In this document: positions 1 through 64,000 of the stretch, piece after piece
Numbering within the stretch: position 1 is the stretch's first letter
Layout: every line of letters starts with the position of its first letter
Source of the DNA: Macrostomum hystrix
Taxonomy: Eukaryota; Animalia; Platyhelminthes
Length of the DNA stretch: 64,000 nucleotides
Assembly: GCA_950097015.1 (NCBI GenBank)
Contig: CATNEN010000002.1
Coordinates: 6,448,001 to 6,512,000, forward strand
Direction: 5' to 3'
Notes under the pieces: model-generated
What the model was told of the DNA's origin: nothing
The model's input: the letters and a program-made list of their open reading frames with translations, nothing else
Databases searched by the model: none
Program-made: the position numbers and the translations under genes

Positions 1-1875
1 GGTAAATAGAGATGGTAGATAGAGATGGTAGATAGAGATGGTAGATAGAGATGGTAGATAGAGATGGTAGATAGAGATGGTAGATAGAGAGGATTGATAG
101 AGATGGTAAATAGAGATGATAGATAGAGAGGATTGATAGAGATGGTAAATAGAGATGATAGATAGAGAGGATTGATAGAGATGGTAGATAGAGATGGTAG
201 ATAGAGAGGATTGATAGAGATGGTAAATAGAGATGATAGATAGAGAGGATTGATAGAGATGTTAAATAGAGATGATAGATAGAGAGGATTGATAGAGATG
301 GTAGATAGAGATGGTAGATAGAGAGGATTGATAGAGATGGTAGATAGAGATGGTAGATAGAGAGGATTGATAGAGATGGTAAATAGAGATGATAGATAGA
401 GAGGATTGATAGAGATGTTATATAGAGATGATAGATAGAGATGGTAGATAGAGAGAATTGATAGAGATGGTAAATAGAGATGATAGATAGAGAGGATTGA
501 TAGAGATGTTAAATAGAGATGATAGATAGAGAGGATTGATAGAGATGGTAGATAGAGATGGTAGATAGAGAGGATTGATAGAGATGGTAGATAGAGAGGA
601 TTGATAGAGATGGTAGATAGAGATGGTAGATAGAGATGGTAGATTGAGATGGTAGATAGAGATGGTAGATAGAGATGGTAGATAGAGAGGATTGATAGAG
701 ATGGTAAATAGAGATGATAGATAGAGAGGATTGATAGAGATGGTAGATAGAGATGGTAGATAGAGAGGATTGATAGAGATGGTAAATAGAGATGATAGAT
801 AGAGAGGATTGATAGACATGGTAGATAGAGATGGTAGATAGAGAGGATTGATAGAGATGGTAAATAGAGATGATAGATAGAGAGGATTGATAGAGATGGT
901 AGATAGAGACGGTAGATAGAGAGGATTGATAGAGATGGTAAATAGAGATGATAGATAGAGAGGATTGATAGAGATGTTATATAGAGATGATAGATAGAGA
1001 TGGTAGATAGAGAGGATTGATAGAGATGGTAAATAGAGATGATAGATAGAGAGGATTGATAGAGATGTTAAATAGAGATGATAGATAGAGAGGATTGATA
1101 GAGATGGTAGATAGAGATGGTAGATAGAGAGGATTGATAGAGATGGTAGATAGAGAGGATTGATAGAGATGGTAAATAGAGATGGTAGATAGAGAGGATT
1201 GATAGAGATGGTAAATAGAGATGGTAGATAGAGATGGTAGATAGAGATGGTAGATAGAGATGGTAGATAGAGATGGTAGATAGAGAGGATTGATAGAGAT
1301 GGTAAATAGAGATGATAGATAGAGAGGATTGATAGAGATGGTAAATAGAGATGATAGATAGAGAGGATTGATAGAGATGGTAGATGGAGATGGTAGATAG
1401 AGAGGATTGATAGAGATGGTAGATAGAGATGGTAGATTGAGATGGTAGATAGAGATGGTAGATAGAGATGGTAAATAGAGATGGTAGATAGAGATGGTAG
1501 ATAGAGATGGTAGATAGAGATGGTAGATAGAGATGGTAGATAGAGATGGTAGATAGAGAGGATTGATAGAGATGGTAAATAGAGATGATAGATAGAGAGG
1601 ATTGATAGAGATGGTAAATAGAGATGATAGATAGAGAGGATTGATAGAGATGGTAGATAGAGATGGTAGATAGAGAGGATTGATAGAGATGGTAAATAGA
1701 GATGATAGATAGAGAGGATTGATAGAGATGTTAAATAGAGATGATAGATAGAGAGGATTGATAGAGATGGTAGATAGAGACGGTAGATAGAGAGGATTGA
1801 TAGAGATGGTAGATAGAGATGGTAGATAGAGAGGATTGATAGAGATGGTAGATAGAGACGGTAGAGATGATAGAT
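1..1875. repeat. 13-bp-unit minisatellite (GATGGTAGATAGA / GAGGATTGATAGA / GATGATAGATAGA variants), runs off window start
   Basis: Direct 13-bp periodicity; the minus-strand ORFs here are low-complexity repeat translations. Confidence 0.97.
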
Positions 1876-2722
1876 AAATGTGAAATATATTTTCAGGCAT
1901 TACTCAGAAAGGCCAATAAACAAAAAGATCAACTCAGAAGAGCCAGTGGTGTTCCAGTTGATCAGACTTGCACAATAAAATTGCTGTTATTCATTGAAAA
2001 TACCTGAGCCAGAGTCCATGATGTTTTCAATTCAGTTTTTTATATTTCTTTCTACAGAAAAGCAGTCGTGCAGTAGTCGGGCGGGCTTTGAGCACAGAAC
2101 TCAATGAATTGAGCTCAACCGACCGCCAAGCAAATTGAATCGCCCCCCCTGCTGTTGGCCTAAGATGGACTCATGAATGAGTCGGAAGGGACACTCAGAC
2201 AGACATGAAGGACTCAGGAGAATCTGATGAAGAGAGCAGGAAGGAAGCTGAATGGACAGAAGGGGAGGCCGCAGTCACCGCAGATGAAGGGGCGCGGGGG
2301 TCGGCCTCCTCAATTACTAAAAGAGAAGACGCGGTTACGCAATCCATTCACAGGACTAGAACTCGCGACCTACAGGGATGATTTTTCAGAGCACAGGTGA
2401 AATATTTCCTAAATACTCGCCTACTCAAGTTTTATATTTACCTGTCACTTGGCCTCTTGTTGACTATTTTCAAATGAGTTTTAAAGGCTTGGCGGTGAGA
2501 CAAAGAATGCAAGTTGATACATTTTGAGCTTGCTTTTTAGAAGACAATGAAACCAATGATACATTCAAGTGGACTTCACATCGAGATTGTGTCGGAGTTG
2601 CTTTGACCACATATTAGCGAAGGGCTCGCATAGATACTGCGAGTGAAAGAAGAATGTGAAGAATTTTGCGATATTATTAAAAACGTAATAATTACAATAA
2701 AAAGGAAAAAGCTACATAGATT

Positions 2723-3292
<570 letters not shown>

Positions 3293-3510
3293 TAGATAAA
3301 CTAGCAAGTCTATATTGGGAATACAGAGGCAGAAAACAGTGGGATACAGTAAATTATTATAAATCTTGGGATTTAAACAAGAATTAGGCCATTGTGTTTG
3401 GAAGAATGGGGAAAATGGACTGTGGGGCAATGCCAAAGTTGGTTAGAGCTAAGCGTCTTTCCTCGATCCTCATTTGCGCAGCCCGGAGTTGCGTAATAGC
3501 AATTTGCGTA

Positions 3511-3511
3511 T

Positions 3512-3543
<32 letters not shown>

Positions 3544-3569
3544 GCAGCAGCGGTGGCGGCGGCGGCGGG
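3511..3569. repeat. (CAG)n/(GCG)n trinucleotide run
   Basis: Seen directly. Confidence 0.9.
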
Positions 3570-4869
3570 GACAGAAAGCTGGTTAATACTCCGTTTATTA
3601 CAATACGCAGGGGTCGTCGCATTTTTTGTCTTCTTCAAAGCCCAGCAAAGCAAAAGATATATCATTCATATTTTTTGGACCTGGCTACAGTTGCCGGCGT
3701 GTGAAGGACAGGCCAACGTTTTTTCGGCTACGTTGGTATCCAATTAGTAGTGAATCGGTAAGGATAAACAAATTTAGGATCTGGGCCTCAGACAAATTGT
3801 AAGCTTTTATGGAAGCGAAAAAAACAAAAGGTTCGGAAAATGTCACTTTAAAGAAGCTCCGAAAATTTTTTTGTAAATTAGAATTTGTTGGTAAAAACTT
3901 TTGACTCTAAAACTACCATGAGGTCATGAGTTCGAATCCCAGCCGTCAATTCCTCATTGATTTCAGTTCCCCAAGCTGGGAAAATTAATATTTTTGGTCA
4001 GTGCTGGACTCCTCAGTTAAAGCGAAAAAATCTGATACAGTTCCTGAGCACACAAAAGGGAAAACACGAAGACAAAGAATTTTGCTTGACGACACGGTAA
4101 CTAAGGCGGGAGTAAACAACAAACTATAATTAATCCCAAAGTGTATTCTTCCGATGCCATTCAATAAAAAAACAGAAAAATGGATAAAGCTAATGCTACA
4201 GCCGGACAATATCAATATAATTTTGTGACCGAGTCCAGCAGTTGCTATGGGAAAATGTAGACAGGGTTCACTTTCAGTTTCTGAGTCTGACGCAGTGATT
4301 TGACAAACCCAATGCCAACTGTATCATCGCCCAGTAATTATATTTTTAGCTACCATTGTGCCAATGTCAGAGCCGTCCTATTGAAAGCAATGGGGTTGGG
4401 GTTGGTGGCATAAGCTGAATTGAGAACTGGGGAAATGAGTTAATTAATTCGATCAGGAAGCGCCGCTGCCAGCTTGATGTCTGATTCGCGTGATGGTCTG
4501 AGCTGCCAGTTTAGTCCTCTGATCAGCCGAGGTCAGCTGCTTCAGCAACGATGAGAAAAATGTCCGCGATATTGAGGGCTAGCACAACCTGTCCCCAGTC
4601 AGACCAGTGTGTGACATGTCCAATGTTAAAGGCCTTCTTTGTTGCTGTCTGAAATGACAAATATTTGCTATGGAGAGAGACAGAACTGATCACTATGAGC
4701 AGTCAGCGAGCTCTGCTATCAGGAGCTGCGGGGAGGTGTCAGGTTTCTGTTATCGAATCAGCCAATATTTGATCAAACTGGGCGTTAGCTGCGAATTTTG
4801 ACTGCCTGTTTGAAGCACTTTTCAGTGAAACTGCACCTGCACATACATCAGTATTGTACTGCTTTTACT

Positions 4870-5565
4870 GATCCCATCTCACTATCGCCCCCTGATCTCA
4901 TCTCACTATCGTCCTCTGATCCCATCTCACTATCATCCTCTGATCCCATCTCACTATCATCCTCTGATACCATCTCACTATCACCTTCTGATCCCATCTC
5001 ACTATCATCCTCTGATCCCATCTCACTATCATCCACTGACCCCATCTCATTATCATCTTCTGATCCCATCTCACTATCATCCACTGATCCCATCTCACTA
5101 TCATCCTCTGATCCCATCTCACTATCATCCTCTGATCCCATCTCATTATCATCTTCTGATCCCATCTCACTATCATCCACTGACCCCATCTCATTATCAT
5201 CTTCTGATCCCATCTCACTATCATCCACTGATCCCATCTCACTATCATCCTCTGATCCCATCTCACTATCATCCTCTGATCCCATCTCATTATCATCTTC
5301 TGATCCCATCTCACTATCATCCATGCACTGATCCCATCTCACTATCATCTTCTGATCCCATCTCACTATCATCCTTTGATCCCATCTCACTATCATCCTC
5401 TGATCCCATCTCATGATCATCCTCTGATCCCATCTCATGATCATCCTCTGATCCCATCTCATGATCATCCTCTGATCCCATCTCATGATCATCCTCTGAT
5501 CCCATCTCATGATCATCCTCTGATCCCATCTCATGATCATCCTCTGATCCCATCTCATGATCATA
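4870..5565. repeat. 24-bp minisatellite (ATCCCATCTCACTATCATCCTCTG), block 1
   Basis: 24-bp periodicity; 8-aa periodic translations in all frames. Confidence 0.97.
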
Positions 5566-6379
5566 CTTAAATCCCACGTATCGATCAATCTCTGATTCCA
5601 TCATGTTTGAATCCCATCTCATCCCAATCGCATATATCCTGTCTCCGCTAATCCAGATTCCCACAATCTTCCAATCGCAGAGCAACTGATCCCCGAGCAG
5701 CATCCCAGTCTGCACTCAGGGATCACGCGAGGCACAAACCGGGGGGAGGGGGTGGTTGGCCGGCTGTTGTCGAAGGTGCCGCCAGCGACGTCTGCAAGCG
5801 ACACCGCGGCATAATTGCATTACGGCAGTCCCTTGGCGGCCCACAAATCATCAGTCAGCCTGACTGCTCCTCAGCAATGTCCCGGGCTGGCATGGAGGGC
5901 CTAAGACGAACTGTAAGCGCGCGGAAGAGAGACAGGACAGGCCGCAAAGTGCCCAGCTGACACACCGACACGTGGCGTGACGCGAATTTTCGAGCGTATC
6001 TGTGCTCACACAGCAGCCAAATAATTTGGGGTGTAAAGAACAGAAACAATTCTTCTCCACTTGATTCTTTGCAAAACAACAGACATTTTCCCTAGCGAAT
6101 GCAGGACAACTAGAAAGCGTTTTTTGCCCATCGAAACCTGACACTTAGGGCGAAACGCATGCACAAACCTGCAGCGCAATTTTTGTTTTCGATCCGTTGT
6201 TTTTGGCACTCTTCCAGCCTCTCTAAGTGCACCGCCTGCAGACCAGACACTGCACTGTCAGATGCATCAGCTTGGATGTGCACTTTAACTGGCAGGTCAA
6301 CACCTTCAACACAGAACTGCTCTTGAGACATCTGTGTTAGATTCTCAGCCTAGAGTCTGTTTGATCTCTCTCAAATTTC

Positions 6380-6825
6380 TCATTGTCTCACCCATTGCCA
6401 ATTTTTCTCTCCCATCTGTCATTTTCTCTCCCATCTCTGTCATTTTCTCACCCATTGCCAATTTTTCTCTCCCATCTGTCATTTTCTCTCCCATCACTAT
6501 CATTTTCTCTCCCATCTCTGTCATTTTCTCTCCTCTCTCTGTCATTTTCTCTGCATCTCTGTGATTTTCTCTCCCATCTCTGTCATTTTCTCTCCCTTCT
6601 GTCATTTTCTCTCCCTTCTGTCATTTTCTCTCCCATCTTGGTGATTTTCTCTCCCATCTTGGTGATTTTCTCTCCCATCTTGGTGATTTTCTCTCCTCTC
6701 TCTGTCATTTTCTCTCCCATCTGTCATTTTCTCTCCCATCTTGGTGATTTTCTCTCCCATCTTGGTGATTTTCTCTCCCATCTCTGTCATTTTCTCTCCC
6801 ATCTCTGTCATTTTCTCTCCTATCT
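6380..6825. repeat. ~21-bp minisatellite (TCATTTTCTCTCCCATCTCTG)
   Basis: Seen directly. Confidence 0.93.
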
Positions 6826-6892
6826 GTGTCTCGTATTTGTCGTCCATCTGCAAACAGCAATGAAGCAATCGCTGATAGTCAAAACACACATC

Positions 6893-6901
6893 TACTGCTG
6901 C

Positions 6902-6942
<41 letters not shown>
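6893..6942. repeat. (CTG)n microsatellite
   Basis: Seen directly. Confidence 0.95.
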
Positions 6943-6944
<2 letters not shown>

Positions 6945-7264
6945 TTGCACAGAGGCGGAGCTGAAATCTGACGCACAGTCCAAACGATGGTGCTGAAATG
7001 TCAGGCACCGCTGATGCCAGCGAGTTTATTTGCTTAATCGACTGTGACCAGCGGCAGCAGAGCTCGCACTTTTAATATGAACTGTTCCAACTGTTTTGTG
7101 TGCCAAGCTTTGATTCGAGTTAACTGTCTGGCTGAAAGCCTATGGGGTGAACTAGCCCAAGCAGGTCCTACTCAAAATCCACTTTCCGAATCATAGAAAA
7201 TGAAAAAATGAATGACACATCAGCTCATCGTTTACACACTTGCAACAGCACAACCAACATCCTA

Positions 7265-8620
7265 TGATCCCATCTCACTTTCATCCTTTGATCCCATCTC
7301 ACAATCATCCTTTGATCCCATCTAACAATCATCCTTTGATCCCATCTCACATTCATCCTCTGATCCAATCTCACTTTTATCCTCTGATCCCATCTCACTT
7401 TCATCCTCTGATCCCATCTCATGATCACCTTCTGATCCCATCTCACAATCATCCTCTGATCCCATCTCACTTTCATCCTCTGATCCCATCTCACTTTCAT
7501 CCTTTGATCCCATCTCACTTTCATCCTCTGATCCCATCTCACTTTCATCCTTTGATCCCATCTCACAATCATCCTTTGATCCCTTCTCACAATCATCCTC
7601 TGATCCCATCTCACTATCACCTTCTGATCCCATCTCACTTTCATCCATTGATCCCATCTCACCTTCATCCTTTGATCCCATCTCACAATCATCCTCTGAT
7701 CCCATCTCACAATCATCCTCTGATCCCATCTCACTTTCATCCTCTGATCCCATCTCACTATCATCCTCTGATCCCATCTCACTATCATCCTCTGATCCCA
7801 TCTGATTATCATCCTCAAATCCCATCTCACAATCATCCTCTGATCCAAACTCACTATCATCCTCTGATCCCATCTCACTATCATCCTCTGACCCCATCTC
7901 ACTATCATCAATTGATCCCATCTCACTATCATCCTCTGATCCCATCTCACTATCATCCTCTGATCCCATCTCACTATCATCCTCTGATCCCATCTCACTA
8001 TCATACTATGAACCCATCTCACAATCATCCTCTGATCCCATCTCACTTTCATCCTCTGATCCCATCTCACTTTCATCCTCTGATCCCATCTGATTATCAT
8101 CCTCAAATCCCATCTCACTATCATCCTCTGATCCCATCTCACTATCATCCTCTGATCCCATCTCATGATCATCCTCTGATCCCATCTCACTATCATCCTC
8201 TGATCCCATCTCATGATCATCCTCTGATCCCATCTCACTATCATCCTCTGATCCCATCTCACTATCATCCTCTGATCCCATCTCACTATCATCCTCTGAT
8301 ACCATCTCACTATCATCCTCTGATCCCATCTCACTATCATCCTCTGATCCCATCTCACTATCATCCTCTGATCTCATCTCACTATCATCCTCTGATCCCA
8401 TCTCACTATCATCCTCTGATCTCATCTCACTATCGTCCTCTGATCCCATCTCACTATCATCCTTTGATCCCATCTCACTATCATCCTCTGATCTCATCTC
8501 ACTATCGTCCTCTGATCCCATCTCACTATCATCCTTTGATCCCATCTCACTATCATCCTCTGATCTCATCTCACTATCGTCCTCTGATCCCATCTCACTA
8601 TCATCCTCTGATGCCATGAT
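7265..8620. repeat. 24-bp minisatellite, block 2 (same unit as 4870-5565)
   Basis: Same unit with ACT/ACA/TGA/CTT variants. Confidence 0.97.
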
Positions 8621-11134
8621 AACTATCATCCTGTCTATGGTCTCACTGTCCTACCCCGATCCCATTTCTCTGACCCCTGATCTAATCCCATCTAATCTCA
8701 ATCCCATATTAAATCTCCCTGATTGTCCAGATCCCTAAGTGTTAGTTCCAGAAGTCCAATGTAATGATTGCCTATAGTGAACTGTATTTGGCACTGTGGC
8801 TGGGGCGGCAAGGCGCACAGGGAATGGCAGCCATTATTTTTATATCGTCGAGTGCCTGAACTGCCGGTAGCCTCTGCCCAACGACCCACCAGTTGTGATT
8901 GTTGAACGATTCTCCGGGGAGTAGGTCATAGTTCTGCTGATTGACAAACCAAATGAGACCCGAAATATGAGGGGGAGACATTGCTGCAGTGGGAAAATGG
9001 GATATACGTGAGACAACTTCAGTGCTGTAGCTATAATGCCAATTTTAGATTCAGCTTTTCAATGAGGCTGGCAAAATAAACGATTCAAAAGAGTGCTAGT
9101 CGATAAAAGTGCACGCGAATGTCGTTCAATGTAGTCATGCATCAATATGTAATAGCCAGTGCAGTCAGGGCAGATGTACACACCTGTGTGAGATTTTGTG
9201 CTCAAGGTTGAGCAGAATGGCTGTGCTTACTGCCACGAATTTTGATTGGTCTTTGTTGCTTTTAGTGCTGTTTTCCAGAGCTGAAACATTTTATGTTTTA
9301 CTGCCAGTATTTTGTATGGCCAAACGAGAGGCCACTTTGTTCTGAGCTCTCATCCGAGGACCACTCGATCCCCCCGCCGTCTCAGATGTCTCCCAAAGGG
9401 ATATTAATCCCAAATATTCGGAGCGACTGAGGCAAGTGCTCAATCCTTCATCTGGTCCTCTTTGGTGTCAGGAAGAGAGCCCACAGAGGTATAGAGTGAC
9501 TCGAACTTATCTTCATACTCCCGCACTGAGGCAGGTTTATGTATATTTTTTCAATCAAACAGAAGCTCAGAAGTTGATAAAGTCCCTGATAACAGGCCAT
9601 CCCACTCTGTGTGTGTGCACAGTGTGAGCTCACAGAGACTGAAGTGTGTGAAGGAAATTTCGTCCAGCCTTTCAGTGCAGGGACAACAGTGGAATTCAAA
9701 GCCATCTTTGATTTGAGATTGTGCGAGCTGTAGGGGACAGGCACAGCGGAGGAGAGCCAGACTGCCTGATAAAGAGGCAGTATTTGCCAATACCTCTCCC
9801 GGCAGCAGCAACAGCTTCGGCAATTTTTTTCTGGTGTGTTTTTTTTGCCGCCGCGATAATTCGGGGCAGCGGGAAACCTCAGCCGAAAATCAAAGATCTT
9901 GCCGGAGCGATAAACTGTGCAGACAGCCATTGCAGGCAACCTTCTTAATAGCGGCGGTGATAAAGCAACTGCGACACTGAACCCCACACACACCCCACAC
10001 ACACCAGCTGTCGTTAAAATTCTCTTACTGATGAAGTTTTGAAATGTAATTAAAAATCCAGACTCTAATACACTGACTGAGGCTTTGGTAAGTCATGGTT
10101 TAGCTGCAGCTTCGGCAATTAAAAGTATTCATGTTTCCTAGTGCAAGCATCACTGAATAAATTTATAGGGCCTGGAACTCCGTGGTTTTATGTTTATGCT
10201 GAATTCACAAAGGACTTTTTAAGGATCTTATACTCGTAGGTCCCCGAGAGGTCGAAAGTTCGAAAATAATTGAACATCAGCTGGACCACCCAAGCTTTCT
10301 CGGCCCCTAAAAACTGAATGCCGCCTCGAACCCGTGACAGCATTATTATTTGCTTCGATTTTGTTGATCGGCAATGCCGAAACAGTTGGCAAATCCAGCT
10401 CTCATTGCAGCTACTGTGAGCTGACCCCAGCGGCCCTGAGAGGCTGGCAGGCTGAATCCGGGATTTCGAGGACACCACGCGCTGAGTGAGAAGCAATTGA
10501 GCAGGCGGTGAAAAATCTGCAGCAAAAATCCTAACCGAATTCGTCCCCACTTCTTCTCAACTCGCCCCCGCAGCCCCGAGGGGGACTCCGGCTAGTCCAT
10601 GGGGCGCTTTTGCCCAGATTTGAGCACACTGCTCACAAGCCTAATTTTTGGCACCAAAGCTCCGCCTGCCTGCTCTGCAGTGTGAACTCAAACAATTAGA
10701 GCTGGGAATCCAATGCAATGAGTCGCCTGGAGTGGCCCAGCCGGCTAAAAAAGGTCTTCTCGGGCAAAGCCTGTCGAGAAATCCTCCACTACCCCATGAC
10801 AACGAAAAATACCCAGCATTTTGTCTTTCCTCCCTTCTCTCTCCCGCTGGTGCTTTCGCGCAGATCCGCGGCCACCGGGACGAGAGCCGATCGAATTTTG
10901 GTCCGCACCAACTCGATTGAGATGCCTGAGCACAGGATGAACTACTCGCGTTGTGAGCTCCCAGTTGTGTTAGTTTGCTAATGCAGTGGCGATGCTCAGA
11001 GAAGGCTGGAGAACTTGATTTTCTAGTTTTCGAATTTCTCACAAATGAGAGAGGTCTTTGTCCATGAGCTGGGAGACAATGCAGTTCACCCAGCTGCGAG
11101 AAATGTCCATTATTTTACTTATGTTATCAGAAAT

Positions 11135-11390
11135 GAGTGGCAGAGCGGTTAACGCGTTTGCCTCTCGTACCAAGATCCCTGAGCTCGATTCCGCGGCGAG
11201 GCCACATTCATTTGGGGCGCAGCCGCGGAGAGAAGGCTTGGGGGCTTGTCGTGCAATTTACGCCCTTGAGGGCCAACCTCCAAGGCACAGTGAAATTGTA
11301 CACTGCCTGACGATGAGAAAGTCAGGGCAGATGTACACACCTGTGTGCGTGTGTTGCTCAGGAGTCAGCGGAATGGGCAGAATTGCCCAT
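11135..11390 (+). mobile_element. tRNA-derived SINE, family A
   Basis: A-box-like TGGCAGAGCGG, B-box-like GCTCGATTCC; body (GTCAGGGCAGATGTACACACCTGTGTG) shared with five other copies in the window. Confidence 0.8.
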
Positions 11391-12039
11391 TGAAATCGAG
11401 TTTTCAACACATATCGCATACAACAACCTGCATTTGAAAAGCAGTACCGCGCCGTCAATGGTAACGAGTTCGATTCTCACACCGAGGCGCCTAATTTATT
11501 AGGGCCACAGTTGCTTTAAAGACTTCTTGATTTTCACCTATCAGGACCGCTTTATCCCCTTGAATTCGAATTATGTGAAATTCTTGCGAAGCTCGGAGCT
11601 ATGCCGCATTCCGCAGACAGGCATTGTTCTTTGCCTTCCGGATAATTTATTTTCAGGTGCTGTTGGACACAAAAACAATGCTGCGGTTTGTCCCAACAGT
11701 TGCCACGGGACCGAAGAATGTCTTAAAAGACTTTGGGAAATGCTTTTGGGAAGTATTCTGCGTTGGGAAGTGCGCAGAAAAACTTAAAAACGGAATTCCC
11801 AGACCGCAAAAATCCTCAGTCTGAGTCAGCATTGAGGACACCTCACTGGCTCCATGCTGAAGAGATTCTTATCGCTGCTTAAAGTGCATTTCATCTCCAC
11901 GATGAAATAATTAATTGCAGCAGAACTGATAACAAACGATTAAATCAGGAAATATGGTGCACCAGTTGAAATTCGGAAAACAACAGATTATCGGATTCTG
12001 GACTCGAAGTAATGTCCTGCCTGAACTCTAAACCACCCT

Positions 12040-12380
12040 TATCTCCCATCCCATTCTGTCCCATCCTCATCTCCCATCCCATTCTGTCTCATCCTCATCT
12101 CCCATCCCATTCTGTCTCATCCTCATCTCCCATCCCATTCTGTCTCATCCTCATCTCCCATCCCATACCGTCCCATCCTAATCTCCCATCCCAATCTATC
12201 TCATACTCATCTCCCATCCCATTCTGTCCCATCCTCATCTCCCATCCCAATCTGTCTCATCCTCATCTCCCATACCATTCTGTCCCATCCCCATCTCCCA
12301 TCCCGTACCGTCCCATCCTCATCTCCTTCATCCTTCCCCATCTCCCACCCCATTCTGTCCTATCTTCATCTCCCATCCTA
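12040..12380. repeat. Degenerate pyrimidine-rich tandem repeat (CTCATCTCCCATCCCATTCTGTC-like)
   Basis: Seen directly. Confidence 0.85.
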
Positions 12381-13164
12381 TTATTTTCAATAGCTTTTTC
12401 CAAATCTCGTTCTCCGTGAATAAAAGTGACAAAGGCAGCGGAAGTTGATTCATATTCGGTGCTTATCACGCACACTATTAAGAAAGCCCAATTTCATAGT
12501 AGAATCACTTGCATCACATACTACACATGAAGGCAAGGCTCTACATCTTGAAGTAAAAGGCATTCCGACCAAGCCAGGGGATGATATTTCATATGTTAAT
12601 CCAGCCGACACAGTGACGTCACAAGGCTGGAATGCCGGCCCTACAAACTGAAACCCAATTCTACAGTCTCTTGTCGTTGTTAATTTAGACAAAATTTGTC
12701 GCCGTTCTCGCATCGCCGAACTCGCTTTGGCTCGATCCCTGCAATTCCACTTCCCAGTTTCAAATCCGCGTCCTTAACAATGTCTTTAGGAGGCCGCTAG
12801 CTTGGCTTGCAATGCGACCATGTTAATAAGAAATCTTAATAGAAGAAGAGGAGAGCATTTAGGAGCAGATCAAAGAGCAGATTCTCTGGTTACAGACAAT
12901 GTTCACGGATGACATAACTCGAATTCTGGAAGACACAAAAATATGGCGTGCTTTAGCAATACATTAAAAAAGCAACAATATAAAGGGTGCATAATCGGTA
13001 AGCATTAGCAAAAATTGCATTTCTCAAAGCCAACTTCAAACTTATCTAAATCCGACACTCTCAGTTCTATTTCTCCTAATTTTAACAATATTGTGCTGTT
13101 TTTATATTTATCAACTCTATAACAAAACATATACTGTCATATATCTCTTTTCCTGTCGCTCAAC

Positions 13165-13335
13165 CCCTTATCATGTCACTCTACCCCTTATCCTTCCACT
13201 ATACCCTTTATCATGTCACTCTACCCTTAATCCTTCCACTCTACCCCTTATCCTGTGACTCTACCCCTTATCCTTCCACTATACCCTTTATCCTTCCACT
13301 CTACCCCTTATCCTTCCACTCTACCCCTTACCCTG
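13165..13335. repeat. ~20-bp tandem repeat (CTCTACCCCTTATCCTTCCA)
   Basis: Seen directly. Confidence 0.85.
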
Positions 13336-14056
13336 TCACTTACCATCTCATCTAGTCACTCTACATTCGATTCTGTTGCTGTATCACTATCACATATTCC
13401 TCATACGTTAGTTTTGCTTTGCTTTTATGTCGTTGAATTTCAAGTTCAACTTCTAAAAAATTTCCACTGCTTTAGAAATTTAGTGAAGAAATGTCAGTTT
13501 TCCATAAAACAGATTGCTCGAACGGTATTGATCCCAACTGAGTGCGTGAATATGAAATCCCAATTCCACGCATCGTCAGCCTCACTCCAGAAATAACAAA
13601 CGCTCAAACTGCTCTTTGCAGGGAAAAGTTGATCCGATTCGGTCAGCCATTATGCACCGCCACTTCCCCAGAGAGCAGGGAGAGAAGAGATTAGAGGGCG
13701 ATTATCCGGCCGCTGGCGTAGGGGATATTTTTTCTCTCTCTATTTATTTCTCTTTTTTTCTGAGCCGCCCCGGAAAAGGGTCAGTCGGGGAAATCCGGCT
13801 TAAGCTGCGCAGCCAGTCCTGTGGAGTGTGCTCATTTCATTCATTCAGCTACTCTCAGACAGACTGACTCACTTCTTTGTGGGCGGAGTGAAATCAAATC
13901 AGAGTCTGTCCGCAGACAGTTTTGCGTTGAATAATTGAAATCCTGCCTTGCCTACTGTTCTGATGGTAGGAATTTAGGGATTTTAGCGCTCAAGAATCGC
14001 AGAAATGTCCCTCTTCAATAGACTGGAGGAATCATCCACCTGACAATGTGAGGGAA

Positions 14057-14673
14057 CTGAAGGTTCAGCCTGAAGATGTGGAGGAACTAGCTGAAGGTTC
14101 AGCCTGAAGAACTGGAGGAACTAGCTGAAGGTTCAGCCTGAAGATCTGGAGAAACTAGCTGAAGGTTCAGCCTGAAGATCTGGAGGAACTAGCTGAAGGT
14201 TCAGCCTGAAGATATGGAGGAACTAGCTGAAGGTTCAGCCTGAAGATCTGGAGGAACTAGCTGAAGGTTCAGCCTGAAGATCTGGAGGAACTAGCTGAAG
14301 GTTCAGCCTGAAGATCTGGAGGAACTAGCTGAAGTTTCAGCCTGAAGATCTGGAGGAACTAGCTGAAGGTTCAGCCTGAATATCTGGAGGAACTAGCTGA
14401 AGGTTTAGCTTGAAGATCTGGAGGAACTAGCTGAAGGTTCAGCCTGAAGAACTGGAGGAACTAGCTGAAGGTTCAGCCTGAAGATCTGGAGGAACTAGCT
14501 GAAGGTTCAGCCTGAAGATCTGGAGGAACTAGCTGAAGGTTTAGCTTGAAGATCTGAAGGAACTAGCTGAAGGTTCAGCCTGAAGAACTGGAGGAACTAG
14601 CTGAAGGTTCAGCCTGAAGATCTGGAGGAACTAGCTGAAGGTTCAGCTTGAAGATCTGGAGGAACTAGCTGAA
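14057..14673. repeat. 34-bp minisatellite, ~18 units, with internal hairpin GCTGAA-gg-TTCAGC
   Basis: Unit starts at 14057, 14091, 14125 and onward; no unique spacers. Confidence 0.95.
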
Positions 14674-15530
14674 CAGTCTGGCCAGACAAAAATGATTAAG
14701 AGCCAAATCAGAGCAACAAAACATGTTAATTGTGTCCCATATAAATCAAGCACGAGTTTCTTACATAACAGCTCATAGTTTTATAAGTACGTAAATTAGG
14801 TTATAAAGCACGAAAACATGAATTATAGAACCAAATTGATAAAATTTTATATGTTAATATTAGCAATATAGGATATCAGACGCACAGCTTGAATCGAAAG
14901 CTAAAACGGCCCTTTTTCGAGCACTTGATAATATTAATAAACAAAGAATTGTTTACACTATAAATCCATCAGTAAAAAGGCCTTCGTTAGATAGATGACA
15001 AACTAACTAAACCAATTCTTTTGCTAGCATTTAAACAAAATAAAACTTAAAACCTACGCAGTAAAACAAAAAGGAAATTGACACAATTGGAGTTTAAAGT
15101 ACTGAACACAATTTGAAGCTTAGAAATTACTAACTATATAGTCAGATGGGGGCATGATGTGACATTACCGTTGGTCTAGTTTTATGTTTGAATCTGTTGT
15201 ACTTCATAAGACCTCGAGTCAGTTTCTATTCCAGCTAGTTTCATCGAAGAACAGCATAAAACACTATTGTGCTTACTAACAAGTTAAAATCAGGTTAATA
15301 TGAAGTGTAATTTAACAAAAAAACGCGAGAGAATCTTTGGAGAGTTTTACTTTGGCCGAAAATAAAACGAATTAAAGAAAAAAGACATCAAATTAACAAT
15401 TTGCGCAACACAATTGCTTCTTAAGGTTTGCCTGCAGATAACGCGAGAGATAAAGTTAAAATTAGTTAAACGGATAAATAGAAAAAAATAATTAATTAGT
15501 TAATAAATGTGTCCCAAAGTCGATTGGGCA

Positions 15531-18500
15531 TCAGTTCTGATAGACCGCGCCAACGCTGCCGGGAGTCGACGTGCCGCTGCCGAAACCGAATGCTGCAAAT
15601 GTTTATGTAAGAAAATAATATACCTCAAGTGCGCCAATTTCATTCTGCACTACTTACAGTAGTGCAGAAAGGCTTCTTTTCCCTATCCCATACAATCTGT
15701 AGCGAAATCGCATACGTTAATGTACTCACCACCTGCTGCGCTGAATCCGCCGACGCTGCCACCAGGCCCGCCACTGATGGAGGAGGCAGTCGATGCGTGA
15801 TGCGACGTGTTCACGGGTGGCAGCCCGCCCTGGTCTCGAACAATGGGAGCTGAAAGCAAGTAGGCCTTCTTCTAGTTAACAATATGATTACATAGTCCCA
15901 TTACCTAGCGATTTAGACCCTTTACAGCTGTATATTTAGGACTTTTACAGCTGCATATTCAGATCTTTAACAGCCAGATATTCAGGTCCTAAACAGCCCA
16001 ATATTCAGGTCCTAAACAGCCCAATATTCAGGTCCTAAACAGCCAAATATTCAGGTCCTAAACAGCCAAATATTCAGGTCCTTAACAGCCAGATATTTAG
16101 GTCTTTAACAGCCAAATATTCAGGTCCTAAACAGCCAAATATCCAGGCCCTTAACAGCCAGATATTTAGGTCCTTAACAGCCAGATATCTAGGTCCTAAA
16201 CAGCCAAATATCCAGGCCCTTAACAGCCAGATATTTAGGTCCTTAACAGCCAGATATCCAGGTCCTAAACAGCCAAATATCCAGGTCCTTAACAGCCAGA
16301 TATTTAGGTCTTTAACGGCCAGATATTCAGGTCCTAAACAGCCAAATATTCAGGTCCTAAACAGCCAAATATTCAGGTCCTTAACAGCCAGATATTTAGG
16401 TCCTTAACAGCCAGATATCTAGGTCCTAAACAGCCAAATATCCAGGTCCTTAACAGCCAGATATTTAGGTCTTTAACGGCCAGATATTCAGGTCCTAAAC
16501 AGCCAAATATTCAGGTCCTAAACAGCCAAATATTCAGGTCCTTAACAGCCAGATATTTAGGTCTTTAACAGCCAGATATTCAGGTCCTAAACAGCCAGAT
16601 ATTTAGGTCCTAAACAGCCAAATATTCAGGTCCTAAACAGCCAAATATCCAGGTCCTTAACAGCCAGATATTTAGGTCCTTAACAGCCAGATATTTAGGT
16701 ACATAACAGCCAGATATTCAGGTACTAAACAGCCGGATATTCAGGTCCTAAACAGCCAAATATTCAGGTCCTAAACAGCCAAATATTCAGGTCCTAAACA
16801 GCCAAATATCCAGGTCTTTAACAGCCAGATATTTAGGTCCTTAACAGCCAGATATTTAGGTACATAACAGCCAGATATTCAGGTACTAAACAGCCGGATA
16901 TTCAGGTCCTTAACAGCCAGATATTCAGGTACTAAACAGCCGGATATTCAGGTCCTTAACAGCCAGACATTCAGGATAGTCGCGAAGCGGTCAACAAAGC
17001 ACCCAGCAAAGCAGAGGTCAGGGCAGCTCACTGAAGTACGGGTGCTCCATAGCCTCCCTGGCAGTGAGACGTTCCGCGTGATCGTATCGCAGCAGCCGGT
17101 CGAGGAAGTCGATGGCTTCAGCGCTAAGCAGATGCTGATTGCCAGTGTGAACAAAGCGCTCCCATCGCTTCCGACTGTGCTTGGCCAGGATGTCGTTGAA
17201 GCGCGGATCCAGGGCCATCTGGTACTTGCCGATGTAGGCGAATAGCTCATCAGTGCCCAGCACCTTGGCGATCCGCACAAGCTGGTCATAGTTGTCGTGG
17301 CCGTGGAAGAATGGCTCTTTCTTGAATATCATCGAGGCGAACATGCAGCCAAGGCTCCACATGTCCAGCGAGTAGTCATACATCTGCGATGAGGATTTGG
17401 GAGACGAGATATTTATGTAGTTCAGTGTCTGACTTTAGAATCCCATCTCGATTGAGATTCGAGAATCAGGGAATTAGAATGAAGCAAAGAATCCTGGGGA
17501 TCTAAACTGTGGGATCAAACAGGATCTAAACTGTGGGATCAAATGGAGTTTAAACTGTGGGATCAAATGGAGTTTAAACTGTGGGATCAAAGGGAATTCA
17601 ATCTATGGGATCAAATGGGATCTAAACTGTGGGATCAAAGGGGATTTAAATTGAGTATCATGGGAATCTTAACTGAGTATCAAGGAGATTTTAACTGAGA
17701 ACTATAAGGAATAAAGACTCAGACATGGGGATGTAAATGTATAATGAAAGGGCTCTAAATTAAGCACAGCATCTCACCTGGTAGTCCAGTAGCAACTCGG
17801 GGCCCTTGAAATAGCGCGAAGCCACGCGGACATTGTACTCCTGACCGGCGTGATAGAACTCGGCCAGGCCCCAGTCTATGAGGCGGAGCTGAATTTCGTG
17901 GGGAGCACAATGGGATTGCAATTCTGAGATTCTCATCATTGTCACTCAGGGAAGAACTAAATTAATAAATCAAATAAAAATGTCAAACAGTTGCAAAAGT
18001 GAGTAGCCCCTTCAAATGTCAAACCGATTGTGAAACAATTCAGTTAACTGGGGCATCCACTGATCGACTGCCTGCTGTAAACAGTTACAGATTATGTTAG
18101 CCGACTTATAACAGGATCCAATCAATATATTATTTATTTGGACCTATTAATGAGGTTTTAAGCAGTCGGCAAGAAAGTATGAATTTATTTTTTATCTAAA
18201 TTATTTATGGTGGGACAACTTAATGATCATGGGACTATGGGGTAACGAGAGACTGTGAGATCATGAGAATGGTGGGATCTTGAGACTGAGATCATGGGAC
18301 TGTGAGATCACGAGACTTAGTGGTCATGAGAGAGAGTGAGATCATGAGACTGTGATCATGAGAGAGTGTGTGATCATGAGACTGTGATCATGAGACTGTG
18401 ATCATGAGAGAGAGAGTGAGATCATGAGACCGTGGTCATGAGAGTGGGATTATGAGACTGGGTGGTTCTGATAGACTGGGATTAAGGGACTGTGAGATCA

Positions 18501-19173
18501 TGGGACCGTGCGGTCAGAGGTGATAAGAATTTAAAGAAAAAATCAAGAGCCATAGTATGATTAATGATAGCTCATAAGCGCAAACCTTTCTATGCTCGTG
18601 ATCGATCATGACATTGTGAGGCTTGACATCTCGGTGCATAATGCCCTTGCTATGGCAGTAGTCCAAGGCTTTCAACAGTTCAAAGATGTAGAATCGAATA
18701 TCATAGTCAGTTAGGGTCTGGTAAAGCTGCTTGAAGTCGGCATTGTTAACGTGCTCAAAAATCAGAGCAGGCGTGCGAGACACCGGGTCCTTCACAATGC
18801 CCTGCAGGCCGATGATGTTAACGCCGCCCTTTAAATTTTCCAGAATCTTGATTTCCCGCTTAATCTTCTTCTTTTTAACTGGCTTCAAAACCTGAATTTG
18901 GTGAGGATGAATTGATTGTATTTGCAGAGGTCGGGGCTATAAATACCAGCTAGGATGCAACATGTCATCACCAACCTTGATGACCACCTTCTCGTTAGCG
19001 GTCACATTGATGCCCTCGAACACCTCCGAGTACTTGCCGCGGCCGAGTTTGCGCACAATCTGATAATCGTCCTGATTGGCCCACTCGATCACCAGCACCT
19101 CGTAGTCCCAGTATTGCCGCTCCCGCACCTGATTGGCATCGGCATAGACCCTCGACTTACTTGGCAGAGGCAT
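15531..19173 (-). CDS. CSNK2A1: Casein kinase II catalytic subunit alpha, 382 aa; exons 19173-18976, 18891-18586, 17888-17778, 17383-17032, 15849-15730, 15592-15531
   Basis: CK2-specific motifs ([63 protein letters not shown]); all five GT-AG introns are phase-consistent; 1149 nt total. Confidence 0.97.
15945..16965. repeat. 23/24-bp minisatellite inside CK2 intron 4 (AAACAGCCAAATATTCAGGTCCT)
   Basis: Seen directly. Confidence 0.95.
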
Positions 19174-19647
19174 TTACCAAGCTGCGTCCAGTAGCTACTT
19201 TAATGTGTAAGCCGTCAATAAGTTGCTAAGCTCAGCTACCAGCTGACCCGTGTTTTCTAATGCTATAGTGCCTGGAACACGAGTTTGAAGGATTAGTTGC
19301 TAAATTGCACTATTAAATTAATGTTTGCATAATTGCTTAAATACATCAAAGAAAAAAACATTGCAAATCTATTAAGTTTCAGTGATAGGTGTTCCCAAGT
19401 TAACAAAGAAACATACAGACAAACAGATACAGAGTCCACTTGGTCTGTAGTATAATATTTAGGTATAAGATAGGGATTTTCATTTTTATATTGGCTTGAT
19501 AATAAAATAGAAAACATTTAGAAAACTTACTTACCAAATAAGACTTTTGTAATTAAAATAGATTAAATGACTTACAAACAATTCCTAGCCACATAAATTT
19601 TATTGCTCTAAATTATGTTTTCCTAACTTTGGAATGCAAAGTAAATA

Positions 19648-19918
19648 CATACATGTGCAACCTCCCAAATCTTAGCTGGCCTTGCGACTTAGTTTTTGCT
19701 CTCATTTGCGACTTAGTTCGTTTCATTGCTCTATTTACAACTTAGTTTGCTCTCATTTGCTCTCTTTTTCTCTCCCCTTTTTCTTTTTCTTCACGCCTTC
19801 CTTTTTGTCCCTTGGTCCCCCCTTTGATTTTTTTGCGCTTGGTCGATTGGTTTTTGCAACTTACCTTGCTTGGCCCTCGTTTCACCTGGCTGGTTCGGCC
19901 GGGTGTTGCGCATGTATG
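19648..19918. mobile_element. hAT-type MITE, copy 1
   Basis: 14-bp TIR CATACATG(T/C)GCAAC; 8-bp TSD AGTAAATA at 19640-19647 and 19919-19926. Confidence 0.88.
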
Positions 19919-20990
19919 AGTAAATAGCTATCCCAATAAGGCTTAATTTAGAAAAAATGAAATTATATGACATCTTATCTTTGGAGCCAGTCAGAGACAG
20001 GGATATGGCAGTCTTGCTATAATGCATAAATTTATTTCATATATCATACACTTATAATTTCATGTGCGAAATACTATTACTATGTTAACTCAAGACTTTT
20101 AGGCAATGAGGCATAGACAAAGGCTATATTTTCATGTTATATATTAAAGGTTGCTGGCTATTTTGGTGCCTGGTCTTGCCTTTTTTGGTACTTTTAATTA
20201 CTAATTAATTTAATTTAATTTAATTTAATTTTAATAATTTAATTTAATTTAATAATTTAATTTAATTACTTTTAATAATAAATTTATTTTGGCTATTGTC
20301 TAGCCCGTTATCACTTGTCATTATCATCAAAATGTATGGTACCAAATGTTATAGGTACAAAAATTAAAATGCCTATCAACAACCCTATTAAATACATTAA
20401 TGGGGTCAGAAGATTTAAAATCAAAATGACAGACTGAAAGACTATCTAGCTTGAATCCTTTTAGTCATGAAAATAATTATCCAAAACAGAAAAAACTGAA
20501 ATATTTAGTGCAGCAAAAAGAAAACCAAAGTTAATTTGTTAACAAACAGTACTGCCTAGATTTTAAAGCAGTGTAAATAGTGTAGTGTTTAGAATACAAA
20601 TTAGCATTTTAAGAAAAAAATGATGTAATGAATATAAATTTGCATAAAAATGATAAAATAAACATATAAAAGAATGACATTTAATTGACATAAAAGGGTG
20701 GCATATATATATTAAGTGCATATAGTAATGTATAATACTTATTACATATAATTTTATTTATCTGTCATATTATATTGCTTTAATTTTAATAAAAGTTTTT
20801 GGCTACCATATGGCTATACTATAGTAGGTCCTAGCTAGAATATAACATATGGTAGCTTGGAGTTGGACATTCAGTGTGCATAAATATTGAAACTTTAGCC
20901 TGCTCTAATCTAGGTCCAATCTAGGTTAAAGTAAAGAAGTGTAGCCACTGGCCTACTGCCATTATGAAAAATGGCTTCAGTCTATTAAAG

Positions 20991-22647
20991 GGTCCCAGGT
21001 AATTTCGGTGACAGTCATTTTGGTGACAGAATTAGTCAGTTTGGTGACAACTATTTTTGCACCTGAATATGCTGAGAAAACAGCCTTCCATGTTAACTAT
21101 GCACACCTATCAAATATTATGCTGAATTTGTTTTAATCAATGTTTGACATTGATGGCAGGTCCTTGTTTTTTTACTTTCGAATGGTACTTTCAAGTAGTT
21201 TGGATACTTTCTACTTGAATGAATAGCAAAATAGTTCAAGATGATTCAAACAGATGTTCTGTCTTTTCTCTGAATTGTTCATTATTCTGATTTTAAGTCA
21301 CATGTAGAATGATTGCAGTCAGTCTATATGATTAACTATGAAAAGGACAAGCAATCAGTATGTCAATCTTTTAGTTGGCTACTTGCTAAGCCTACTTCCT
21401 TAAAGTTAAGCTTGCATTATTGAGTAATTCTGCCAGAATTCTAGCACATGAGCTAATTTTGGCCAAATTTGAGCAGTATACAGACTGGATAAATCCGTCT
21501 CTGTAGGAAAAAGGAAAATTCACTAAGCTCTCCAGTGTTGCACACATACATGCGCAACACCCAGCCAACCCGGCCAAACCGGCCGGGTGAAATGAGGGCC
21601 AAGCAAGGTAAGTCGCAAAAACCAATCGACCAAGCGCAAAAAAATCAAAGGGGGGACCAAGGGACAAAAAAGGAAGGCGTGAAGAAAAGGAAAAAGGAGA
21701 GAGAAAAAGAGAGCAAATGAGAGCAAACTAAGTTGTAAATAGAGCAATGAAATGAACTAAGTTGCAAATGAGAGCAAAAACTAAGTCGCAAGGCTGGCTA
21801 AGATTTGGGAGGTTGCGCATGTATGGTTGCACAACATATGCATGGCAGCATGCTTGCTATGGTTTTAGCTAGTTGAATGACAGTGAAATTAAATGTGAAT
21901 AAGTAGCTTAATGCCAGTATCCAGTTATATTGCAGTTGCAGTTCTCTGAAAACAAATATATTATACTTGTACATATTCAATTAGGAACCAATAACTATTG
22001 AAACTATAGACTACTCATTAAATCATTTAATTTAAAGTAAAACCCAGACTCAAGCAGAGCAATGCAGCTTCTACCATATTTTTCTTTACAATTTTTCTTT
22101 GTCCAGGTTTTTACCTTAAAGGTATAAATGCGTAAATATTAGGACATGTGCATTCAAATTAGATGCTCATAACTAACAATAGTTAAATATAATACAAATT
22201 TCAAGCTCAACATGAGGTTCTTCATATTGCAGTGAATACCAAACTATAACAATTTGCCTTTCTAATGCTTTTTTAAAACTAAGGGGTTTATAGAAAATTT
22301 AAAGGGGCATGAGAATTTTATGGTTTTTACAATTTTCTTAGTAATGAGAATTATCGCGAAAAAAGCATGTGCTATATAAAGAATATTAAAAATGTAAATT
22401 ACTTTCGCAATAAAAAAGTGAAACGGCACACCAACTTATTAGGTGGTAGGCCCAGTAAATACTTCCTAATAATACTTAATAGGTATGTGTAGGCCCAAGT
22501 TCACTTCACATGGAAGGCTGTTTTCTCAGCATATTTAGATGCAAAAATAGTTGTCACTGAACTGACCAATTCTTTCACAGAAATGACTTGAGTTGTCACC
22601 GAAATGATTATCACCTAAATGTCTTGTCACCAAAATGACCTGGGACC
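20991..22647. mobile_element. Non-autonomous Mutator-like (MULE) element
   Basis: ~110-bp imperfect TIRs starting GGTCCCAGGT with repeated GGTGACA motifs; 9-bp TSD CTATTAAAG at 20982-20990 and 22648-22656; no ORF. Confidence 0.8.
21545..21825. mobile_element. hAT-type MITE, copy 2 (inverted relative to copy 1, nested in the MULE)
   Basis: TIR CATACATGCGCAAC; 8-bp TSD GTTGCACA at 21537-21544 and 21826-21833. Confidence 0.88.
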
Positions 22648-25165
22648 CTATTAAAGGCAATCAGCTATTTGAATAAATGGAGATTGACAAATAGGATGAT
22701 GTGATATGATGTGATGACCAATATTAACCTTAGACATTCAGACAGTGAATGAATATGCAATGCAACTAGGCTACTACTACTAGTAGTACTGGCTAGCTGC
22801 AATGCCTAGCTCCTGCCTCTTGAGCTCTCCCTCCTGCCAAACAAAATGGAAAGCTAACTACATAGGATAGGCCTAGCTATAATGTTTATTTGTGGTGATT
22901 TTTGTTTGCAGCACTCTATGTCTTACACCCTAACTTATAACCTAATTGATACTGATGCTGAAGTGATTGCTAGTATTGTTACATATATCTATGAATATGA
23001 TTATGATGTAAGACGAAAAAACATTGTCCAAGCTAAATGTAGACATGGGATATTAGTCCTTGATGTTGGTAATGGGCAGTCATCAGGCAGCTTCGAGTTA
23101 ACACAAGGTTTAATAATTATTGACTTATGTTTACAATGTTTATAATTAATTTTATGCGAATTAGCTTAACTCTGACTGGCTAATAGCCGCTGTTATAAAT
23201 ATTCCATTATTAAAACAGTCTTTATTAATGATTAAAACAACACTTTAATGAAGTCTAGTTATTTTTAATCCAATCCAGCTAAGCGAGAAAATAGTGCTGT
23301 CATGACCATGACCAGTTGATCATTTAATCATGACCATGAGAACATGAGACCTAAGACTTGTAATGTATATACGGATTCACCGGCGACCGACCGAAGTTCT
23401 GTAAAATCTGACTTCGTACGCTTCACGTTTTGAATTTGCAATAAAATTGTAGCAGTCTAACATAAAAATATGCTTTGTACCAGTTTTATTGGTTATAATT
23501 ACTTTTGACAATGCAACGACCTATAGAAAGGTAGTTAATTCAAGCTAGCAAAAAGAGAATCAGTATTTTTGTTTAAACATTTTTGTCTGTTACCAGTTGC
23601 TAATCCGGTCAGTCAACTAGTAATTAACAACATCAAGTGAGTCTTTTAGTTCTGTAGTACTGGAATAAAAAAATTATACACTCCCGACTCACTCTATGCC
23701 TCCAGGAATACTGCAGACTCTCATTGTAGAAACCATACTTATGTTATCTATTAGTTTCAAGGACCATGAACTTGTAGCTCGTAGTTTATAATTTGCTTTA
23801 TTAGTGTAGTGGGCCTGTAATTGTTACGTTTTGTAATTAATTTCCTATTTCTTTTTTCTTTTTATATTAGAATTTTAAGTTGTTGCAGTTAAGGCTGCTG
23901 CTATCTTAAATATAAATTTCCAAGGGAATCTGTCGCCAATCATCTTATCATGCACAAAATACAATAAAGCAACATGATGTAGGCCTATACATTTCTACCT
24001 GTCTGATTATTGCAGGTGCTTAATAGTAATGAGTTCGAATGGAATGTCTCCTAGTTCACCTCGGAGCGCAATTCGAGTCACGAAGCGTCTTAGTAGCTAT
24101 AAAATAACTGCAAATTTCTTGCAGTATCCACTCTATCTCATTCTTAAAGTATCTCAGCCGGACATATATACAGACTAGCTATCTCTTGCTCTCCGAAAGC
24201 GCTCTGTTTGCTTAAGCAAATGAAAACAACTGACCAAATCTCCAGCATCTCAAGAACGCTTGAAGACGAAAGAAGAAATGTCAGATTATTAGTCTTGTTG
24301 GCCTTGTTTAATTCCTTCCAAGAAAAAATACTCTGCACTGTTTGTCATCTCATTCGCCATTGGACACCGCAAACTCGTCTTGGCCATTTATACACTGAGC
24401 CTCTCAAACAATGGTCTTTGATTAAACAGTCTTCTTTTTACTTCGAGGCAAGTAGGGGTTTTGTTTCTCGGCAACGCCCGATCAATAAGGCAGTCGAGGA
24501 GAGAGGTCTGCACCTTTGACAGGTAGGTTGCGTAGCAACCATTGTTTCTAGAGGTGTAAATACACTGTTACCATACTAAGTAAGTGTCTTTTACTTTTAA
24601 AGTCACATTTGCAGAACTCACCTTGCGAATATTTTCTCTGGTTTAGCCTTCGACAGGCGAGCTGCGTGGTGAAATTGTTATCTTTTGCAATGTCTCATGC
24701 ATTGCCCACATATTGTAGCTATCAATAGCCAATTACAGGTTAATTGTCGATAAATTTGCAGTTCTCTGCCCTCTGACCCACGCAGCAACAGAACGATAAG
24801 GTCTAGCTGTGTTTTTAGTAGAGCAGCGAGTTGGAGCCAGTTGTCCCTCACCTGTCAGGAACTCAGATTTTGCTATTAAGATTGAAATTTATCCAGCTAT
24901 TTTAAGCTCTGTATAATAGAGCAGAACTAATTCAGAGACTCGGAAATCGTTTCCTAAAGGGTAAGATCATGCCACGGTTGTTAACCACCAGAAACAGATT
25001 GCTTTATTGTTTTAAGCTGCAATCCCTTAAAAAAGAATCTGCCTTTGACTAAAGCTGGGGTCGGCAAACCACAGAAGCGGGCCAGATGCGGCCCTCGAAG
25101 CTCCCAAATCCGGCCCGTTAAATCTACAGTACCCTGCTTCTCATCTTTCCCAATATCTCATCTCT

Positions 25166-25338
25166 CAGTGTACACTGCCTGACAATGAGAAAGTCAGGGC
25201 AGATGTACACACCTGTGTGAGCGTGTGCCTGCATACGGTATTTGAGTGCGCGTGTGCTCAGGAGTCAGCGAGATGGAGCTGCGTGTCTAGTGTCACCGAA
25301 TGATGTGCCATTGCCCGCTGCCGTCCTGCAATTATTAT
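25166..25338 (+). mobile_element. SINE family A, 5'-truncated copy
   Basis: Matches the 3' half of the other copies. Confidence 0.75.
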
Positions 25339-25389
25339 CTCATCTATTCTCAGTCTCGTCTCTCCCCTTCCACATCTCTCCGGTGTCTT

Positions 25390-26050
25390 ATCCCTCCAGG
25401 CCTGTCTCATCTCTCTTCTGTCTCATCTATCCCGTGTCTCATCTCTCCAGTGTCTCATCTCTCCTGTGTCTCATCTCTCCAGTGTCTCATCTCTCCTGCG
25501 TCTCATCTCTCCAGTGTCTCATCTCTCCTGTGTCTCATCTCTCCTGTGTCTCATCTCTCCTGTGTCTCATCTCTCCAGTGTCTCATCTCTCCAGTGTCTC
25601 ATCTCTCCTGTGTCTCATCTCTCCAGTGTCTCATCTCTCCAGTGTCTCATCTCTCCAGTGTCTCATTTCTCCAGTGTCTCATCTCTCCTGTGTCTCATCT
25701 CTCCAGTGTCTCATCTCTCCTGTGTCTCATCTCTCCAGTGTCTCATCTCTCCAGTGTCTCATCTCTCCTGTGTCTCATCTCTCCTGTGTCTCATCTCTCC
25801 AGTGTCTCATCTCTCCAGTGTCTCATCTCTCCTGTGTCTCATCTCTCCAGTGTCTCATCTCTCCAGTGTCTCATCTCTCCAGTGTCTCATCTCTCCAGTG
25901 TCTCATCTCTCCTGTGTCTCATCTCTCCAGTGTCTCATCTCTCCAGTGTCTCATCTCTCCTGCGTCTCATCTCTCCAGTGTCTCATCTCTCCAGTGTCTC
26001 ATCTCTCCCCTGTCTCATCTCTCCCCTGTCTCATCTCTCCCCTGTCTCAT
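25390..26050. repeat. 16-bp minisatellite (TGTCTCATCTCTCC[A/T]G)
   Basis: Seen directly. Confidence 0.96.
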
Positions 26051-26282
26051 CTTTCTACAGTCAATGAGGCTCGCTGTCGTCTTTTAGGTTCTCTCTTTGG
26101 CCCTCGAGCTAATAAGTTTGTCGACCCTTGGACCAGAGCATCATGAGCCGAATAAGTTAAAAATTGCCCTATATTCGTGCTGTGCTGATACCCTTCCCTC
26201 AAAACTTACCTAGATTCTGTCTCTCCTCCCTCGCCATCCCACACCCGTATCCCGCTGCTCCCTGCAGCTCCTATCTTTCTGG

Positions 26283-26296
26283 GTAACCATGGCAAC
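26283..26296. promoter_or_regulatory. RFX X-box-like motif GTAACCATGGCAAC
   Basis: Fits the X-box consensus GTHNYYATRRNAAC; ~400 bp upstream of the K2P ATG. Confidence 0.5.
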
Positions 26297-26701
26297 GCAT
26301 CGGCAGTAAAGCCAGACTTTTACAAGTAGACAGGCAGACATAGATAGCATGCAGAAGCAGGGAGAAAAATAGTCTACAGGAGTCGCAGTTGGACGCCTAT
26401 AGGCGGAGGAACAAACAATAGGCAGGTGGTCGGTGCATCCAATATCCCCAAAAACCCAATCCCAATCCTACTGGTTTCCTTCCTCAACTCCAGCTTTGTG
26501 AATTGCCACCACCTAGAGCAGCATTTGGCAGGCCCACAGACACTTCGGAATGCATGTATATTAGGATAAGGTGCATGCTGCAGATAGAATTGTTTCCATG
26601 ACAACTGAACCACTGTCAACCGGCTTCTCACCTGCGTTGGACGCCGCGTCTCCTTTCTACTAGAGGCCCATTCGCGATCAGCCGCCGCGAGGTCGTCGAA
26701 G

Positions 26702-29700
26702 ATGCATTGGAAGACGCTGCTGATCCTGCTAGCCGTTGTCGTCGCCTACCTGTTTCTCGGAGCTGTGGGCTTTCACTACATCGAACGGCCAACTGAGGAA
26801 TCCAAGGAACTGGAGCTGCTCACTTTGACCTCAAAGTTTCTGTGTGAGGCATTTTTTGTTTTTCTTAGGACATGAAAGCGTAGGATTTTCACACAATCAA
26901 CCAATAAACAATAAGAAATATACAATGCCCTGAGAAAAGAAACATGTCTTACACTCAACCCTGCTCGACAGTCGCAACAATGACTGAAAATAGACGAACG
27001 AGTTGAATATTATTTCATTTACATTATCATGCGCACAATGTGCATTGTGCTTGCCGATTAACATTAGAGATACAGCTGGGGAAATACCCACATTTTCTAT
27101 TTTTCTGTGTCTCCCAAAATATTCAAACAATCTCCATTAAAATGCAAAAAGCGGGTTATAATTTTCCACTCAGTCCGATGAAACAACTTCCAGAATCACA
27201 GAACAGTGGCATCGTCGAGACATTCAACGATTCTAAACGATCAGGAAACACAAATATAGGCATATTTCTTCTGCTCACAAAATTTCAGCATGTAACCATG
27301 TTGGCTATCTTTGTTAACTATTTTGATTTGATAAAATCGTATTTTTTCTTTTCCTGAAGCAATATAGATTCGCCATAGCCTATAGAGTCTCCACCAGAGG
27401 ATTTAGCCTAGTGGTTAGGGTGTCGGACTCACGACTTGAAGGTCGGGGGTTCGATTCCCGACTCCACTGAAACAATTTGTGTCCTTTGGCAAGACACTTA
27501 ACTCTGCATTGGTTTAGTTCACCCAGCTGTTAAATGGGTACCTGCATTAACTGGGATAATTGAAGGTAGGTGTGGCGTCCCCCAGTCCATTGGACTGAAC
27601 AGCTGTACGCAGTCTATAGATGCGGCTGTGCTGTCGGCTGCACATCTGGCCCGATTGGGACAGGTGTAATCAATTATATTATCGCCTGTAAAAGTTTATA
27701 CGCATCAGCAATCATACTCGTACTTGTTACTCGTGGGTGATTTTGGATTAATAATGAGCAAGGACTACATGACATGGTTGATTTAAAAAATAACAGAAGC
27801 ACATTGAAAAAAATGCAACATATTAAATCTGAAAACAGAAATGTAAACTGCGATCTACTCGAAAAATGCATAGTTTTTTGGACATGGAAAAATACAATTG
27901 AACAGTTACACATTTAGATACGAAAATTTTAAAATAAAACAATGACCTCAGGGCAGCGGACAGAGCCTCCCACTTTCGCTTTGAATTCACCTAAACTGAA
28001 TATGAACCTCGTTCTCTACCTCGACTCTACACATTGGGCATGTTCTCTATTTTCGTAGGCGATTTTTTGGTCTTACTGGGAGAGAAAACAGCAACGACCC
28101 TCTTTGTTGCAGCCCAGTACAAATGCGTCGACTCCAACAACCTGAGCGCGCTGTTCTCCCAGGTGCTCGACGCCTACAAGGCCGGCTACCGCCTGGGTGA
28201 CAATGGCACTGTGATCGCCCCGGCGCCCAAGTGGGACTACCCCAGCGCCGTGTTCTTCTGCATGACCGTCATCACCACGATTGGCTACGGCAATCTGTCG
28301 CCTTCGACGCCTGGTGGCCAGGCCTTCTGCTGCGTCTACGCCCTCATCGGCATCCCGCTGCTAGCCATCCTACTCAGCGGTATCGCCGAGCGGGTCAAGG
28401 CGCTGAAGGAGCGCGTGCAGGACTGCGCGTGCTGGAAGGACAAAGGTCGTGTTCCGGAGGCTGTCACCACGACGCTGTACTTCGTGGTGGGCATGGCGCT
28501 GTTCATTTTAGTGCCTGCGGGGGTGTTCACGACATTGGAAGGCTGGAAGTACACGGAAGGCATGTACTACAGCTTCGTCACACTCTCCACCATCGGATTC
28601 GGAGACTTTGTGGCTGGTGAGCCCCCCAAATTGTGCTTTTTAAACAAGCTCACGGCCCTCTACACAGATAGCTCAGTTCTGTGAGACGCAAAAGGGCTTT
28701 TACACCCCATTCTATATCTTAGCCATCTATGATTGCACTGAGTAAAAGTGAATTAAAAGTCGCTGTTTACAACAGAGAATTTCCAAAACAGCCAAGCCTT
28801 CCATACGAAATCGCGCTGAGCACAGTTGTTTCAACCACGTGTGCGCCATATGGTGTGACAGCATATGTTTTAGGCACAGTTGGGCTTCGTTTTTTAACTT
28901 TATATGCGTTGATATTAGAGAAATTCCCCAACAGAAACGCACAAGTTATTTAACTTTCGTTTATTGTTCAATAGCAAGTTTAAATTCATTTTCTTTACAT
29001 GTCTTTAACTGTACGATAGAATTTAGCTGTTCGTTGTTGGAAATTGCTACATCCTATGTTCTCTGTGCATCATTCAGACAATGACATCTGGTTGCTGGGC
29101 ATTATTGTAAAGAGACTGTTGGCTGGGCAGGTGTGTACGCTTATTGATCAGGTCGCTAGCTTAGTGTGTTGGTCAATATTACCAATTTTTTCCATTTTTG
29201 CCAGCTTCCCTAAATTTCGTATTATCTGACGTTTTTAATATGCATCTGGGGTCAGTGCGGCTAACGCATTTTTGCTTTTTGCACCAAGGTCCCTGAGCTC
29301 GATTCCGCAGCGAGGACACATTCATTTGGGGCGCAGCAGAGAAAGCTTAGGGGCTTGTCGTGCAATTTACTCCTTTGAGGGCTAATACACAGTGAAAGTG
29401 TACACTGCCTGAGAAAGTCAGGGCAGATGTACACACTTGTGTGAGCGTGTGCCTGCGTACGGTATCTGTGTGCGTGAGTGAAGCAGAATTGCCTCCTCGC
29501 TGGCTGCGGGTCTACTGTCACCAAATGATGGACCTCGTTGAGTGCGATTTGCCCTGCGTCAACGCTTCATCACCCCTTTGTGGCCAGTGTAAGAATTTTC
29601 TGGTGAAACAAACATCTTGAATCGCTTTCCGCAGGCCAGAACGTGAATTCGGCAGTCTACAAGTTCGGCCTGTCGCTGTGGATCTACATTGGCCTGGTGT

Positions 29701-29870
29701 TCATGTCCGGCGTGATCTCCACAGTCCAGGGCCTCATCGAGCGGGGTACCAAAAATGCGGAGGCCAAGGTGGAGGCGTCAGAACTACCAGACGGCCTAGG
29801 AAAAAGCGAGGAAGCTGCTCGCTCAGGATCAGAGAATCCAGATGGTATTAAGCTTGATGTTGTCACCTGA
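26702..29870 (+). CDS. Two-pore-domain potassium channel (K2P/KCNK), 293 aa; exons 26702-26843, 28113-28616, 29635-29870
   Basis: TREK/TALK-like N-terminus MHWKTLLILLAVVVAYLFLGA; pore loops TTIGYGN and STIGFGD; four TM segments; phase-consistent introns. Confidence 0.93.
27400..27600 (+). mobile_element. tRNA-derived SINE family B with CORE-like central domain (K2P intron 1)
   Basis: A-box TAGCCTAGTGGTTAGG, B-box GGTTCGATTCCC, then TGTGTCCTTTGGCAAGACACTTAAC...CTGTTAAATGGG resembling the MIR/CORE consensus as recalled. Confidence 0.65.
29251..29527 (+). mobile_element. SINE family A copy (K2P intron 2)
   Basis: Homologous to 11135-11390. Confidence 0.78.
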
Positions 29871-30841
29871 GTAAAGCTCTCATCTTTGATTTGTAATTGT
29901 CAAGTCATGTTGGAGTCGGATCCAAAGCCAAATGCTGACTGTACATGCAATTACACGGTACAGTTTCTACCCGCCAAAACGTGAAATGGCACGGTTCCTC
30001 GCCTCTTTGGGCTGTGATTTTTCTATAAATACGAAATTTTGTGCTGTCCGTGAATGACCTCCTTTTTATGAAACTGTTGTAAATTTTCTGTAGACTGCTG
30101 ATTCTGAAATATATACCTACTCAGAGTACTAAATACTTTGGTTAGGTGACACAAAGGAATAAAAGTTACATTTACAATCATGGAATATTTTTTCTCTTAA
30201 ATTTTTGCGCCCTAATATTTGTGCGAAATATTCCTTAGTTACTACTGACACGTGGAGTAATTGTTAAAGTAGTAGAATTGCAAGTAGTTTTCGTAATTAT
30301 ACTTTACGAAATGGTATCACTAAAACATCAATTCCTAATCATTTGTGTGAGGAGAACATTGTTTGATGGCGGCAGACTCGTTGTCAAATCATGTGTACAT
30401 GTCACACATACCCTTCATTTTCCTTAGCTAAAATGAAAGGGTTCAAATGAGTATTACTTGATTCACGGACTAGGCACTCATTAAAGCTTTTTCTAATCAG
30501 CAAGCCTTTTCCAGATCGCGTTAATCTGTTGCTTGGACCAATGCTTAGCTTCTGTGACTACCACTTCGACACGCGAAAAAATCGATCATATGTCTCAGAG
30601 TTCTCGTACAGTTAGTTCTCTGGTTGGAGCAGATCTTCCCACTCAACCCGCTAGGCAAGAAAGGAGACGAGATTACCGTTCGTGCATTGAAGGGAACGAC
30701 TTTAATTTACTTTAGCTTGCTAAAAAAACCGGATATATATAGTTCAGAGTGAGCTCAAATCTGTGCTCACTGAACGCAGATCTGGATCTCAAGGACGGCT
30801 GCTCAAATAGCGATTCTCTTTTTGTTTGAAGCAACGGCGAC

Positions 30842-31507
30842 ATGCTGCTCCTGCAGCTGTTCCTAGCAGCACTGCCAGCAATCGCTCACTGCTTCGACAA
30901 CTACCCGAAGCGACTGGCCTTCGAGCTGCCTGACAGCGGAAGGTTCTGTTTTTACCAGGCGTTTGAAGCGGCCGAGGCTCGTGATTCCTTTCTGCTGCGC
31001 TTTCGAGTGGTCCGAGGCGGTAACAACGATGTGGACTTTGACATTCGCTCGCCAACTGGAGAGAAAATCTACTCTAAGCTAAGGGCGCGGGTCGAAGAGC
31101 GAGTCTTCAAGTTCCTCGGCGGTAGCGTGGGCGCCTACGCCTTCTGCTTCAGCAACGAGTTCTCAACGGTCACGCACAAGGTCGTGCACTTCTTCCTGGA
31201 CAGGAGTCGGGCGGAGTCGCTGGCCGAGGAGGCGGGAGCCACCGCGCCAACCGCCCTGACGCTGCTGCAGTCGGAGCTTGAGTCCATTCACCAGAAGCTG
31301 GTCAAGGCAGAGTCGGCTCAGAGCATCCAGCGAGCTCGTGAGATCGACGGCCGGGCACTCAGCGAGGATGTCAACCGACGGGTGGTGACTTTCAGCGCAC
31401 TGCTGACAATTGCTGTGCTAGTGTGCGGCCTCGGGCAGGTGGCGGCGCTGAAGGCGCTTTTCGGCGGAGTCGGCAGGCGCACAGTTTCTGCCAGCCAGGT
31501 GCTCTGA
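30842..31507 (+). CDS. p24/TMED (emp24/gp25L) cargo receptor, 221 aa, single coding exon
   Basis: Signal peptide, GOLD domain (CFYQ, FRVVRGGNNDVDF, YAFCFSNEFSTVTHKVVHF), coiled coil, C-terminal TM; resembles the p24-gamma (TMED3/7) group. Confidence 0.92.
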   Translation: MLLLQLFLAALPAIAHCFDNYPKRLAFELPDSGRFCFYQAFEAAEARDSFLLRFRVVRGGNNDVDFDIRSPTGEKIYSKLRARVEERVFKFLGGSVGAYAFCFSNEFSTVTHKVVHFFLDRSRAESLAEEAGATAPTALTLLQSELESIHQKLVKAESAQSIQRAREIDGRALSEDVNRRVVTFSALLTIAVLVCGLGQVAALKALFGGVGRRTVSASQVL

Positions 31508-32146
31508 TGTGTACTTTCTTTGTTGCTAGTGCTTATCAAATAATTTAATGACCATTCATTGGCCATCTCTAATAAAAACCCAAATAAAAACTGCTTGCAC
31601 CTTAGCCAATCTTAACCTTATCAAAGTTTGATCTTTTTCACGGTTTGAAAAGTTTTCTTCTCCTACGTATCGGTTTTAAATGATGCGTATCTCTAGGCAA
31701 TTTTAGCTTCAGTGTGTTTGTGATGTTCTTTATGTTGGTAATTACAAGAAGAAATTACTTTGATATTTTCATACTCTTTGAGTTTCCGTATGACTTGTTC
31801 GCTTCTTTTCCCAAACGTTCAAAGTGTGAAAATCATGGCGGAATCGCGAATTTTTTTAGCAGAATTTCGATGGGATTAAGTCTCACCTGCATAAAATGTC
31901 TCACGAAGGCAAATCTAGATTGATTTAGAAAATGCCTGCATGGATTCAGTTATCAGTGACACTTGTCTTGTTTTTGGCAGGCTTGTAAAAACTGAAGTGG
32001 ATGGATTTCAAATTTCGTCGTCAAGCTGAAAATTTTAATGAAATCTCACATGCGGGCTCGCAACAGAAGCGCTGATTATAATAAAAGAAATTGGCTGAGC
32101 ATCGCGCAGAATGCTAGCATGAGCATAATATTGCTGCGTCAACAAG

Positions 32147-33506
32147 ATGCCGATTTTTCGTTGGAAGAAAAAGTCTACGATGGAATCGTCGTCTCGACAA
32201 CAGAATCGGAAAGCTCTGAGCTGGCAAGAAGTTCAACAGAGGCTGGATGGAGCTTCACCTGAGATAAAGGTGAGTTGTGAGAATATCACAGGATAAGATC
32301 TCAGGGCTTATGCGGAGAAAATGGTCTCTGAATGGAGTTGTTTTAGAATAAAGAAAAAAATAAAAATAATTACAGGAGGGCTGTGGGCAATGGCATATCA
32401 TTTGGTGACACTAGACCCACAGCCAGCGAGGAGGCAATTCTGCCCATTTCGCTGACTCCTGAGCACACACGCACACAGATACTGTACGCAGGCATACGCT
32501 CACACAGGTGTGTACATCTGCCCTGACTTTCTCATTGTCAGGCAGTGTACATTTCACTGTGCCTTGGAGGTTGGCCGTCAAGGGCGTAAATTGCACGACA
32601 AGCCCCAAGCCTTCTCTCCGCGGCTGCGCCCCAAATCAATGTGGCCTTGACGTGGAATCGAACTTAGGGACCGTGGTGCGAGAGGCAAACGCGATAACCG
32701 CTCTGCCACCGACCACCCTGAGTTGTTTTAGAAAGCAAGTTCATTAAAAAGTTACCCCCAATCGTTTCCATAGACGACCTTCGCCCAACTTTCCTCGGAG
32801 TTGCTTCAGCGCGAATCGATACACTTCATCGATGACGTCATAAAAATGCGAGCTGACATGCGCAACCTCAGCGAGACCATCGGCCGCAAGCAGCAGGACT
32901 TGCGGGCTCAGGCTGAGATGCTGGGTGAGCTTAAAAGGCCTAATATATACAATGAACACAAGTTTTGGTCTGGTCCTATTGCGAATGAGAACTCTGAATA
33001 TATCCTCAGCGGGTCAGCGGGATGGTCCCTCGCTGTTGTACACGGAGGGCGACAAGGCTGCAGCTGCCATTGAGGAGCAGCGAATCGCAGCTGCCCAGTC
33101 CAGGAGCCGCGTCGAGGAATTTCTTCGCGAGGTTGGCCGGGATCACTGTCAGAAGCCGGTGGCCATGTCGGTGACTGCAGCGGCTGCTAAGCGTCGCGAG
33201 CAGCCTCTACCGGAGTACGCGAGGCGCGCTCGGCCAGCTGGAATGCCGGGACGTGGCGAATCCAACTGGCGCCTCGTGCTGGAAAGATCATCGGCCGAAG
33301 AGGACAGCTCAAGCCAGGTGCGAGTCTATGCCAATCCGGAGGAGGCTGCAGCCGAGGCTGCCGAGCTCCTGGTCGGTCTGCAGTTGCTGGACTCGCGCTT
33401 GACTGAGGAGCGGATGCGACAGCGAGAGACTCTGCGGCAGCGGCGGGAGGCGAGGAAGGTGGCTGCGGCTATGCTTGAGGCCACCTGCGCTGAGCATGAG
33501 AGGTGA
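32147..33506 (+). CDS. Uncharacterised coiled-coil protein, 256 aa; exons 32147-32269, 32774-32924, 33010-33506
   Basis: Consensus donors AAG|gtgagt and G|gtgagc; phase-matched acceptors; continuous 771-nt frame. Confidence 0.6.
32365..32716 (-). mobile_element. SINE family A, full-length copy (intron 1 of the coiled-coil gene)
   Basis: Head GGTCGGTGGCAGAGCGGTTA..., B-box GTTCGATTCC, 3' end CCCTCCTGTAATTATTT. Confidence 0.82.
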
Positions 33507-33739
33507 GCAGAGCAACAGCCGACTCAAGAAGAACTTGGAAAAGTGCGTTCAGACGTGAATTCGGGGTGATGAGCGGAATAAGTTTACAGCTCGTAGTTTC
33601 GTAAAGGTGACAGTTAGGAATTGTCTGGTGCACATAACGAGGCTCAAAGCTGAGCAAAGAGATCTTAAAGAGATAATCCAACGATGTAGTTTATTTACTC
33701 AATGATACATATAGGGATCGATCAGGTTAACAAATTAAA

Positions 33740-34260
33740 AGCTAGCCCTAATTGGCCTTAATTAAATAACGAAGCGAAACTGTGTCAGTATACTATTTGG
33801 GATTGGTTGTGAGAGCAGTCTAATGCTTATTGCCTCTCGCACCATGGTCTCTGAGTTCTATTTAAAGCAGAAAGCAGTACTAGCACTAGAGCAGTATTTA
33901 AACTAAAAAGTTTCCTCTTCGCACCCGCCAATACTGACTAGCGGTCAGCGGGCCAAGAAGCTCCAAGAGGACGCGCTGCGAGAGCGGCTGGAGGAGGCGA
34001 AGAGGCGTCATCTAGAAGCTGCGGCCAAACCACACCATCAGGAAGTGTCCGTGGAGCTGCTGCCGCCAGTCAGCAACCAGGATTCCGAGGTGCAGCAGCT
34101 GGATCCGATGGTTATCGATGCGAGCTGCCAGCCGACGGACCTGCTGCTGGACTTGGATTGAACTCGAGAACTTCGTGAAAGCGAAAAGTGCGAATGTGGT
34201 TGCTAAACAGAAAAATCACTGTTTATTCTGTTTGGCACTGTACAACTCTAGAGGTTCTAG
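33740..34260 (+). repeat. Duplicated segment with a terminal-exon-like ORF (KKLQEDALRERLEEAKRRH...DLLLDLD*); second copy at ~51115-51630
   Basis: Near-identical direct copy at 51115-51630. Confidence 0.85.
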
Positions 34261-34369
34261 AAGCATCGAGGAAAATTCCTGCACGAAAGCATTCAGATAC
34301 TTTCCAGTATTTTTGTGCCGGATGATAAGCGGAGTGTTGTTCGTGATTTCCTCGAGTAATAAAATCCTT

Positions 34370-35292
34370 GAATTGCTTGCACCTTAAGCAATCTTACTTA
34401 ACCTTATCAAAGTTTGATCTTTTTCACGGTTCGAAAAGTTTATGCTGGTGATTACAAGAAGAAATTACTGTGATATTTTCATACTCTTTGAGTTTCGGTA
34501 TGACTTGTTCGCTTTTTTTCCCAAACGTTTAAAGTGTGAAAATCATGGCGGAATCGCGAACTTTTTTAGCAGAATTTCGATGGGATTAAGTCTCACCTGC
34601 ATAAAATGTCTCACGCAGGCAAATGTAGATTGATTTAGAAAATGCCTGCATGGATTCAGTTGTCAGTGACACTTGTCTTGTTGTTGCTAGGCTTGTAAAA
34701 ACTGAAGTGGATGGATTTCAAAATTCTGCCCATTTCGCTGACTCCTGAGCACACACGCACACAGATCCTGTACGCAGGCATACGCTCACACAGGTGTGTA
34801 CATCTGCCCTGACTTTCTCATTGTCAGGCAGTGTACATTTCACTGTGCCTTGGAGGTTGGCCGTCAAGGGCGTAAATTGCACGACAAGCCCCCAAGCCTT
34901 CTCTCCGCGGCTGCGCCCCAAATCAATATGGCCTTGACGTGGAATCGAACTTAGGGACCGTGGTGCGAGAGGCAAACGCGATAACCGCTCTGCCACCGAC
35001 CACCCTGAGTTGTTTTAGAAAGCAAGTTCATTAAAAATTTACCCCCAATCGTTTCCGTAGACGACCTTCGCCCAACTTTCCTCGGAGTTGCTTCAGCGCG
35101 AATCGATACACTTCATCGATGACGTCATAAAAATGCGAGCTGACATGCGCAACCTCAGCGAGACCATCGGCCGCAAGCAGCAGGACTTGCGGGCTCAGGC
35201 TGAGATGCTGGGTGAGCATGTCAGCTCGCATTTTATGACGTCATCGATGAAGTACACGGAGGGCGACAAGGCTGCAGCTGCCATTGAGGAGC
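34370..35292 (+). pseudogene. Rearranged partial duplicate of ~31595-33078 (exon 1 deleted, exon 2 kept, templated insertion); includes a SINE A copy at 34724-35003 (-)
   Basis: Direct sequence identity; deletion junction near 34722; inverted insert at 35217-35253. Confidence 0.85.
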
Positions 35293-36761
35293 TTCACCGA
35301 AATAGCCGGTCTCTATTGTCATTGGCCAATGATAAAATGTTTCATAATGGTTTCGGCCATAGAAACAAGTCATTAATGGAAACATTAAAGACCGCTTTTA
35401 TCGTTGGTCAGTTGGTAATGGTAAGTTGTCTTTAAAGTAATCCAAGTTGTTCAGAAAAATAAGCAGCGTTTTTTGGTTCTGTTTTCAGCTCCAATTGAGA
35501 TGTTGCACCCGTGAGCCTCATTGAAGACGGTCTCATCTTGAAGGCTAGACTCGAACGAAGAACTCGCCCGGCATGTTGTGCAGCTCGTGGGGCACAGCGG
35601 GGAACTTGAGCAGTTGGCAGACGCCCTGACCGACCAGAACTGCCTGGCAGTCGGCGTTGCAGTTCACGAAGCATTCCACGTTGCTATTGATTGGCTGCGG
35701 GCTGCGGTAGAACGGTCCGCTGGAGGAGCTCACATTCAGGTACAGTCGGTGAGTTTTTACGAGGAAGAACGGTGTGCCAACTGGAATGACATTTCGGTTG
35801 TGAAGAAGTTGAGCTCTTGAATGCATCTTGCTAATTACCTCGCAGCATGTCCTATAGCCATTGTTCAATGTACTGCGTCATTGTCGTCTGACCACAGTAT
35901 GAAGGAATGATGTAGTAGAAAAATGCTATGAGTGCACCGATGGCGTTAGCAACTGTACTGTGCGCCTGGACGCCTCCTATCCATTCAAATATGAAGCTCA
36001 AAATGTCTATGGTAACAAGACAGATATAGCAAGCGTGGCCATAGCCAAGGCGTGCTACAATGGTAAGTTGTCTCTATGGTTTCAGAGTATGGCAACGCTC
36101 AAATTGCCACACAATATTATTGTCTTACGAGCTTATTGATTAAGCCTACCCCACGAGGTATGTGCCAATGACGATTGCCACATATGTGCCACATATGTGC
36201 CACATATGTGGCAAGAACGACGCGATCGGAGTCTCTACAAGTCTGCTCTATGTGTTCAAACCGCTATGAAGCGTGATGTCAATGTTGACATAAATCCTGG
36301 AGCCACTGAATCGGCTGCTTTGGGGCCTAGTACCTCAGCAACTGCTTGTCAGCTGCGTATGGCTACTGAGTCGGAGCAACTCTGAGTTGTATCGTGTCCT
36401 GAGAAGCGCATGCGAATACACGTTGATGGAGGCGCCAATATAATCGACTTCTTCTTCGAATAAGTGAATTGAACTGACGATGTTATTCGACGTGACTGCT
36501 TGCTTTTCTACATGTTTGTATTGGATTGCCCACTGCTCGTTCAACTACATGTGTTAAACTTATGCCATGCGTCTTTGCAAAAATAAAACGTTAAATATTA
36601 TCTGAAAAAATGCATTGTCTTGCATAGAAAACTATAGAGAGATCGTTAAAATGCTAGGCAATGAAATCTATTTTTAGTTAATTGACCATAGACTACCAGG
36701 ATTTCTCAGAATTGCTGCTACGAGGGACTGAAAGAAAAAAAACGAGGCACTGCTGAGCAAT

Positions 36762-37260
36762 TTGAGTCGTGAAGACCATAGTGAAGATGAAGAACTTGGA
36801 CGATTTATCCAGTTAATCACCGACTTTACAAAGAATGACTGGAGCATCGCAGGAGTTGAGCTGTCTGATCTGCCCGAGACTGAAGAGACTGCAGGCACAT
36901 ACGGGAGTGCCATCGACAAGAGGGAGTTGGATTCGCTTCCAAGAACTACTCGAGATCAAATGATTCTACATGGACAGAAATTTGTGGACTACCTTAACTC
37001 TCTTGGTTACCCACTGAACGCTATACGTATTATGAGAGTAGAGATGCTTAACGAGTTTCTCCATCTCTATACTACTTCCGATTGGTGAAACCTGATGGCG
37101 ACATGTACTCTGCGTCAAGCCTCTATCAGGGGCCGGGATCCAGCGAAGTGAAGCGAGAGGTCAACATCATCGACGCGCCTGAAGTTGGCAACGCGAATCG
37201 CATGCTTCGCATGACAGTCCGTGACTTTCAAGCTTCAGGTGGCTGCAACCTCAAGAAGCT
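36762..37260 (+). pseudogene. Degenerate Crypton-like (DUF3504-type) N-terminal fragment
   Basis: LNEFLHL/YYFRLVKPDGDMYSASSL...VNIIDAPEVGNANRML across a frameshift; catalytic C-terminal half absent. Confidence 0.55.
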
Positions 37261-37523
37261 TTTTCAGTACTTTAATCAGTTTGCGTTCTTTTGCATTAGT
37301 ACTGTTGCGTACTTTTACGCTAATACGCTGAAAAACGAATGAGCAGATCGAAGTCTATGGTCAGAACATCAATGTCTGCGTGTGACAATAAGAAGCGTTG
37401 CAAGTAGGCTTGATCTATGTGACAATCAGCCCTAATTGGTGGACGCCAAAATGCCCCTCCGATTTGATACGATACAATACGATACAATCAAAGCGACCAA
37501 TCTAAGGAGAAGCAAGCAGTTGG

Positions 37524-37949
37524 TCAAAAGTGCTCACTCGGACGCAGGTAGAGCAGTCGGTACACCGAGTTACGATCGCCTGCTCCGCAGATCTGGCTGC
37601 CATCTCCATAACAAGGCTTGTTGCAGTCGGTGGCAGCTGCAACGCCCTGACTGCCGTAAGAGTTGCCGCAGAAGCAGTGGGCTCCATTCTGGACACCAAA
37701 GTAGACAAAGCTGCCGATGCTGCAGATGCTGCTGCACAACTGCAGAGTCATAGAATGCATAAATACGCTCTTTTGGGCTGTGTTCACGCTGTAGGACCCG
37801 ATGGTGGACATGCCGGCCAGGCCGGCAAGGTCCTTGACACTGCCAGTGTTGTCCACGTAGCAGCCGATGGGACCGAACTCAACGGCCAACATGCAGCGAA
37901 GGACCGAGCAGCAAAGCAGTTGGCGGATGAGAACAGCAAGTAGTCTCAT
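37524..37949 (-). CDS. Secreted single-WSC-domain protein, 141 aa
   Basis: Hydrophobic N-terminus; IGCYVD...MTLQLCSSIC...YFGVQNGAHCFCG...CNKPCYGD..ICG...RNSVY with the WSC cysteine pattern. Confidence 0.88.
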   Translation of the reverse strand: MRLLAVLIRQLLCCSVLRCMLAVEFGPIGCYVDNTGSVKDLAGLAGMSTIGSYSVNTAQKSVFMHSMTLQLCSSICSIGSFVYFGVQNGAHCFCGNSYGSQGVAAATDCNKPCYGDGSQICGAGDRNSVYRLLYLRPSEHF

Positions 37950-38688
37950 TGCGCAGACCTTCGTCTTGTTATGAGTTTTTTTACAGTCTCCGTTAGGTTG
38001 GACTGATGCGATCCTATTCATTTATTATGTTTATGCCAGACTTAATTTTTTGGCATTGAAGAGAAATAAATTGGAGTCTGAATCGGTTGCTAAGCGATGC
38101 TGACAAAACTGTTCACTTCCCCCTCCCCCGTGCCACTGACGTGTTGCGCATTCAGTTTCTGTAGCCTACGGGCCTGCCCTGTCCTATAGGGGCTCATTAA
38201 TAATATAGTAGTGGGACTTGGAAACAGCCGATGTGGTGTGTGTTGCTATGTAAGCTGGCATAAGCATTATAGCGAGGATAATGTGGATGGAAAGCAGGAA
38301 ATTTAGATTTTGATTTGCAACTGGCCGGATGCTGCCTTGCGCGTGTTCAGAGAAGTTGCACGCTTCAGTTAAAAAAAGAACTTTAAAACTGAGTTGCAAC
38401 CATTAAAACAAAAATAACTGTACAATAGCACCGTACTATTCAACATTATTTCTGTGTTTGGTTCAGAGATTCGGATGCCACCATGGACTTGAGGGGACCC
38501 AGCGGTATTTATGTTTTAGGGACACAACAGTTCCCAAGTACAAGCCGGAATTGGAATCTAGCAATTGGAGTGCAGTCAGAGACCGTTAATCATCATCAAA
38601 TATTTATCATTTTCTCATTATCGTTTATCATTATCATTTTCTATTTTCTCTGTGAAACTGAAAACTAAATACGATTATATAGGCCAGA

Positions 38689-38952
38689 TAATAGACCTTC
38701 CACCAGCCCGTCACTCCGCATTCTATCCAGCCACTGCCAGATTATAGACCTTCCACCAGCCCGTCACTCCGCATTCTATCCAGCCACTGCCAGATTATAG
38801 ACCTTTCACCAGCCTGTCACTCCGCATGCTATCCAGCCACTGCCAGATTATAGACCTTTCACCAGCCTGTCACTCCGCATTCTATCCAGCCACTGCCAGA
38901 TTATAGACCTTTCACCAGCCTGTCACTCCGCATGCTATCCAGCCACTGCCAG
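38689..38952. repeat. 53-bp tandem repeat, 5 units
   Basis: ATAGACC recurs at 38691, 38744, 38797, 38850, 38903. Confidence 0.95.
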
Positions 38953-39520
38953 CAATCTCTCACCTGTCATTAAACCCGTGGCTTAGTACAAAAGCAGTCA
39001 CCCAGTCTGTTAAAAATGTGGGCATGAAGCAGCAGCTGTCAGTGCATGCACCCGACTGTGCTCAGGGCGGTGAGAAGTTTCCCAACAAGCCTCGCGTGGC
39101 TCCCGTCTCACCTGAATTTTGTGTCGAGCAGAGCTGCTATTCTGCAATCCTTGAGCTGCTTAGCCGTGATGAGCTACCGCGCGTGCCTCTGTGATAATTC
39201 CGACGACAATTTTTGTCTCGTGAGCTCCACAGTGCTCGACAGGCTGTGCTCAGGTCCCGGGCTTGACTCAAAGAAACTGTCCGCGTGTAACAAACCTATC
39301 GATCAGGGATGGGATCAGTATCCTAAGGAGTGGGGATTCATGCCAAGTCATGGGGATTCATGTCTGGCTGAGACAAAGCCCGACCCCAGTCAGGCTCGGC
39401 GGTCTATGATTGGCTAGAGGCCTGAAATCGATGCGTTTTCTGAACCTCTCGATTTCAATCCAGTTTCGTGTGTGATTTGAGAAAGTCGAACAATGAATAT
39501 GCTTTTTAACACACTGACAT

Positions 39521-42229
39521 GTCCGTAGCCGCCTTCCAGCCGCACCGAAATTTTAAATGAGTGCCCCAGGTGTAATTTTAATAAAAATAAATCACACATG
39601 CTCTTAATTTATTGCCCCAAAACATGTTTCGCATGGTCGATGCTGTTTCTATGAAAATCTGACAGTGAAAGTTGGCTTTAGGGCGGCTGAAGGGCGGCTG
39701 GAAGGGGGCTAGAGAATATTGCTCTGTATTGGCGCAGTAAAATTGTGCCCCAAATGGAAAAAAAATTGAATGAAGTCTTAACTTTAATATGCACAATAAA
39801 CTTTGGTTGATTGGCTTTTATTTATTAGAGAAGTGTGACCTTTAGTTTGAAATTCAGCATTCCAATAGGTAAAAGCGTGCCCCAACCATTTTCTTGACTA
39901 ACGGCTAATGCCCCAATGCGGTAAAAAGAAGCAGGGTCAAAATTTTACTGTATATGTAAATTTCTGTACATGCCCCACAATTTCCAAATGAGTGGCGAAG
40001 TGAAATAACTTGATTGTCACTCAGACACCAGTCATTACGACTTACAGTTGAGATTACGACTTTGCAATCGTAAAAAATAAATTCTAACTTGTTGCAAAGC
40101 TTGAGCAACGTGCTCGATCTGATGCAGACCTATATGGCTATATGTCACGTTTTAATTTTAGTTTTCCTAGTTTCTAGTTTTCAGGTTTTAATACCAGTTT
40201 TCACCGACAAGTTTTTAAACTTATCAGAATGTAACTGCCCCACAGACTGTTTAATTGGCAGCAAAAATTAAGAGCTCTTAGTCTTAGTCTTGTTACAAAT
40301 ATATAATTTATATCACTCATGCATAATTTATATCACTCATGCAGGTCATGGACCAATACTAATAGACTAATGGACCAATTCATAAATTACTATCAATGTG
40401 ACAATGCCCATGTTGATAGATATGTAATTGTATGTGTCCTTTAGAAATATTAAAAACTGGCATGACAATTGTCACTTTAAGATTGTAATCAAATCACTCA
40501 ATATATTATATAATCTATATCTATGCCTATGTATATTAACACTCAGTAATAATAATATTTCAAACAATAATAGCTAGCTATGGCTATATATACAGAATTC
40601 TACATATGCACCTTCTTATGAATTATGTCAGGACATATGACTCAAATTTATTCAGGATATGATGCATGCAACTAGAGGAGCTTTATATTAAATCCAACTT
40701 TATTGTCACTTTTCTAAACAATTAACAAAGTAATAATAATACTAGGCCTAATAGCTAGACTAGCTATTGATATTAAAAAATACAAAAGTCTAGTAGCTAT
40801 TTACAATCTATTTTCTATTTTCTATTTCTATTCTATTTACAAGTTAGGCCTTGATGCCTTACAAGCTAAGTATTACCATTAGCTTCGATATAGTTAGAAC
40901 GCTTCTCTTTTACTCATTCCTAGCTAACTAACTTGGAAAAAATAAGTTCAATAGGCAAAACTTTTAGTCTTTTTTTAATTAATATACATATTGCTATGGC
41001 ACATTTTTAATACACTTGTTTGAGTTACAGGTCTGGAATGTAATATATTCTTTAAATCAATAACAAAAATAATTGTATCAATCTCCAAATTATATTTGAT
41101 AGATAACTCATATTCACAAAATCTGTCTCTGTGTATAATATACACTCGACATCAAGTGCTTCCATGTTAGTTTCACTCGTGCCTTTTAAGTTTTATATCT
41201 CAGTAATGTATATCATATAAACATGATAATTCATGTTTTTCAAGTTTCTTCTCAATATCTGCTAGTTCCACTCATGTCCTTTCATATCTGAGTAATGTAT
41301 ATCATATAAACATGATAATTCATGTTTTTCAAGTTTCTTCTCAATATCTGCTACTTCCACTCATGTCCTTTCATATCTGAGTAATGTATATCATATAAAC
41401 ATGATAATTCATGTTTTTCAAGTTTCTTCTCAATATCTGCTACTTCCACTCATGTCCTTTCATATCTGAGTAATGTATATCATATAAACATGATAATTCA
41501 TGTTTTTCAAGTTTCTTCTCAATATCTGCTACTTCCACTCATGTCCTTTCATATCTGAGTAATGTATATTATATAAACATGATAATTCATGTTTTTCAAG
41601 TTTCTTGTCAATATCTGCTAGTTCCACTCATGTCCTTTCATATCTGAGTAATGTATATCATATAAACATGATAATTCATGTTTTTCAAGTTTCTTCTCAA
41701 TATCTGCTAGTTCCACTCATGTCCTTTCATATCTGAGTAATGTATATCATATAAACATGATAATTCATGTTTTTCAAGTTTCTTGTCAATATCTGCTACT
41801 TCCACTCATGTCCTTTCATATCTGAGTAATGTATATCATATAAACATGATAATTCATGTTTTTCAAGTTTCTTGTCAATATCTGCTACTTCCACTCATGT
41901 CCTTTCATATCTGAGTAATGTATATCATATAAACATGATAATTCATGTTTTTCAAGTTTCTTCTCAATATCTGCTAGTTCCACTCATGTCCTTTCATATC
42001 TGAGTAATGTATATCATATAAACATGATAATTCATGTTTTTCAAGTTTCTTGTCAATATCTGCTAGTTCCACTCATGTCCTTTCATATCTGAGTAATGTA
42101 TATCATATAAACATGATAATTCATGTTTTTCAAGTTTCTTCTCACTATCTGCTACTTCCACTCATGTCCTTTCATATCTGAGTAATGTATATCATATAAA
42201 CATGATAATTCATGTTTTTCAAGTTTCTT
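39521..42229 (+). repeat. Left terminal inverted arm (~2.71 kb) including 12 x 89-bp units (~41195-42270)
   Basis: Reverse complement of 48293-50733; ACATGATAAT recurs every 89 bp from 41221 to 42200. Confidence 0.95.
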
Positions 42230-42496
42230 CTTAATAGCTGCTAGTTCCACTCATGTCCTTTCATATCTGCGTAATAATTCATGGTTTTCCTGTTTTTTCT
42301 TATCTTCAATGCTAGGATTCACTTAACCAAGTCCAGTATTTGCTTAGTAGAGTTTGTTTAAGTAAGAAAAAGTAAAGTAAATAAGAGTGTACACTTGTCT
42401 TTTATGTCACTATATTTCTGTCAACGCTTTGAAGTTATTTTCGATGTTATGGATGCATGTTTTTGCATGTAATAAAAGTTATATAATTTATTTCAG

Positions 42497-43459
42497 GCTT
42501 TCATTAACGATCCTTTTTCGGTCTTTGAGCAAAAAGGAGAACTGCCCTTACCCTTTCCCGACAGGGAAGTGGTCGTCGGCATCAGACTAACAGCGACTTG
42601 TGTTCGTGTAGCTGCTCAGATCCTAAACATTCCACTGTCCGGTTCTCTACTTCGAAGGGCTCATGGAACGAATGTCAATTATATTTCGGAAAATGGTTTA
42701 GCTCTGGCCTACCGTGATGGTGTAGCAATTTTTCGACATAGAAAAAAATCATCGAATTGTCACCAAGACCATTCCAAGCGAGCGAAAGCGGCTGCTGCCG
42801 GAAAGGAGTGGTTGAAACATAATGGTTGGAAGTTGGAAGAAGAGAGTTCGCAGCTTTCAGCTGTGATTGCAAAGCAGCATGTAACAAAGGCACTTGATCA
42901 TCTGGAGTTGGCTGTATCCGTAGGTCCTGATGAAATACGTAGTATAATTAAAATATCTGTTGCGTGTGTGCATCAGGTAAAAAATGTGATTGATTCTGCT
43001 CAATTGTCTACTGCGAGGGGAGCAGAATTTGAGCAGGGAGAGTCAGAAGTGGAAAAGCAGCGAGAAATGGAGAAGCAGCGAGGACTGGAGCAGCAGCAAG
43101 AGCAGGAGAAGCAGCGAGAACTGGAGAAGCAGCGAGAACTAGAGAAGCATCGAGAACTGGAGAAGCAGCAAGAGCAGGAGAAGCATCGAGAACTGGAGAA
43201 GCAGCGAGAACTGGAGAAGCATCGAGAACTGGAGAAGCAGCGAGAACTGGAGAAGCAGCAAGAGCAGGAGAAGCATCGAGAACTGGAGAAGCAGCGAGAA
43301 CTGGAGAAGCAGCAAGAGCAGAAGCAGCGAGAGCAATTATCTTTATCGAGAAAGCGATCGGCAAAATTTGTGAACGCTGACAAGAAAGACGGAAATACGT
43401 CAGCCAAAATAAGTCGCACAAGTAGGCCTTTGCGCCCAAGACAAAAGTTCATCAACTAA
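42497..43459 (+). CDS. Transposon accessory ORF2: possible Bro-N-like N-terminus plus E/K/Q/R coiled-coil repeats and basic tail; start exon not resolved
   Basis: Acceptor tttatttcag at 42496 opens a 321-codon frame; repeats based on GAGAAGCAGCGAGAACTG. Confidence 0.6.
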   Translation, partial: AFINDPFSVFEQKGELPLPFPDREVVVGIRLTATCVRVAAQILNIPLSGSLLRRAHGTNVNYISENGLALAYRDGVAIFRHRKKSSNCHQDHSKRAKAAAAGKEWLKHNGWKLEEESSQLSAVIAKQHVTKALDHLELAVSVGPDEIRSIIKISVACVHQVKNVIDSAQLSTARGAEFEQGESEVEKQREMEKQRGLEQQQEQEKQRELEKQRELEKHRELEKQQEQEKHRELEKQRELEKHRELEKQRELEKQQEQEKHRELEKQRELEKQQEQKQREQLSLSRKRSAKFVNADKKDGNTSAKISRTSRPLRPRQKFIN

Positions 43460-44478
43460 ACTTATGTTGCTAATTGCAGGGACGAGAATAATTTGATGAT
43501 TTTTGCGAACTTGATGAATGCGCTTTTGTGCAATCGAAACTTGTGAATTTAACTCAATAGCTCAATGTCAATTAAGGGATGTACTCCTTATGCTTCATGT
43601 TTATGCGTACGAGTTGCCATACGATCTTACGCAGGAGATAGCGGACCCCTGATACCAATAGTACTACACTTTTTTATTTAGCTTTCGCTTTGATGTGTTT
43701 TGATATACGAGCGTACAATGTTTGACGACTTGATCGTAAGGTGAAATGTTTAACCGTGTGAGCTCTCCATTATTATATTCTATTCTATTCTATAGTACTC
43801 GTATATTATGTTTATGACTACTGACAAAACGAATAAACGAGTCGGACCGTCAAAATCTGATTGGAAAATATTCAGAACCGGAACTTGAATTTATCTTATG
43901 AACTTGCCTTATGCATTTGGGCCCGATGGTAAGTTCAATAATGATCAACACCTTGGGCATACAAGGTAAAACAATACATACAAGGCGCACGAGCGTACTA
44001 CATTGCTATTTAATAAAAAAGATAGTAAAATCAGGCGCTATCAAGCACAATAAAGCCTTCCTATCCTAAGAAGTCATGCCAACGGATTCATAGTCAGTTA
44101 AAAGGTTAATCGATTAATGTGCAGAATGTTTCGTGTGCACCCTGACTAATCAATCCTGTTTATAAGAGATATTAAAAATATTGTAGGAACCGATGATCTA
44201 GTGGCAACGACAAACTACTTAACAAAACGATAACTGGATTAGTAGGATTAGTAGCCGCAAAAATTATGATACATATCTGGGTCATTTATATAGAAAAGAA
44301 AGTAAAAGCAGTGATGTGACGAAAAGAATAAGAAAAGGCGCAGAGACAAAGACATTTTGCCATTTAAGCAGGGTGCGGCGGGAAGACGCCTTCATGTGGG
44401 TGCATGGTATGACATCAGACATGAGTAGGCACTGGTAAAGCGAAAACCCGTAGCTTATCCAAGCACTAGCGAACATAT

Positions 44479-47400
44479 TTAAAACAAAGCGTACATCGCC
44501 AGGTTTAGGCGACCTACATTTCGTTGCCGTCGCAGCGCACCACTGGTAGTCCCGAGGTCGTCATAGTTTAGGACGCTACCATCGTCAGAATGTATAGTTG
44601 CTACCCAGTGCGCACGCTCTGCTTGAAAGTATGTCGAGCAGAACAGTCTGTATCTATAAAAAATTTAGTTTTACGTAACATAATGATACATTTAATTTAA
44701 TAAACAAGTTACTTATTGAACAAAAATTAGTGTCTATTTCTAGTAAAGTCAATATCTAGAACCGCAAATGTGTTCTCCGTCTGACAGCATAAAAATTGTA
44801 CTCGTAGCTTTACTCGGACTACTCAACGCTTTAGGGACTACGGCCTTACAGGTACCCTTGATATTTTTTACCAATAAGTAAAATAATAGTTATCGACAGT
44901 GTATATAAAAACTACAAGTACTTGACACTTCCTTTTTCGGGTCCAGCACAGCAGCCCTGCATTAGCTAGGTGACACAAGTAATCAGACGATAGAAGAGTA
45001 CATATATAGAGTGCAAGAACTCACCGAGCAGGGCTGTTTCGAAAGGGAGTTACCTCTCGTTCTCCCAACGAGACTCGAACAGTTCTATCGACAGAGTCGG
45101 GTACAGCAACAACAAGCAGCGGAGGCAATTCTGAGGAGTACGTCGGTGGCAATACATCTCGCAAACTGTTGCAGTGGCAGCATTCCCGAACGCCAGACTC
45201 ACGGAAAACAGTGCAGATAAAGCTGTAGGGTGACTCGATTGGCCCTTCCTCGTGTTGGATTACAAGCCCAGAAAAAAATGATTCCAGTTGTCGATGGCGG
45301 CAGGCATCGTTGCGGCAGATGCTTCTTATCAGGAATAAATGGCTATTTCCAAGTAACTCCAGAACTATGTCCAGTTCGCTGCTTTCGAGATTTCCGTCAA
45401 CGATGCTGCTACCGTTTCGCCGCCAACGCAGAAAGCCTTTGCGCCAGAATGACTCTGTTTGTACTATCAGTGTAGCACGGGCATGCATGGCTTCTTGATC
45501 GGTGCGGCTAGCGGTAGCTTCTCTGCAGTACCGGCCTAGCCGATGAAGATCTTGAAGTCGAGACGCCAAAATGGCTTCACGGAATGTCTCGCGATCTCTA
45601 TATGCAAATGCAATACCAGTGAGGAACCCATCAACAGTACAAGTGTTGTGCAGCATTACTGTTACGAGTTTCCCATTAAAAGGTACACTGGTCGAGCGGC
45701 CACCATTTTTTAGAAGAGTAAATTGTTCCTGTGCATGATTTGTTAGGTCTCGAAGGAGAACACGCGTCGTAGCTGCAGTGTAGCGTCCTGAAGTGACCCT
45801 TCGTTTTTTATTAACTACCTCGGAGCTCAGCGAAGTTTCTTCAGTCGCTTCGTGGTCATTTAGCATTGATGTGAAAGGGTTCCTGAAAGAACAGGAGCCC
45901 TGTAAGTTAGAAATACGAGCATCGCCATCGATTTCAGGCTGATCGGGGTGACTGGAACTGGGATTCTCTGACTGCTCGTCGGTGTGACTAGAAGTCTCTG
46001 GCTGCTCAGGGTGACTGGAACTGGAGTTCTCTGACTGCTCGTCGGTGTGACTAGAAGTCTCTGGCTGCTCAGGGTGACTGGAACTGGAGTTCTCTGACTG
46101 CTCGTCGGCGGTGTGACTGGAAGTCTCTGGAAGTTCCATAAAGATCCGATGCAACCCCTGCAGGAACCGACTTTGGTTAGCCAAGAAGTTCCTCATGGAG
46201 CTGTCCCGACCCCCGTGAAGCAGGTTTTTAACGATATTCATCCAGAGCTCCGTGTGGCCTTCCGTGAATCCCTCAGCGTCACGAGAAACACTTTTGAATG
46301 CACCGCTATTGGACGCAGCATATCTCACGGGATCCAGCATGATACCGCACCAAAGTGGCAGGTATGGCATCACAACATTGGTAAGTTTACCAGCGAGACT
46401 GGGGCAGTAGTACGGATTCGGATCTGGTGTCAGTTCACTCTCACTTTGAACAACTTGTGCTTCGGCACTAGCTTTCACCTCATTGTGCAATGCATCCGCT
46501 AGATGGAAGAATGGCGAAGCTCTCTTCAATGTCGTATCCGGCATTACGTACATGAAACTTTCGGGTGGAACGAAAACTCCGTCTTCAAGTTGATCTGCAG
46601 CGGCTGCGTGCAGAAGAGCGAGTGACGAGTCGACACTCCTCCGGGATGGGCAAAGCAGAAGCCGTAGAAAGCTTTTGTACACTTGCTGTACCTGGTGCAA
46701 GCTGGTGCATCGTAGCAAGGCACCGAAGAAATGCTTCCAACCATTCCTGGCTTCCGGATTCCTGCAATTCGCCACATCAGGCCAATCACAAAACTCGCGC
46801 ATGATATGGCTCCGGCCGAAGCCGATCAACGTAAATTTCTGCAGTTCTTGATAGCTTAATTTAAACGATAGAACGGCATAGCAGTGCCGCAGAAAAGGAA
46901 TGATTTCCATCCCGTGAATGCCCATAAGGAGAGCCCGCAAAGTAGGCAAATTAAAATCGAGGGTGACCTGAGCCACGCGAAGATTTTTTACTGATAATCT
47001 TGCTGCCGTGATCCAGGAGTCAAATACAAACTTTAAAGTTGTTCCCGTCTGCGAAGACGATAAAAGTTCCATAACGGCAACGGGTTGCGCTCCAGTTTGA
47101 GGATGACGCAGTACCACAGCGTGGTAGTAAACATCCTTCTGCTGACTGTCTTTGGGTTTTGAAATAGGCGCTCCGGTTGAATCCATGCCCAGTACGATTG
47201 GCTTACTGTTCGCTTGCATCGAACGCAACACTTCAAAAGCACTGTTCAACCAAAGAGGCACGAATTGGGGTTCCGATGCGCCAAATTGCACACAGACATT
47301 CCTTGCGTAAGCAGGTTGCATGCTCTGTCCTTGAATAATAAGATCCAGCAGAGTATCAGACGACTGCCGGTCCTGATGTCGTTGCCTACTCGCAGCAATT

Positions 47401-48195
47401 CGTAGTACATTAGGAGATGGCAACAACCGAGTGTCCTCATCTGCTGCGATTTCTGCCCTTACCCGCGTGGCACTTGAAGAGCAAACTCTTTTGGCCAATT
47501 CAATACGTCGCTCCCCACATAGAGGACGTGCCTTGGTAGCATGCTTAGTAGGATTCGTTTTGACTTCAAGCGAACAGAGCAACCTGTTTCCAGAGTGGAG
47601 CACTTTCAAACGGAATAGGCCAGTGCAACCATCAACATTGCAGTAAACATCTGCAGATATGTAGCCTGCATTGTGCTTATGCCTGCGCATACACAGGGTG
47701 CACTTAAGTGATGAAGAGAACGACAGAAGAACATAGTCGTGCCAGCTCTTTTTCAGATTGCCACTACCATCGAAAACGTGGTCAATGTCAACGAAGCTTT
47801 GGTGTAATTGCGTTTCAGCTGTTGTACTGCTGGAAGACCTGAAATCAAAACGAAGAAGGCGAAATTATAGATGACTATGTATAAGAAAAGCCAAAGTAAG
47901 AGCGCATCAAAAAAAGCAATACTTACGCTGTATTGCTCGGTATCTCACTCAAAGAATATCCGGTGATGACAGCCTGAACTTCAGCGATGATATTGCTTCT
48001 TCTGAATTTGTCATAGAGCCATCTGCGACTTGATTCGTTAGTGCCATCAAGACCAAGTAAATCAGCAAGTCTCTGAAGTATGCCATTCGCATTACGCCAA
48101 GTAGGAATCCCAGCGGAAAACTCAGCAACATCAACCTGACCAGATACAATGACCTTCTTGATGTCTTCCAGGGTCACTGAGCTAGTGAAATTCAT
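44479..48195 (-). CDS. NOF-like MULE transposase fused to a USP-like peptidase, ~1085 aa; exons 48195-47927, 47838-45025, 44653-44479
   Basis: MDSTG (D, 47181-3), YYHAVV, TLDFN (D, 46956-8), GRSH at the CxxH position, NPYYCP, YLPLWCG, HTELWMNIVK (E, 46248-50); NTCTVD Cys box; AHWVATI..YDD His box; two phase-2 gtaagt/gtgagt introns give 3258 nt in frame. Confidence 0.85.
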
Positions 48196-48292
48196 GGTAA
48201 GTGACAATATCGACAATCACTTGAAAGGCCTGAAATGGAATAATCATAGAGGCTTTGTTTGCATCCTTGAGTGCTAATATGATACACATCAT

Positions 48293-50733
48293 AGAAACTT
48301 GAAAAACATGAATTATCATGTTTATATGATACACATTACTCAGATATGAAAGGACATGAGTGGAACTAGCAGATATTGACAAGAAACTTGAAAAACATGA
48401 ATTATCATGTTTATATGATATACATTACTCAGATATGAAAGGACATGAGTGGAAGTAGCAGATATTGACAAGAAACTTGAAAAACATGAATTATCATGTT
48501 TATATGATATACATTACTCAGATATGAAAGGACATGAGTGGAACTAGCAGATATTGAGAAGAAACTTGAAAAACATGAATTATCATGTTTATATGATATA
48601 CATTACTCAGATATGAAAGGACATGAGTGGAACTAGCAGATATTGACAAGAAACTTGAAAAACATGAATTATCATGTTTATATAATATACATTACTCAGA
48701 TATGAAAGGACATGAGTGGAAGTAGCAGATATTGAGAAGAAACTTGAAAAACATGAATTATCATGTTTATATGATATACATTACTCAGATATGAAAGGAC
48801 ATGAGTGGAAGTAGCAGATATTGAGAAGAAACTTGAAAAACATGAATTATCATGTTTATATGATATACATTACTCAGATATGAAAGGACATGAGTGGAAG
48901 TAGCAGATATTGAGAAGAAACTTGAAAAACATGAATTATCATGTTTATATGATATACATTACTCAGATATGAAAGGACATGAGTGGAACTAGCAGATATT
49001 GAGAAGAAACTTGAAAAACATGAATTATCATGTTTATATGATATACATTACTGAGATATAAAACTTAAAAGGCACGAGTGAAACTAACATGGAAGCACTT
49101 GATGTCGAGTGTATATTATACACAGAGACAGATTTTGTGAATATGAGTTATCTATCAAATATAATTTGGAGATTGATACAATTATTTTTGTTATTGATTT
49201 AAAGAATATATTACATTCCAGACCTGTAACTCAAACAAGTGTATTAAAAATGTGCCATAGCAATATGTATATTAATTAAAAAAAGACTAAAAGTTTTGCC
49301 TATTGAACTTATTTTTTCCAAGTTAGTTAGCTAGGAATGAGTAAAAGAGAAGCGTTCTAACTATATCGAAGCTAATGGTAATACTTAGCTTGTAAGGCAT
49401 CAAGGCCTAACTTGTAAATAGAATAGAAATAGAAAATAGAAAATAGATTGTAAATAGCTACTAGACTTTTGTATTTTTTAATATCAATAGCTAGTCTAGC
49501 TATTAGGCCTAGTATTATTATTACTTTGTTAATTGTTTAGAAAAGTGACAATAAAGTTGGATTTAATATAAAGCTCCTCTAGTTGCATGCATCATATCCT
49601 GAATAAATTTGAGTCATATGTCCTGACATAATTCATAAGAAGGTGCATATGTAGAATTCTGTATATATAGCCATAGCTAGCTATTATTGTTTGAAATATT
49701 ATTATTACTGAGTGTTAATATACATAGGCATAGATATAGATTATATAATATATTGAGTGATTTGATTACAATCTTAAAGTGACAATTGTCATGCCAGTTT
49801 TTAATATTTCTAAAGGACACATACAATTACATATCTATCAACATGGGCATTGTCACATTGATAGTAATTTATGAATTGGTCCATTAGTCTATTAGTATTG
49901 GTCCATGACCTGCATGAGTGATATAAATTATGCATGAGTGATATAAATTATATATTTGTAACAAGACTAAGACTAAGAGCTCTTAATTTTTGCTGCCAAT
50001 TAAACAGTCTGTGGGGCAGTTACATTCTGATAAGTTTAAAAACTTGTCGGTGAAAACTGGTATTAAAACCTGAAAACTAGAAACTAGGAAAACTAAAATT
50101 AAAACGTGACATATAGCCATATAGGTCTGCATCAGATCGAGCACGTTGCTCAAGCTTTGCAACAAGTTAGAATTTATTTTTTACGATTGCAAAGTCGTAA
50201 TCTCAACTGTAAGTCGTAATGACTGGTGTCTGAGTGACAATCAAGTTATTTCACTTCGCCACTCATTTGGAAATTGTGGGGCATGTACAGAAATTTACAT
50301 ATACAGTAAAATTTTGACCCTGCTTCTTTTTACCGCATTGGGGCATTAGCCGTTAGTCAAGAAAATGGTTGGGGCACGCTTTTACCTATTGGAATGCTGA
50401 ATTTCAAACTAAAGGTCACACTTCTCTAATAAATAAAAGCCAATCAACCAAAGTTTATTGTGCATATTAAAGTTAAGACTTGCATCTAATTTTTTTCCAT
50501 TTGGGGCACAATTTTACTGCGCCAATACAGAGCAATATTCTCTAGCCCCCTTCCAGCCGCCCTTCAGCCGCCCTAAAGCCAACTTTCACTGTCAGATTTT
50601 CATAGAAACAGCATCGACCATGCGAAACATGTTTTGGGGCAATAAATTAAGAGCATGTGTGATTTATTTTTATTAAAATTACATCTGGGGCACTTATTTA
50701 AAATTTCGGTGCGGCTGGAAGGCGGCTACGGAC
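48293..50733 (-). repeat. Right terminal inverted arm (~2.44 kb) including 9 x 89-bp units (48293-~49060)
   Basis: ATTATCATGT recurs every 89 bp from 48312 to 49024. Confidence 0.95.
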
Positions 50734-52274
50734 ACGAGCTTTTCTAAGAAAAAATACTTTAACGAAAAACTGCTTCAGAAAATTGAATGCCATCCAGCAC
50801 TCCACATGCCACTCCACTTGAATTTCTGTAGATGCTTCTTCCGAAAGCATCTTTTTCAACTCCGCAGTGAATTTTCAAAGGGATCGCATACGAGTCAATG
50901 ACTGCCAGCCGGTTTTTTAGTCAATTTAGTAATACGAGTAAATAACTGCCAGCCACAGCCCAACTGCCATGCGTCTCAGTGAATGCAATTCAAGCTTGGT
51001 TAATTCCGAATACAAAACTCAATGGAAAATTGGCAAGCATTGACTGGCAGCTGCGGGACCAAGGACCACTAGTAGATAGATAGATAGATACTCTACTTGA
51101 GTAGTCCGTGTTAAAACCTAGCCATAATTGGCCTTAATTAAAGAACGAAGCGAAACTGTGTCAGTATACTATTTGGGATTGGTTGTGAGAGCAGTCTAAG
51201 GCTTATTGCCTCTCGCACCATGGTCTCTGAGTTCTATTTAAAGCAGAAAGCAGTACTACCACTGGAGCAGTATTTAAACTAAAAAGTTTCCTCTTTGCAC
51301 CCGCCAATACTGGCCAGCGGTCAGCGGGCCAAGAAGCTTCAAGAGAACGCGCTGCGAGAGCGGCTGGAGGAGGCGAAGAGGCGTCATCTAGAAGCTGCGG
51401 CCAAACGACACCATAAGGAAGTGTCCGTGGAGCTGCTGCCGCCAGTCAGCAACCAGGATTCCGAGGTGCAGCAGCTGGATCTGATTGTTATCGATGCGAG
51501 CTGCCAGCCGACGGACCTGCTGCTGGACTTGGATTGAACTCGAGAACTTCGTGAAAGCGAAAAGTGCGAATGTGGTTGCTAAACAGAAAAATCACTGTTT
51601 ATTCTGTTTGGCACTGTACAACTCTAGAGGTTCATTCAGAGTCCAAAGGATCATAACAAGAATATAAAAAGTGCTGTAGGAGAGTTCTTGGTAATATCTA
51701 ATTAATGGCTTTAAGGAGTTTGACCTCGATTGTCCAACTCATAAGTCATTGTCTTTTGCCGTTAAATTACGCCACACGGATCGCAGATAGGATCATACCG
51801 TTTGCTAACACTAAAACATATTGCATAACAAATTTATGTTGATGTTTGTATATTCAGATATTTATATATTAATAAATTATAGTTATGTTTATGTTAACAA
51901 AACGGAAATTTTACGTTGTTTAATTTTGTATAAAAAAAACTAAAATGAAGCACAAAAACAGATGCAGAAGTAAAAGTATGCAAACGCATACACAATAACG
52001 GTTTTAAGAATCTTTAAACTTCTTGAATTAAATTCTTGGCCTCAATGCCTCACAGTTCTAAACGGCTATGGAACGTAAAAAATAGCATTAGCAGTGCAAA
52101 AAAATGTTAGAAAAAAAATTATACTATAAAATATCGCGCATGTTGATCCAGACTCAAATAAGATATGACCGTCAGCACTGGATTCTGTATATATAATGTT
52201 TCTTGTGTGCACAAGGTAGTTGCATAAGTTTGTCGTACGAGCTAACCCAAAATATTAGCGATCGTGTACAACGT

Positions 52275-52795
52275 TCAAGCGCCAAGTCCACCAGCCGCAT
52301 CTTCACCACCGGAATTAGTGGCACCACCGGAAGTACCAGCCGCATCTTCACCACCGGAATTAATGGCAGCACCGGAAGTACCAGACGAATCTTCACCACC
52401 GGAATTAGTGGCACCACCGGAGTTAGTGGCCAGTGGCCGAGTTACCAGGCGCACGCTCCAAGATCCACTCGTCGAGGTCATGCCTTTTCTTGCAATGCAC
52501 GTTGCCCATTAAACCGTTGTGTAGCACCAGTCCCGATCCTTGCGACCCCTTGCTCCTGAAGGTCACAGCATCTCCAATTTTCGGTTTGGATATGCTCATT
52601 TTCCACAGCTCATTATCCTTCTTAAACTCCCGACCGAAGTAGATCGAACCTGAACGGCTGTAGTACGCTACGTCATAATTTGGATAGTTCGGATTGTTCA
52701 ACTTGATACTGAAGTATTCGCCATGTGAGTCGCAGTGCTTTACGATGTTGAAGACAAACTCCTTGCTTTGGCCGAGGATCGCTCTCTGCCATGAT
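52275..52795 (-). pseudogene. Beta-rich protein fragment (possible beta-trefoil) with a Gly/Ser/Thr repeat tail, frameshifted, abutting the LINE tail
   Basis: Frame ...KEFVFNIVKHCDSHGEYFSI...VTFRSKG...DEWILE; removing one copy of the 7-bp duplication GGCCACT joins it to the (ATNSGGEDAAGTSG) repeats. Confidence 0.4.
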
Positions 52796-52799
52796 AGTA

Positions 52800-55700
52800 T
52801 AGTAATAATAATAATAATAATCTCACGCCCCGCGCCGACCACAAGTGGCCAAAAAAAAGGGGGGGCATCAAATCGCGCGCTTCAGGGCAAGGTCTCTGAC
52901 GTGCTTCACGCCGGCTGCCTGGCTGGGTGCTCGCGCATCATCAAAAAGACGGTCGATGTAGCGAGCCGTTCGTCCCTGTCCGCGCCTGCGAGGTCCCTGC
53001 GGAGTCCACAGCAGGACTTCCTGCAGCGGCTCTGAGCAGTAGGCTTCGGCCCGGATGACATGCCCGGCAAGCCGCAGACGTCGCTTGCTCAGCAGGGCAG
53101 AAGGCCGCGTCAGGCGCGCTCGCTGGTACAGGGAGTCGGTCGTCTCTCTGCGGCGAGCGCCGAACGCGGCACGAACCAGAGCCGCATGCGCCGCGTCGAG
53201 CTGCCCCTCGAGCGCCCCGGTCAGCGTCCAGGTCTCAGCATTGTACAGGAGGGCAGTCTCGACAACAGCCTGGAACAGCTGGGACCTGGCGCTGTCCGAC
53301 AGGGCCTCCGAGAGCAGCACCGCCCGAACAGATCGAAAGGCGGCCCAGGCGGCCTTTCCGCGCCGTCTCGCCAGGTCGTCGCTCACGTCCGGCACCAGCC
53401 CGCCGAGGTAGAGGAACTGACGGCACTTCGGAGCACCGTCCCAGGGGCATCGCCGTCTCGGAGTCGGAGTCGGATCTCGGCGGGTAGATCGTGCGGCACC
53501 GTCAGCACCTCGGTCTTTTTGGCGTTGATGACGAGGCCGACCCTCGCAGCCGCCGCAGTCAGGCCATCCAGCAGCCTTTGGGCGCCTTCGGCCGTCGTAG
53601 ACAGCAGGGCGAGGTCGTCCGCGTAGCCGAGGAGGGACAGTCTCTTCTCCGGGTGTCGCCGACTGGTGCGCCTTTGCAGTAGAAAGCCGTCCTCTGCGGT
53701 CGGCAGGCCGATCCTGCACACCCAGTCCATCAGCAAAACAAAGAGGAAGGGCGCCAGAGTGTCACCCTGCAGCACTCCGGAGGTCGTGCTGAACAGGTCC
53801 GACGGTCCGTCTGGCGTCGCTACTGCAGCGGTGGTATCCTGGTACAGCGCCATGATGGCGGAGATCAGCTGCTGCGGTACGTTGTAAGCACGGAGCACGA
53901 GAGGCAGCGCGCCGCGGGCCACCGAGTCGAAAGCCTTGAGGAAGTCAACAAAGATGACAACTAGGCTTGACTGGTGGATGCGCGCTTCCTCGATGATGCG
54001 GCGGAGGGCCAGGATCTGCGTCACTGTGCCACGACGAGGCCGGAACCCGTTCTGCTCGTACCGCAGGTACGGGTCCAGCACAGGCTGTAACCGTGCTAAC
54101 AGCACCCGGTTGAAAAGCTTCGCAGCACAGGACATAAGCGAAATCCCACGATGCTCCTCCAACCGTGTGGTGCCCGGCTTCTTCGGGATGCCGACGATGT
54201 TGGCGTGGGTCCACTCGCGGGGCGCGGCACCTCCCGCAAGGACGCCATTCATCACGCGGGCCACCTCCGTGGCAACCCTTGTGACTCTCAGCGCCTCGAC
54301 GGGGACTTCATCCGGACCGGGGGCGCGGCCTCCCGGTGCCTTGCGAGCGAACTCCACAATGTCGGTGCTGGTCACTGGACTGGTGTCGAAATCTTCCTGC
54401 CGCGGCAGCGCCACCTCGGGGGGCAGCGGCATCTCGTCCGGCAGAGTCGGCGGTGGCGCGTTGACAATGGCGGCGAAAAAGGTGCGCAGCTCGTTTCTGC
54501 GTTTCTCTGCAGTGTCGCCGGTCAGGTTCAACGCTGCCTTCCTCTTGCGACCGGTGAGGGCGTTTACGACCGGCCAAATAACTCTGTTCTGCCGTTCAGG
54601 CCTGACAGACGCAACTGCTCGGATCGCGTCATCAACAGCGGATTGCTGTCGTCTCGTGTAGGCGTCTGCCAGGGCTTTCTCGGCGTCAGATGTTGGTCGC
54701 CTGGCACGTCGCAGTTGCTCGACTGTGCGGCGGGCTTCTCGGACCTCCGAGTCGCTCGCCCAAACCGGAAGCTGCCGTGACGCGGGCTCCATTAGCGGCA
54801 GAGTCTTGGCAGCGGCAGTGGCGATAGCAGAGCTGATGGTGGTGTAGTCTGGCGCCTGCGCTGATCCCAGGGCAGTCGCAAAGGCGTACGCAAACCTGCT
54901 GCGGGTGCCTTGGTCTTGCAGGGCGAGGAAATATCTTCTTCTGGGGCGTTTTGGCGGCCTGTACAGCGGATCGGAAAGCCGCACGTCGCAGTAGAGCAGG
55001 CGGTGATCGGACTGGATAGCCAAGGGTTCCACGGTGTCGCAGTTCTTTAGCCGACTGCGTTCACGGTAGCGGACCCGCACGTGGTCGAGCTGCGCCAGGC
55101 GGGTCGTGGTGAAACGGCCTCGTGCGTTCCGCCTCCTCCGCTTGCAGCCGGCGAAGGTCGCCAGCCGGTTGGGCGGTTTGCGGAAGCGCGTATTGGCCGA
55201 CACCAGGTCGAGCCTCGCCATCAGGTCCGCTAGCGCGGCGGTGTTGGCGTTCTGGCGTGGCGACACAAACGGGCAGCGCTGGGACCGTGACGCGACGGCA
55301 TTGAGATCACCAAGCACCACCATCTCGAGCTGCTCCGACAGGAACTCGTAGAATTCCTGCGCCTCCTGCTGATGGGCAGCCGTGGGGGCGTACGCACAGA
55401 ACAGCCGCGCATTGCGGCGACGTAGCCTCACATCTACGCGCAGCAGTCGGGCTGACAAGCTGATGCAGCAGACGCTCTCGCGTAGTCGTGGCCCGACGAG
55501 CACGCCGACTCCTCCGCGGCCTCTGCTGTCCGCTGACGTGTAGTGCAGCGTCCAGCCGGCCCCCAGATCCTCACGGTGTAGTCCAGGCTCGGCAGTGACT
55601 GACACCTCCTGCAGCATGACGAGGTCCAGCCGCAGGTCGGATGCCAGCTGCGCGAGCATGCCCCTTCTCCAGGCGGACTTCAGCGTTCGGCAGTTGAAAG

Positions 55701-56013
55701 TGGCTAGCCTTAGAGCGCGATTTGTAACAGCTGGGGCCCGGTGTTGGTGGGCCTCTCGGTCCCCGGCGCCACCCGGAGGAACCGGTTGTTCGTGGGTCAG
55801 CAGATGATTGTTGGCAGCAGACCGGCGGAGGTGGCCTTTCGTTCGCCCTCGCCGATTTCGTTCCCTTCGCCTCTCAATGCGGCGTTGGGTGCTTCGCTGT
55901 CCACGCCGGCCTCCCGTCCTGCCGCACTTGGCAGCCGCAGCACCGGGGCGCGGCTCTCCGTGTTGGCCGAGGCAAGCGCTGGAGGCTCCAGCGTCACCAG
56001 GAGGCGGCGGCAT
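52800..56013 (-). mobile_element. RTE-like non-LTR retrotransposon (APE endonuclease + RT), one frameshift near 53432, (ATT)n tail
   Basis: APE motifs ATFNCRTL, MLQEV, AYAPT, GDLNA, LDHV, SDHRL; RT motifs APGPDEV, RGISL, QNGFR, FVDFLKAFDSV, GVLQGDTLAP, YADD; C-terminus continues in ORF 52868-53719. Confidence 0.93.
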
Positions 56014-56244
56014 TTATTTGCACCAGCGTCTCATTCTAAGTATCATTCTAAAAAAACGTTTCTAAGCATAGCACAGATTCTATATTATCTATAATATAGA
56101 ATCTGTGAAGCATAGTGAATATCTTGTTCATTAAATGTCTATGGTCCGATTTAAGTCAACTATAGAATGGATTTAAAGCGAAACATGAGTAAAGCTGCGT
56201 TTTTTAGCTTTGTGAGCAAATAGAAAATCCATTGCTAGAATAGA

Positions 56245-57617
56245 ATGTTTAGGATTAATCCATTGATTGATTTATCTGCGGATTTTGTCGGCGATTATGA
56301 TCCAAATGTTCTGTCCACCGAATATTTTGAGCGACTACTCAGCTCTGAAAATGATCTGAGTGATCCCTATGTGTTGAAAAAGTTGCGTGAAGAGGAACGA
56401 CAACAGTTGGAAGCCAGAGAGGGAGCTGAGTTTGGAGAAGGAATGCAAGTTGCACCACAAGTTACGGCTTCTGGGTCTTCAACTGCAGACGGAATCGAGT
56501 ATGATATTGAAGTGATAAAGCAACTCATGGCACAACAAAGTCGGTGAATACAGTCAATAGAAATCGCTGGGCGGTGAGTGTGTTTGACCGATAGAGACGC
56601 AGCAAGGCATATGACTGCAGCCGCGACGTGCATAACTTGGGCGATTCCGAGCTAAGCAAGTGTCCGTCCGTCTTTATTCACGAAGTGCGACGCGAAGATG
56701 GAATGAAATACCCTCCAAATTCACTGGTGTCACTGATTGCCGGCCTATAGCAGACAGTCCGTACAGTTCGTCAGGTCGACTTCTTCAGAGATGAGGCATT
56801 TCGAGGTGAATCTCTAGCTTTAAGAGAAAGCTTGGATGCCGCTATGAAGATCGGTACAAAGGAAGGACTAGGACTAAACAAACAGCACGCAGAGATTGTC
56901 AGCTACGCAGATGAAGAGAAGCTGAGGGACAATGTCCTGGGCAGCGAAACACCTGAGCAGCTCTTAAGGACACTCTTCTATCTAAACAGTTTGCACTTTG
57001 CCCTTCGGGGTGGTCAGGAACATAGTCAGCTGTCCATTGACCAATTCCGCCTCGAGGACAGAAACGGCAAGATGTGCCTTGTATACAAGGAGACTGAAAC
57101 CAAGACCAATGCAGGCGGTTTGAGTGACACTCGCTACGAGCCAAAGGAGGTCATCCAGTTTCCCAACGAGACTAACCCTCCTCGCTGCCACGTTCGATTG
57201 TTTCAAAAGCTCATGTCTGTAAGGCCGAGCGGCAACAAACGGTTCTATTTGCTGCCCGCCAAGACGCCTACGCACATTTGGTTCTCCAGTCGACCGATCG
57301 GAAAAAACCAGTTAAGCAAATTTCTAGCCGACATGTGCAAAACGGCTGGTGTCCAAGGCAAGAAGACCAGCCATAGTCTGCGCGCAACCTGCGCTACTAT
57401 ACTTTATCAATCTGGTATCGAGGAACAACAGATAATGGAGCGCACTGGACATCGGAGTGTCACCGGAGTGCGAACGTACAAGCGAACGTCGGATATTCGG
57501 ATTTGTCATTCATCGGCAGTCTTGGACAACAAGAAGCTTTGTGAGGTTGCTAAGGCGTTTGGTGCCAGCAGCTTTGTCTTCAACAATTGCTCAGTACTCG
57601 TAGTTATCAACAACTAA
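56245..57617 (+). pseudogene. Crypton-A-like tyrosine recombinase (DUF3504 type), inactivated
   Basis: FALRGGQEH, HSLRAT, TGHRS, YKR motifs intact; frame extends upstream through WAVSVFDR*, EVRREDGMKYPPNSL..GL*; stops at 56592 and 56748, frameshift near 56540. Confidence 0.85.
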
Positions 57618-58461
57618 ACTAAAACTTCGCGTTATGTTGCCCCGATAGTTTCAAATTTTGTCGCGTTTGTACTTTTTTCGAATTCGTTGCGAGTGGGTGA
57701 ACTTGCGGGTTTGGCGAAAAATACGAGTACATCCCCGAAAAGCAAAGATAACAGTCCGCTGTTGTGTCTCTAGCTTTTTTATGACTCTGAAAGTCTCGTA
57801 TTCGAATGCTTGTCTTAAAATAAACTGTCGAAAATGAATATTGAGTTTTCTAAATTGAATATCGGATGTGTTGAAGTCGAAATGGAAAATGTGCAGCGCA
57901 AATGTCGAGTCTCGAAAAATGCAATAACAACATCGAGGGTCCTCTGAATCATTTTTCTATGATCAAACGATTGAAATGTGGCTCGAAATTATGTACTGCA
58001 AGACCTCCTTTAACACTAGAAAGACGGGGGTATTTCAAATGCAGAATGTTTTCTGTATATCCCAACATATTCAACCAATCGCCATGAAAATCCTCAACTC
58101 GGACTAAAATGCAGTTGGGAGCTATCGTCAAGTAGGCAGTGGGTATTTGAAATACCCCCCATCGTCTTAGCGTGGTCTTTCTACTGGCGCTCGCTAAATT
58201 TCAATTACTTAGATTTCACAATACGCTACTTACAGTAGGTCCTGATGCCCATCCTACTTATTAGTTGTTGCTTCATTACAAAGCTGAATCTTTGGTTTAG
58301 AAAATTTAGCCAACCACTTTCCCGCAAAAATGGTTGCAAAATTCCTAAAGAGAGTCTATATATATACATTGCTTCTATAAAGAGCCTTACTCAAGATTCG
58401 AGTACAGCTGCTAAAAGCCTTGTGAAAACATTACATCTAGTTTATACAAAGTACAACAAAT

Positions 58462-61400
58462 ATGCTGGGAGACCGCATTCAAGACACCAGCCAACCATGC
58501 AGCCAAGAGTTTGTGCAGGCGGTGATTACAGGAAATGCTGACGTCATCCGAAAGTGTGTCAAGGCTGGAATGAGCGTCAATGCACTCTACAATTACCAAG
58601 GTATTACGATACCCGCTCTGCACTTGGCTTGTTTCTTAGGGCAGGCTCGGTCCGCAAAGTGTTTAATCGAAGTGAACGCTGACGTGGATTTGCGCCTTGA
58701 ACTTGCGCCTGCTTCTCCACTTTACACAGCCTGCCATCAAGGTCACACTGAAATAGTTGCCATGCTCATCCATGCTCAAGCTGATGTCAATTTAAGTTGC
58801 TGTGGCAGCGGCATCTTTCCGATCTACATCGCTGCCCAGAACGGTCATGCTAATGTTGTAAAACAGCTGATCAGTGCGCAATGTGATTTGGACGCAAGCA
58901 TAGTTAGCGGAGGTTCAGCTCTCCATGTTGCGGTGCAGAATGGTCACCAAGAAGTTGTTGACCTGTTAATCAAGCTGCAAGCTGATGTCAATCTGCTGAG
59001 TAGCTCAGGGAATACTCCACTCTGCATCGCATCCCAAGAAGGTCACCATCAGGTTGTGAAATCCCTCATCTGCGGACTAGCCAACACTTCTTTAGAAGGC
59101 TCAACACTATCACCGCTGACTCTTGCGTCTCAGAATGGTCACCAAAGAGTCGTCGACCTGCTCATCGAGGCGAGAGCAGAAGTAAATTTTCGCGGAAAAA
59201 CAGGAAGGGCACCATTGCATGCTGCATCGGCCAGCGGTCATCAGCAAGTTGTGCAGTCGCTCATCAATTCAAACGCTGATGTAGATCTCCTAGCCCCACA
59301 GGGCTATTCATCTCTACACATCGCTTCTCGCAATGGCAAGGAAGAGGTCGTCAGGCTCCTCATCCGACACCAAGCCAATATCGACCTTCAAACTCCAGAA
59401 GGGCTTTCACCTCTGCACGCCGCGGTACACTCGGATCACTTTAATGCGGCAGAATGTCTGGTCAAAGCGAATGCTGACGTCAATCTTCAATGTAACATGG
59501 GGTACTCAGCCCTCTATATTGCTTCTAACAGAGGAAATTGTCAAATAGCAGAACTACTCATCAAAGCACAAGCCGACGTCAATCTAGAATCGAAAAGAGG
59601 TTACTCACCGCTGTGCGTTGCCACGCAGAAAGGCCATCATGAAGTTGTAAAATTGCTCATCAGTGCTCAAGCCGATGTGGATGTCCAGACTAATCTGGGA
59701 CATCATCCGCTTTACATCGCAGCGCATCACGGCTTCGACACACTGGTGGATTCACTCGTGAAAGCGCAGGTGAATGTCAATCTTCCGTCGATGAGCAGTT
59801 ACTCAGCGTTGCATATAGCTACGCAGCGAGGTCACTATCGAGCGGTTCGATCGCTTTTGGCAGCAAAAGCTGACGTCTTTCAGGAGACAGCCAGCGGCGA
59901 GCGAGCTGTGCAGATAGCACTGAAAAGAAGGAATGCAGACATAATAAATCTGCTTGATGAAGACAATTTCAGCAAGCAGCTCGCGTCGCAACATGAAGAA
60001 ATCCCATTTGGGATTTGGGATCAGCACAGAAATCATGATAGGATTGTAACTAAAATGTGAGCCCTGAGATAAGTTGCTTGCAATTATATCAAACCTATTA
60101 AACCAAAAAAGTAACTTAAATAAAATATGAGTTGGTAAAGTTCGAAGTAACTTTTCTAACCTACAAACAAGGGTTGTGAACTAGCGTGTCTAAATTCAAA
60201 AAAATCTTTCAAAGCTCTTTTATCCCTTCCCTGCTGATCTTCTCTTTAGAGACGTCCCTGGCGACCATGAGCTGAGCGAGCAGCTGCACAATGCACTCAC
60301 TCAATCAGGATTCGTGGAGTCTAGGGTCGCACTGCAGATTGCGGTGGCCGATGTCCTGCAGGACATTCAGAGGAACCGGCAGCACCGGCAGCTTCTCGGA
60401 GGGCTGGGGAAACAGCTTGGATACTTTGAACGGCCGAGTTGACATTGAATCGGATATCGACATGATGCAGCTTGTTCAAGGCCAGCTGCATCATCTGAAA
60501 GGGTTCTGCAACTGCGCCAATGCGGGCGTGCTGCGCGACTACAACAATGGTCACATTGTCTGCCCCGGCTTTGGTAAATAGCTACGCATGTACTTTTATG
60601 CACTATTCAAATCCGATTTTGTCAAGAATTTTGCAATAAAGTTTTTTTTCTGAAAATCTGGTTACAATCAGGAGTTAACAGTAGAATGACTAAGTAGAAT
60701 ATTTCAAATACCCACATTTTCATTTTTCTGTATCTCCCAAACTAGTGAAAATCAAGAGAACGGGCTTAACATTTCCACTCTATCCGATGAGACGACTTCC
60801 AGATTCACAAAACATCGGCATCGTTGACATATTTTAAGGATTGTTGGCAGCTTCTCGGAGGGCTGGGGAAACAGCTTGGATTCCCGTCGGGGTGTCTGGT
60901 GGCAAAAACCACCAAAACTGGCAAAATTTGACTTGAAGAGATTGCACAAAGCGATGTTGTTTATCGAAGACACGTGTCACCAGTATCTTCGATAAGAATC
61001 GGCTGAATATCTCGACGATCCTGACGTCGGACGGCTTTGAAAGTTAGTTGGTCGTAAACGGCGGAAAATGGCGTGTGACTTTCTACTGTTAATGCTTCTT
61101 ACGCTACGTTCTTACTAAACATTTTTTTATTGAACATTATGCTATTTAAGACAAAGCATTTCATGATTGCAGCATCCAGTCCCGCACTGCCGACCGCTGG
61201 CTGCGCCCAGAGACCAGCAGTAGACAGAGTGTCAGCTGATCGGTTGTGCCAGTATCCGCCTATCGCGCCTCTCCAATCAAGCCGACTCGCCAAGTCGAAC
61301 ATTCCGGAGTCCGTGCTGCAGTCACTCCAACAGGATCTCACCAGTCCTTCAACGCCGTGTCATGTGGTGCGCGCAGCTTCTCCTGGTCGAGGAGGCGAAG

Positions 61401-62638
61401 AGCTCCGCGTGAGCACCAGCTTCCTCGAGAAGCGAATGCTGAGAAGCCTCAAAACCCTGCAAGGTCAGATGTTCGTCACACTCAAGTACCTGGTCAAGAA
61501 GGTCATCAGCCACCAAGATGGGTTCGGTGAGCAGGGCCTGAAGCCATATCACATGAAGACCATCACATTCCGAATGGTGGAGAAGACACTGCCTGAGGAG
61601 TGGAAGCCACAAAATCTCGTGAGTCTGGTTAGGAGATCCCTGCAGATGCTGCTTGACAGTGTCAAGAGTAACCGTACTGACGACAATCTTCATGGCCGGA
61701 TCATGAAGCACTTCTTCCTGAGCGATGCCGCTCTGTACCTCAAGGGCGTCGGTCAGAAGGACATAAGCCAGACTATGAGCAGAATCTCAGAAATACTGAG
61801 AGTTGTCATTGAATGGCTGCCTTACTTGATTTTGGGGTACATCAGGAAACTCAAAGCAGTGAGCGACAATGGCTTATTCTACTTTCACCCTTTCCAAGTC
61901 CTGCCTGAACTGTCTCTAATGCCAGTGACACAGTCCAGCAGTTCCGAGTATCACGAGATCTACGATATCGTAGGAAGGTGCTTGTTGCATCTATCAGACG
62001 GTGCTTGTGGCATGAAACTCCAAGAGTTGCTCAACGACATTTCAAAGATTCCAGAGTGCGCATTCACAACACGAGAGGCCCTCAGAGCGCTGGCTTTGCT
62101 CAAGTTCGGCGATAGAGAAGCGGCCACGAGAGTCCTAGACGAGTACAGGGGACACGGAGTTAGCTGGGGAATATTGTGGCCGTCCGCAAGGTTGGCGTCA
62201 GAGGCCAGCATGGGAATTGTGCGCGAGCATCTGCAATTCAACGACTCAACTTGGAAGTTCTGCTTCAATTTTTCCAATCGACCAAACTTCTGCAACGTGC
62301 CAGCATCCATAGCTGGATTTTTTCCAATCGAAGTAATAGCTTGCAAAAACTTATTTTACATTAACTTTCATGCATTGTTGTGGGCCTTGCGGTTCGAGCT
62401 GCAGACAGAAAGTCCAACGACTTTGCTAGCCTGGATTGAAGGCGTCGCGAACGACACTCACCCTGATGCACAGGAACTGCTTGTTGCTGCCCTGAACTCT
62501 AGGAATGCCAGGCACGCTCGCATTATTCTAGATAGGCAGAGAGATGTACCAACGAGAGTGCTCAGCCGCTTCATCCGAATTCTGAGAGAGTACCGGAAAG
62601 ATTGGCGCCTACCGCCATCGCTCAACTCGCAATTCTGA
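58462..62638 (+). CDS. Ankyrin-repeat (~14-15) + cGAS-like/Mab-21 nucleotidyltransferase (ANK-cGLR); exons 58462-60056, 60250-60573, 61173-62638; frameshift near 60370-60385
   Basis: AT|gtgagc donor joins ttag|A in frame to DVPGDHELSEQLH; GSFSEGW...SDIDMM motif; G|gtaaat joins cag|CA in frame to AVDRVSA, CHVVRA, LRVSTSFLEKRML, PYHMKT, HFFL. Confidence 0.8.
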
Positions 62639-63372
62639 GGTCAAATTTCAACGTTAAACTTGAACCATTTGCTTTTTTTAAATGGCATGGTGTAAAAGTA
62701 CAAGATCTATTCCTCTCATGTTTAAACATTATCTACTTATGTTTAGCACAAGTTTAACAATTCTCTCAAGCGCAGAAACAACCTAAAATAAGCAGTTTAA
62801 GAGTCAGTTTATCATTTCATCAAATTAGCTTTACTCTGAGGATTAAAAAGCCTTCAGCTGCTGTCGGCTGCACACCTGGCTTAATTACAAATTACAAATT
62901 TTTATAAAGGAAACATTAACTGGCACTGCAAAAGCACAGACCATACAAAATGTTTCCTTTTGTTCTGCTTTTCTGAGTCCTAGGTACGTGCTACTAAAGC
63001 GATGACAACAATGAGAAAAAGCAAATGGAACAGCACCTTATACACATGAATGAACATTATTGTTCTATTCAACCATCTCTCTTGTTTACGGGCTGCCGTA
63101 CGCTATGTACACATCTCTTGCTGCAGGAAATCTGCTTTCGTGCAGTTAAGAGCCTCTCACTTACCTTTTTCAAGTACGCTCTACCGTTTCTAGCCCGTTT
63201 ACAGTAGTTTAATGGAGGGACGAGAAGTGGTCGTTGCGAGGAATAACAAAGCATACGACTGTATAACTAAAATTCTGTTTCAAGTCTTACAAATACCTTT
63301 TTACTCGGATTTTTAGAAACACTACTCAAAGTAGAATGGTTAAGGACTATTTCTATTTAAACGCGTCGGGGC

Positions 63373-63655
63373 TGAGTAGCATTGTGGTCTAACGCGTTTG
63401 CCTTTCTCGCCAAGGTCCCTGAGCTCGATTCCGCGACGAGGGCGAGGCCACATTAATTTGGGGGCTTGTCGTGCAATTTACGCCATTGAGGGGCCAACCC
63501 CAAGGCGAAGTGAGAGTGTACACTGCCTGCCTGTGTACGGTATCCGTAGGCGTGTGTGCTTAAGAGTCAGCGAAATGGGCACCATTGCCTCCTCGCTGGC
63601 TGCGGGTCTAGTGCTGCCAAATGATGTGCCATTGCCCGCCGCCCTCCTGCAGTTT
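63373..63655 (+). mobile_element. SINE family A copy
   Basis: Homologous to 11135-11390 and 32365-32716. Confidence 0.78.
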
Positions 63656-64000
63656 AATATTACTTTATTACTTTACTTTATTATTATAAAAAAAATAATA
63701 CATAAGTTTATGGCTCATTCAAATCGCAATTAAAATTGTCTTGGACACTCCATTGTTTATTATTTTTTATGAACATTCATTTTAAAATTCAAAAATTGTT
63801 CTTTAAATCAATTGATGGCAAGTGCTGAATGAGTATTTAGGTCACTATTTGACACTAAGTAACAATTGGTTGTACACAGCCTCATTTATCTATTGAATGA
63901 CTAGTGTTTTATTATATGCTTGCAAGCAGGAAAAAGTGAATACTAAGATAGTAGTTGATCCGACCAGTACCGAATGGGTCCAAGATCAGTTTTATGGCTT

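Follow-up and report, generated by a model that had tools for sequence, protein, structure and literature searches.

Most foldback elements have been assigned to the Mutator superfamily of DNA transposons, and the modular arm, with an outer unique part and an inner array of variable copy number, is common to Foldback (FB-NOF), Tetris and Tm1 of root-knot nematodes. FB-NOF is reported to be non-autonomous and Tetris to be without a coding copy, and the duplications of FB-NOF and Mutator/Foldback elements span 8–10 bp. Rehavkus elements are described in the literature as foldback transposons with long TIRs, subterminal tandem repeats and a 9-bp TSD. Published examples are 4.9–18.5 kb in size with tabulated TIRs of 26–412 bp and one ORF, and come from insects and one annelid; Rehavkus is noted as divergent and serves as an outgroup to canonical MULEs. 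The RepeatMasker class name MULE-NOF also occurs in papers. In the MuDR layout, two genes converge, each starting close to the inner boundary of one of the inverted ends.

The window, a 64,000-nt stretch of Macrostomum hystrix DNA, contains a region that we read, with a probability of roughly 85%, as a copy of a DNA transposon that moves by cut and paste and belongs to the Rehavkus/Foldback branch of Mutator (MULE), working by the mechanism proposed below. The original prediction of a foldback-type Mutator element that encodes a full-length transposase next to a second gene in convergent orientation agrees with the fold of the protein, the recurring arms and a second copy, L001, from Macrostomum lignano. 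It had also not recognised such a family as described in this sort of host; the flatworm phylum is indeed new, but the kind of element is already described and matches Rehavkus MULEs. A search of the literature available to the analysis found no account of Mutator or Rehavkus elements in Macrostomum. The picture of which element kinds exist stays unchanged, and the element is a well-preserved new example that would extend the Rehavkus/Foldback branch to flatworms.

The element shares with Rehavkus (Repbase Rehavkus-1_TC, -3_TC, -1_HR, -2_NVi, -1_DY and Rehavkus1_AP) the order of the DDE-core motifs, a 9-bp duplication and long inverted termini with subterminal tandem repeats, and its 11.2 kb lie inside the published size range. 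It differs in lacking a PHD finger, in its USP-like C-terminus, in having two genes, in host phylum, and in its arms of 2.4–2.8 kb, which are much longer than TIRs of 26–412 bp. The likeness to FB-NOF and the Mutator/Foldback elements lies in arm build and duplication length; in contrast to FB-NOF and Tetris, its 1,085-aa transposase gene is open. Superfamily and convergent two-gene layout are shared with maize MuDR (mudrA/mudrB); however, the second gene, ORF2, has no detectable relatives and no mudrB similarity, so it is not a mudrB homologue, and the arms are ten times as long as Mu TIRs and carry tandem arrays. Coding-intact foldback copies appear to be uncommon in the literature consulted, which makes a 1,085-aa gene that is open and subject to purifying selection useful for reference.

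Arms, termini and the second copy

The element spans about 11.2 kb and is a coding-intact foldback form with two convergent genes between its arms. Its features are as follows.

39513-41190, plus strand: outer unique part of the left arm, with the true terminus ACTGACATGTCCGTAGCC, set against both L001 ends
39562 to 40236 (between these positions): seven subterminal TGCCCCA(A) motifs in the left arm
39682-39710: internal inverted copy of the terminal motif in the left arm
41191-42275, plus strand: left-arm tandem array (TRF), 89-bp unit, 12.2 copies, 97% matches; every unit holds the palindrome AAACATGA-TAAT-TCATGTTT, read off the TRF consensus
42276-42496, plus strand: region 5' of ORF2, ending with a TTTCAG acceptor (AG 42495-42496); 42276-42382 also belongs to the inverted repeat in L001
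42497-43459, plus strand: ORF2, 320 aa plus stop, beginning in frame directly 3' of the TTTCAG acceptor
43460-44478, no strand: spacer of about 1 kb separating the convergent 3' ends, 95% identical to L001, with indels
44653-44482, minus strand: transposase exon 3, with the putative His box of the USP-like peptidase (H1043, D1059/D1060); stop codon 44481-44479
47838-45025, minus strand: transposase exon 2, with a four-strand zinc-finger-like module (N-terminal), the DDE core, a coding repeat, a Cys box and a zinc ribbon
47183, 46958, 46808 and 46250, exon 2: DDE core residues D309, D384, H434 and E620, respectively
45937-46130, exon 2: 63-bp coding repeat
45641, minus strand, exon 2: C823 of the Cys box, which together with the zinc ribbon belongs to the putative USP-like domain
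48195-47927, minus strand: transposase exon 1, ATG at 48195, 89 codons plus 2 nt
48196-48292, minus strand: 5' leader from the right array to the transposase ATG, with a TTTCAG acceptor (AG 48231-48230)
48293-49063, minus strand: right-arm array, 89-bp unit, 8.7 copies
49064-50734, minus strand: outer unique part of the right arm, ending ...GGCGGCTACGGACA, without the outermost 7 nt

Two multi-kb inverted arms with internal arrays had been claimed, and these are found as arms of 2,442 nt (39520-41961 against 48293-50734) with 100% complementarity, the inner end of both being the 89-bp array (12.2 copies on the left against 8.7 on the right). Within the window, the 28-nt terminal sequence is confined to the two ends, with a chance expectation of 0. 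By comparison with L001, the true left terminus is placed at 39513 (ACTGACA...), 7 nt beyond the perfect repeat; these outermost 7 nt are missing from the right end of the window copy and present at the other three ends examined. No target-site duplication surrounds the window copy: the left-flank 9-mer TTTTAACAC is found nowhere else in the window, and a search to the right of the copy gave no match. The term "near-intact" is apt for the genes, but not for the ends, with the right terminus 7 nt short and no duplication. The flank on the right is TE-rich and holds a LINE ORF (53383-56013) and, further right, a Crypton-like recombinase (56832-57617).

L001 lies at an unrelated locus in the independent assembly GCA_002269645.1 and has the same termini, arms and both genes. 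Its arms are 99.5% identical to each other over 1,894 nt, its 89-bp arrays hold 7.2 and 5.2 copies, and it is bordered on both sides by the 9-bp direct repeat CCTAGTCAG. Since the same termini, near-identical arms and a 9-bp duplication occur at another locus, the arms are no assembly artefact and the family has transposed, which settles two doubts attached to the original prediction, namely that the inverted arms might not be real and that no other copy might share the termini. L001 is itself in decay, with a premature stop and a nested LINE.

Between these two copies, which are those seen so far, identity is 98.9% in the CDS and 94–96% in introns, spacer and arms. The arms measure 2.4–2.8 kb and are 4–6% diverged between copies but near-identical inside each, and both arms of the window copy carry a 253-bp segment that the two L001 arms lack. 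Arms with variable-length 89-bp arrays evolve in concert within each copy, and concerted arm evolution together with variable arrays illustrates how such elements seed satellite DNA. The transposase is under purifying selection, with 19 synonymous and 13 non-synonymous changes between the copies (pN/pS 0.21; binomial p 1.4e-5).

The damaged right end underlies the rival reading that the window copy is a relic, which codes for protein while its terminus blocks excision or re-insertion, so that it is not autonomous; we consider this a serious contender at a little under even odds. The 7 nt (ACTGACA) seen at the left end and at both L001 ends are lost here, the uniqueness of the left-flank 9-mer in the window means that there is no duplication, and the TE-rich right flank makes a rearrangement plausible. 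Against this, the 100% identical arms and open ORFs point to a very young copy, and the protein could still mobilise other copies. Many DDE transposases tolerate altered outermost bases where subterminal sites remain. Under the preferred reading of a Rehavkus/Foldback transposon, the window copy, now 7 nt short at the right end and deprived of its duplication, is probably a source of transposase in trans and may not move itself.

The transposase and its C-terminal domain

The minus-strand gene has three exons with canonical GT-AG introns and is stop-free over 1,085 aa, in line with the spliced, open protein of about 1,085 aa that had been foreseen. Its exon 1/2 junction is the same as in the annotated M. 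lignano protein P0001; the exon 2/3 junction (45025/44653) is predicted from splice signals, and exon 3 has 100% protein-level conservation in L001. A TTTCAG acceptor lies at 48230-48231, 34 nt 5' of the ATG.

The core is RNase-H-like, with all three acidic residues of the DDE triad present and a helical insertion domain separating the second D from the E. Its AlphaFold model (pLDDT 85, pTM 0.79) matched RAG1, ISCth4, P element transposase, Transib and Hermes in Foldseek. An RNase-H/MULE fold had been anticipated, and the fold is RNase-H/DDE, closest to the IS256/Mutator-type ISCth4 (PDB 6xgx, 6xg8, 6xgw), although identity is 6–7% and ISCth4 is a bacterial protein of about 400 aa without a peptidase domain. 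Homologues of the core number 254 at E<=1e-3 among 1.84 billion representatives, with the D, D, H and E columns conserved. At the C/DxxH motif, the family consensus is HxCxAHxxK with a near-invariant His (H434); the window protein reads GRSH and lacks the Cys. Pfam scans of the proteins encoded in the window returned no meaningful match, with no MULE or other transposase family for the transposase; a PDB sequence search (single-sequence and profile) gave no match; and a word-indexed protein search (single sequence and profile) returned the M. lignano copy only, low-complexity words having probably crowded the candidates.

On the modelled structure, the C-terminus of the transposase is a USP-like cysteine peptidase domain and not the PHD finger typical of Rehavkus. 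The model, made without exon 3, has a pLDDT of 81, and its top Foldseek rows are almost all of the USP family (USPL1, USP14, USP21 and USP18; probability to 1.00, best E 2.6e-3). The domain shares with these peptidases the fold, the NTC Cys box, a CxxxxC...CxC zinc ribbon and an HW...YDD His box; it differs in being sub-threshold in Pfam (Peptidase_C98, E 0.036 on exon 3) and in being fused to a transposase. Relatives conserve the NTC box, the zinc ribbon and a GHY...YDD box, and the window protein carries C823, H1043 and D1059/1060. Across the family the C-terminal module varies among Ulp1/C48, USP/C19-C98 and OTU peptidases and PHD fingers. The window protein itself has no PHD match and no PHD-like Cys pattern, and PHD is present in 14 of the 105 relatives scanned.

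ORF2 and the proposed mechanism

A convergent second gene on the plus strand had been called, and ORF2 (42497-43459) is open as described. Its first ~150 codons are without an ATG. An 18-bp coding repeat at 43045-43335 would encode an EKQRELEKQ-type coiled coil, and the N-terminal part is an orphan; no homologue was found at E<=0.01 in the word-indexed protein search, and there is no Pfam family. Its counterpart in L001 is a called gene of the M. lignano assembly, 405 aa long and 5'-partial, which begins exactly at the acceptor. In M. lignano the spliced leader terminates in ...TTGCATG, and the trans-splice acceptor motif is [T/C]TNCAG. Judged by motif, the start of ORF2 may come from the flatworm spliced leader with its terminal ATG. 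A splice acceptor just inside an arm had been proposed for the start of each gene; both are present (42495-42496 and 48230-48231), but lie just inward of the arms. They appear to fit trans-splicing of a spliced leader no worse than the putative arm promoters of the MuDR-like, TIR-driven convergent transcription that had also been proposed.

In the mechanism that we propose, the 1,085-aa protein would recognise presumed sites in the terminal and subterminal repeats of both long arms, and its RNase-H-like DDE core (D309, D384, E620) would cut the element ends. Insertion into a target broken with a 9-bp stagger would then produce the 9-bp duplications. The fused USP-like peptidase could carry out ubiquitin- or SUMO-type deconjugation and so might help the element evade host control. 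ORF2 would be an orphan coiled-coil protein with an AUG probably taken from the flatworm spliced leader by trans-splicing. We infer that the element is currently active. It is a rather unlikely possibility that the clade is unusual in two ways, with a transposase that needs its built-in ubiquitin/SUMO-type deconjugase and an ORF2 that relies on a spliced-leader AUG. On this reading, the varied C-terminal modules of the family suggest a recurring need to reverse a host ubiquitin-like mark, for example in transposon silencing, and the reliance on the leader would make expression of the transposon dependent on trans-splicing by the host. Both the USP-like peptidase fused to the transposase and the lack of an ATG in ORF2 are testable leads on how transposons handle host control, and in the regeneration model Macrostomum the element may become a tool for transgenesis or mutagenesis.

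Placement within Mutator

Six DDE-domain sequences from the supplement of PMC6446971 served as Rehavkus references and were compared motif by motif and via proxy matches. The Rehavkus motifs LxLDATGS, YYYAxVV, PVxEMxSxxH and VVTDFSxA match our own 104-sequence consensus in order, as do LCxAHfxK, SPFY, PLWs and RxsNxxVExxFxxxK. Five relatives (P0088, P0098, P0099, P0100 and P0102) match the window protein (phmmer E 1.4e-8 to 6.4e-8) and contain, in order, words almost identical to those of Rehavkus. Among 88 cores placed in a tree, the window clade (SH-aLRT 98) lies between two Rehavkus-like groups; its identity to any other core does not exceed 29%. The 9-bp duplication of L001 fits both the MULE range of 9–11 bp and the 9 bp of Rehavkus.

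Placement in another superfamily, either Zisupton/KDZ, which combines a DDE core with an Ulp/USP-type peptidase, or P/hAT, which includes the foldback-like Galileo, is very improbable. Zisupton/KDZ was suggested by the peptidase tail and was dropped on duplication length and the lack of KDZ matches: Zisupton makes 8-bp duplications, compared to 9 bp at L001, and none of the KDZ, hAT or P-element Pfam transposase families is matched among the 105 family members. Their transposase-type Pfam matches are instead weak MULE, weak ZSWIM1-3 RNaseH-like (MULE-derived) and one weak rve (E 0.007); the best relative for PF10551 (MULE), P0006, reaches E 0.0021 with 18.9 bits against a cut-off of 27.6, and the window protein has no match. 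The motif-by-motif agreement is with Rehavkus.

A non-mobile origin, in which a domesticated host gene derived from a transposase sits within an inverted segmental duplication or an assembly artefact, might borrow support from polishing, which could yield perfect identity of the 2.4-kb arms, from purifying selection on the transposase and from the missing duplication at the window copy, but is scarcely credible given that arms, termini and both genes lie at an unrelated locus of another assembly with a clean 9-bp duplication, that L001 decays as transposon copies do, and that the arms diverge between copies while staying near-identical within each. The assignment to the Rehavkus/Foldback branch of Mutator is preferred.

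The contigs of relatives (L002-L004), from short-read or metagenome assemblies, contain no long inverted repeats. Among 20 relatives, one comes from the loach Triplophysa rosa, and one is labelled as a bacterial MAG, probably through contamination.

Architecture and copies of the element

The element is a well-preserved example of a kind already known, the foldback-type group Rehavkus, and only the host phylum is new; the original prediction had not recognised it as described in this kind of host. The inverted arms with internal tandem arrays that it reported are real, with 2,442 nt paired at 100% complementarity (39520-41961 with 48293-50734) and 89-bp arrays in both. Its gene content was also recovered, namely a spliced, stop-free transposase of about 1085 aa on the minus strand and a convergent second gene, ORF2, which begins at a splice acceptor.

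Features of the window copy
41191-42275: left 89-bp tandem array, 12.2 copies, inner end of arm
42497-43459, plus: ORF2, convergent with the transposase gene
44653-44482, minus: transposase exon 3 (GT-AG introns)
47838-45025, minus: transposase exon 2 (GT-AG introns)
48195-47927, minus: transposase exon 1 (GT-AG introns)
48293-49063: right 89-bp tandem array, 8.7 copies, inner end of arm

The arms are AT-rich (G+C about 30%) compared with 40-49% in the central region. Within the window, a 28-nt terminal sequence is found at the element's two ends and nowhere else; chance would give none. The left terminus is complete, starting at 39513, but the right end lacks its outer 7 nt and no target-site duplication surrounds this copy; it is thus coding-intact but damaged at one end, and the claim of a near-intact element stands for its genes only. 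The region enclosed by the arms has on its minus strand an open frame of 947 codons and, upstream of it, one of 97 codons, and the gene model read from the sequence gives a protein of 1,085 aa without a stop. The exon 1/2 junction is the same as in P0001, an annotated M. lignano protein with 93% identity overall and 97% over matched stretches, which marks the host as M. lignano or a very near relative.

The contig encoding P0001 (locus L001, GCA_002269645.1) bears the entire element, with both arms, both genes and 89-bp arrays of 7.2 and 5.2 copies, at an unrelated insertion site. Both of its ends start with ACTGACATGTCCGTAGCC, and the direct repeat CCTAGTCAG on both sides is a 9-bp target-site duplication (chance about 4e-6). 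This second copy bears out the expectation that others would have the same termini, and places the element in a mobile family. The L001 copy is decaying, as seen from a premature stop in its transposase at the codon equivalent to R897 and a 5'-truncated LINE (6949-9894) that sits nested between transposase gene and 89-bp array; the 856-aa ORF of this LINE (7215-9785) covers reverse transcriptase and RNase H.

Within L001, the two arms match at 99.5% over 1,894 nt. The window arms share a 253-bp segment (40104-40356) that both L001 arms lack. Since arms differ by 4-6% between copies and by only 0-0.5% within one copy, they evolve in concert. Introns and spacer likewise differ by 4-6% between copies, whereas the transposase coding sequence differs at 33 of 3,123 sites (19 synonymous, 13 non-synonymous; pN/pS 0.21; synonymous excess, binomial p 1.4e-5 from two copies), so the transposase was under purifying selection during divergence of the lineages. 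Exon 3 protein is 100% conserved in L001, while the preceding intron is only 94% identical. In addition, the transposase contains an in-frame coding minisatellite (45937-46130) with a 63-bp unit, in 3 copies in the window and 5 in L001.

Transposase core and placement in Rehavkus

Neither Pfam nor PDB sequence searches gave a match to the window protein. When 1.84 billion representative proteins were scanned in full with HMMER, 254 relatives came up at E<=1e-3 with 20-30% identity; in the alignments, the D, D, H and E positions within DATG, DFSW, CxAH and TNxxVExW are near-invariant (D309, D384, H434 and E620 in the spliced window protein). Residues 110-730 were modelled confidently with AlphaFold on 104 sequences (pLDDT 85, pTM 0.79). 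In the model, a four-strand sheet bearing Cys/His ligands at the N-terminal end precedes an RNase-H-like core into which a long helical segment is inserted. The suggested RNase-H fold is supported by the model, and the N-terminal sheet may be a WRKY/GCM1-like zinc finger.

Rehavkus lies within or next to the MULE superfamily, with hosts reported so far among insects and an annelid, and its hallmarks in combination are a PHD finger, a 9-bp duplication and long inverted ends with tandem repeats; in a recent preprint these elements go by the name 'foldback DNA transposons', and their subterminal tandem repeats are described as variable. Six reference DDE domains of Rehavkus, printed in the supplement to Dupeyron et al. 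(2019; PMC6446971), share their ordered blocks with the family consensus, and the blocks can also be recognised in the window protein: LxLDATGS, YYYAxVV, PVxEMxSxxH and VVTDFSxAxInA, followed by LCxAHfxK, SPFY, PLWs and RxsNxxVExxFxxxK. In five relatives, words almost identical to those of Rehavkus follow one another in the expected order (E 1.4e-8 to 6.4e-8 against the window protein). A maximum-likelihood tree of 88 cores includes the Rehavkus proxies P0098, P0099, P0100 and P0102 and leaves out P0088. The four proxies split between two separate positions, and the window clade (11 rows, SH-aLRT 98) is located between them, so the entire set of relatives is best called Rehavkus-type; on this tree, the window protein is the founder of a separate lineage inside that set.

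Among 105 relatives, a Pfam scan found no family for the core beyond faint MULE and ZSWIM1-3 RNaseH-like matches. Accessory domains recur (Ulp1/C48 in 15, PHD in 14 and UCH/USP in 7), and OTU, C98, YqaJ nuclease and HMG box occur once each among P0002-P0150, which suggests that ubiquitin-like-protein peptidases and chromatin readers have been repeatedly swapped across the family. The peptidase tail also raised Zisupton, a DDE superfamily with peptidase-bearing members; this reading fails because Zisupton duplications are 8 bp and no KDZ family matches occur among the 105 relatives. One relative, P0032, is listed under a bacterial MAG (Sedimenticola sp.), probably because eukaryotic sequence contaminates the bin.

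Peptidase-like tail, ORF2 and proposed mechanism

The first of two testable oddities of the element is the fusion to a USP-like C-terminal domain. The relatives have in common an NTC box and a zinc ribbon, and also a GHY...YDD box where the ORF continues. In the window protein C823, the ribbon cysteines, H1043 and D1059/1060 are present, the last two encoded in exon 3. When the portion encoded by exon 2 was modelled (pLDDT 81), the matches to it were almost all USP-family peptidases, led by USPL1, USP14, USP21 and USP18.

The second oddity is that ORF2 has no ATG within its first ~150 codons. Its frame opens directly after TTTCAG/G, at 42497, and the L001 contig gene table lists a matching 5'-partial gene starting at the same base. 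Trans-splicing affects around 30% of M. lignano genes, with acceptors of the form [T/C]TNCAG and a spliced leader that ends in ...TTGCATG; an AUG donated by the leader would open ORF2 as M-A-F-I-N-D. A TTTCAG acceptor also lies 34 nt upstream of the transposase ATG, where a leader AUG would open merely a short upstream frame. Searches with ORF2 gave neither relatives nor a Pfam family, and its C-terminal half is an 18-bp in-frame coding minisatellite (43045-43335; 16 units in the window, 30 in L001) giving heptad-like EKQRELEKQ repeats. In the non-repeat part, pN/pS is 0.44 on only 12 changes, which is no more than suggestive.

The most likely mechanism is cut-and-paste transposition, in which a Mutator-type DDE enzyme would recognise repeated sites within the arms. 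Several candidates are visible:

Candidate recognition sites
terminal motif TAGCCGCCTTCCAGCCGC, repeated internally in inverted orientation at 39682-39710
TGCCCCA(A), seven times within the outer 720 nt of the arm
palindrome AAACATGA-TAAT-TCATGTTT in every 89-bp unit

The putative peptidase may strip a host or transposon protein of ubiquitin or SUMO, and the coiled-coil ORF2 product may be an accessory factor. The arms may hold promoters, as those of MuDR do.

Neighbourhood of the element in the window

The surroundings are rich in repeats and other mobile elements. A G/A-rich, strongly strand-biased satellite (1-1865; GC skew 0.93) extends past the left end of the window, with a 13-nt GGTAGATAGAGAT motif, a 39/117-bp higher-order period and about 48 copies of the 39-mer; to its right come a (TAGA)n tract (2723-3292) and an array of 24-bp units (4868-5564). 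Left of the element, a 165-aa ORF (37524-38021, minus) with a WSC carbohydrate-binding domain (E 6e-16) is probably an exon of a host gene, and a 53-bp repeat is present in 5 tandem copies at 38683-38952. On its domains, an APE-type endonuclease (Exo_endo_phos, E 1e-8) and a reverse transcriptase (RVT_1, E 2e-29), the 876-aa ORF at 53383-56013 (minus) is a non-LTR retrotransposon, which sits in an unusually G+C-rich stretch (57-65%). Finally, a 261-aa ORF at 56832-57617 (plus) with DUF3504 and Phage_integrase domains is a Crypton-like tyrosine recombinase.

Follow-up and report, generated by a model that had tools for sequence, protein, structure and literature searches.

The window, by which we mean the whole stretch of 64,000 nucleotides of Macrostomum hystrix DNA that was analysed, contains an 11.2-kb foldback element (39513-50734) flanked by inverted repeats, and within it a gene whose mRNA joins a transposase and a cysteine protease in a single reading frame. 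The encoded protein of ~1100 residues consists of a DDE transposase, a flexible linker and a protease with a predicted USP fold. The explanation that best accounts for the whole, and to which we assign a probability of roughly 0.6, is that of an autonomous-type Mutator-like element whose spliced transposase carries a USP-fold isopeptidase acting at the element. On the basis of the predicted fold and of conservation, the domain quite probably works as an isopeptidase that acts on ubiquitin or a ubiquitin-like tag; that the active protease, tethered to the transposase, would act on the transposase itself or on proteins at the element is the view that we favour on balance. The coordinates of all relevant features are collected in Table 1.

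Table 1. Features of the foldback element and of its two genes (positions within the window)
Feature	Position	Strand	Remarks
Left terminal inverted repeat	39513..42275	+	tip ACTGACATG at 39513; inner end formed by 12.2 copies of an 89-bp unit (41191-42275)
ORF2, second, convergent gene	42497..43459	+	from an AG acceptor in phase 0; 18-nt repeat coding for a Glu/Lys/Gln coil; basic tail
Transcribed region between the two genes, with their 3' untranslated regions	43400..44478	not given by contigs	
Exon 3, coding part	44479..44653	-	Y-x-L strand, catalytic His, Asp-Asp, terminal Tyr strand, stop
Catalytic Asp	44560-62	-	exon 3; followed by Asp 44557-59 (YDD 44557-65)
Catalytic His	44608-10	-	exon 3
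Intron 2	44654..45024	-	371 nt, GT-AG; joint in 4 runs from 4 studies
Transposase exon 2	45025..47838	-	Cys/His-rich N-terminal part, DDE core, 63-bp repeat linker, KKRR, protease part 1
Protease part 1	45025..45689	-	N-terminal beta-hairpin, N-T-C-x-x-D, thumb helices, zinc-finger Cys pairs, P-P-L-L-V-V strand
Zinc Cys pair C-x2-C	45180-82, 45171-73	-	
Zinc Cys pair C-x4-C	45315-17, 45300-02	-	
Catalytic Cys	45639-41	-	in MLHNTCTVDGFL; box N-T-C-x-x-D
Basic KKRR patch	first Lys 45807-09	-	exon 2
DDE core residues	D 47181-83, D 46956-58, H 46806-08, E 46248-50	-	exon 2; all four present
Intron 1	47839..47926	-	88 nt, GT-AG; joint in 4 runs, phase checked
Transposase exon 1	47927..48229	-	starts at spliced-leader trans-splice acceptor (AG 48231-48230); start codon 48195
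Right terminal inverted repeat	48293..50734	-	89-bp unit present 8.7 times; tip shortened by its last 7 nt

An earlier note on this DNA had placed the His box of the protease in a separate, spliced exon, and this was borne out: intron 2 is skipped exactly in the contigs, one of the runs concerned (X15) yielding contigs at least 99% identical to the window, and the M. lignano protein PAA68264.1 at NCBI (1106 aa; P0003 below) has the identical junction of exons 2 and 3. The donor (CG/GTGAGT at 45025/45024) and the acceptor (TATAG/A at 44654/44653) fit in phase (2 + 1) and, like the catalytic Cys, the His and the Tyr-Asp-Asp, lie where that note had put them. Intron 1 is skipped as well in contigs of four runs; the four runs are not recorded as RNA, and both skips are nevertheless of the GT-AG type. 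The X15 contig moreover carries, at 48230, 21 extra letters that are absent from the window and identical to the 3' terminus of the spliced leader of M. lignano (sequence from PMC8629364), so that it represents a processed mRNA. The transposase transcript occurs in several RNA data sets; it receives a leader by trans-splicing and loses two introns by cis-splicing. The terminal AUG of the leader would open a frame of 16 codons (48229-48182, minus strand) that overlaps the transposase start out of frame, with a spacing between the two starts that is identical in three M. lignano copies; such an AUG could damp the translation of the transposase.

The transposase belongs to a family that was detected only by a full HMMER search with exon 2, which recovered 254 relatives. 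The Mutator-type catalytic residues D, D, H and E are 94-100% conserved in 108 aligned cores of relatives, and the Cys of the CxxH motif after the second Asp occurs in 77% of the family and is a Gly in the window protein. The Pfam MULE profile did not match this transposase and gave sub-threshold matches (E 0.002-0.04) in four of nine relatives. The Mutator-like features that are present are a 9-bp target duplication (in the M. lignano copies), long terminal inverted repeats and the DDE triad. The claim that the protease is fused to a Mutator-like transposase is supported, with one spliced frame and all DDE residues in place. By architecture alone, the element can be likened to Rehavkus and related foldback Mutator-like elements, which also combine a 9-bp target duplication with long inverted repeats containing minisatellites, although their repeats are listed as 26-400 bp (PMC6446971) and those in the window are far longer (2.4-2.8 kb). 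A PHD finger like that of Rehavkus is found in many relatives of the transposase, whereas the window protein has no PHD match. Like maize MuDR, in which two convergent genes begin at the inner ends of the repeats, the window element has two convergent genes that begin there.

The two arms of the element differ by 9 mismatches over 2442 nt. Three M. lignano copies, with 3-5% divergence from the window in the non-coding parts, end in ACTGACATG and each is surrounded by a perfect 9-bp target duplication. The element is a young foldback Mutator-like DNA transposon of the autonomous type. The transposase gene is intact in one of the M. lignano copies (L002); another (L001) has a stop within the protease part (12924-12928) and the third (L003) has frame changes in the transposase core (8839-11758). 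In the window copy, with its truncated right tip, neither a target duplication nor a displaced tip was found; the missing 7 nt and the missing duplication (50728-50745) suggest a small deletion or rearrangement after insertion, and because its right end is damaged this copy may be immobile. The second gene, ORF2, is open in all four copies, with a dN/dS of about 0.5 that indicates a weaker constraint than on the transposase, and gave neither a significant Pfam match nor an ESM Atlas match. It has no ATG at its start, and the AUG of the leader would fall in frame; leader trans-splicing may thus supply its start codon.

For the analysis of the whole protease domain we used the M. lignano protein P0003, whose domain departs from that of the window by two conservative substitutions, and the window exons were searched one by one. 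The AlphaFold model of the domain (42 sequences; pLDDT 90.1, pTM 0.87, as compared to a pLDDT of 36 from the single sequence) has the thumb-fingers-palm fold of the USPs (papain clan CA), with Cys17 predicted to open a helix (17-32), His237 to open a strand (237-243) and Asp253 to follow the strand 249-252. The best Foldseek match of the model was USPL1 (E 2.9e-10), which resembles the domain at a TM of ~0.5 and an identity of 13-15%, and the VIA structure comparison ranked USP35 (Z 14.7) and USPL1 (Z 14.6) over residues 13-279, with the inactive USP fold of PAN2 at Z 13.4 and the coronavirus papain-like proteases at Z about 10. The profile of the family recovered USP-clan chains only among the 60 PDB matches listed (best USP8, E 9e-8; USPL1, 4e-6). 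The USP-like fold that had been proposed from the order of the motifs is therefore supported by the predicted structure. An Ulp1-like identity of the domain was rejected, as box order and fold differ. Viral USP structures were no nearer to the domain than cellular ones, and no relative was found in viral contigs.

The catalytic residues are strongly conserved throughout. Among 150 relatives listed, ~35 carry the C-terminal N-T-C-x-x-D motif, many of them ending at introns. All 12 full-length domains (12-22% identity) share the Thr-Cys, the Asp at +3, the His, the Tyr that precedes the acidic pair and three of the zinc cysteines; the fourth of these cysteines is present in all 10 gap-free rows of the alignment. 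The Cys-His-Asp order claimed earlier is intact, the Cys and the His occurring in 12/12 and a D or N as third residue in 11/12. When the Macrostomum protein and the four relatives nearest to it were left out of the profile, the sole significant matches among 2488 stop-to-stop pieces of the window were exon 2 (E 9e-14) and, at E 0.004, exon 3 (next E 3.5); the possibility that exon 3 is a chance frame was rejected because this profile matches exons 2 and 3 alone within the window. Compared to the M. lignano copies, the domain shows 1-3 amino-acid-changing and 4-5 silent differences, and the resulting dN/dS of 0.08-0.19 (p 0.011-0.024), based on 5-8 changes among near-identical and non-independent copies, points to a domain under purifying selection.

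The domain shares with the canonical USPs (C19) the thumb-fingers-palm fold, the order of the boxes, the zinc finger, the His box, the (F/Y)DD and the terminal Tyr strand, but it differs around the catalytic Cys, which lies in N-T-C-x-x-D on a beta-hairpin instead of in the canonical G-x-x-N-x-G-N-x-C-[YF]-x-N-[SA]. It has the invariant Asp at +3 and no Gly-x-x-Asn, and at -5, five residues ahead of the catalytic Cys, a Met takes the place of the oxyanion Asn of canonical USPs, a residue that is not conserved in the family; the window copy also lacks the Gly that precedes the catalytic His. Pfam UCH did not match the Macrostomum domain and matched five of 17 relatives (best E 2.4e-6), Peptidase_C98 stayed at 11.6-13.4 bits, below its cut-off of 27, with weak matches to the His-box exon (E 0.06) and in relatives (E 7e-6), and single-sequence searches of Pfam, PDB and a word index with the domain gave nothing significant. 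The assignment as a C19 deubiquitinase in the earlier note held for the fold but was too narrow, the domain not being a C19 USP in the strict sense. Since the canonical Cys box and the UCH match are missing and the nearest matches are C14orf28 and USPL1, the term deubiquitinase is no more than likely to apply. The candidate substrates would be ubiquitin, SUMO or another modifier; both ubiquitin and SUMO are eligible, since USPL1, the nearest solved structure, is a SUMO enzyme and the family swaps USP and Ulp1 tails. As an isopeptidase the protease would remove ubiquitin or a ubiquitin-like tag, either from the transposase or from proteins that bear such a tag at the element and where it inserts, and would thereby lift degradation or a repression that depends on SUMO or ubiquitin. 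The transposase and the proteins at the element are the likeliest targets, since the fusion keeps the protease attached to the very enzyme that binds the ends of its own element.

The closest structural relative lies outside the canonical USPs. In the ESM Atlas, with predicted models on both sides, the best match was a cluster of the vertebrate protein C14orf28 (TM 0.78 over 260 residues at 3.1 A; feature score 0.96), ahead of unnamed fungal clusters (TM 0.67) and of named USPs (TM at most 0.63). The match with C14orf28 spans residues 3-279, including the N-terminal hairpin, whereas the USP matches start at residue 12-13; both proteins therefore appear to share an N-terminal beta structure that the USP matches leave out. 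The Cys region of C14orf28 may also resemble the N-T-C-x-x-D box. PMC10318531 places C14orf28 (DRIP1) among the papain folds related to USPs and describes its catalytic residues and an additional beta-sheet, and no enzymatic activity of it was reported in the literature searched. It is a stand-alone host protein of 310 residues in a mostly chordate Atlas cluster, whereas the Macrostomum domain is fused to a transposase. Among solved structures USPL1, a SUMO isopeptidase of peptidase family C98, is the top match by Foldseek and tied top by VIA, even though the Pfam C98 score is below cut-off. Judged from the predicted models, the domain belongs to a C14orf28-like branch of the USP fold, and this hints that C14orf28 may have come from such a transposon; no literature naming C14orf28 together with a transposon was found. 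Unnamed Basidiomycota clusters in the Atlas (283, 333 and 680 aa) reached a TM of 0.67 or a feature score of 0.96 to the domain.

The hosts of the relatives include the sea cucumber Holothuria leucospilota, the fire ant Solenopsis invicta and a springtail. The combination of transposase and protease is common to elements of flatworm, ant and sea cucumber and to a metagenome contig; the ant locus (L006) and this contig (L008) both contain inverted repeats with tandem units, the transposase core and protease pieces that end in a His-box exon, and the protease domain is fused in frame in every complete element examined. The 108 transposase cores carried three kinds of tails: a divergent USP (31), a USP with canonical Cys box (12) and an Ulp1-like protease (15), with the remaining 50 showing none, in many cases because of truncation. 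On an unrooted tree of 55 labelled cores, made after exclusion of three long or redundant rows and of all unlabelled rows, the three kinds are interspersed and the labels need eight changes; a single clade of the carriers of the divergent USP was rejected (AU test, p 4e-7). That relatives fill the same slot with a canonical USP or an Ulp1 suggests selection for the removal of a tag and not for one particular enzyme. We tentatively propose, at somewhat less than even odds for the proposal as a whole, that an unnamed branch of USP-fold proteases is widespread among the foldback Mutator-like elements of animals, that C14orf28 is a domesticated copy of this transposon domain, and that this transposase family swaps three kinds of ubiquitin/SUMO proteases at one position. 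The relatives with a canonical USP Cys box include P0031, P0038, P0074, P0109 and P0121; several have an N-terminal PHD finger and most end at an intron shortly past the Cys box. One further relative (P0035) is filed at NCBI in a bacterial metagenome bin (Sedimenticola sp.) and is probably animal DNA within that bin.

Other functions could be envisaged for the protease. The least unlikely of these is that it is mainly self-processing, cutting the fusion within the linker to free or activate the transposase in the way of viral USP-fold papain-like proteases: the linker between transposase and protease is a low-complexity Ser/Glu repeat, the coronavirus enzymes share the fold, and the same role has been proposed for MULE transposases that bear an OTU domain (PMC1702500). 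Against this, the domain has kept a full fingers subdomain with four conserved zinc cysteines, which in USPs holds the body of ubiquitin, the alternative tails (USP, Ulp1) all come from families of ubiquitin-like isopeptidases, and an unsystematic look at the linker revealed no conserved cleavage motif. Next in line, and likewise improbable, is that the domain catalyses little or nothing and serves to bind: by docking on chromatin or repair proteins modified with ubiquitin or SUMO it would aid the targeting or completion of insertion. The absence of the canonical oxyanion Asn and of the Gly-His fits with this, as does the structural similarity to inactive USP folds such as that of PAN2, but at 12-22% identity no positions are better conserved than the Cys, the His and the acidic residue after it, and a dead enzyme would hardly be expected to keep them.

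Less likely again is an action on host proteins away from the element, for instance on defence factors in germ line or stem cells, in which the fusion would only ensure co-production. For proteases derived from Helitrons, PMC9741609 suggests such a role in the male germ line, and the presence of the transcript in several RNA data sets is compatible with it; yet the in-frame fusion is kept in all complete elements examined, and the element has in ORF2 a separate gene slot for factors that act in trans. Finally, the protease could be a captured fragment of a host gene without a role for the element, like the cargo of Pack-MULEs, as MULEs readily capture host sequence (PMC6446971, PMC8277862). 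This is very improbable: the same architecture recurs in the elements of different hosts, the splicing is in frame, the domain appears to be under purifying selection, and the conservation of the catalytic residues across phyla largely refutes it.

Proteases of this kind are known from several transposons. The earlier note had described the protease cargo of MULEs as mainly Ulp1/C48 in plants. Ulp1 tails occur on Mutator elements of plants and also of hydra and lancelet (PMC2836005), OTU domains on MULEs of Medicago (PMC1702500), OTU or Ulp1 on Ginger1 transposases and a peptidase C19 on a transposase_11 of Trichomonas (XP_001314237.1; both PMC2836005), and USP/UCH domains in Helitron HLE2 elements (PMC11417382). 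One protease domain carried by a Helitron is a deubiquitinase by biochemical and structural characterisation (PMC9741609). In the MULE and Ginger1 proteins, too, a cysteine protease from a ubiquitin/SUMO-processing family forms the C-terminal part of a DDE transposase, and the same role is proposed for it, but Ulp1 and OTU are other protease families than the USP fold found here. The Helitron HLE2 and Trichomonas elements are DNA transposons with a USP-type domain as well, but of other superfamilies, and their domains are recognised by the standard C19/UCH profiles whereas the Macrostomum domain is not. A USP on a transposon thus has precedent, and the novelty is smaller than had been implied; no report of a Mutator-like family with a C14orf28-like protease was found in the literature searched, which covered few subscription journals and did not include Repbase. 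Searches for NOF/foldback with peptidase and for MULE with USP also gave nothing, and the words protease and peptidase are absent from a survey of MULE diversity (PMC6446971). The domain has probably been overlooked because standard profiles miss it and gene calls usually cut it at introns.

DNA transposons have repeatedly acquired proteases of the ubiquitin/SUMO system. The exchange of three kinds at one position points to selection on function, and the family sets the uncharacterised vertebrate protein C14orf28 in a context and offers it a possible origin. Macrostomum is a model animal in which RNA interference and transgenesis are available, and as the element is young and expressed in it the role of the protease is testable.

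Elsewhere in the window we found a minus-strand open reading frame for the endonuclease and reverse transcriptase of a non-LTR retrotransposon (53383-56013; GC about 65%), a plus-strand ankyrin-repeat open reading frame followed by a Mab-21/cGAS-like one (58462-62638), and a long tandem array of 13 bp (39-bp higher-order) with an extreme GC skew (1-2000). Inverted repeats of ~190 nt around 1.8 kb of AT-rich DNA (19648-21825) likely represent a small non-autonomous DNA transposon.

Follow-up and report, generated by a model that had tools for sequence, protein, structure and literature searches.

A probably disabled, still transcribed member of the large family of ankyrin-fused cGAS-like genes in Macrostomum

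Most platyhelminths have been described as lacking cGAS-like receptors (cGLRs; Li et al. 2023, PMC9980059). Some cGLRs contain TPR or ankyrin modules (PMC9980059), among them those of the coral Stylophora pistillata and of other invertebrates, in which a repeat domain is fused to the cGLR core and is proposed to interact with ligands or proteins (PMC9980059). The supplements of the same study also list sequences from the flatworm Macrostomum lignano. Supplement 2 gives PAA86972.1, PAA45980.1 and PAA68676.1 with an Ank_2 domain, and Supplement 3 includes five M. lignano proteins in its set of 140 screened constructs, which for this species begin at the equivalent of exon 2 of the gene described below (GFSERS...GSFAEAWGNSL...; PMC9980059). 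These five nucleotidyltransferase (NTase)-domain constructs are not marked as active, as judged from rows #89 (PAA86972.1) and #90 (PAA45980.1), where the Note column that names active enzymes is empty (PMC9980059). The main text, where active enzymes are named, never mentions Macrostomum (PMC9980059), and we found no main-text mention of a cGLR, cGAS or STING for this genus in the literature, the supplements of PMC9980059 being the only source. Since these supplements list M. lignano cGLRs with Ank_2, the ankyrin-cGLR (ANK-cGLR) architecture of Macrostomum is already catalogued (PMC9980059) and is not a discovery of the present analysis.

Here we describe a gene of this kind from Macrostomum hystrix. 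The window, that is, the whole stretch of DNA analysed, comprises 64,000 nucleotides (contig CATNEN010000002.1, positions 6,448,001 to 6,512,000), and all coordinates below count from its first letter. Three open reading frames on the + strand encode 532 aa of ankyrin repeats (58462-60060), 96 aa (60291-60581) and 502 aa (61130-62638); the ORF list agrees with the coordinates given for them in the earlier note. They belong to a single gene with the following features:

58462..60056, + strand: exon 1, opening with the start ATG and holding ~15 ankyrin repeats in 531 codons plus 2 nt (ORF, Pfam, RNA-type contigs)
60057..60249, + strand: intron 1, 193 nt, GT..AG (spliced contig, run X2 record 12)
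60250..60573, + strand: exon 2, N-terminal 'spine' helix and NTase core, in two frames around ~60386 (translations, exon 2 of paralogs)
60383..60387, + strand: lesion, net loss of 20 nt compared with paralogs (DNA alignment, protein comparison, X1 contig)
60440..60442, + strand: premature TGA in the ankyrin frame (translation)
60574..61172, + strand: intron 2, 599 nt, GT..AG (spliced contig, run X3 record 19)
61173..62638, + strand: exon 3, with third catalytic Asp, Mab-21 C-lobe and helical extension (Pfam, family alignment, AF2, RNA-type contigs)
61223-25, + strand: third catalytic Asp, in exon 3
61472-61786, + strand: Mab-21 C-lobe (Pfam Mab-21_C)
61862-62635, + strand: conserved helical extension of 258 aa (family alignment, AF2 model)
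62636-38, + strand: stop codon of exon 3

That these three frames form one gene with three exons (58462-60056, 60250-60573 and 61173-62638) had been proposed from the letters alone, and the joints are seen in spliced contigs. We aligned contigs from four public sequencing runs to positions 58300-62800. Both joints, 60056/60250 (AAAAT|GTGAGC ... TTCTCTTTAG|AGAC) and 60573/61173 (TTTG|GTAAAT ... GATTGCAG|CATCC), have the consensus GT..AG and occur in intron-less contigs of runs X2 and X3. Record 12 of X2 connects 59924-60056 directly to 60250-60365 with 0 mismatches, and record 19 of X3 connects 60426-60572 to 61172-61357, again with no mismatches. The depth over intron 1 is close to 0 in both runs, and neither joint has any coverage (depth 0) in the DNA run X1. 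Runs X2 and X3 therefore behave as RNA or cDNA, and the spliced form is not a retrocopy, since the joints are absent from X1. The RNA-type contigs begin at 58406 (X2) or 58428 (X3) and extend to at least 62800. The stop codon of the ankyrin ORF itself (60058-60) falls inside intron 1, and rather than ending there as a separate ankyrin transcript, the contigs are spliced onward. Intron 2 holds a high-copy repeat at about 60700-61050 (X1 depth of 5000-9000 versus ~87 for single-copy sequence) and a perfect 36-nt duplicate of part of exon 2 (60846-60881, identical to 60387-60422).

The three exons do not join into one open frame, owing to a break in exon 2 that the earlier note missed. After the 60056/60250 splice the ankyrin frame (codons 60251+3k) continues with I-DVPGDHELSEQLHNALTQSGFVESRVALQIAVADVLQDIQRNRQH... 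and runs as ...VADVLQDIQRNRQH to the TGA at 60440-42. The codons for GS and D-I-D lie in the +1 frame (60252+3k), which has an upstream stop at 60273-75. Alignment of the DNA with paralogs shows a net 20 nt missing between CGGCAG and CACC-GGCAGC, at ~60386. This deletion takes about seven residues (xxxxFVV, the hydrophobic beta-strand that precedes GS) and moves what follows into the +1 frame, so that the ankyrin frame stops upstream of D-I-D and the full fusion cannot be made from the assembled allele. The predicted product is a protein of 595 aa, the ankyrin array with a tail of 63 aa, and the NTase core of the window copy does not lie in one open frame, as it would in a complete enzyme. In all 20 paralogs compared, exon 2 is encoded in a single frame (...ADVLQxILRKRLNxxxxFVVGSFSEGWGNSL...SDIDVM...NGHI..GFG). 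When an intact exon 2 was used as query, we obtained ~148 matches in the genome, almost all of them (about 140 besides the window copy) continuous over residues 3-114. The window copy appeared as two separate matches (60251-60391 and 60384-60572) and is among the very few of the ~148 copies that are split between two frames in this way.

Two ways around the lesion were considered and rejected. An alternative in-phase acceptor AG at 60279-80 would bring in sequence that is not homologous, and the splice seen in the RNA contig is to 60250. Starting translation in the GS frame, at the ATG of position 60291, would yield an NTase without the spine helix and strand 1, which we judged unlikely to fold.

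The deletion was read from DNA, as the listed RNA contigs leave 60366-60425 uncovered. Could the gap have arisen in assembly, or be an allele private to the sequenced line, the gene being intact and functional with a full ANK-cGLR receptor as its normal product? We consider this unlikely. Its two large exons are open and keep the conserved positions just as intact paralogs do, the gene is transcribed and correctly spliced, and the lesion site lies within a short tandem duplication (ACCGGCAGC, present twice), beside a 36-nt repeat that breaks short-read contigs. However, record 2 of run X1, a DNA contig covering 59556-60416, crosses the site with 0 differences from the assembly, at a single-copy depth of 87 and with no bubble, although X1 possibly derives from the same sample as the assembly and is in that case not independent of it. 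Moreover, a deletion of 20 nt is atypical of sequencing error, and the variants reported for the four runs include no indel.

The better reading is that the lesion is real, and it looks young: exons 1 and 3 are both open, and the window copy keeps 95 of the 99 positions with a family conservation of 80% or more, compared with 87-98 in intact paralogs. Hence we regard this copy as most likely a young, still expressed pseudogene, with an ankyrin-only product at best. It is very unlikely that the truncated 595-aa protein is itself functional, as an ankyrin-only decoy or regulator in competition with full-length paralogs over ligands or partners. In favour of this, the ankyrin ORF with its ~15 regular repeats is intact, and transcript depth is alike across all exons, with no obvious loss to nonsense-mediated decay, contig depth being a poor measure of it. 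Yet with 131 nt between the premature stop and the last exon junction downstream of it, nonsense-mediated decay is to be expected, and none of the paralogs examined has such a design. In that case exon 3 would be free to decay, but it is fully open and conserved, which a very recent lesion explains better.

We then analysed the encoded domains. The count of ~15 ankyrin repeats was confirmed by Pfam (Ank_2, E 1.5e-120) and by the 33-aa register of the repeats. The earlier note had called the NTase signature complete. Its codons are all there, GS at 60387-92, D-I-D at 60453-61 and Asp at 61223-25, and they align with the GS, SDID and PAvD columns of the family and with canonical Mab-21 proteins; they are not, however, all part of a translatable product. 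The Mab-21 C-lobe was also recovered from the 502-aa ORF (Mab-21_C, 24.7 bits, slightly above the cut-off of 24.1). No Pfam match was obtained with the 96-aa middle ORF, since the NTase core is too short and too divergent for PF03281. The helical C-terminal extension, previously put at ~200 aa, is indeed conserved and mostly helical and measures 258 aa; its AF2 model (pLDDT 86) is a mostly helical domain, and none of 58 family members had a Pfam match in it. We tried to assign it to TPR or other solenoid proteins and discarded the idea: the best Z of 7.0 in the PDB structure search is background for helical proteins, and TM values of 0.39-0.49 against TPR families in the ESM Atlas represent a generic likeness only.

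In the window itself the fold was tested for the C-lobe only, and the bilobal fold is seen in the model of an intact homolog. For this model we used the Mab-21 region of M. lignano PAA88786.1 (residues 570-1168, 54% identical to exon 3) with a 76-row alignment. The AF2 prediction reached a pLDDT of 93.3 and a pTM of 0.93, and its top Foldseek matches were cGAS and Cv-cGLR1. In VIA-align the model scored Z ~20 against cGAS and 19.3 against Cv-cGLR1 (rmsd ~3.5 A over ~270 residues), with model residues 5-340 corresponding to residues 161-522 of human cGAS. A cGAS/Mab-21 nucleotidyltransferase fold is thus predicted for the homolog. A profile built from the family only gave consistent results against the PDB (cGLR1, 8GJY, 2.4e-7; cGAS, 6e-7). 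With the fold of the homolog and the conserved GS/DxD/D residues, the family-level reading as ankyrin-fused cGAS-like (Mab-21/cGLR) genes stands.

With cGAS and Cv-cGLR1 (PDB 4K9B, 6CT9, 8GJW, 8GJY) the family shares the bilobal NTase fold and the catalytic GS / DxD / D, at an identity of 13-19%. It differs from them in a shorter N-lobe (~55 residues from DxD to the third Asp versus ~92 in cGAS), in the absence of a cGAS-type Zn ribbon at the same place, and in the additional N-terminal ankyrin array and 250-aa C-terminal domain. MAB21L1 and MB21D2 (PDB 5EOG, 7LT1) are members of this fold superfamily (E-values with the profile 3.6e-8 and 1e-7; Z 19 for MB21D2), but MAB21L1 lacks the catalytic acidic triad that is kept in the Macrostomum family. 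This likeness bears on a reading that we hold to be doubtful, namely that the family has the cGAS fold without cyclic-nucleotide synthesis, its members being Mab-21-type scaffolds like MAB21L1 or makers of another product, so that 'cGLR' would describe the fold only. The short N-lobe and the failure of the Pfam Mab-21 NTase model to match the family are in line with it, as is the 140-enzyme screen, where active enzymes are named and the Note column is empty in the M. lignano rows cited above (PMC9980059). That screen, however, was limited to truncated NTase domains and to nucleic-acid ligands (PMC9980059), and proteins that depend on the ankyrin array or on a different ligand would be expected to stay inactive in it. 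In addition, even highly divergent paralogs keep GS, DxD and the third Asp, unlike the non-catalytic MAB21L1.

The family is large. In the genome (220 Mb in 42 contigs), a search with exon 3 yields at least 89 matches and one with exon 2 yields 148, giving a paralog count of at least 89-148 copies. Coral and other invertebrate fused cGLRs, in contrast, amount to a few genes per genome as against the ~90-150 copies here. We compared 20 paralog loci taken from the genome. In 19 of them an ankyrin exon is followed by exon 2 (helix and GS/DID) and by exon 3 (third Asp, Mab-21_C and tail), an order that the window copy fits, with its junctions found in spliced contigs. The ankyrin array spans from ~0.85 kb to more than 5 kb among paralogs, roughly 9 to at least 55 repeats. 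GS, SDID and PAvD are conserved across paralogs of only 25-55% identity.

Outside this genome, an exhaustive protein search yielded 78 representatives at E <=1e-10. Those looked up all come from M. lignano, typically measure 900-1400 aa and combine ankyrin repeats with Mab-21_C. PAA88786.1, PAA54193.1, PAA86972.1 and PAA45980.1 show the same arrangement of ankyrin array, GSxxEGWGN...SDID...PAvD core, Mab-21_C and helical tail, and share 50-57% identity with the window copy over exon 3. They belong to another Macrostomum species and include no close ortholog (best identity ~55%). The window copy differs from them in its 15 repeats and in the frame-breaking 20-nt deletion in exon 2.

We also searched the genome for STING. 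PF15009 found one exon, at 25.6 bits and below the cut-off of 27. It contains an open frame of 337 aa and has at least 12 paralogs, most of them clustered at 8.97-9.10 Mb of contig C2. Six of ten members matched PF15009 and no other family. The best PDB matches of a profile of these proteins were STING structures, at E ~1e-3 and mainly over helix alpha1 (the GEAFAWNFATTFLRLILPNLE helix). A protein homolog search with the ORF returned none within the length band, which says little. As far as sequence comparison goes, these results are suggestive of a divergent family of STING-like genes that has expanded in this genome.

Taken together, we propose, with a probability of about 0.7, that the locus belongs to the known large Macrostomum ANK-cGLR family and was disabled only recently, its transcript still being made and spliced. 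Members of this family encode an N-terminal ankyrin array, a cGAS/cGLR-type nucleotidyltransferase and a family-specific, TPR-like helical tail. In the window copy, the recent 20-nt deletion in exon 2 would have removed the pre-GS beta-strand and shifted the frame, and the mRNA would now encode the ankyrin array and 63 residues only, ending before the catalytic Asp pair. In intact members, the variable ankyrin array would serve as a ligand-sensing or autoinhibitory module and regulate the cGLR domain in making a nucleotide second messenger, for which the divergent STING-like proteins of the same genome may be the receptors. The ankyrin array may sense protein ligands, which would fit the variable repeat number among paralogs. 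As a tentative extension, less probable than its opposite, Macrostomum might possess a lineage-specific form of innate immunity in which ~100-150 ANK-cGLRs, their ankyrin arrays differing widely in length, sense protein or other non-nucleic-acid ligands in the manner of NLR/LRR repertoires and signal through nucleotide messengers to the STING-like family, the window copy being a casualty of rapid birth-and-death evolution.

Taken alone, the window locus would be an ordinary, recently broken member of a catalogued cGLR family. Its relevance lies in the wider setting: platyhelminths are described as mostly lacking cGLRs (PMC9980059), yet the 220-Mb Macrostomum genome holds ~90-150 ANK-cGLR genes. 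A cluster of STING-like genes, not remarked on before, lies in the same genome. Being tractable to genetics, the flatworm Macrostomum could suit asking what the ligand and the signalling target of a repeat-fused cGLR are.

Exon 2 of the window copy of the ankyrin-fused cGAS-like receptor (ANK-cGLR) gene lacks a net 20 nt relative to its paralogs, and the sequence at this site and in the following intron carries three marks (window coordinates):

60371-60392: tandem 9-nt duplication, ACCGGCAGC ACCGGCAGC, exactly at the site of the 20-nt deletion
60700-61050: high-copy repeat in intron 2, with a depth of 5000-9000 versus ~87 in the DNA run
60846-60881: exact 36-nt duplicate of exon 2 with the GSFSEGWGNSLD codons, inside the intron 2 repeat

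The exon 2 duplicate within the repeat was found in the window copy only. Before it stands TTGTT, which matches paralog sequence that is missing from exon 2 of the window copy itself. The duplicate may have been left behind by the event that caused the 20-nt deletion.

Shortly upstream of the gene lies a further open reading frame:

56832-57617, + strand: 261-aa ORF with a DUF3504 and a phage-integrase (tyrosine recombinase) domain

This ORF probably represents either a Crypton-like element or a relic that has been domesticated. The stretch at 52001-56000 is GC-rich (57-65% GC versus 30-50% in the remaining window).

In the same genome, at least 12 divergent genes form an expanded family that resembles the STING ligand-binding domain:

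C2:9104028-9105038, - strand: STING-like gene (L033/L034) with a sub-threshold match to the Pfam STING family, PF15009
C2:8.97-9.08 Mb, C7:13141615, C39:4.23-4.25 Mb, C39:19157985 and C38:7495203: STING-like paralogs

The first gene scored 25 bits against PF15009, slightly below the cut-off, and 6 of 10 family members matched this model. STING proteins were the best PDB matches for the family profile. We found no description of this family in the searchable literature.

In the ANK-cGLR paralog loci (L013-L032), the ankyrin arrays that precede the cGLR exons range from ~9 to more than 55 repeats, and they are less conserved than exon 3 (35-47% versus 45-57% identity). For some Macrostomum lignano members (P0001, P0030, P0066), the predicted protein has two Mab-21 regions or reaches a giant size of 2100-3400 aa. 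Annotation may have fused tandem genes in these cases, or the multi-domain forms may be real. In every paralog, exon 2 contains a conserved H-x5-C-x-C ... N-G-H pattern (window 60483-60560), located in the N-lobe between DxD and the third Asp. This could be a metal site, placed elsewhere than the zinc ribbon of cGAS.

The next-nearest relatives outside Macrostomum (P0083-P0120) match at E 1e-6 to 1e-3; these proteins are ~700 aa long and come from metagenomes and Logan assemblies. Since they combine Mab-21 with C-terminal TPR repeats, they hint that the helical tail of the ANK-cGLRs may derive from a TPR fusion.
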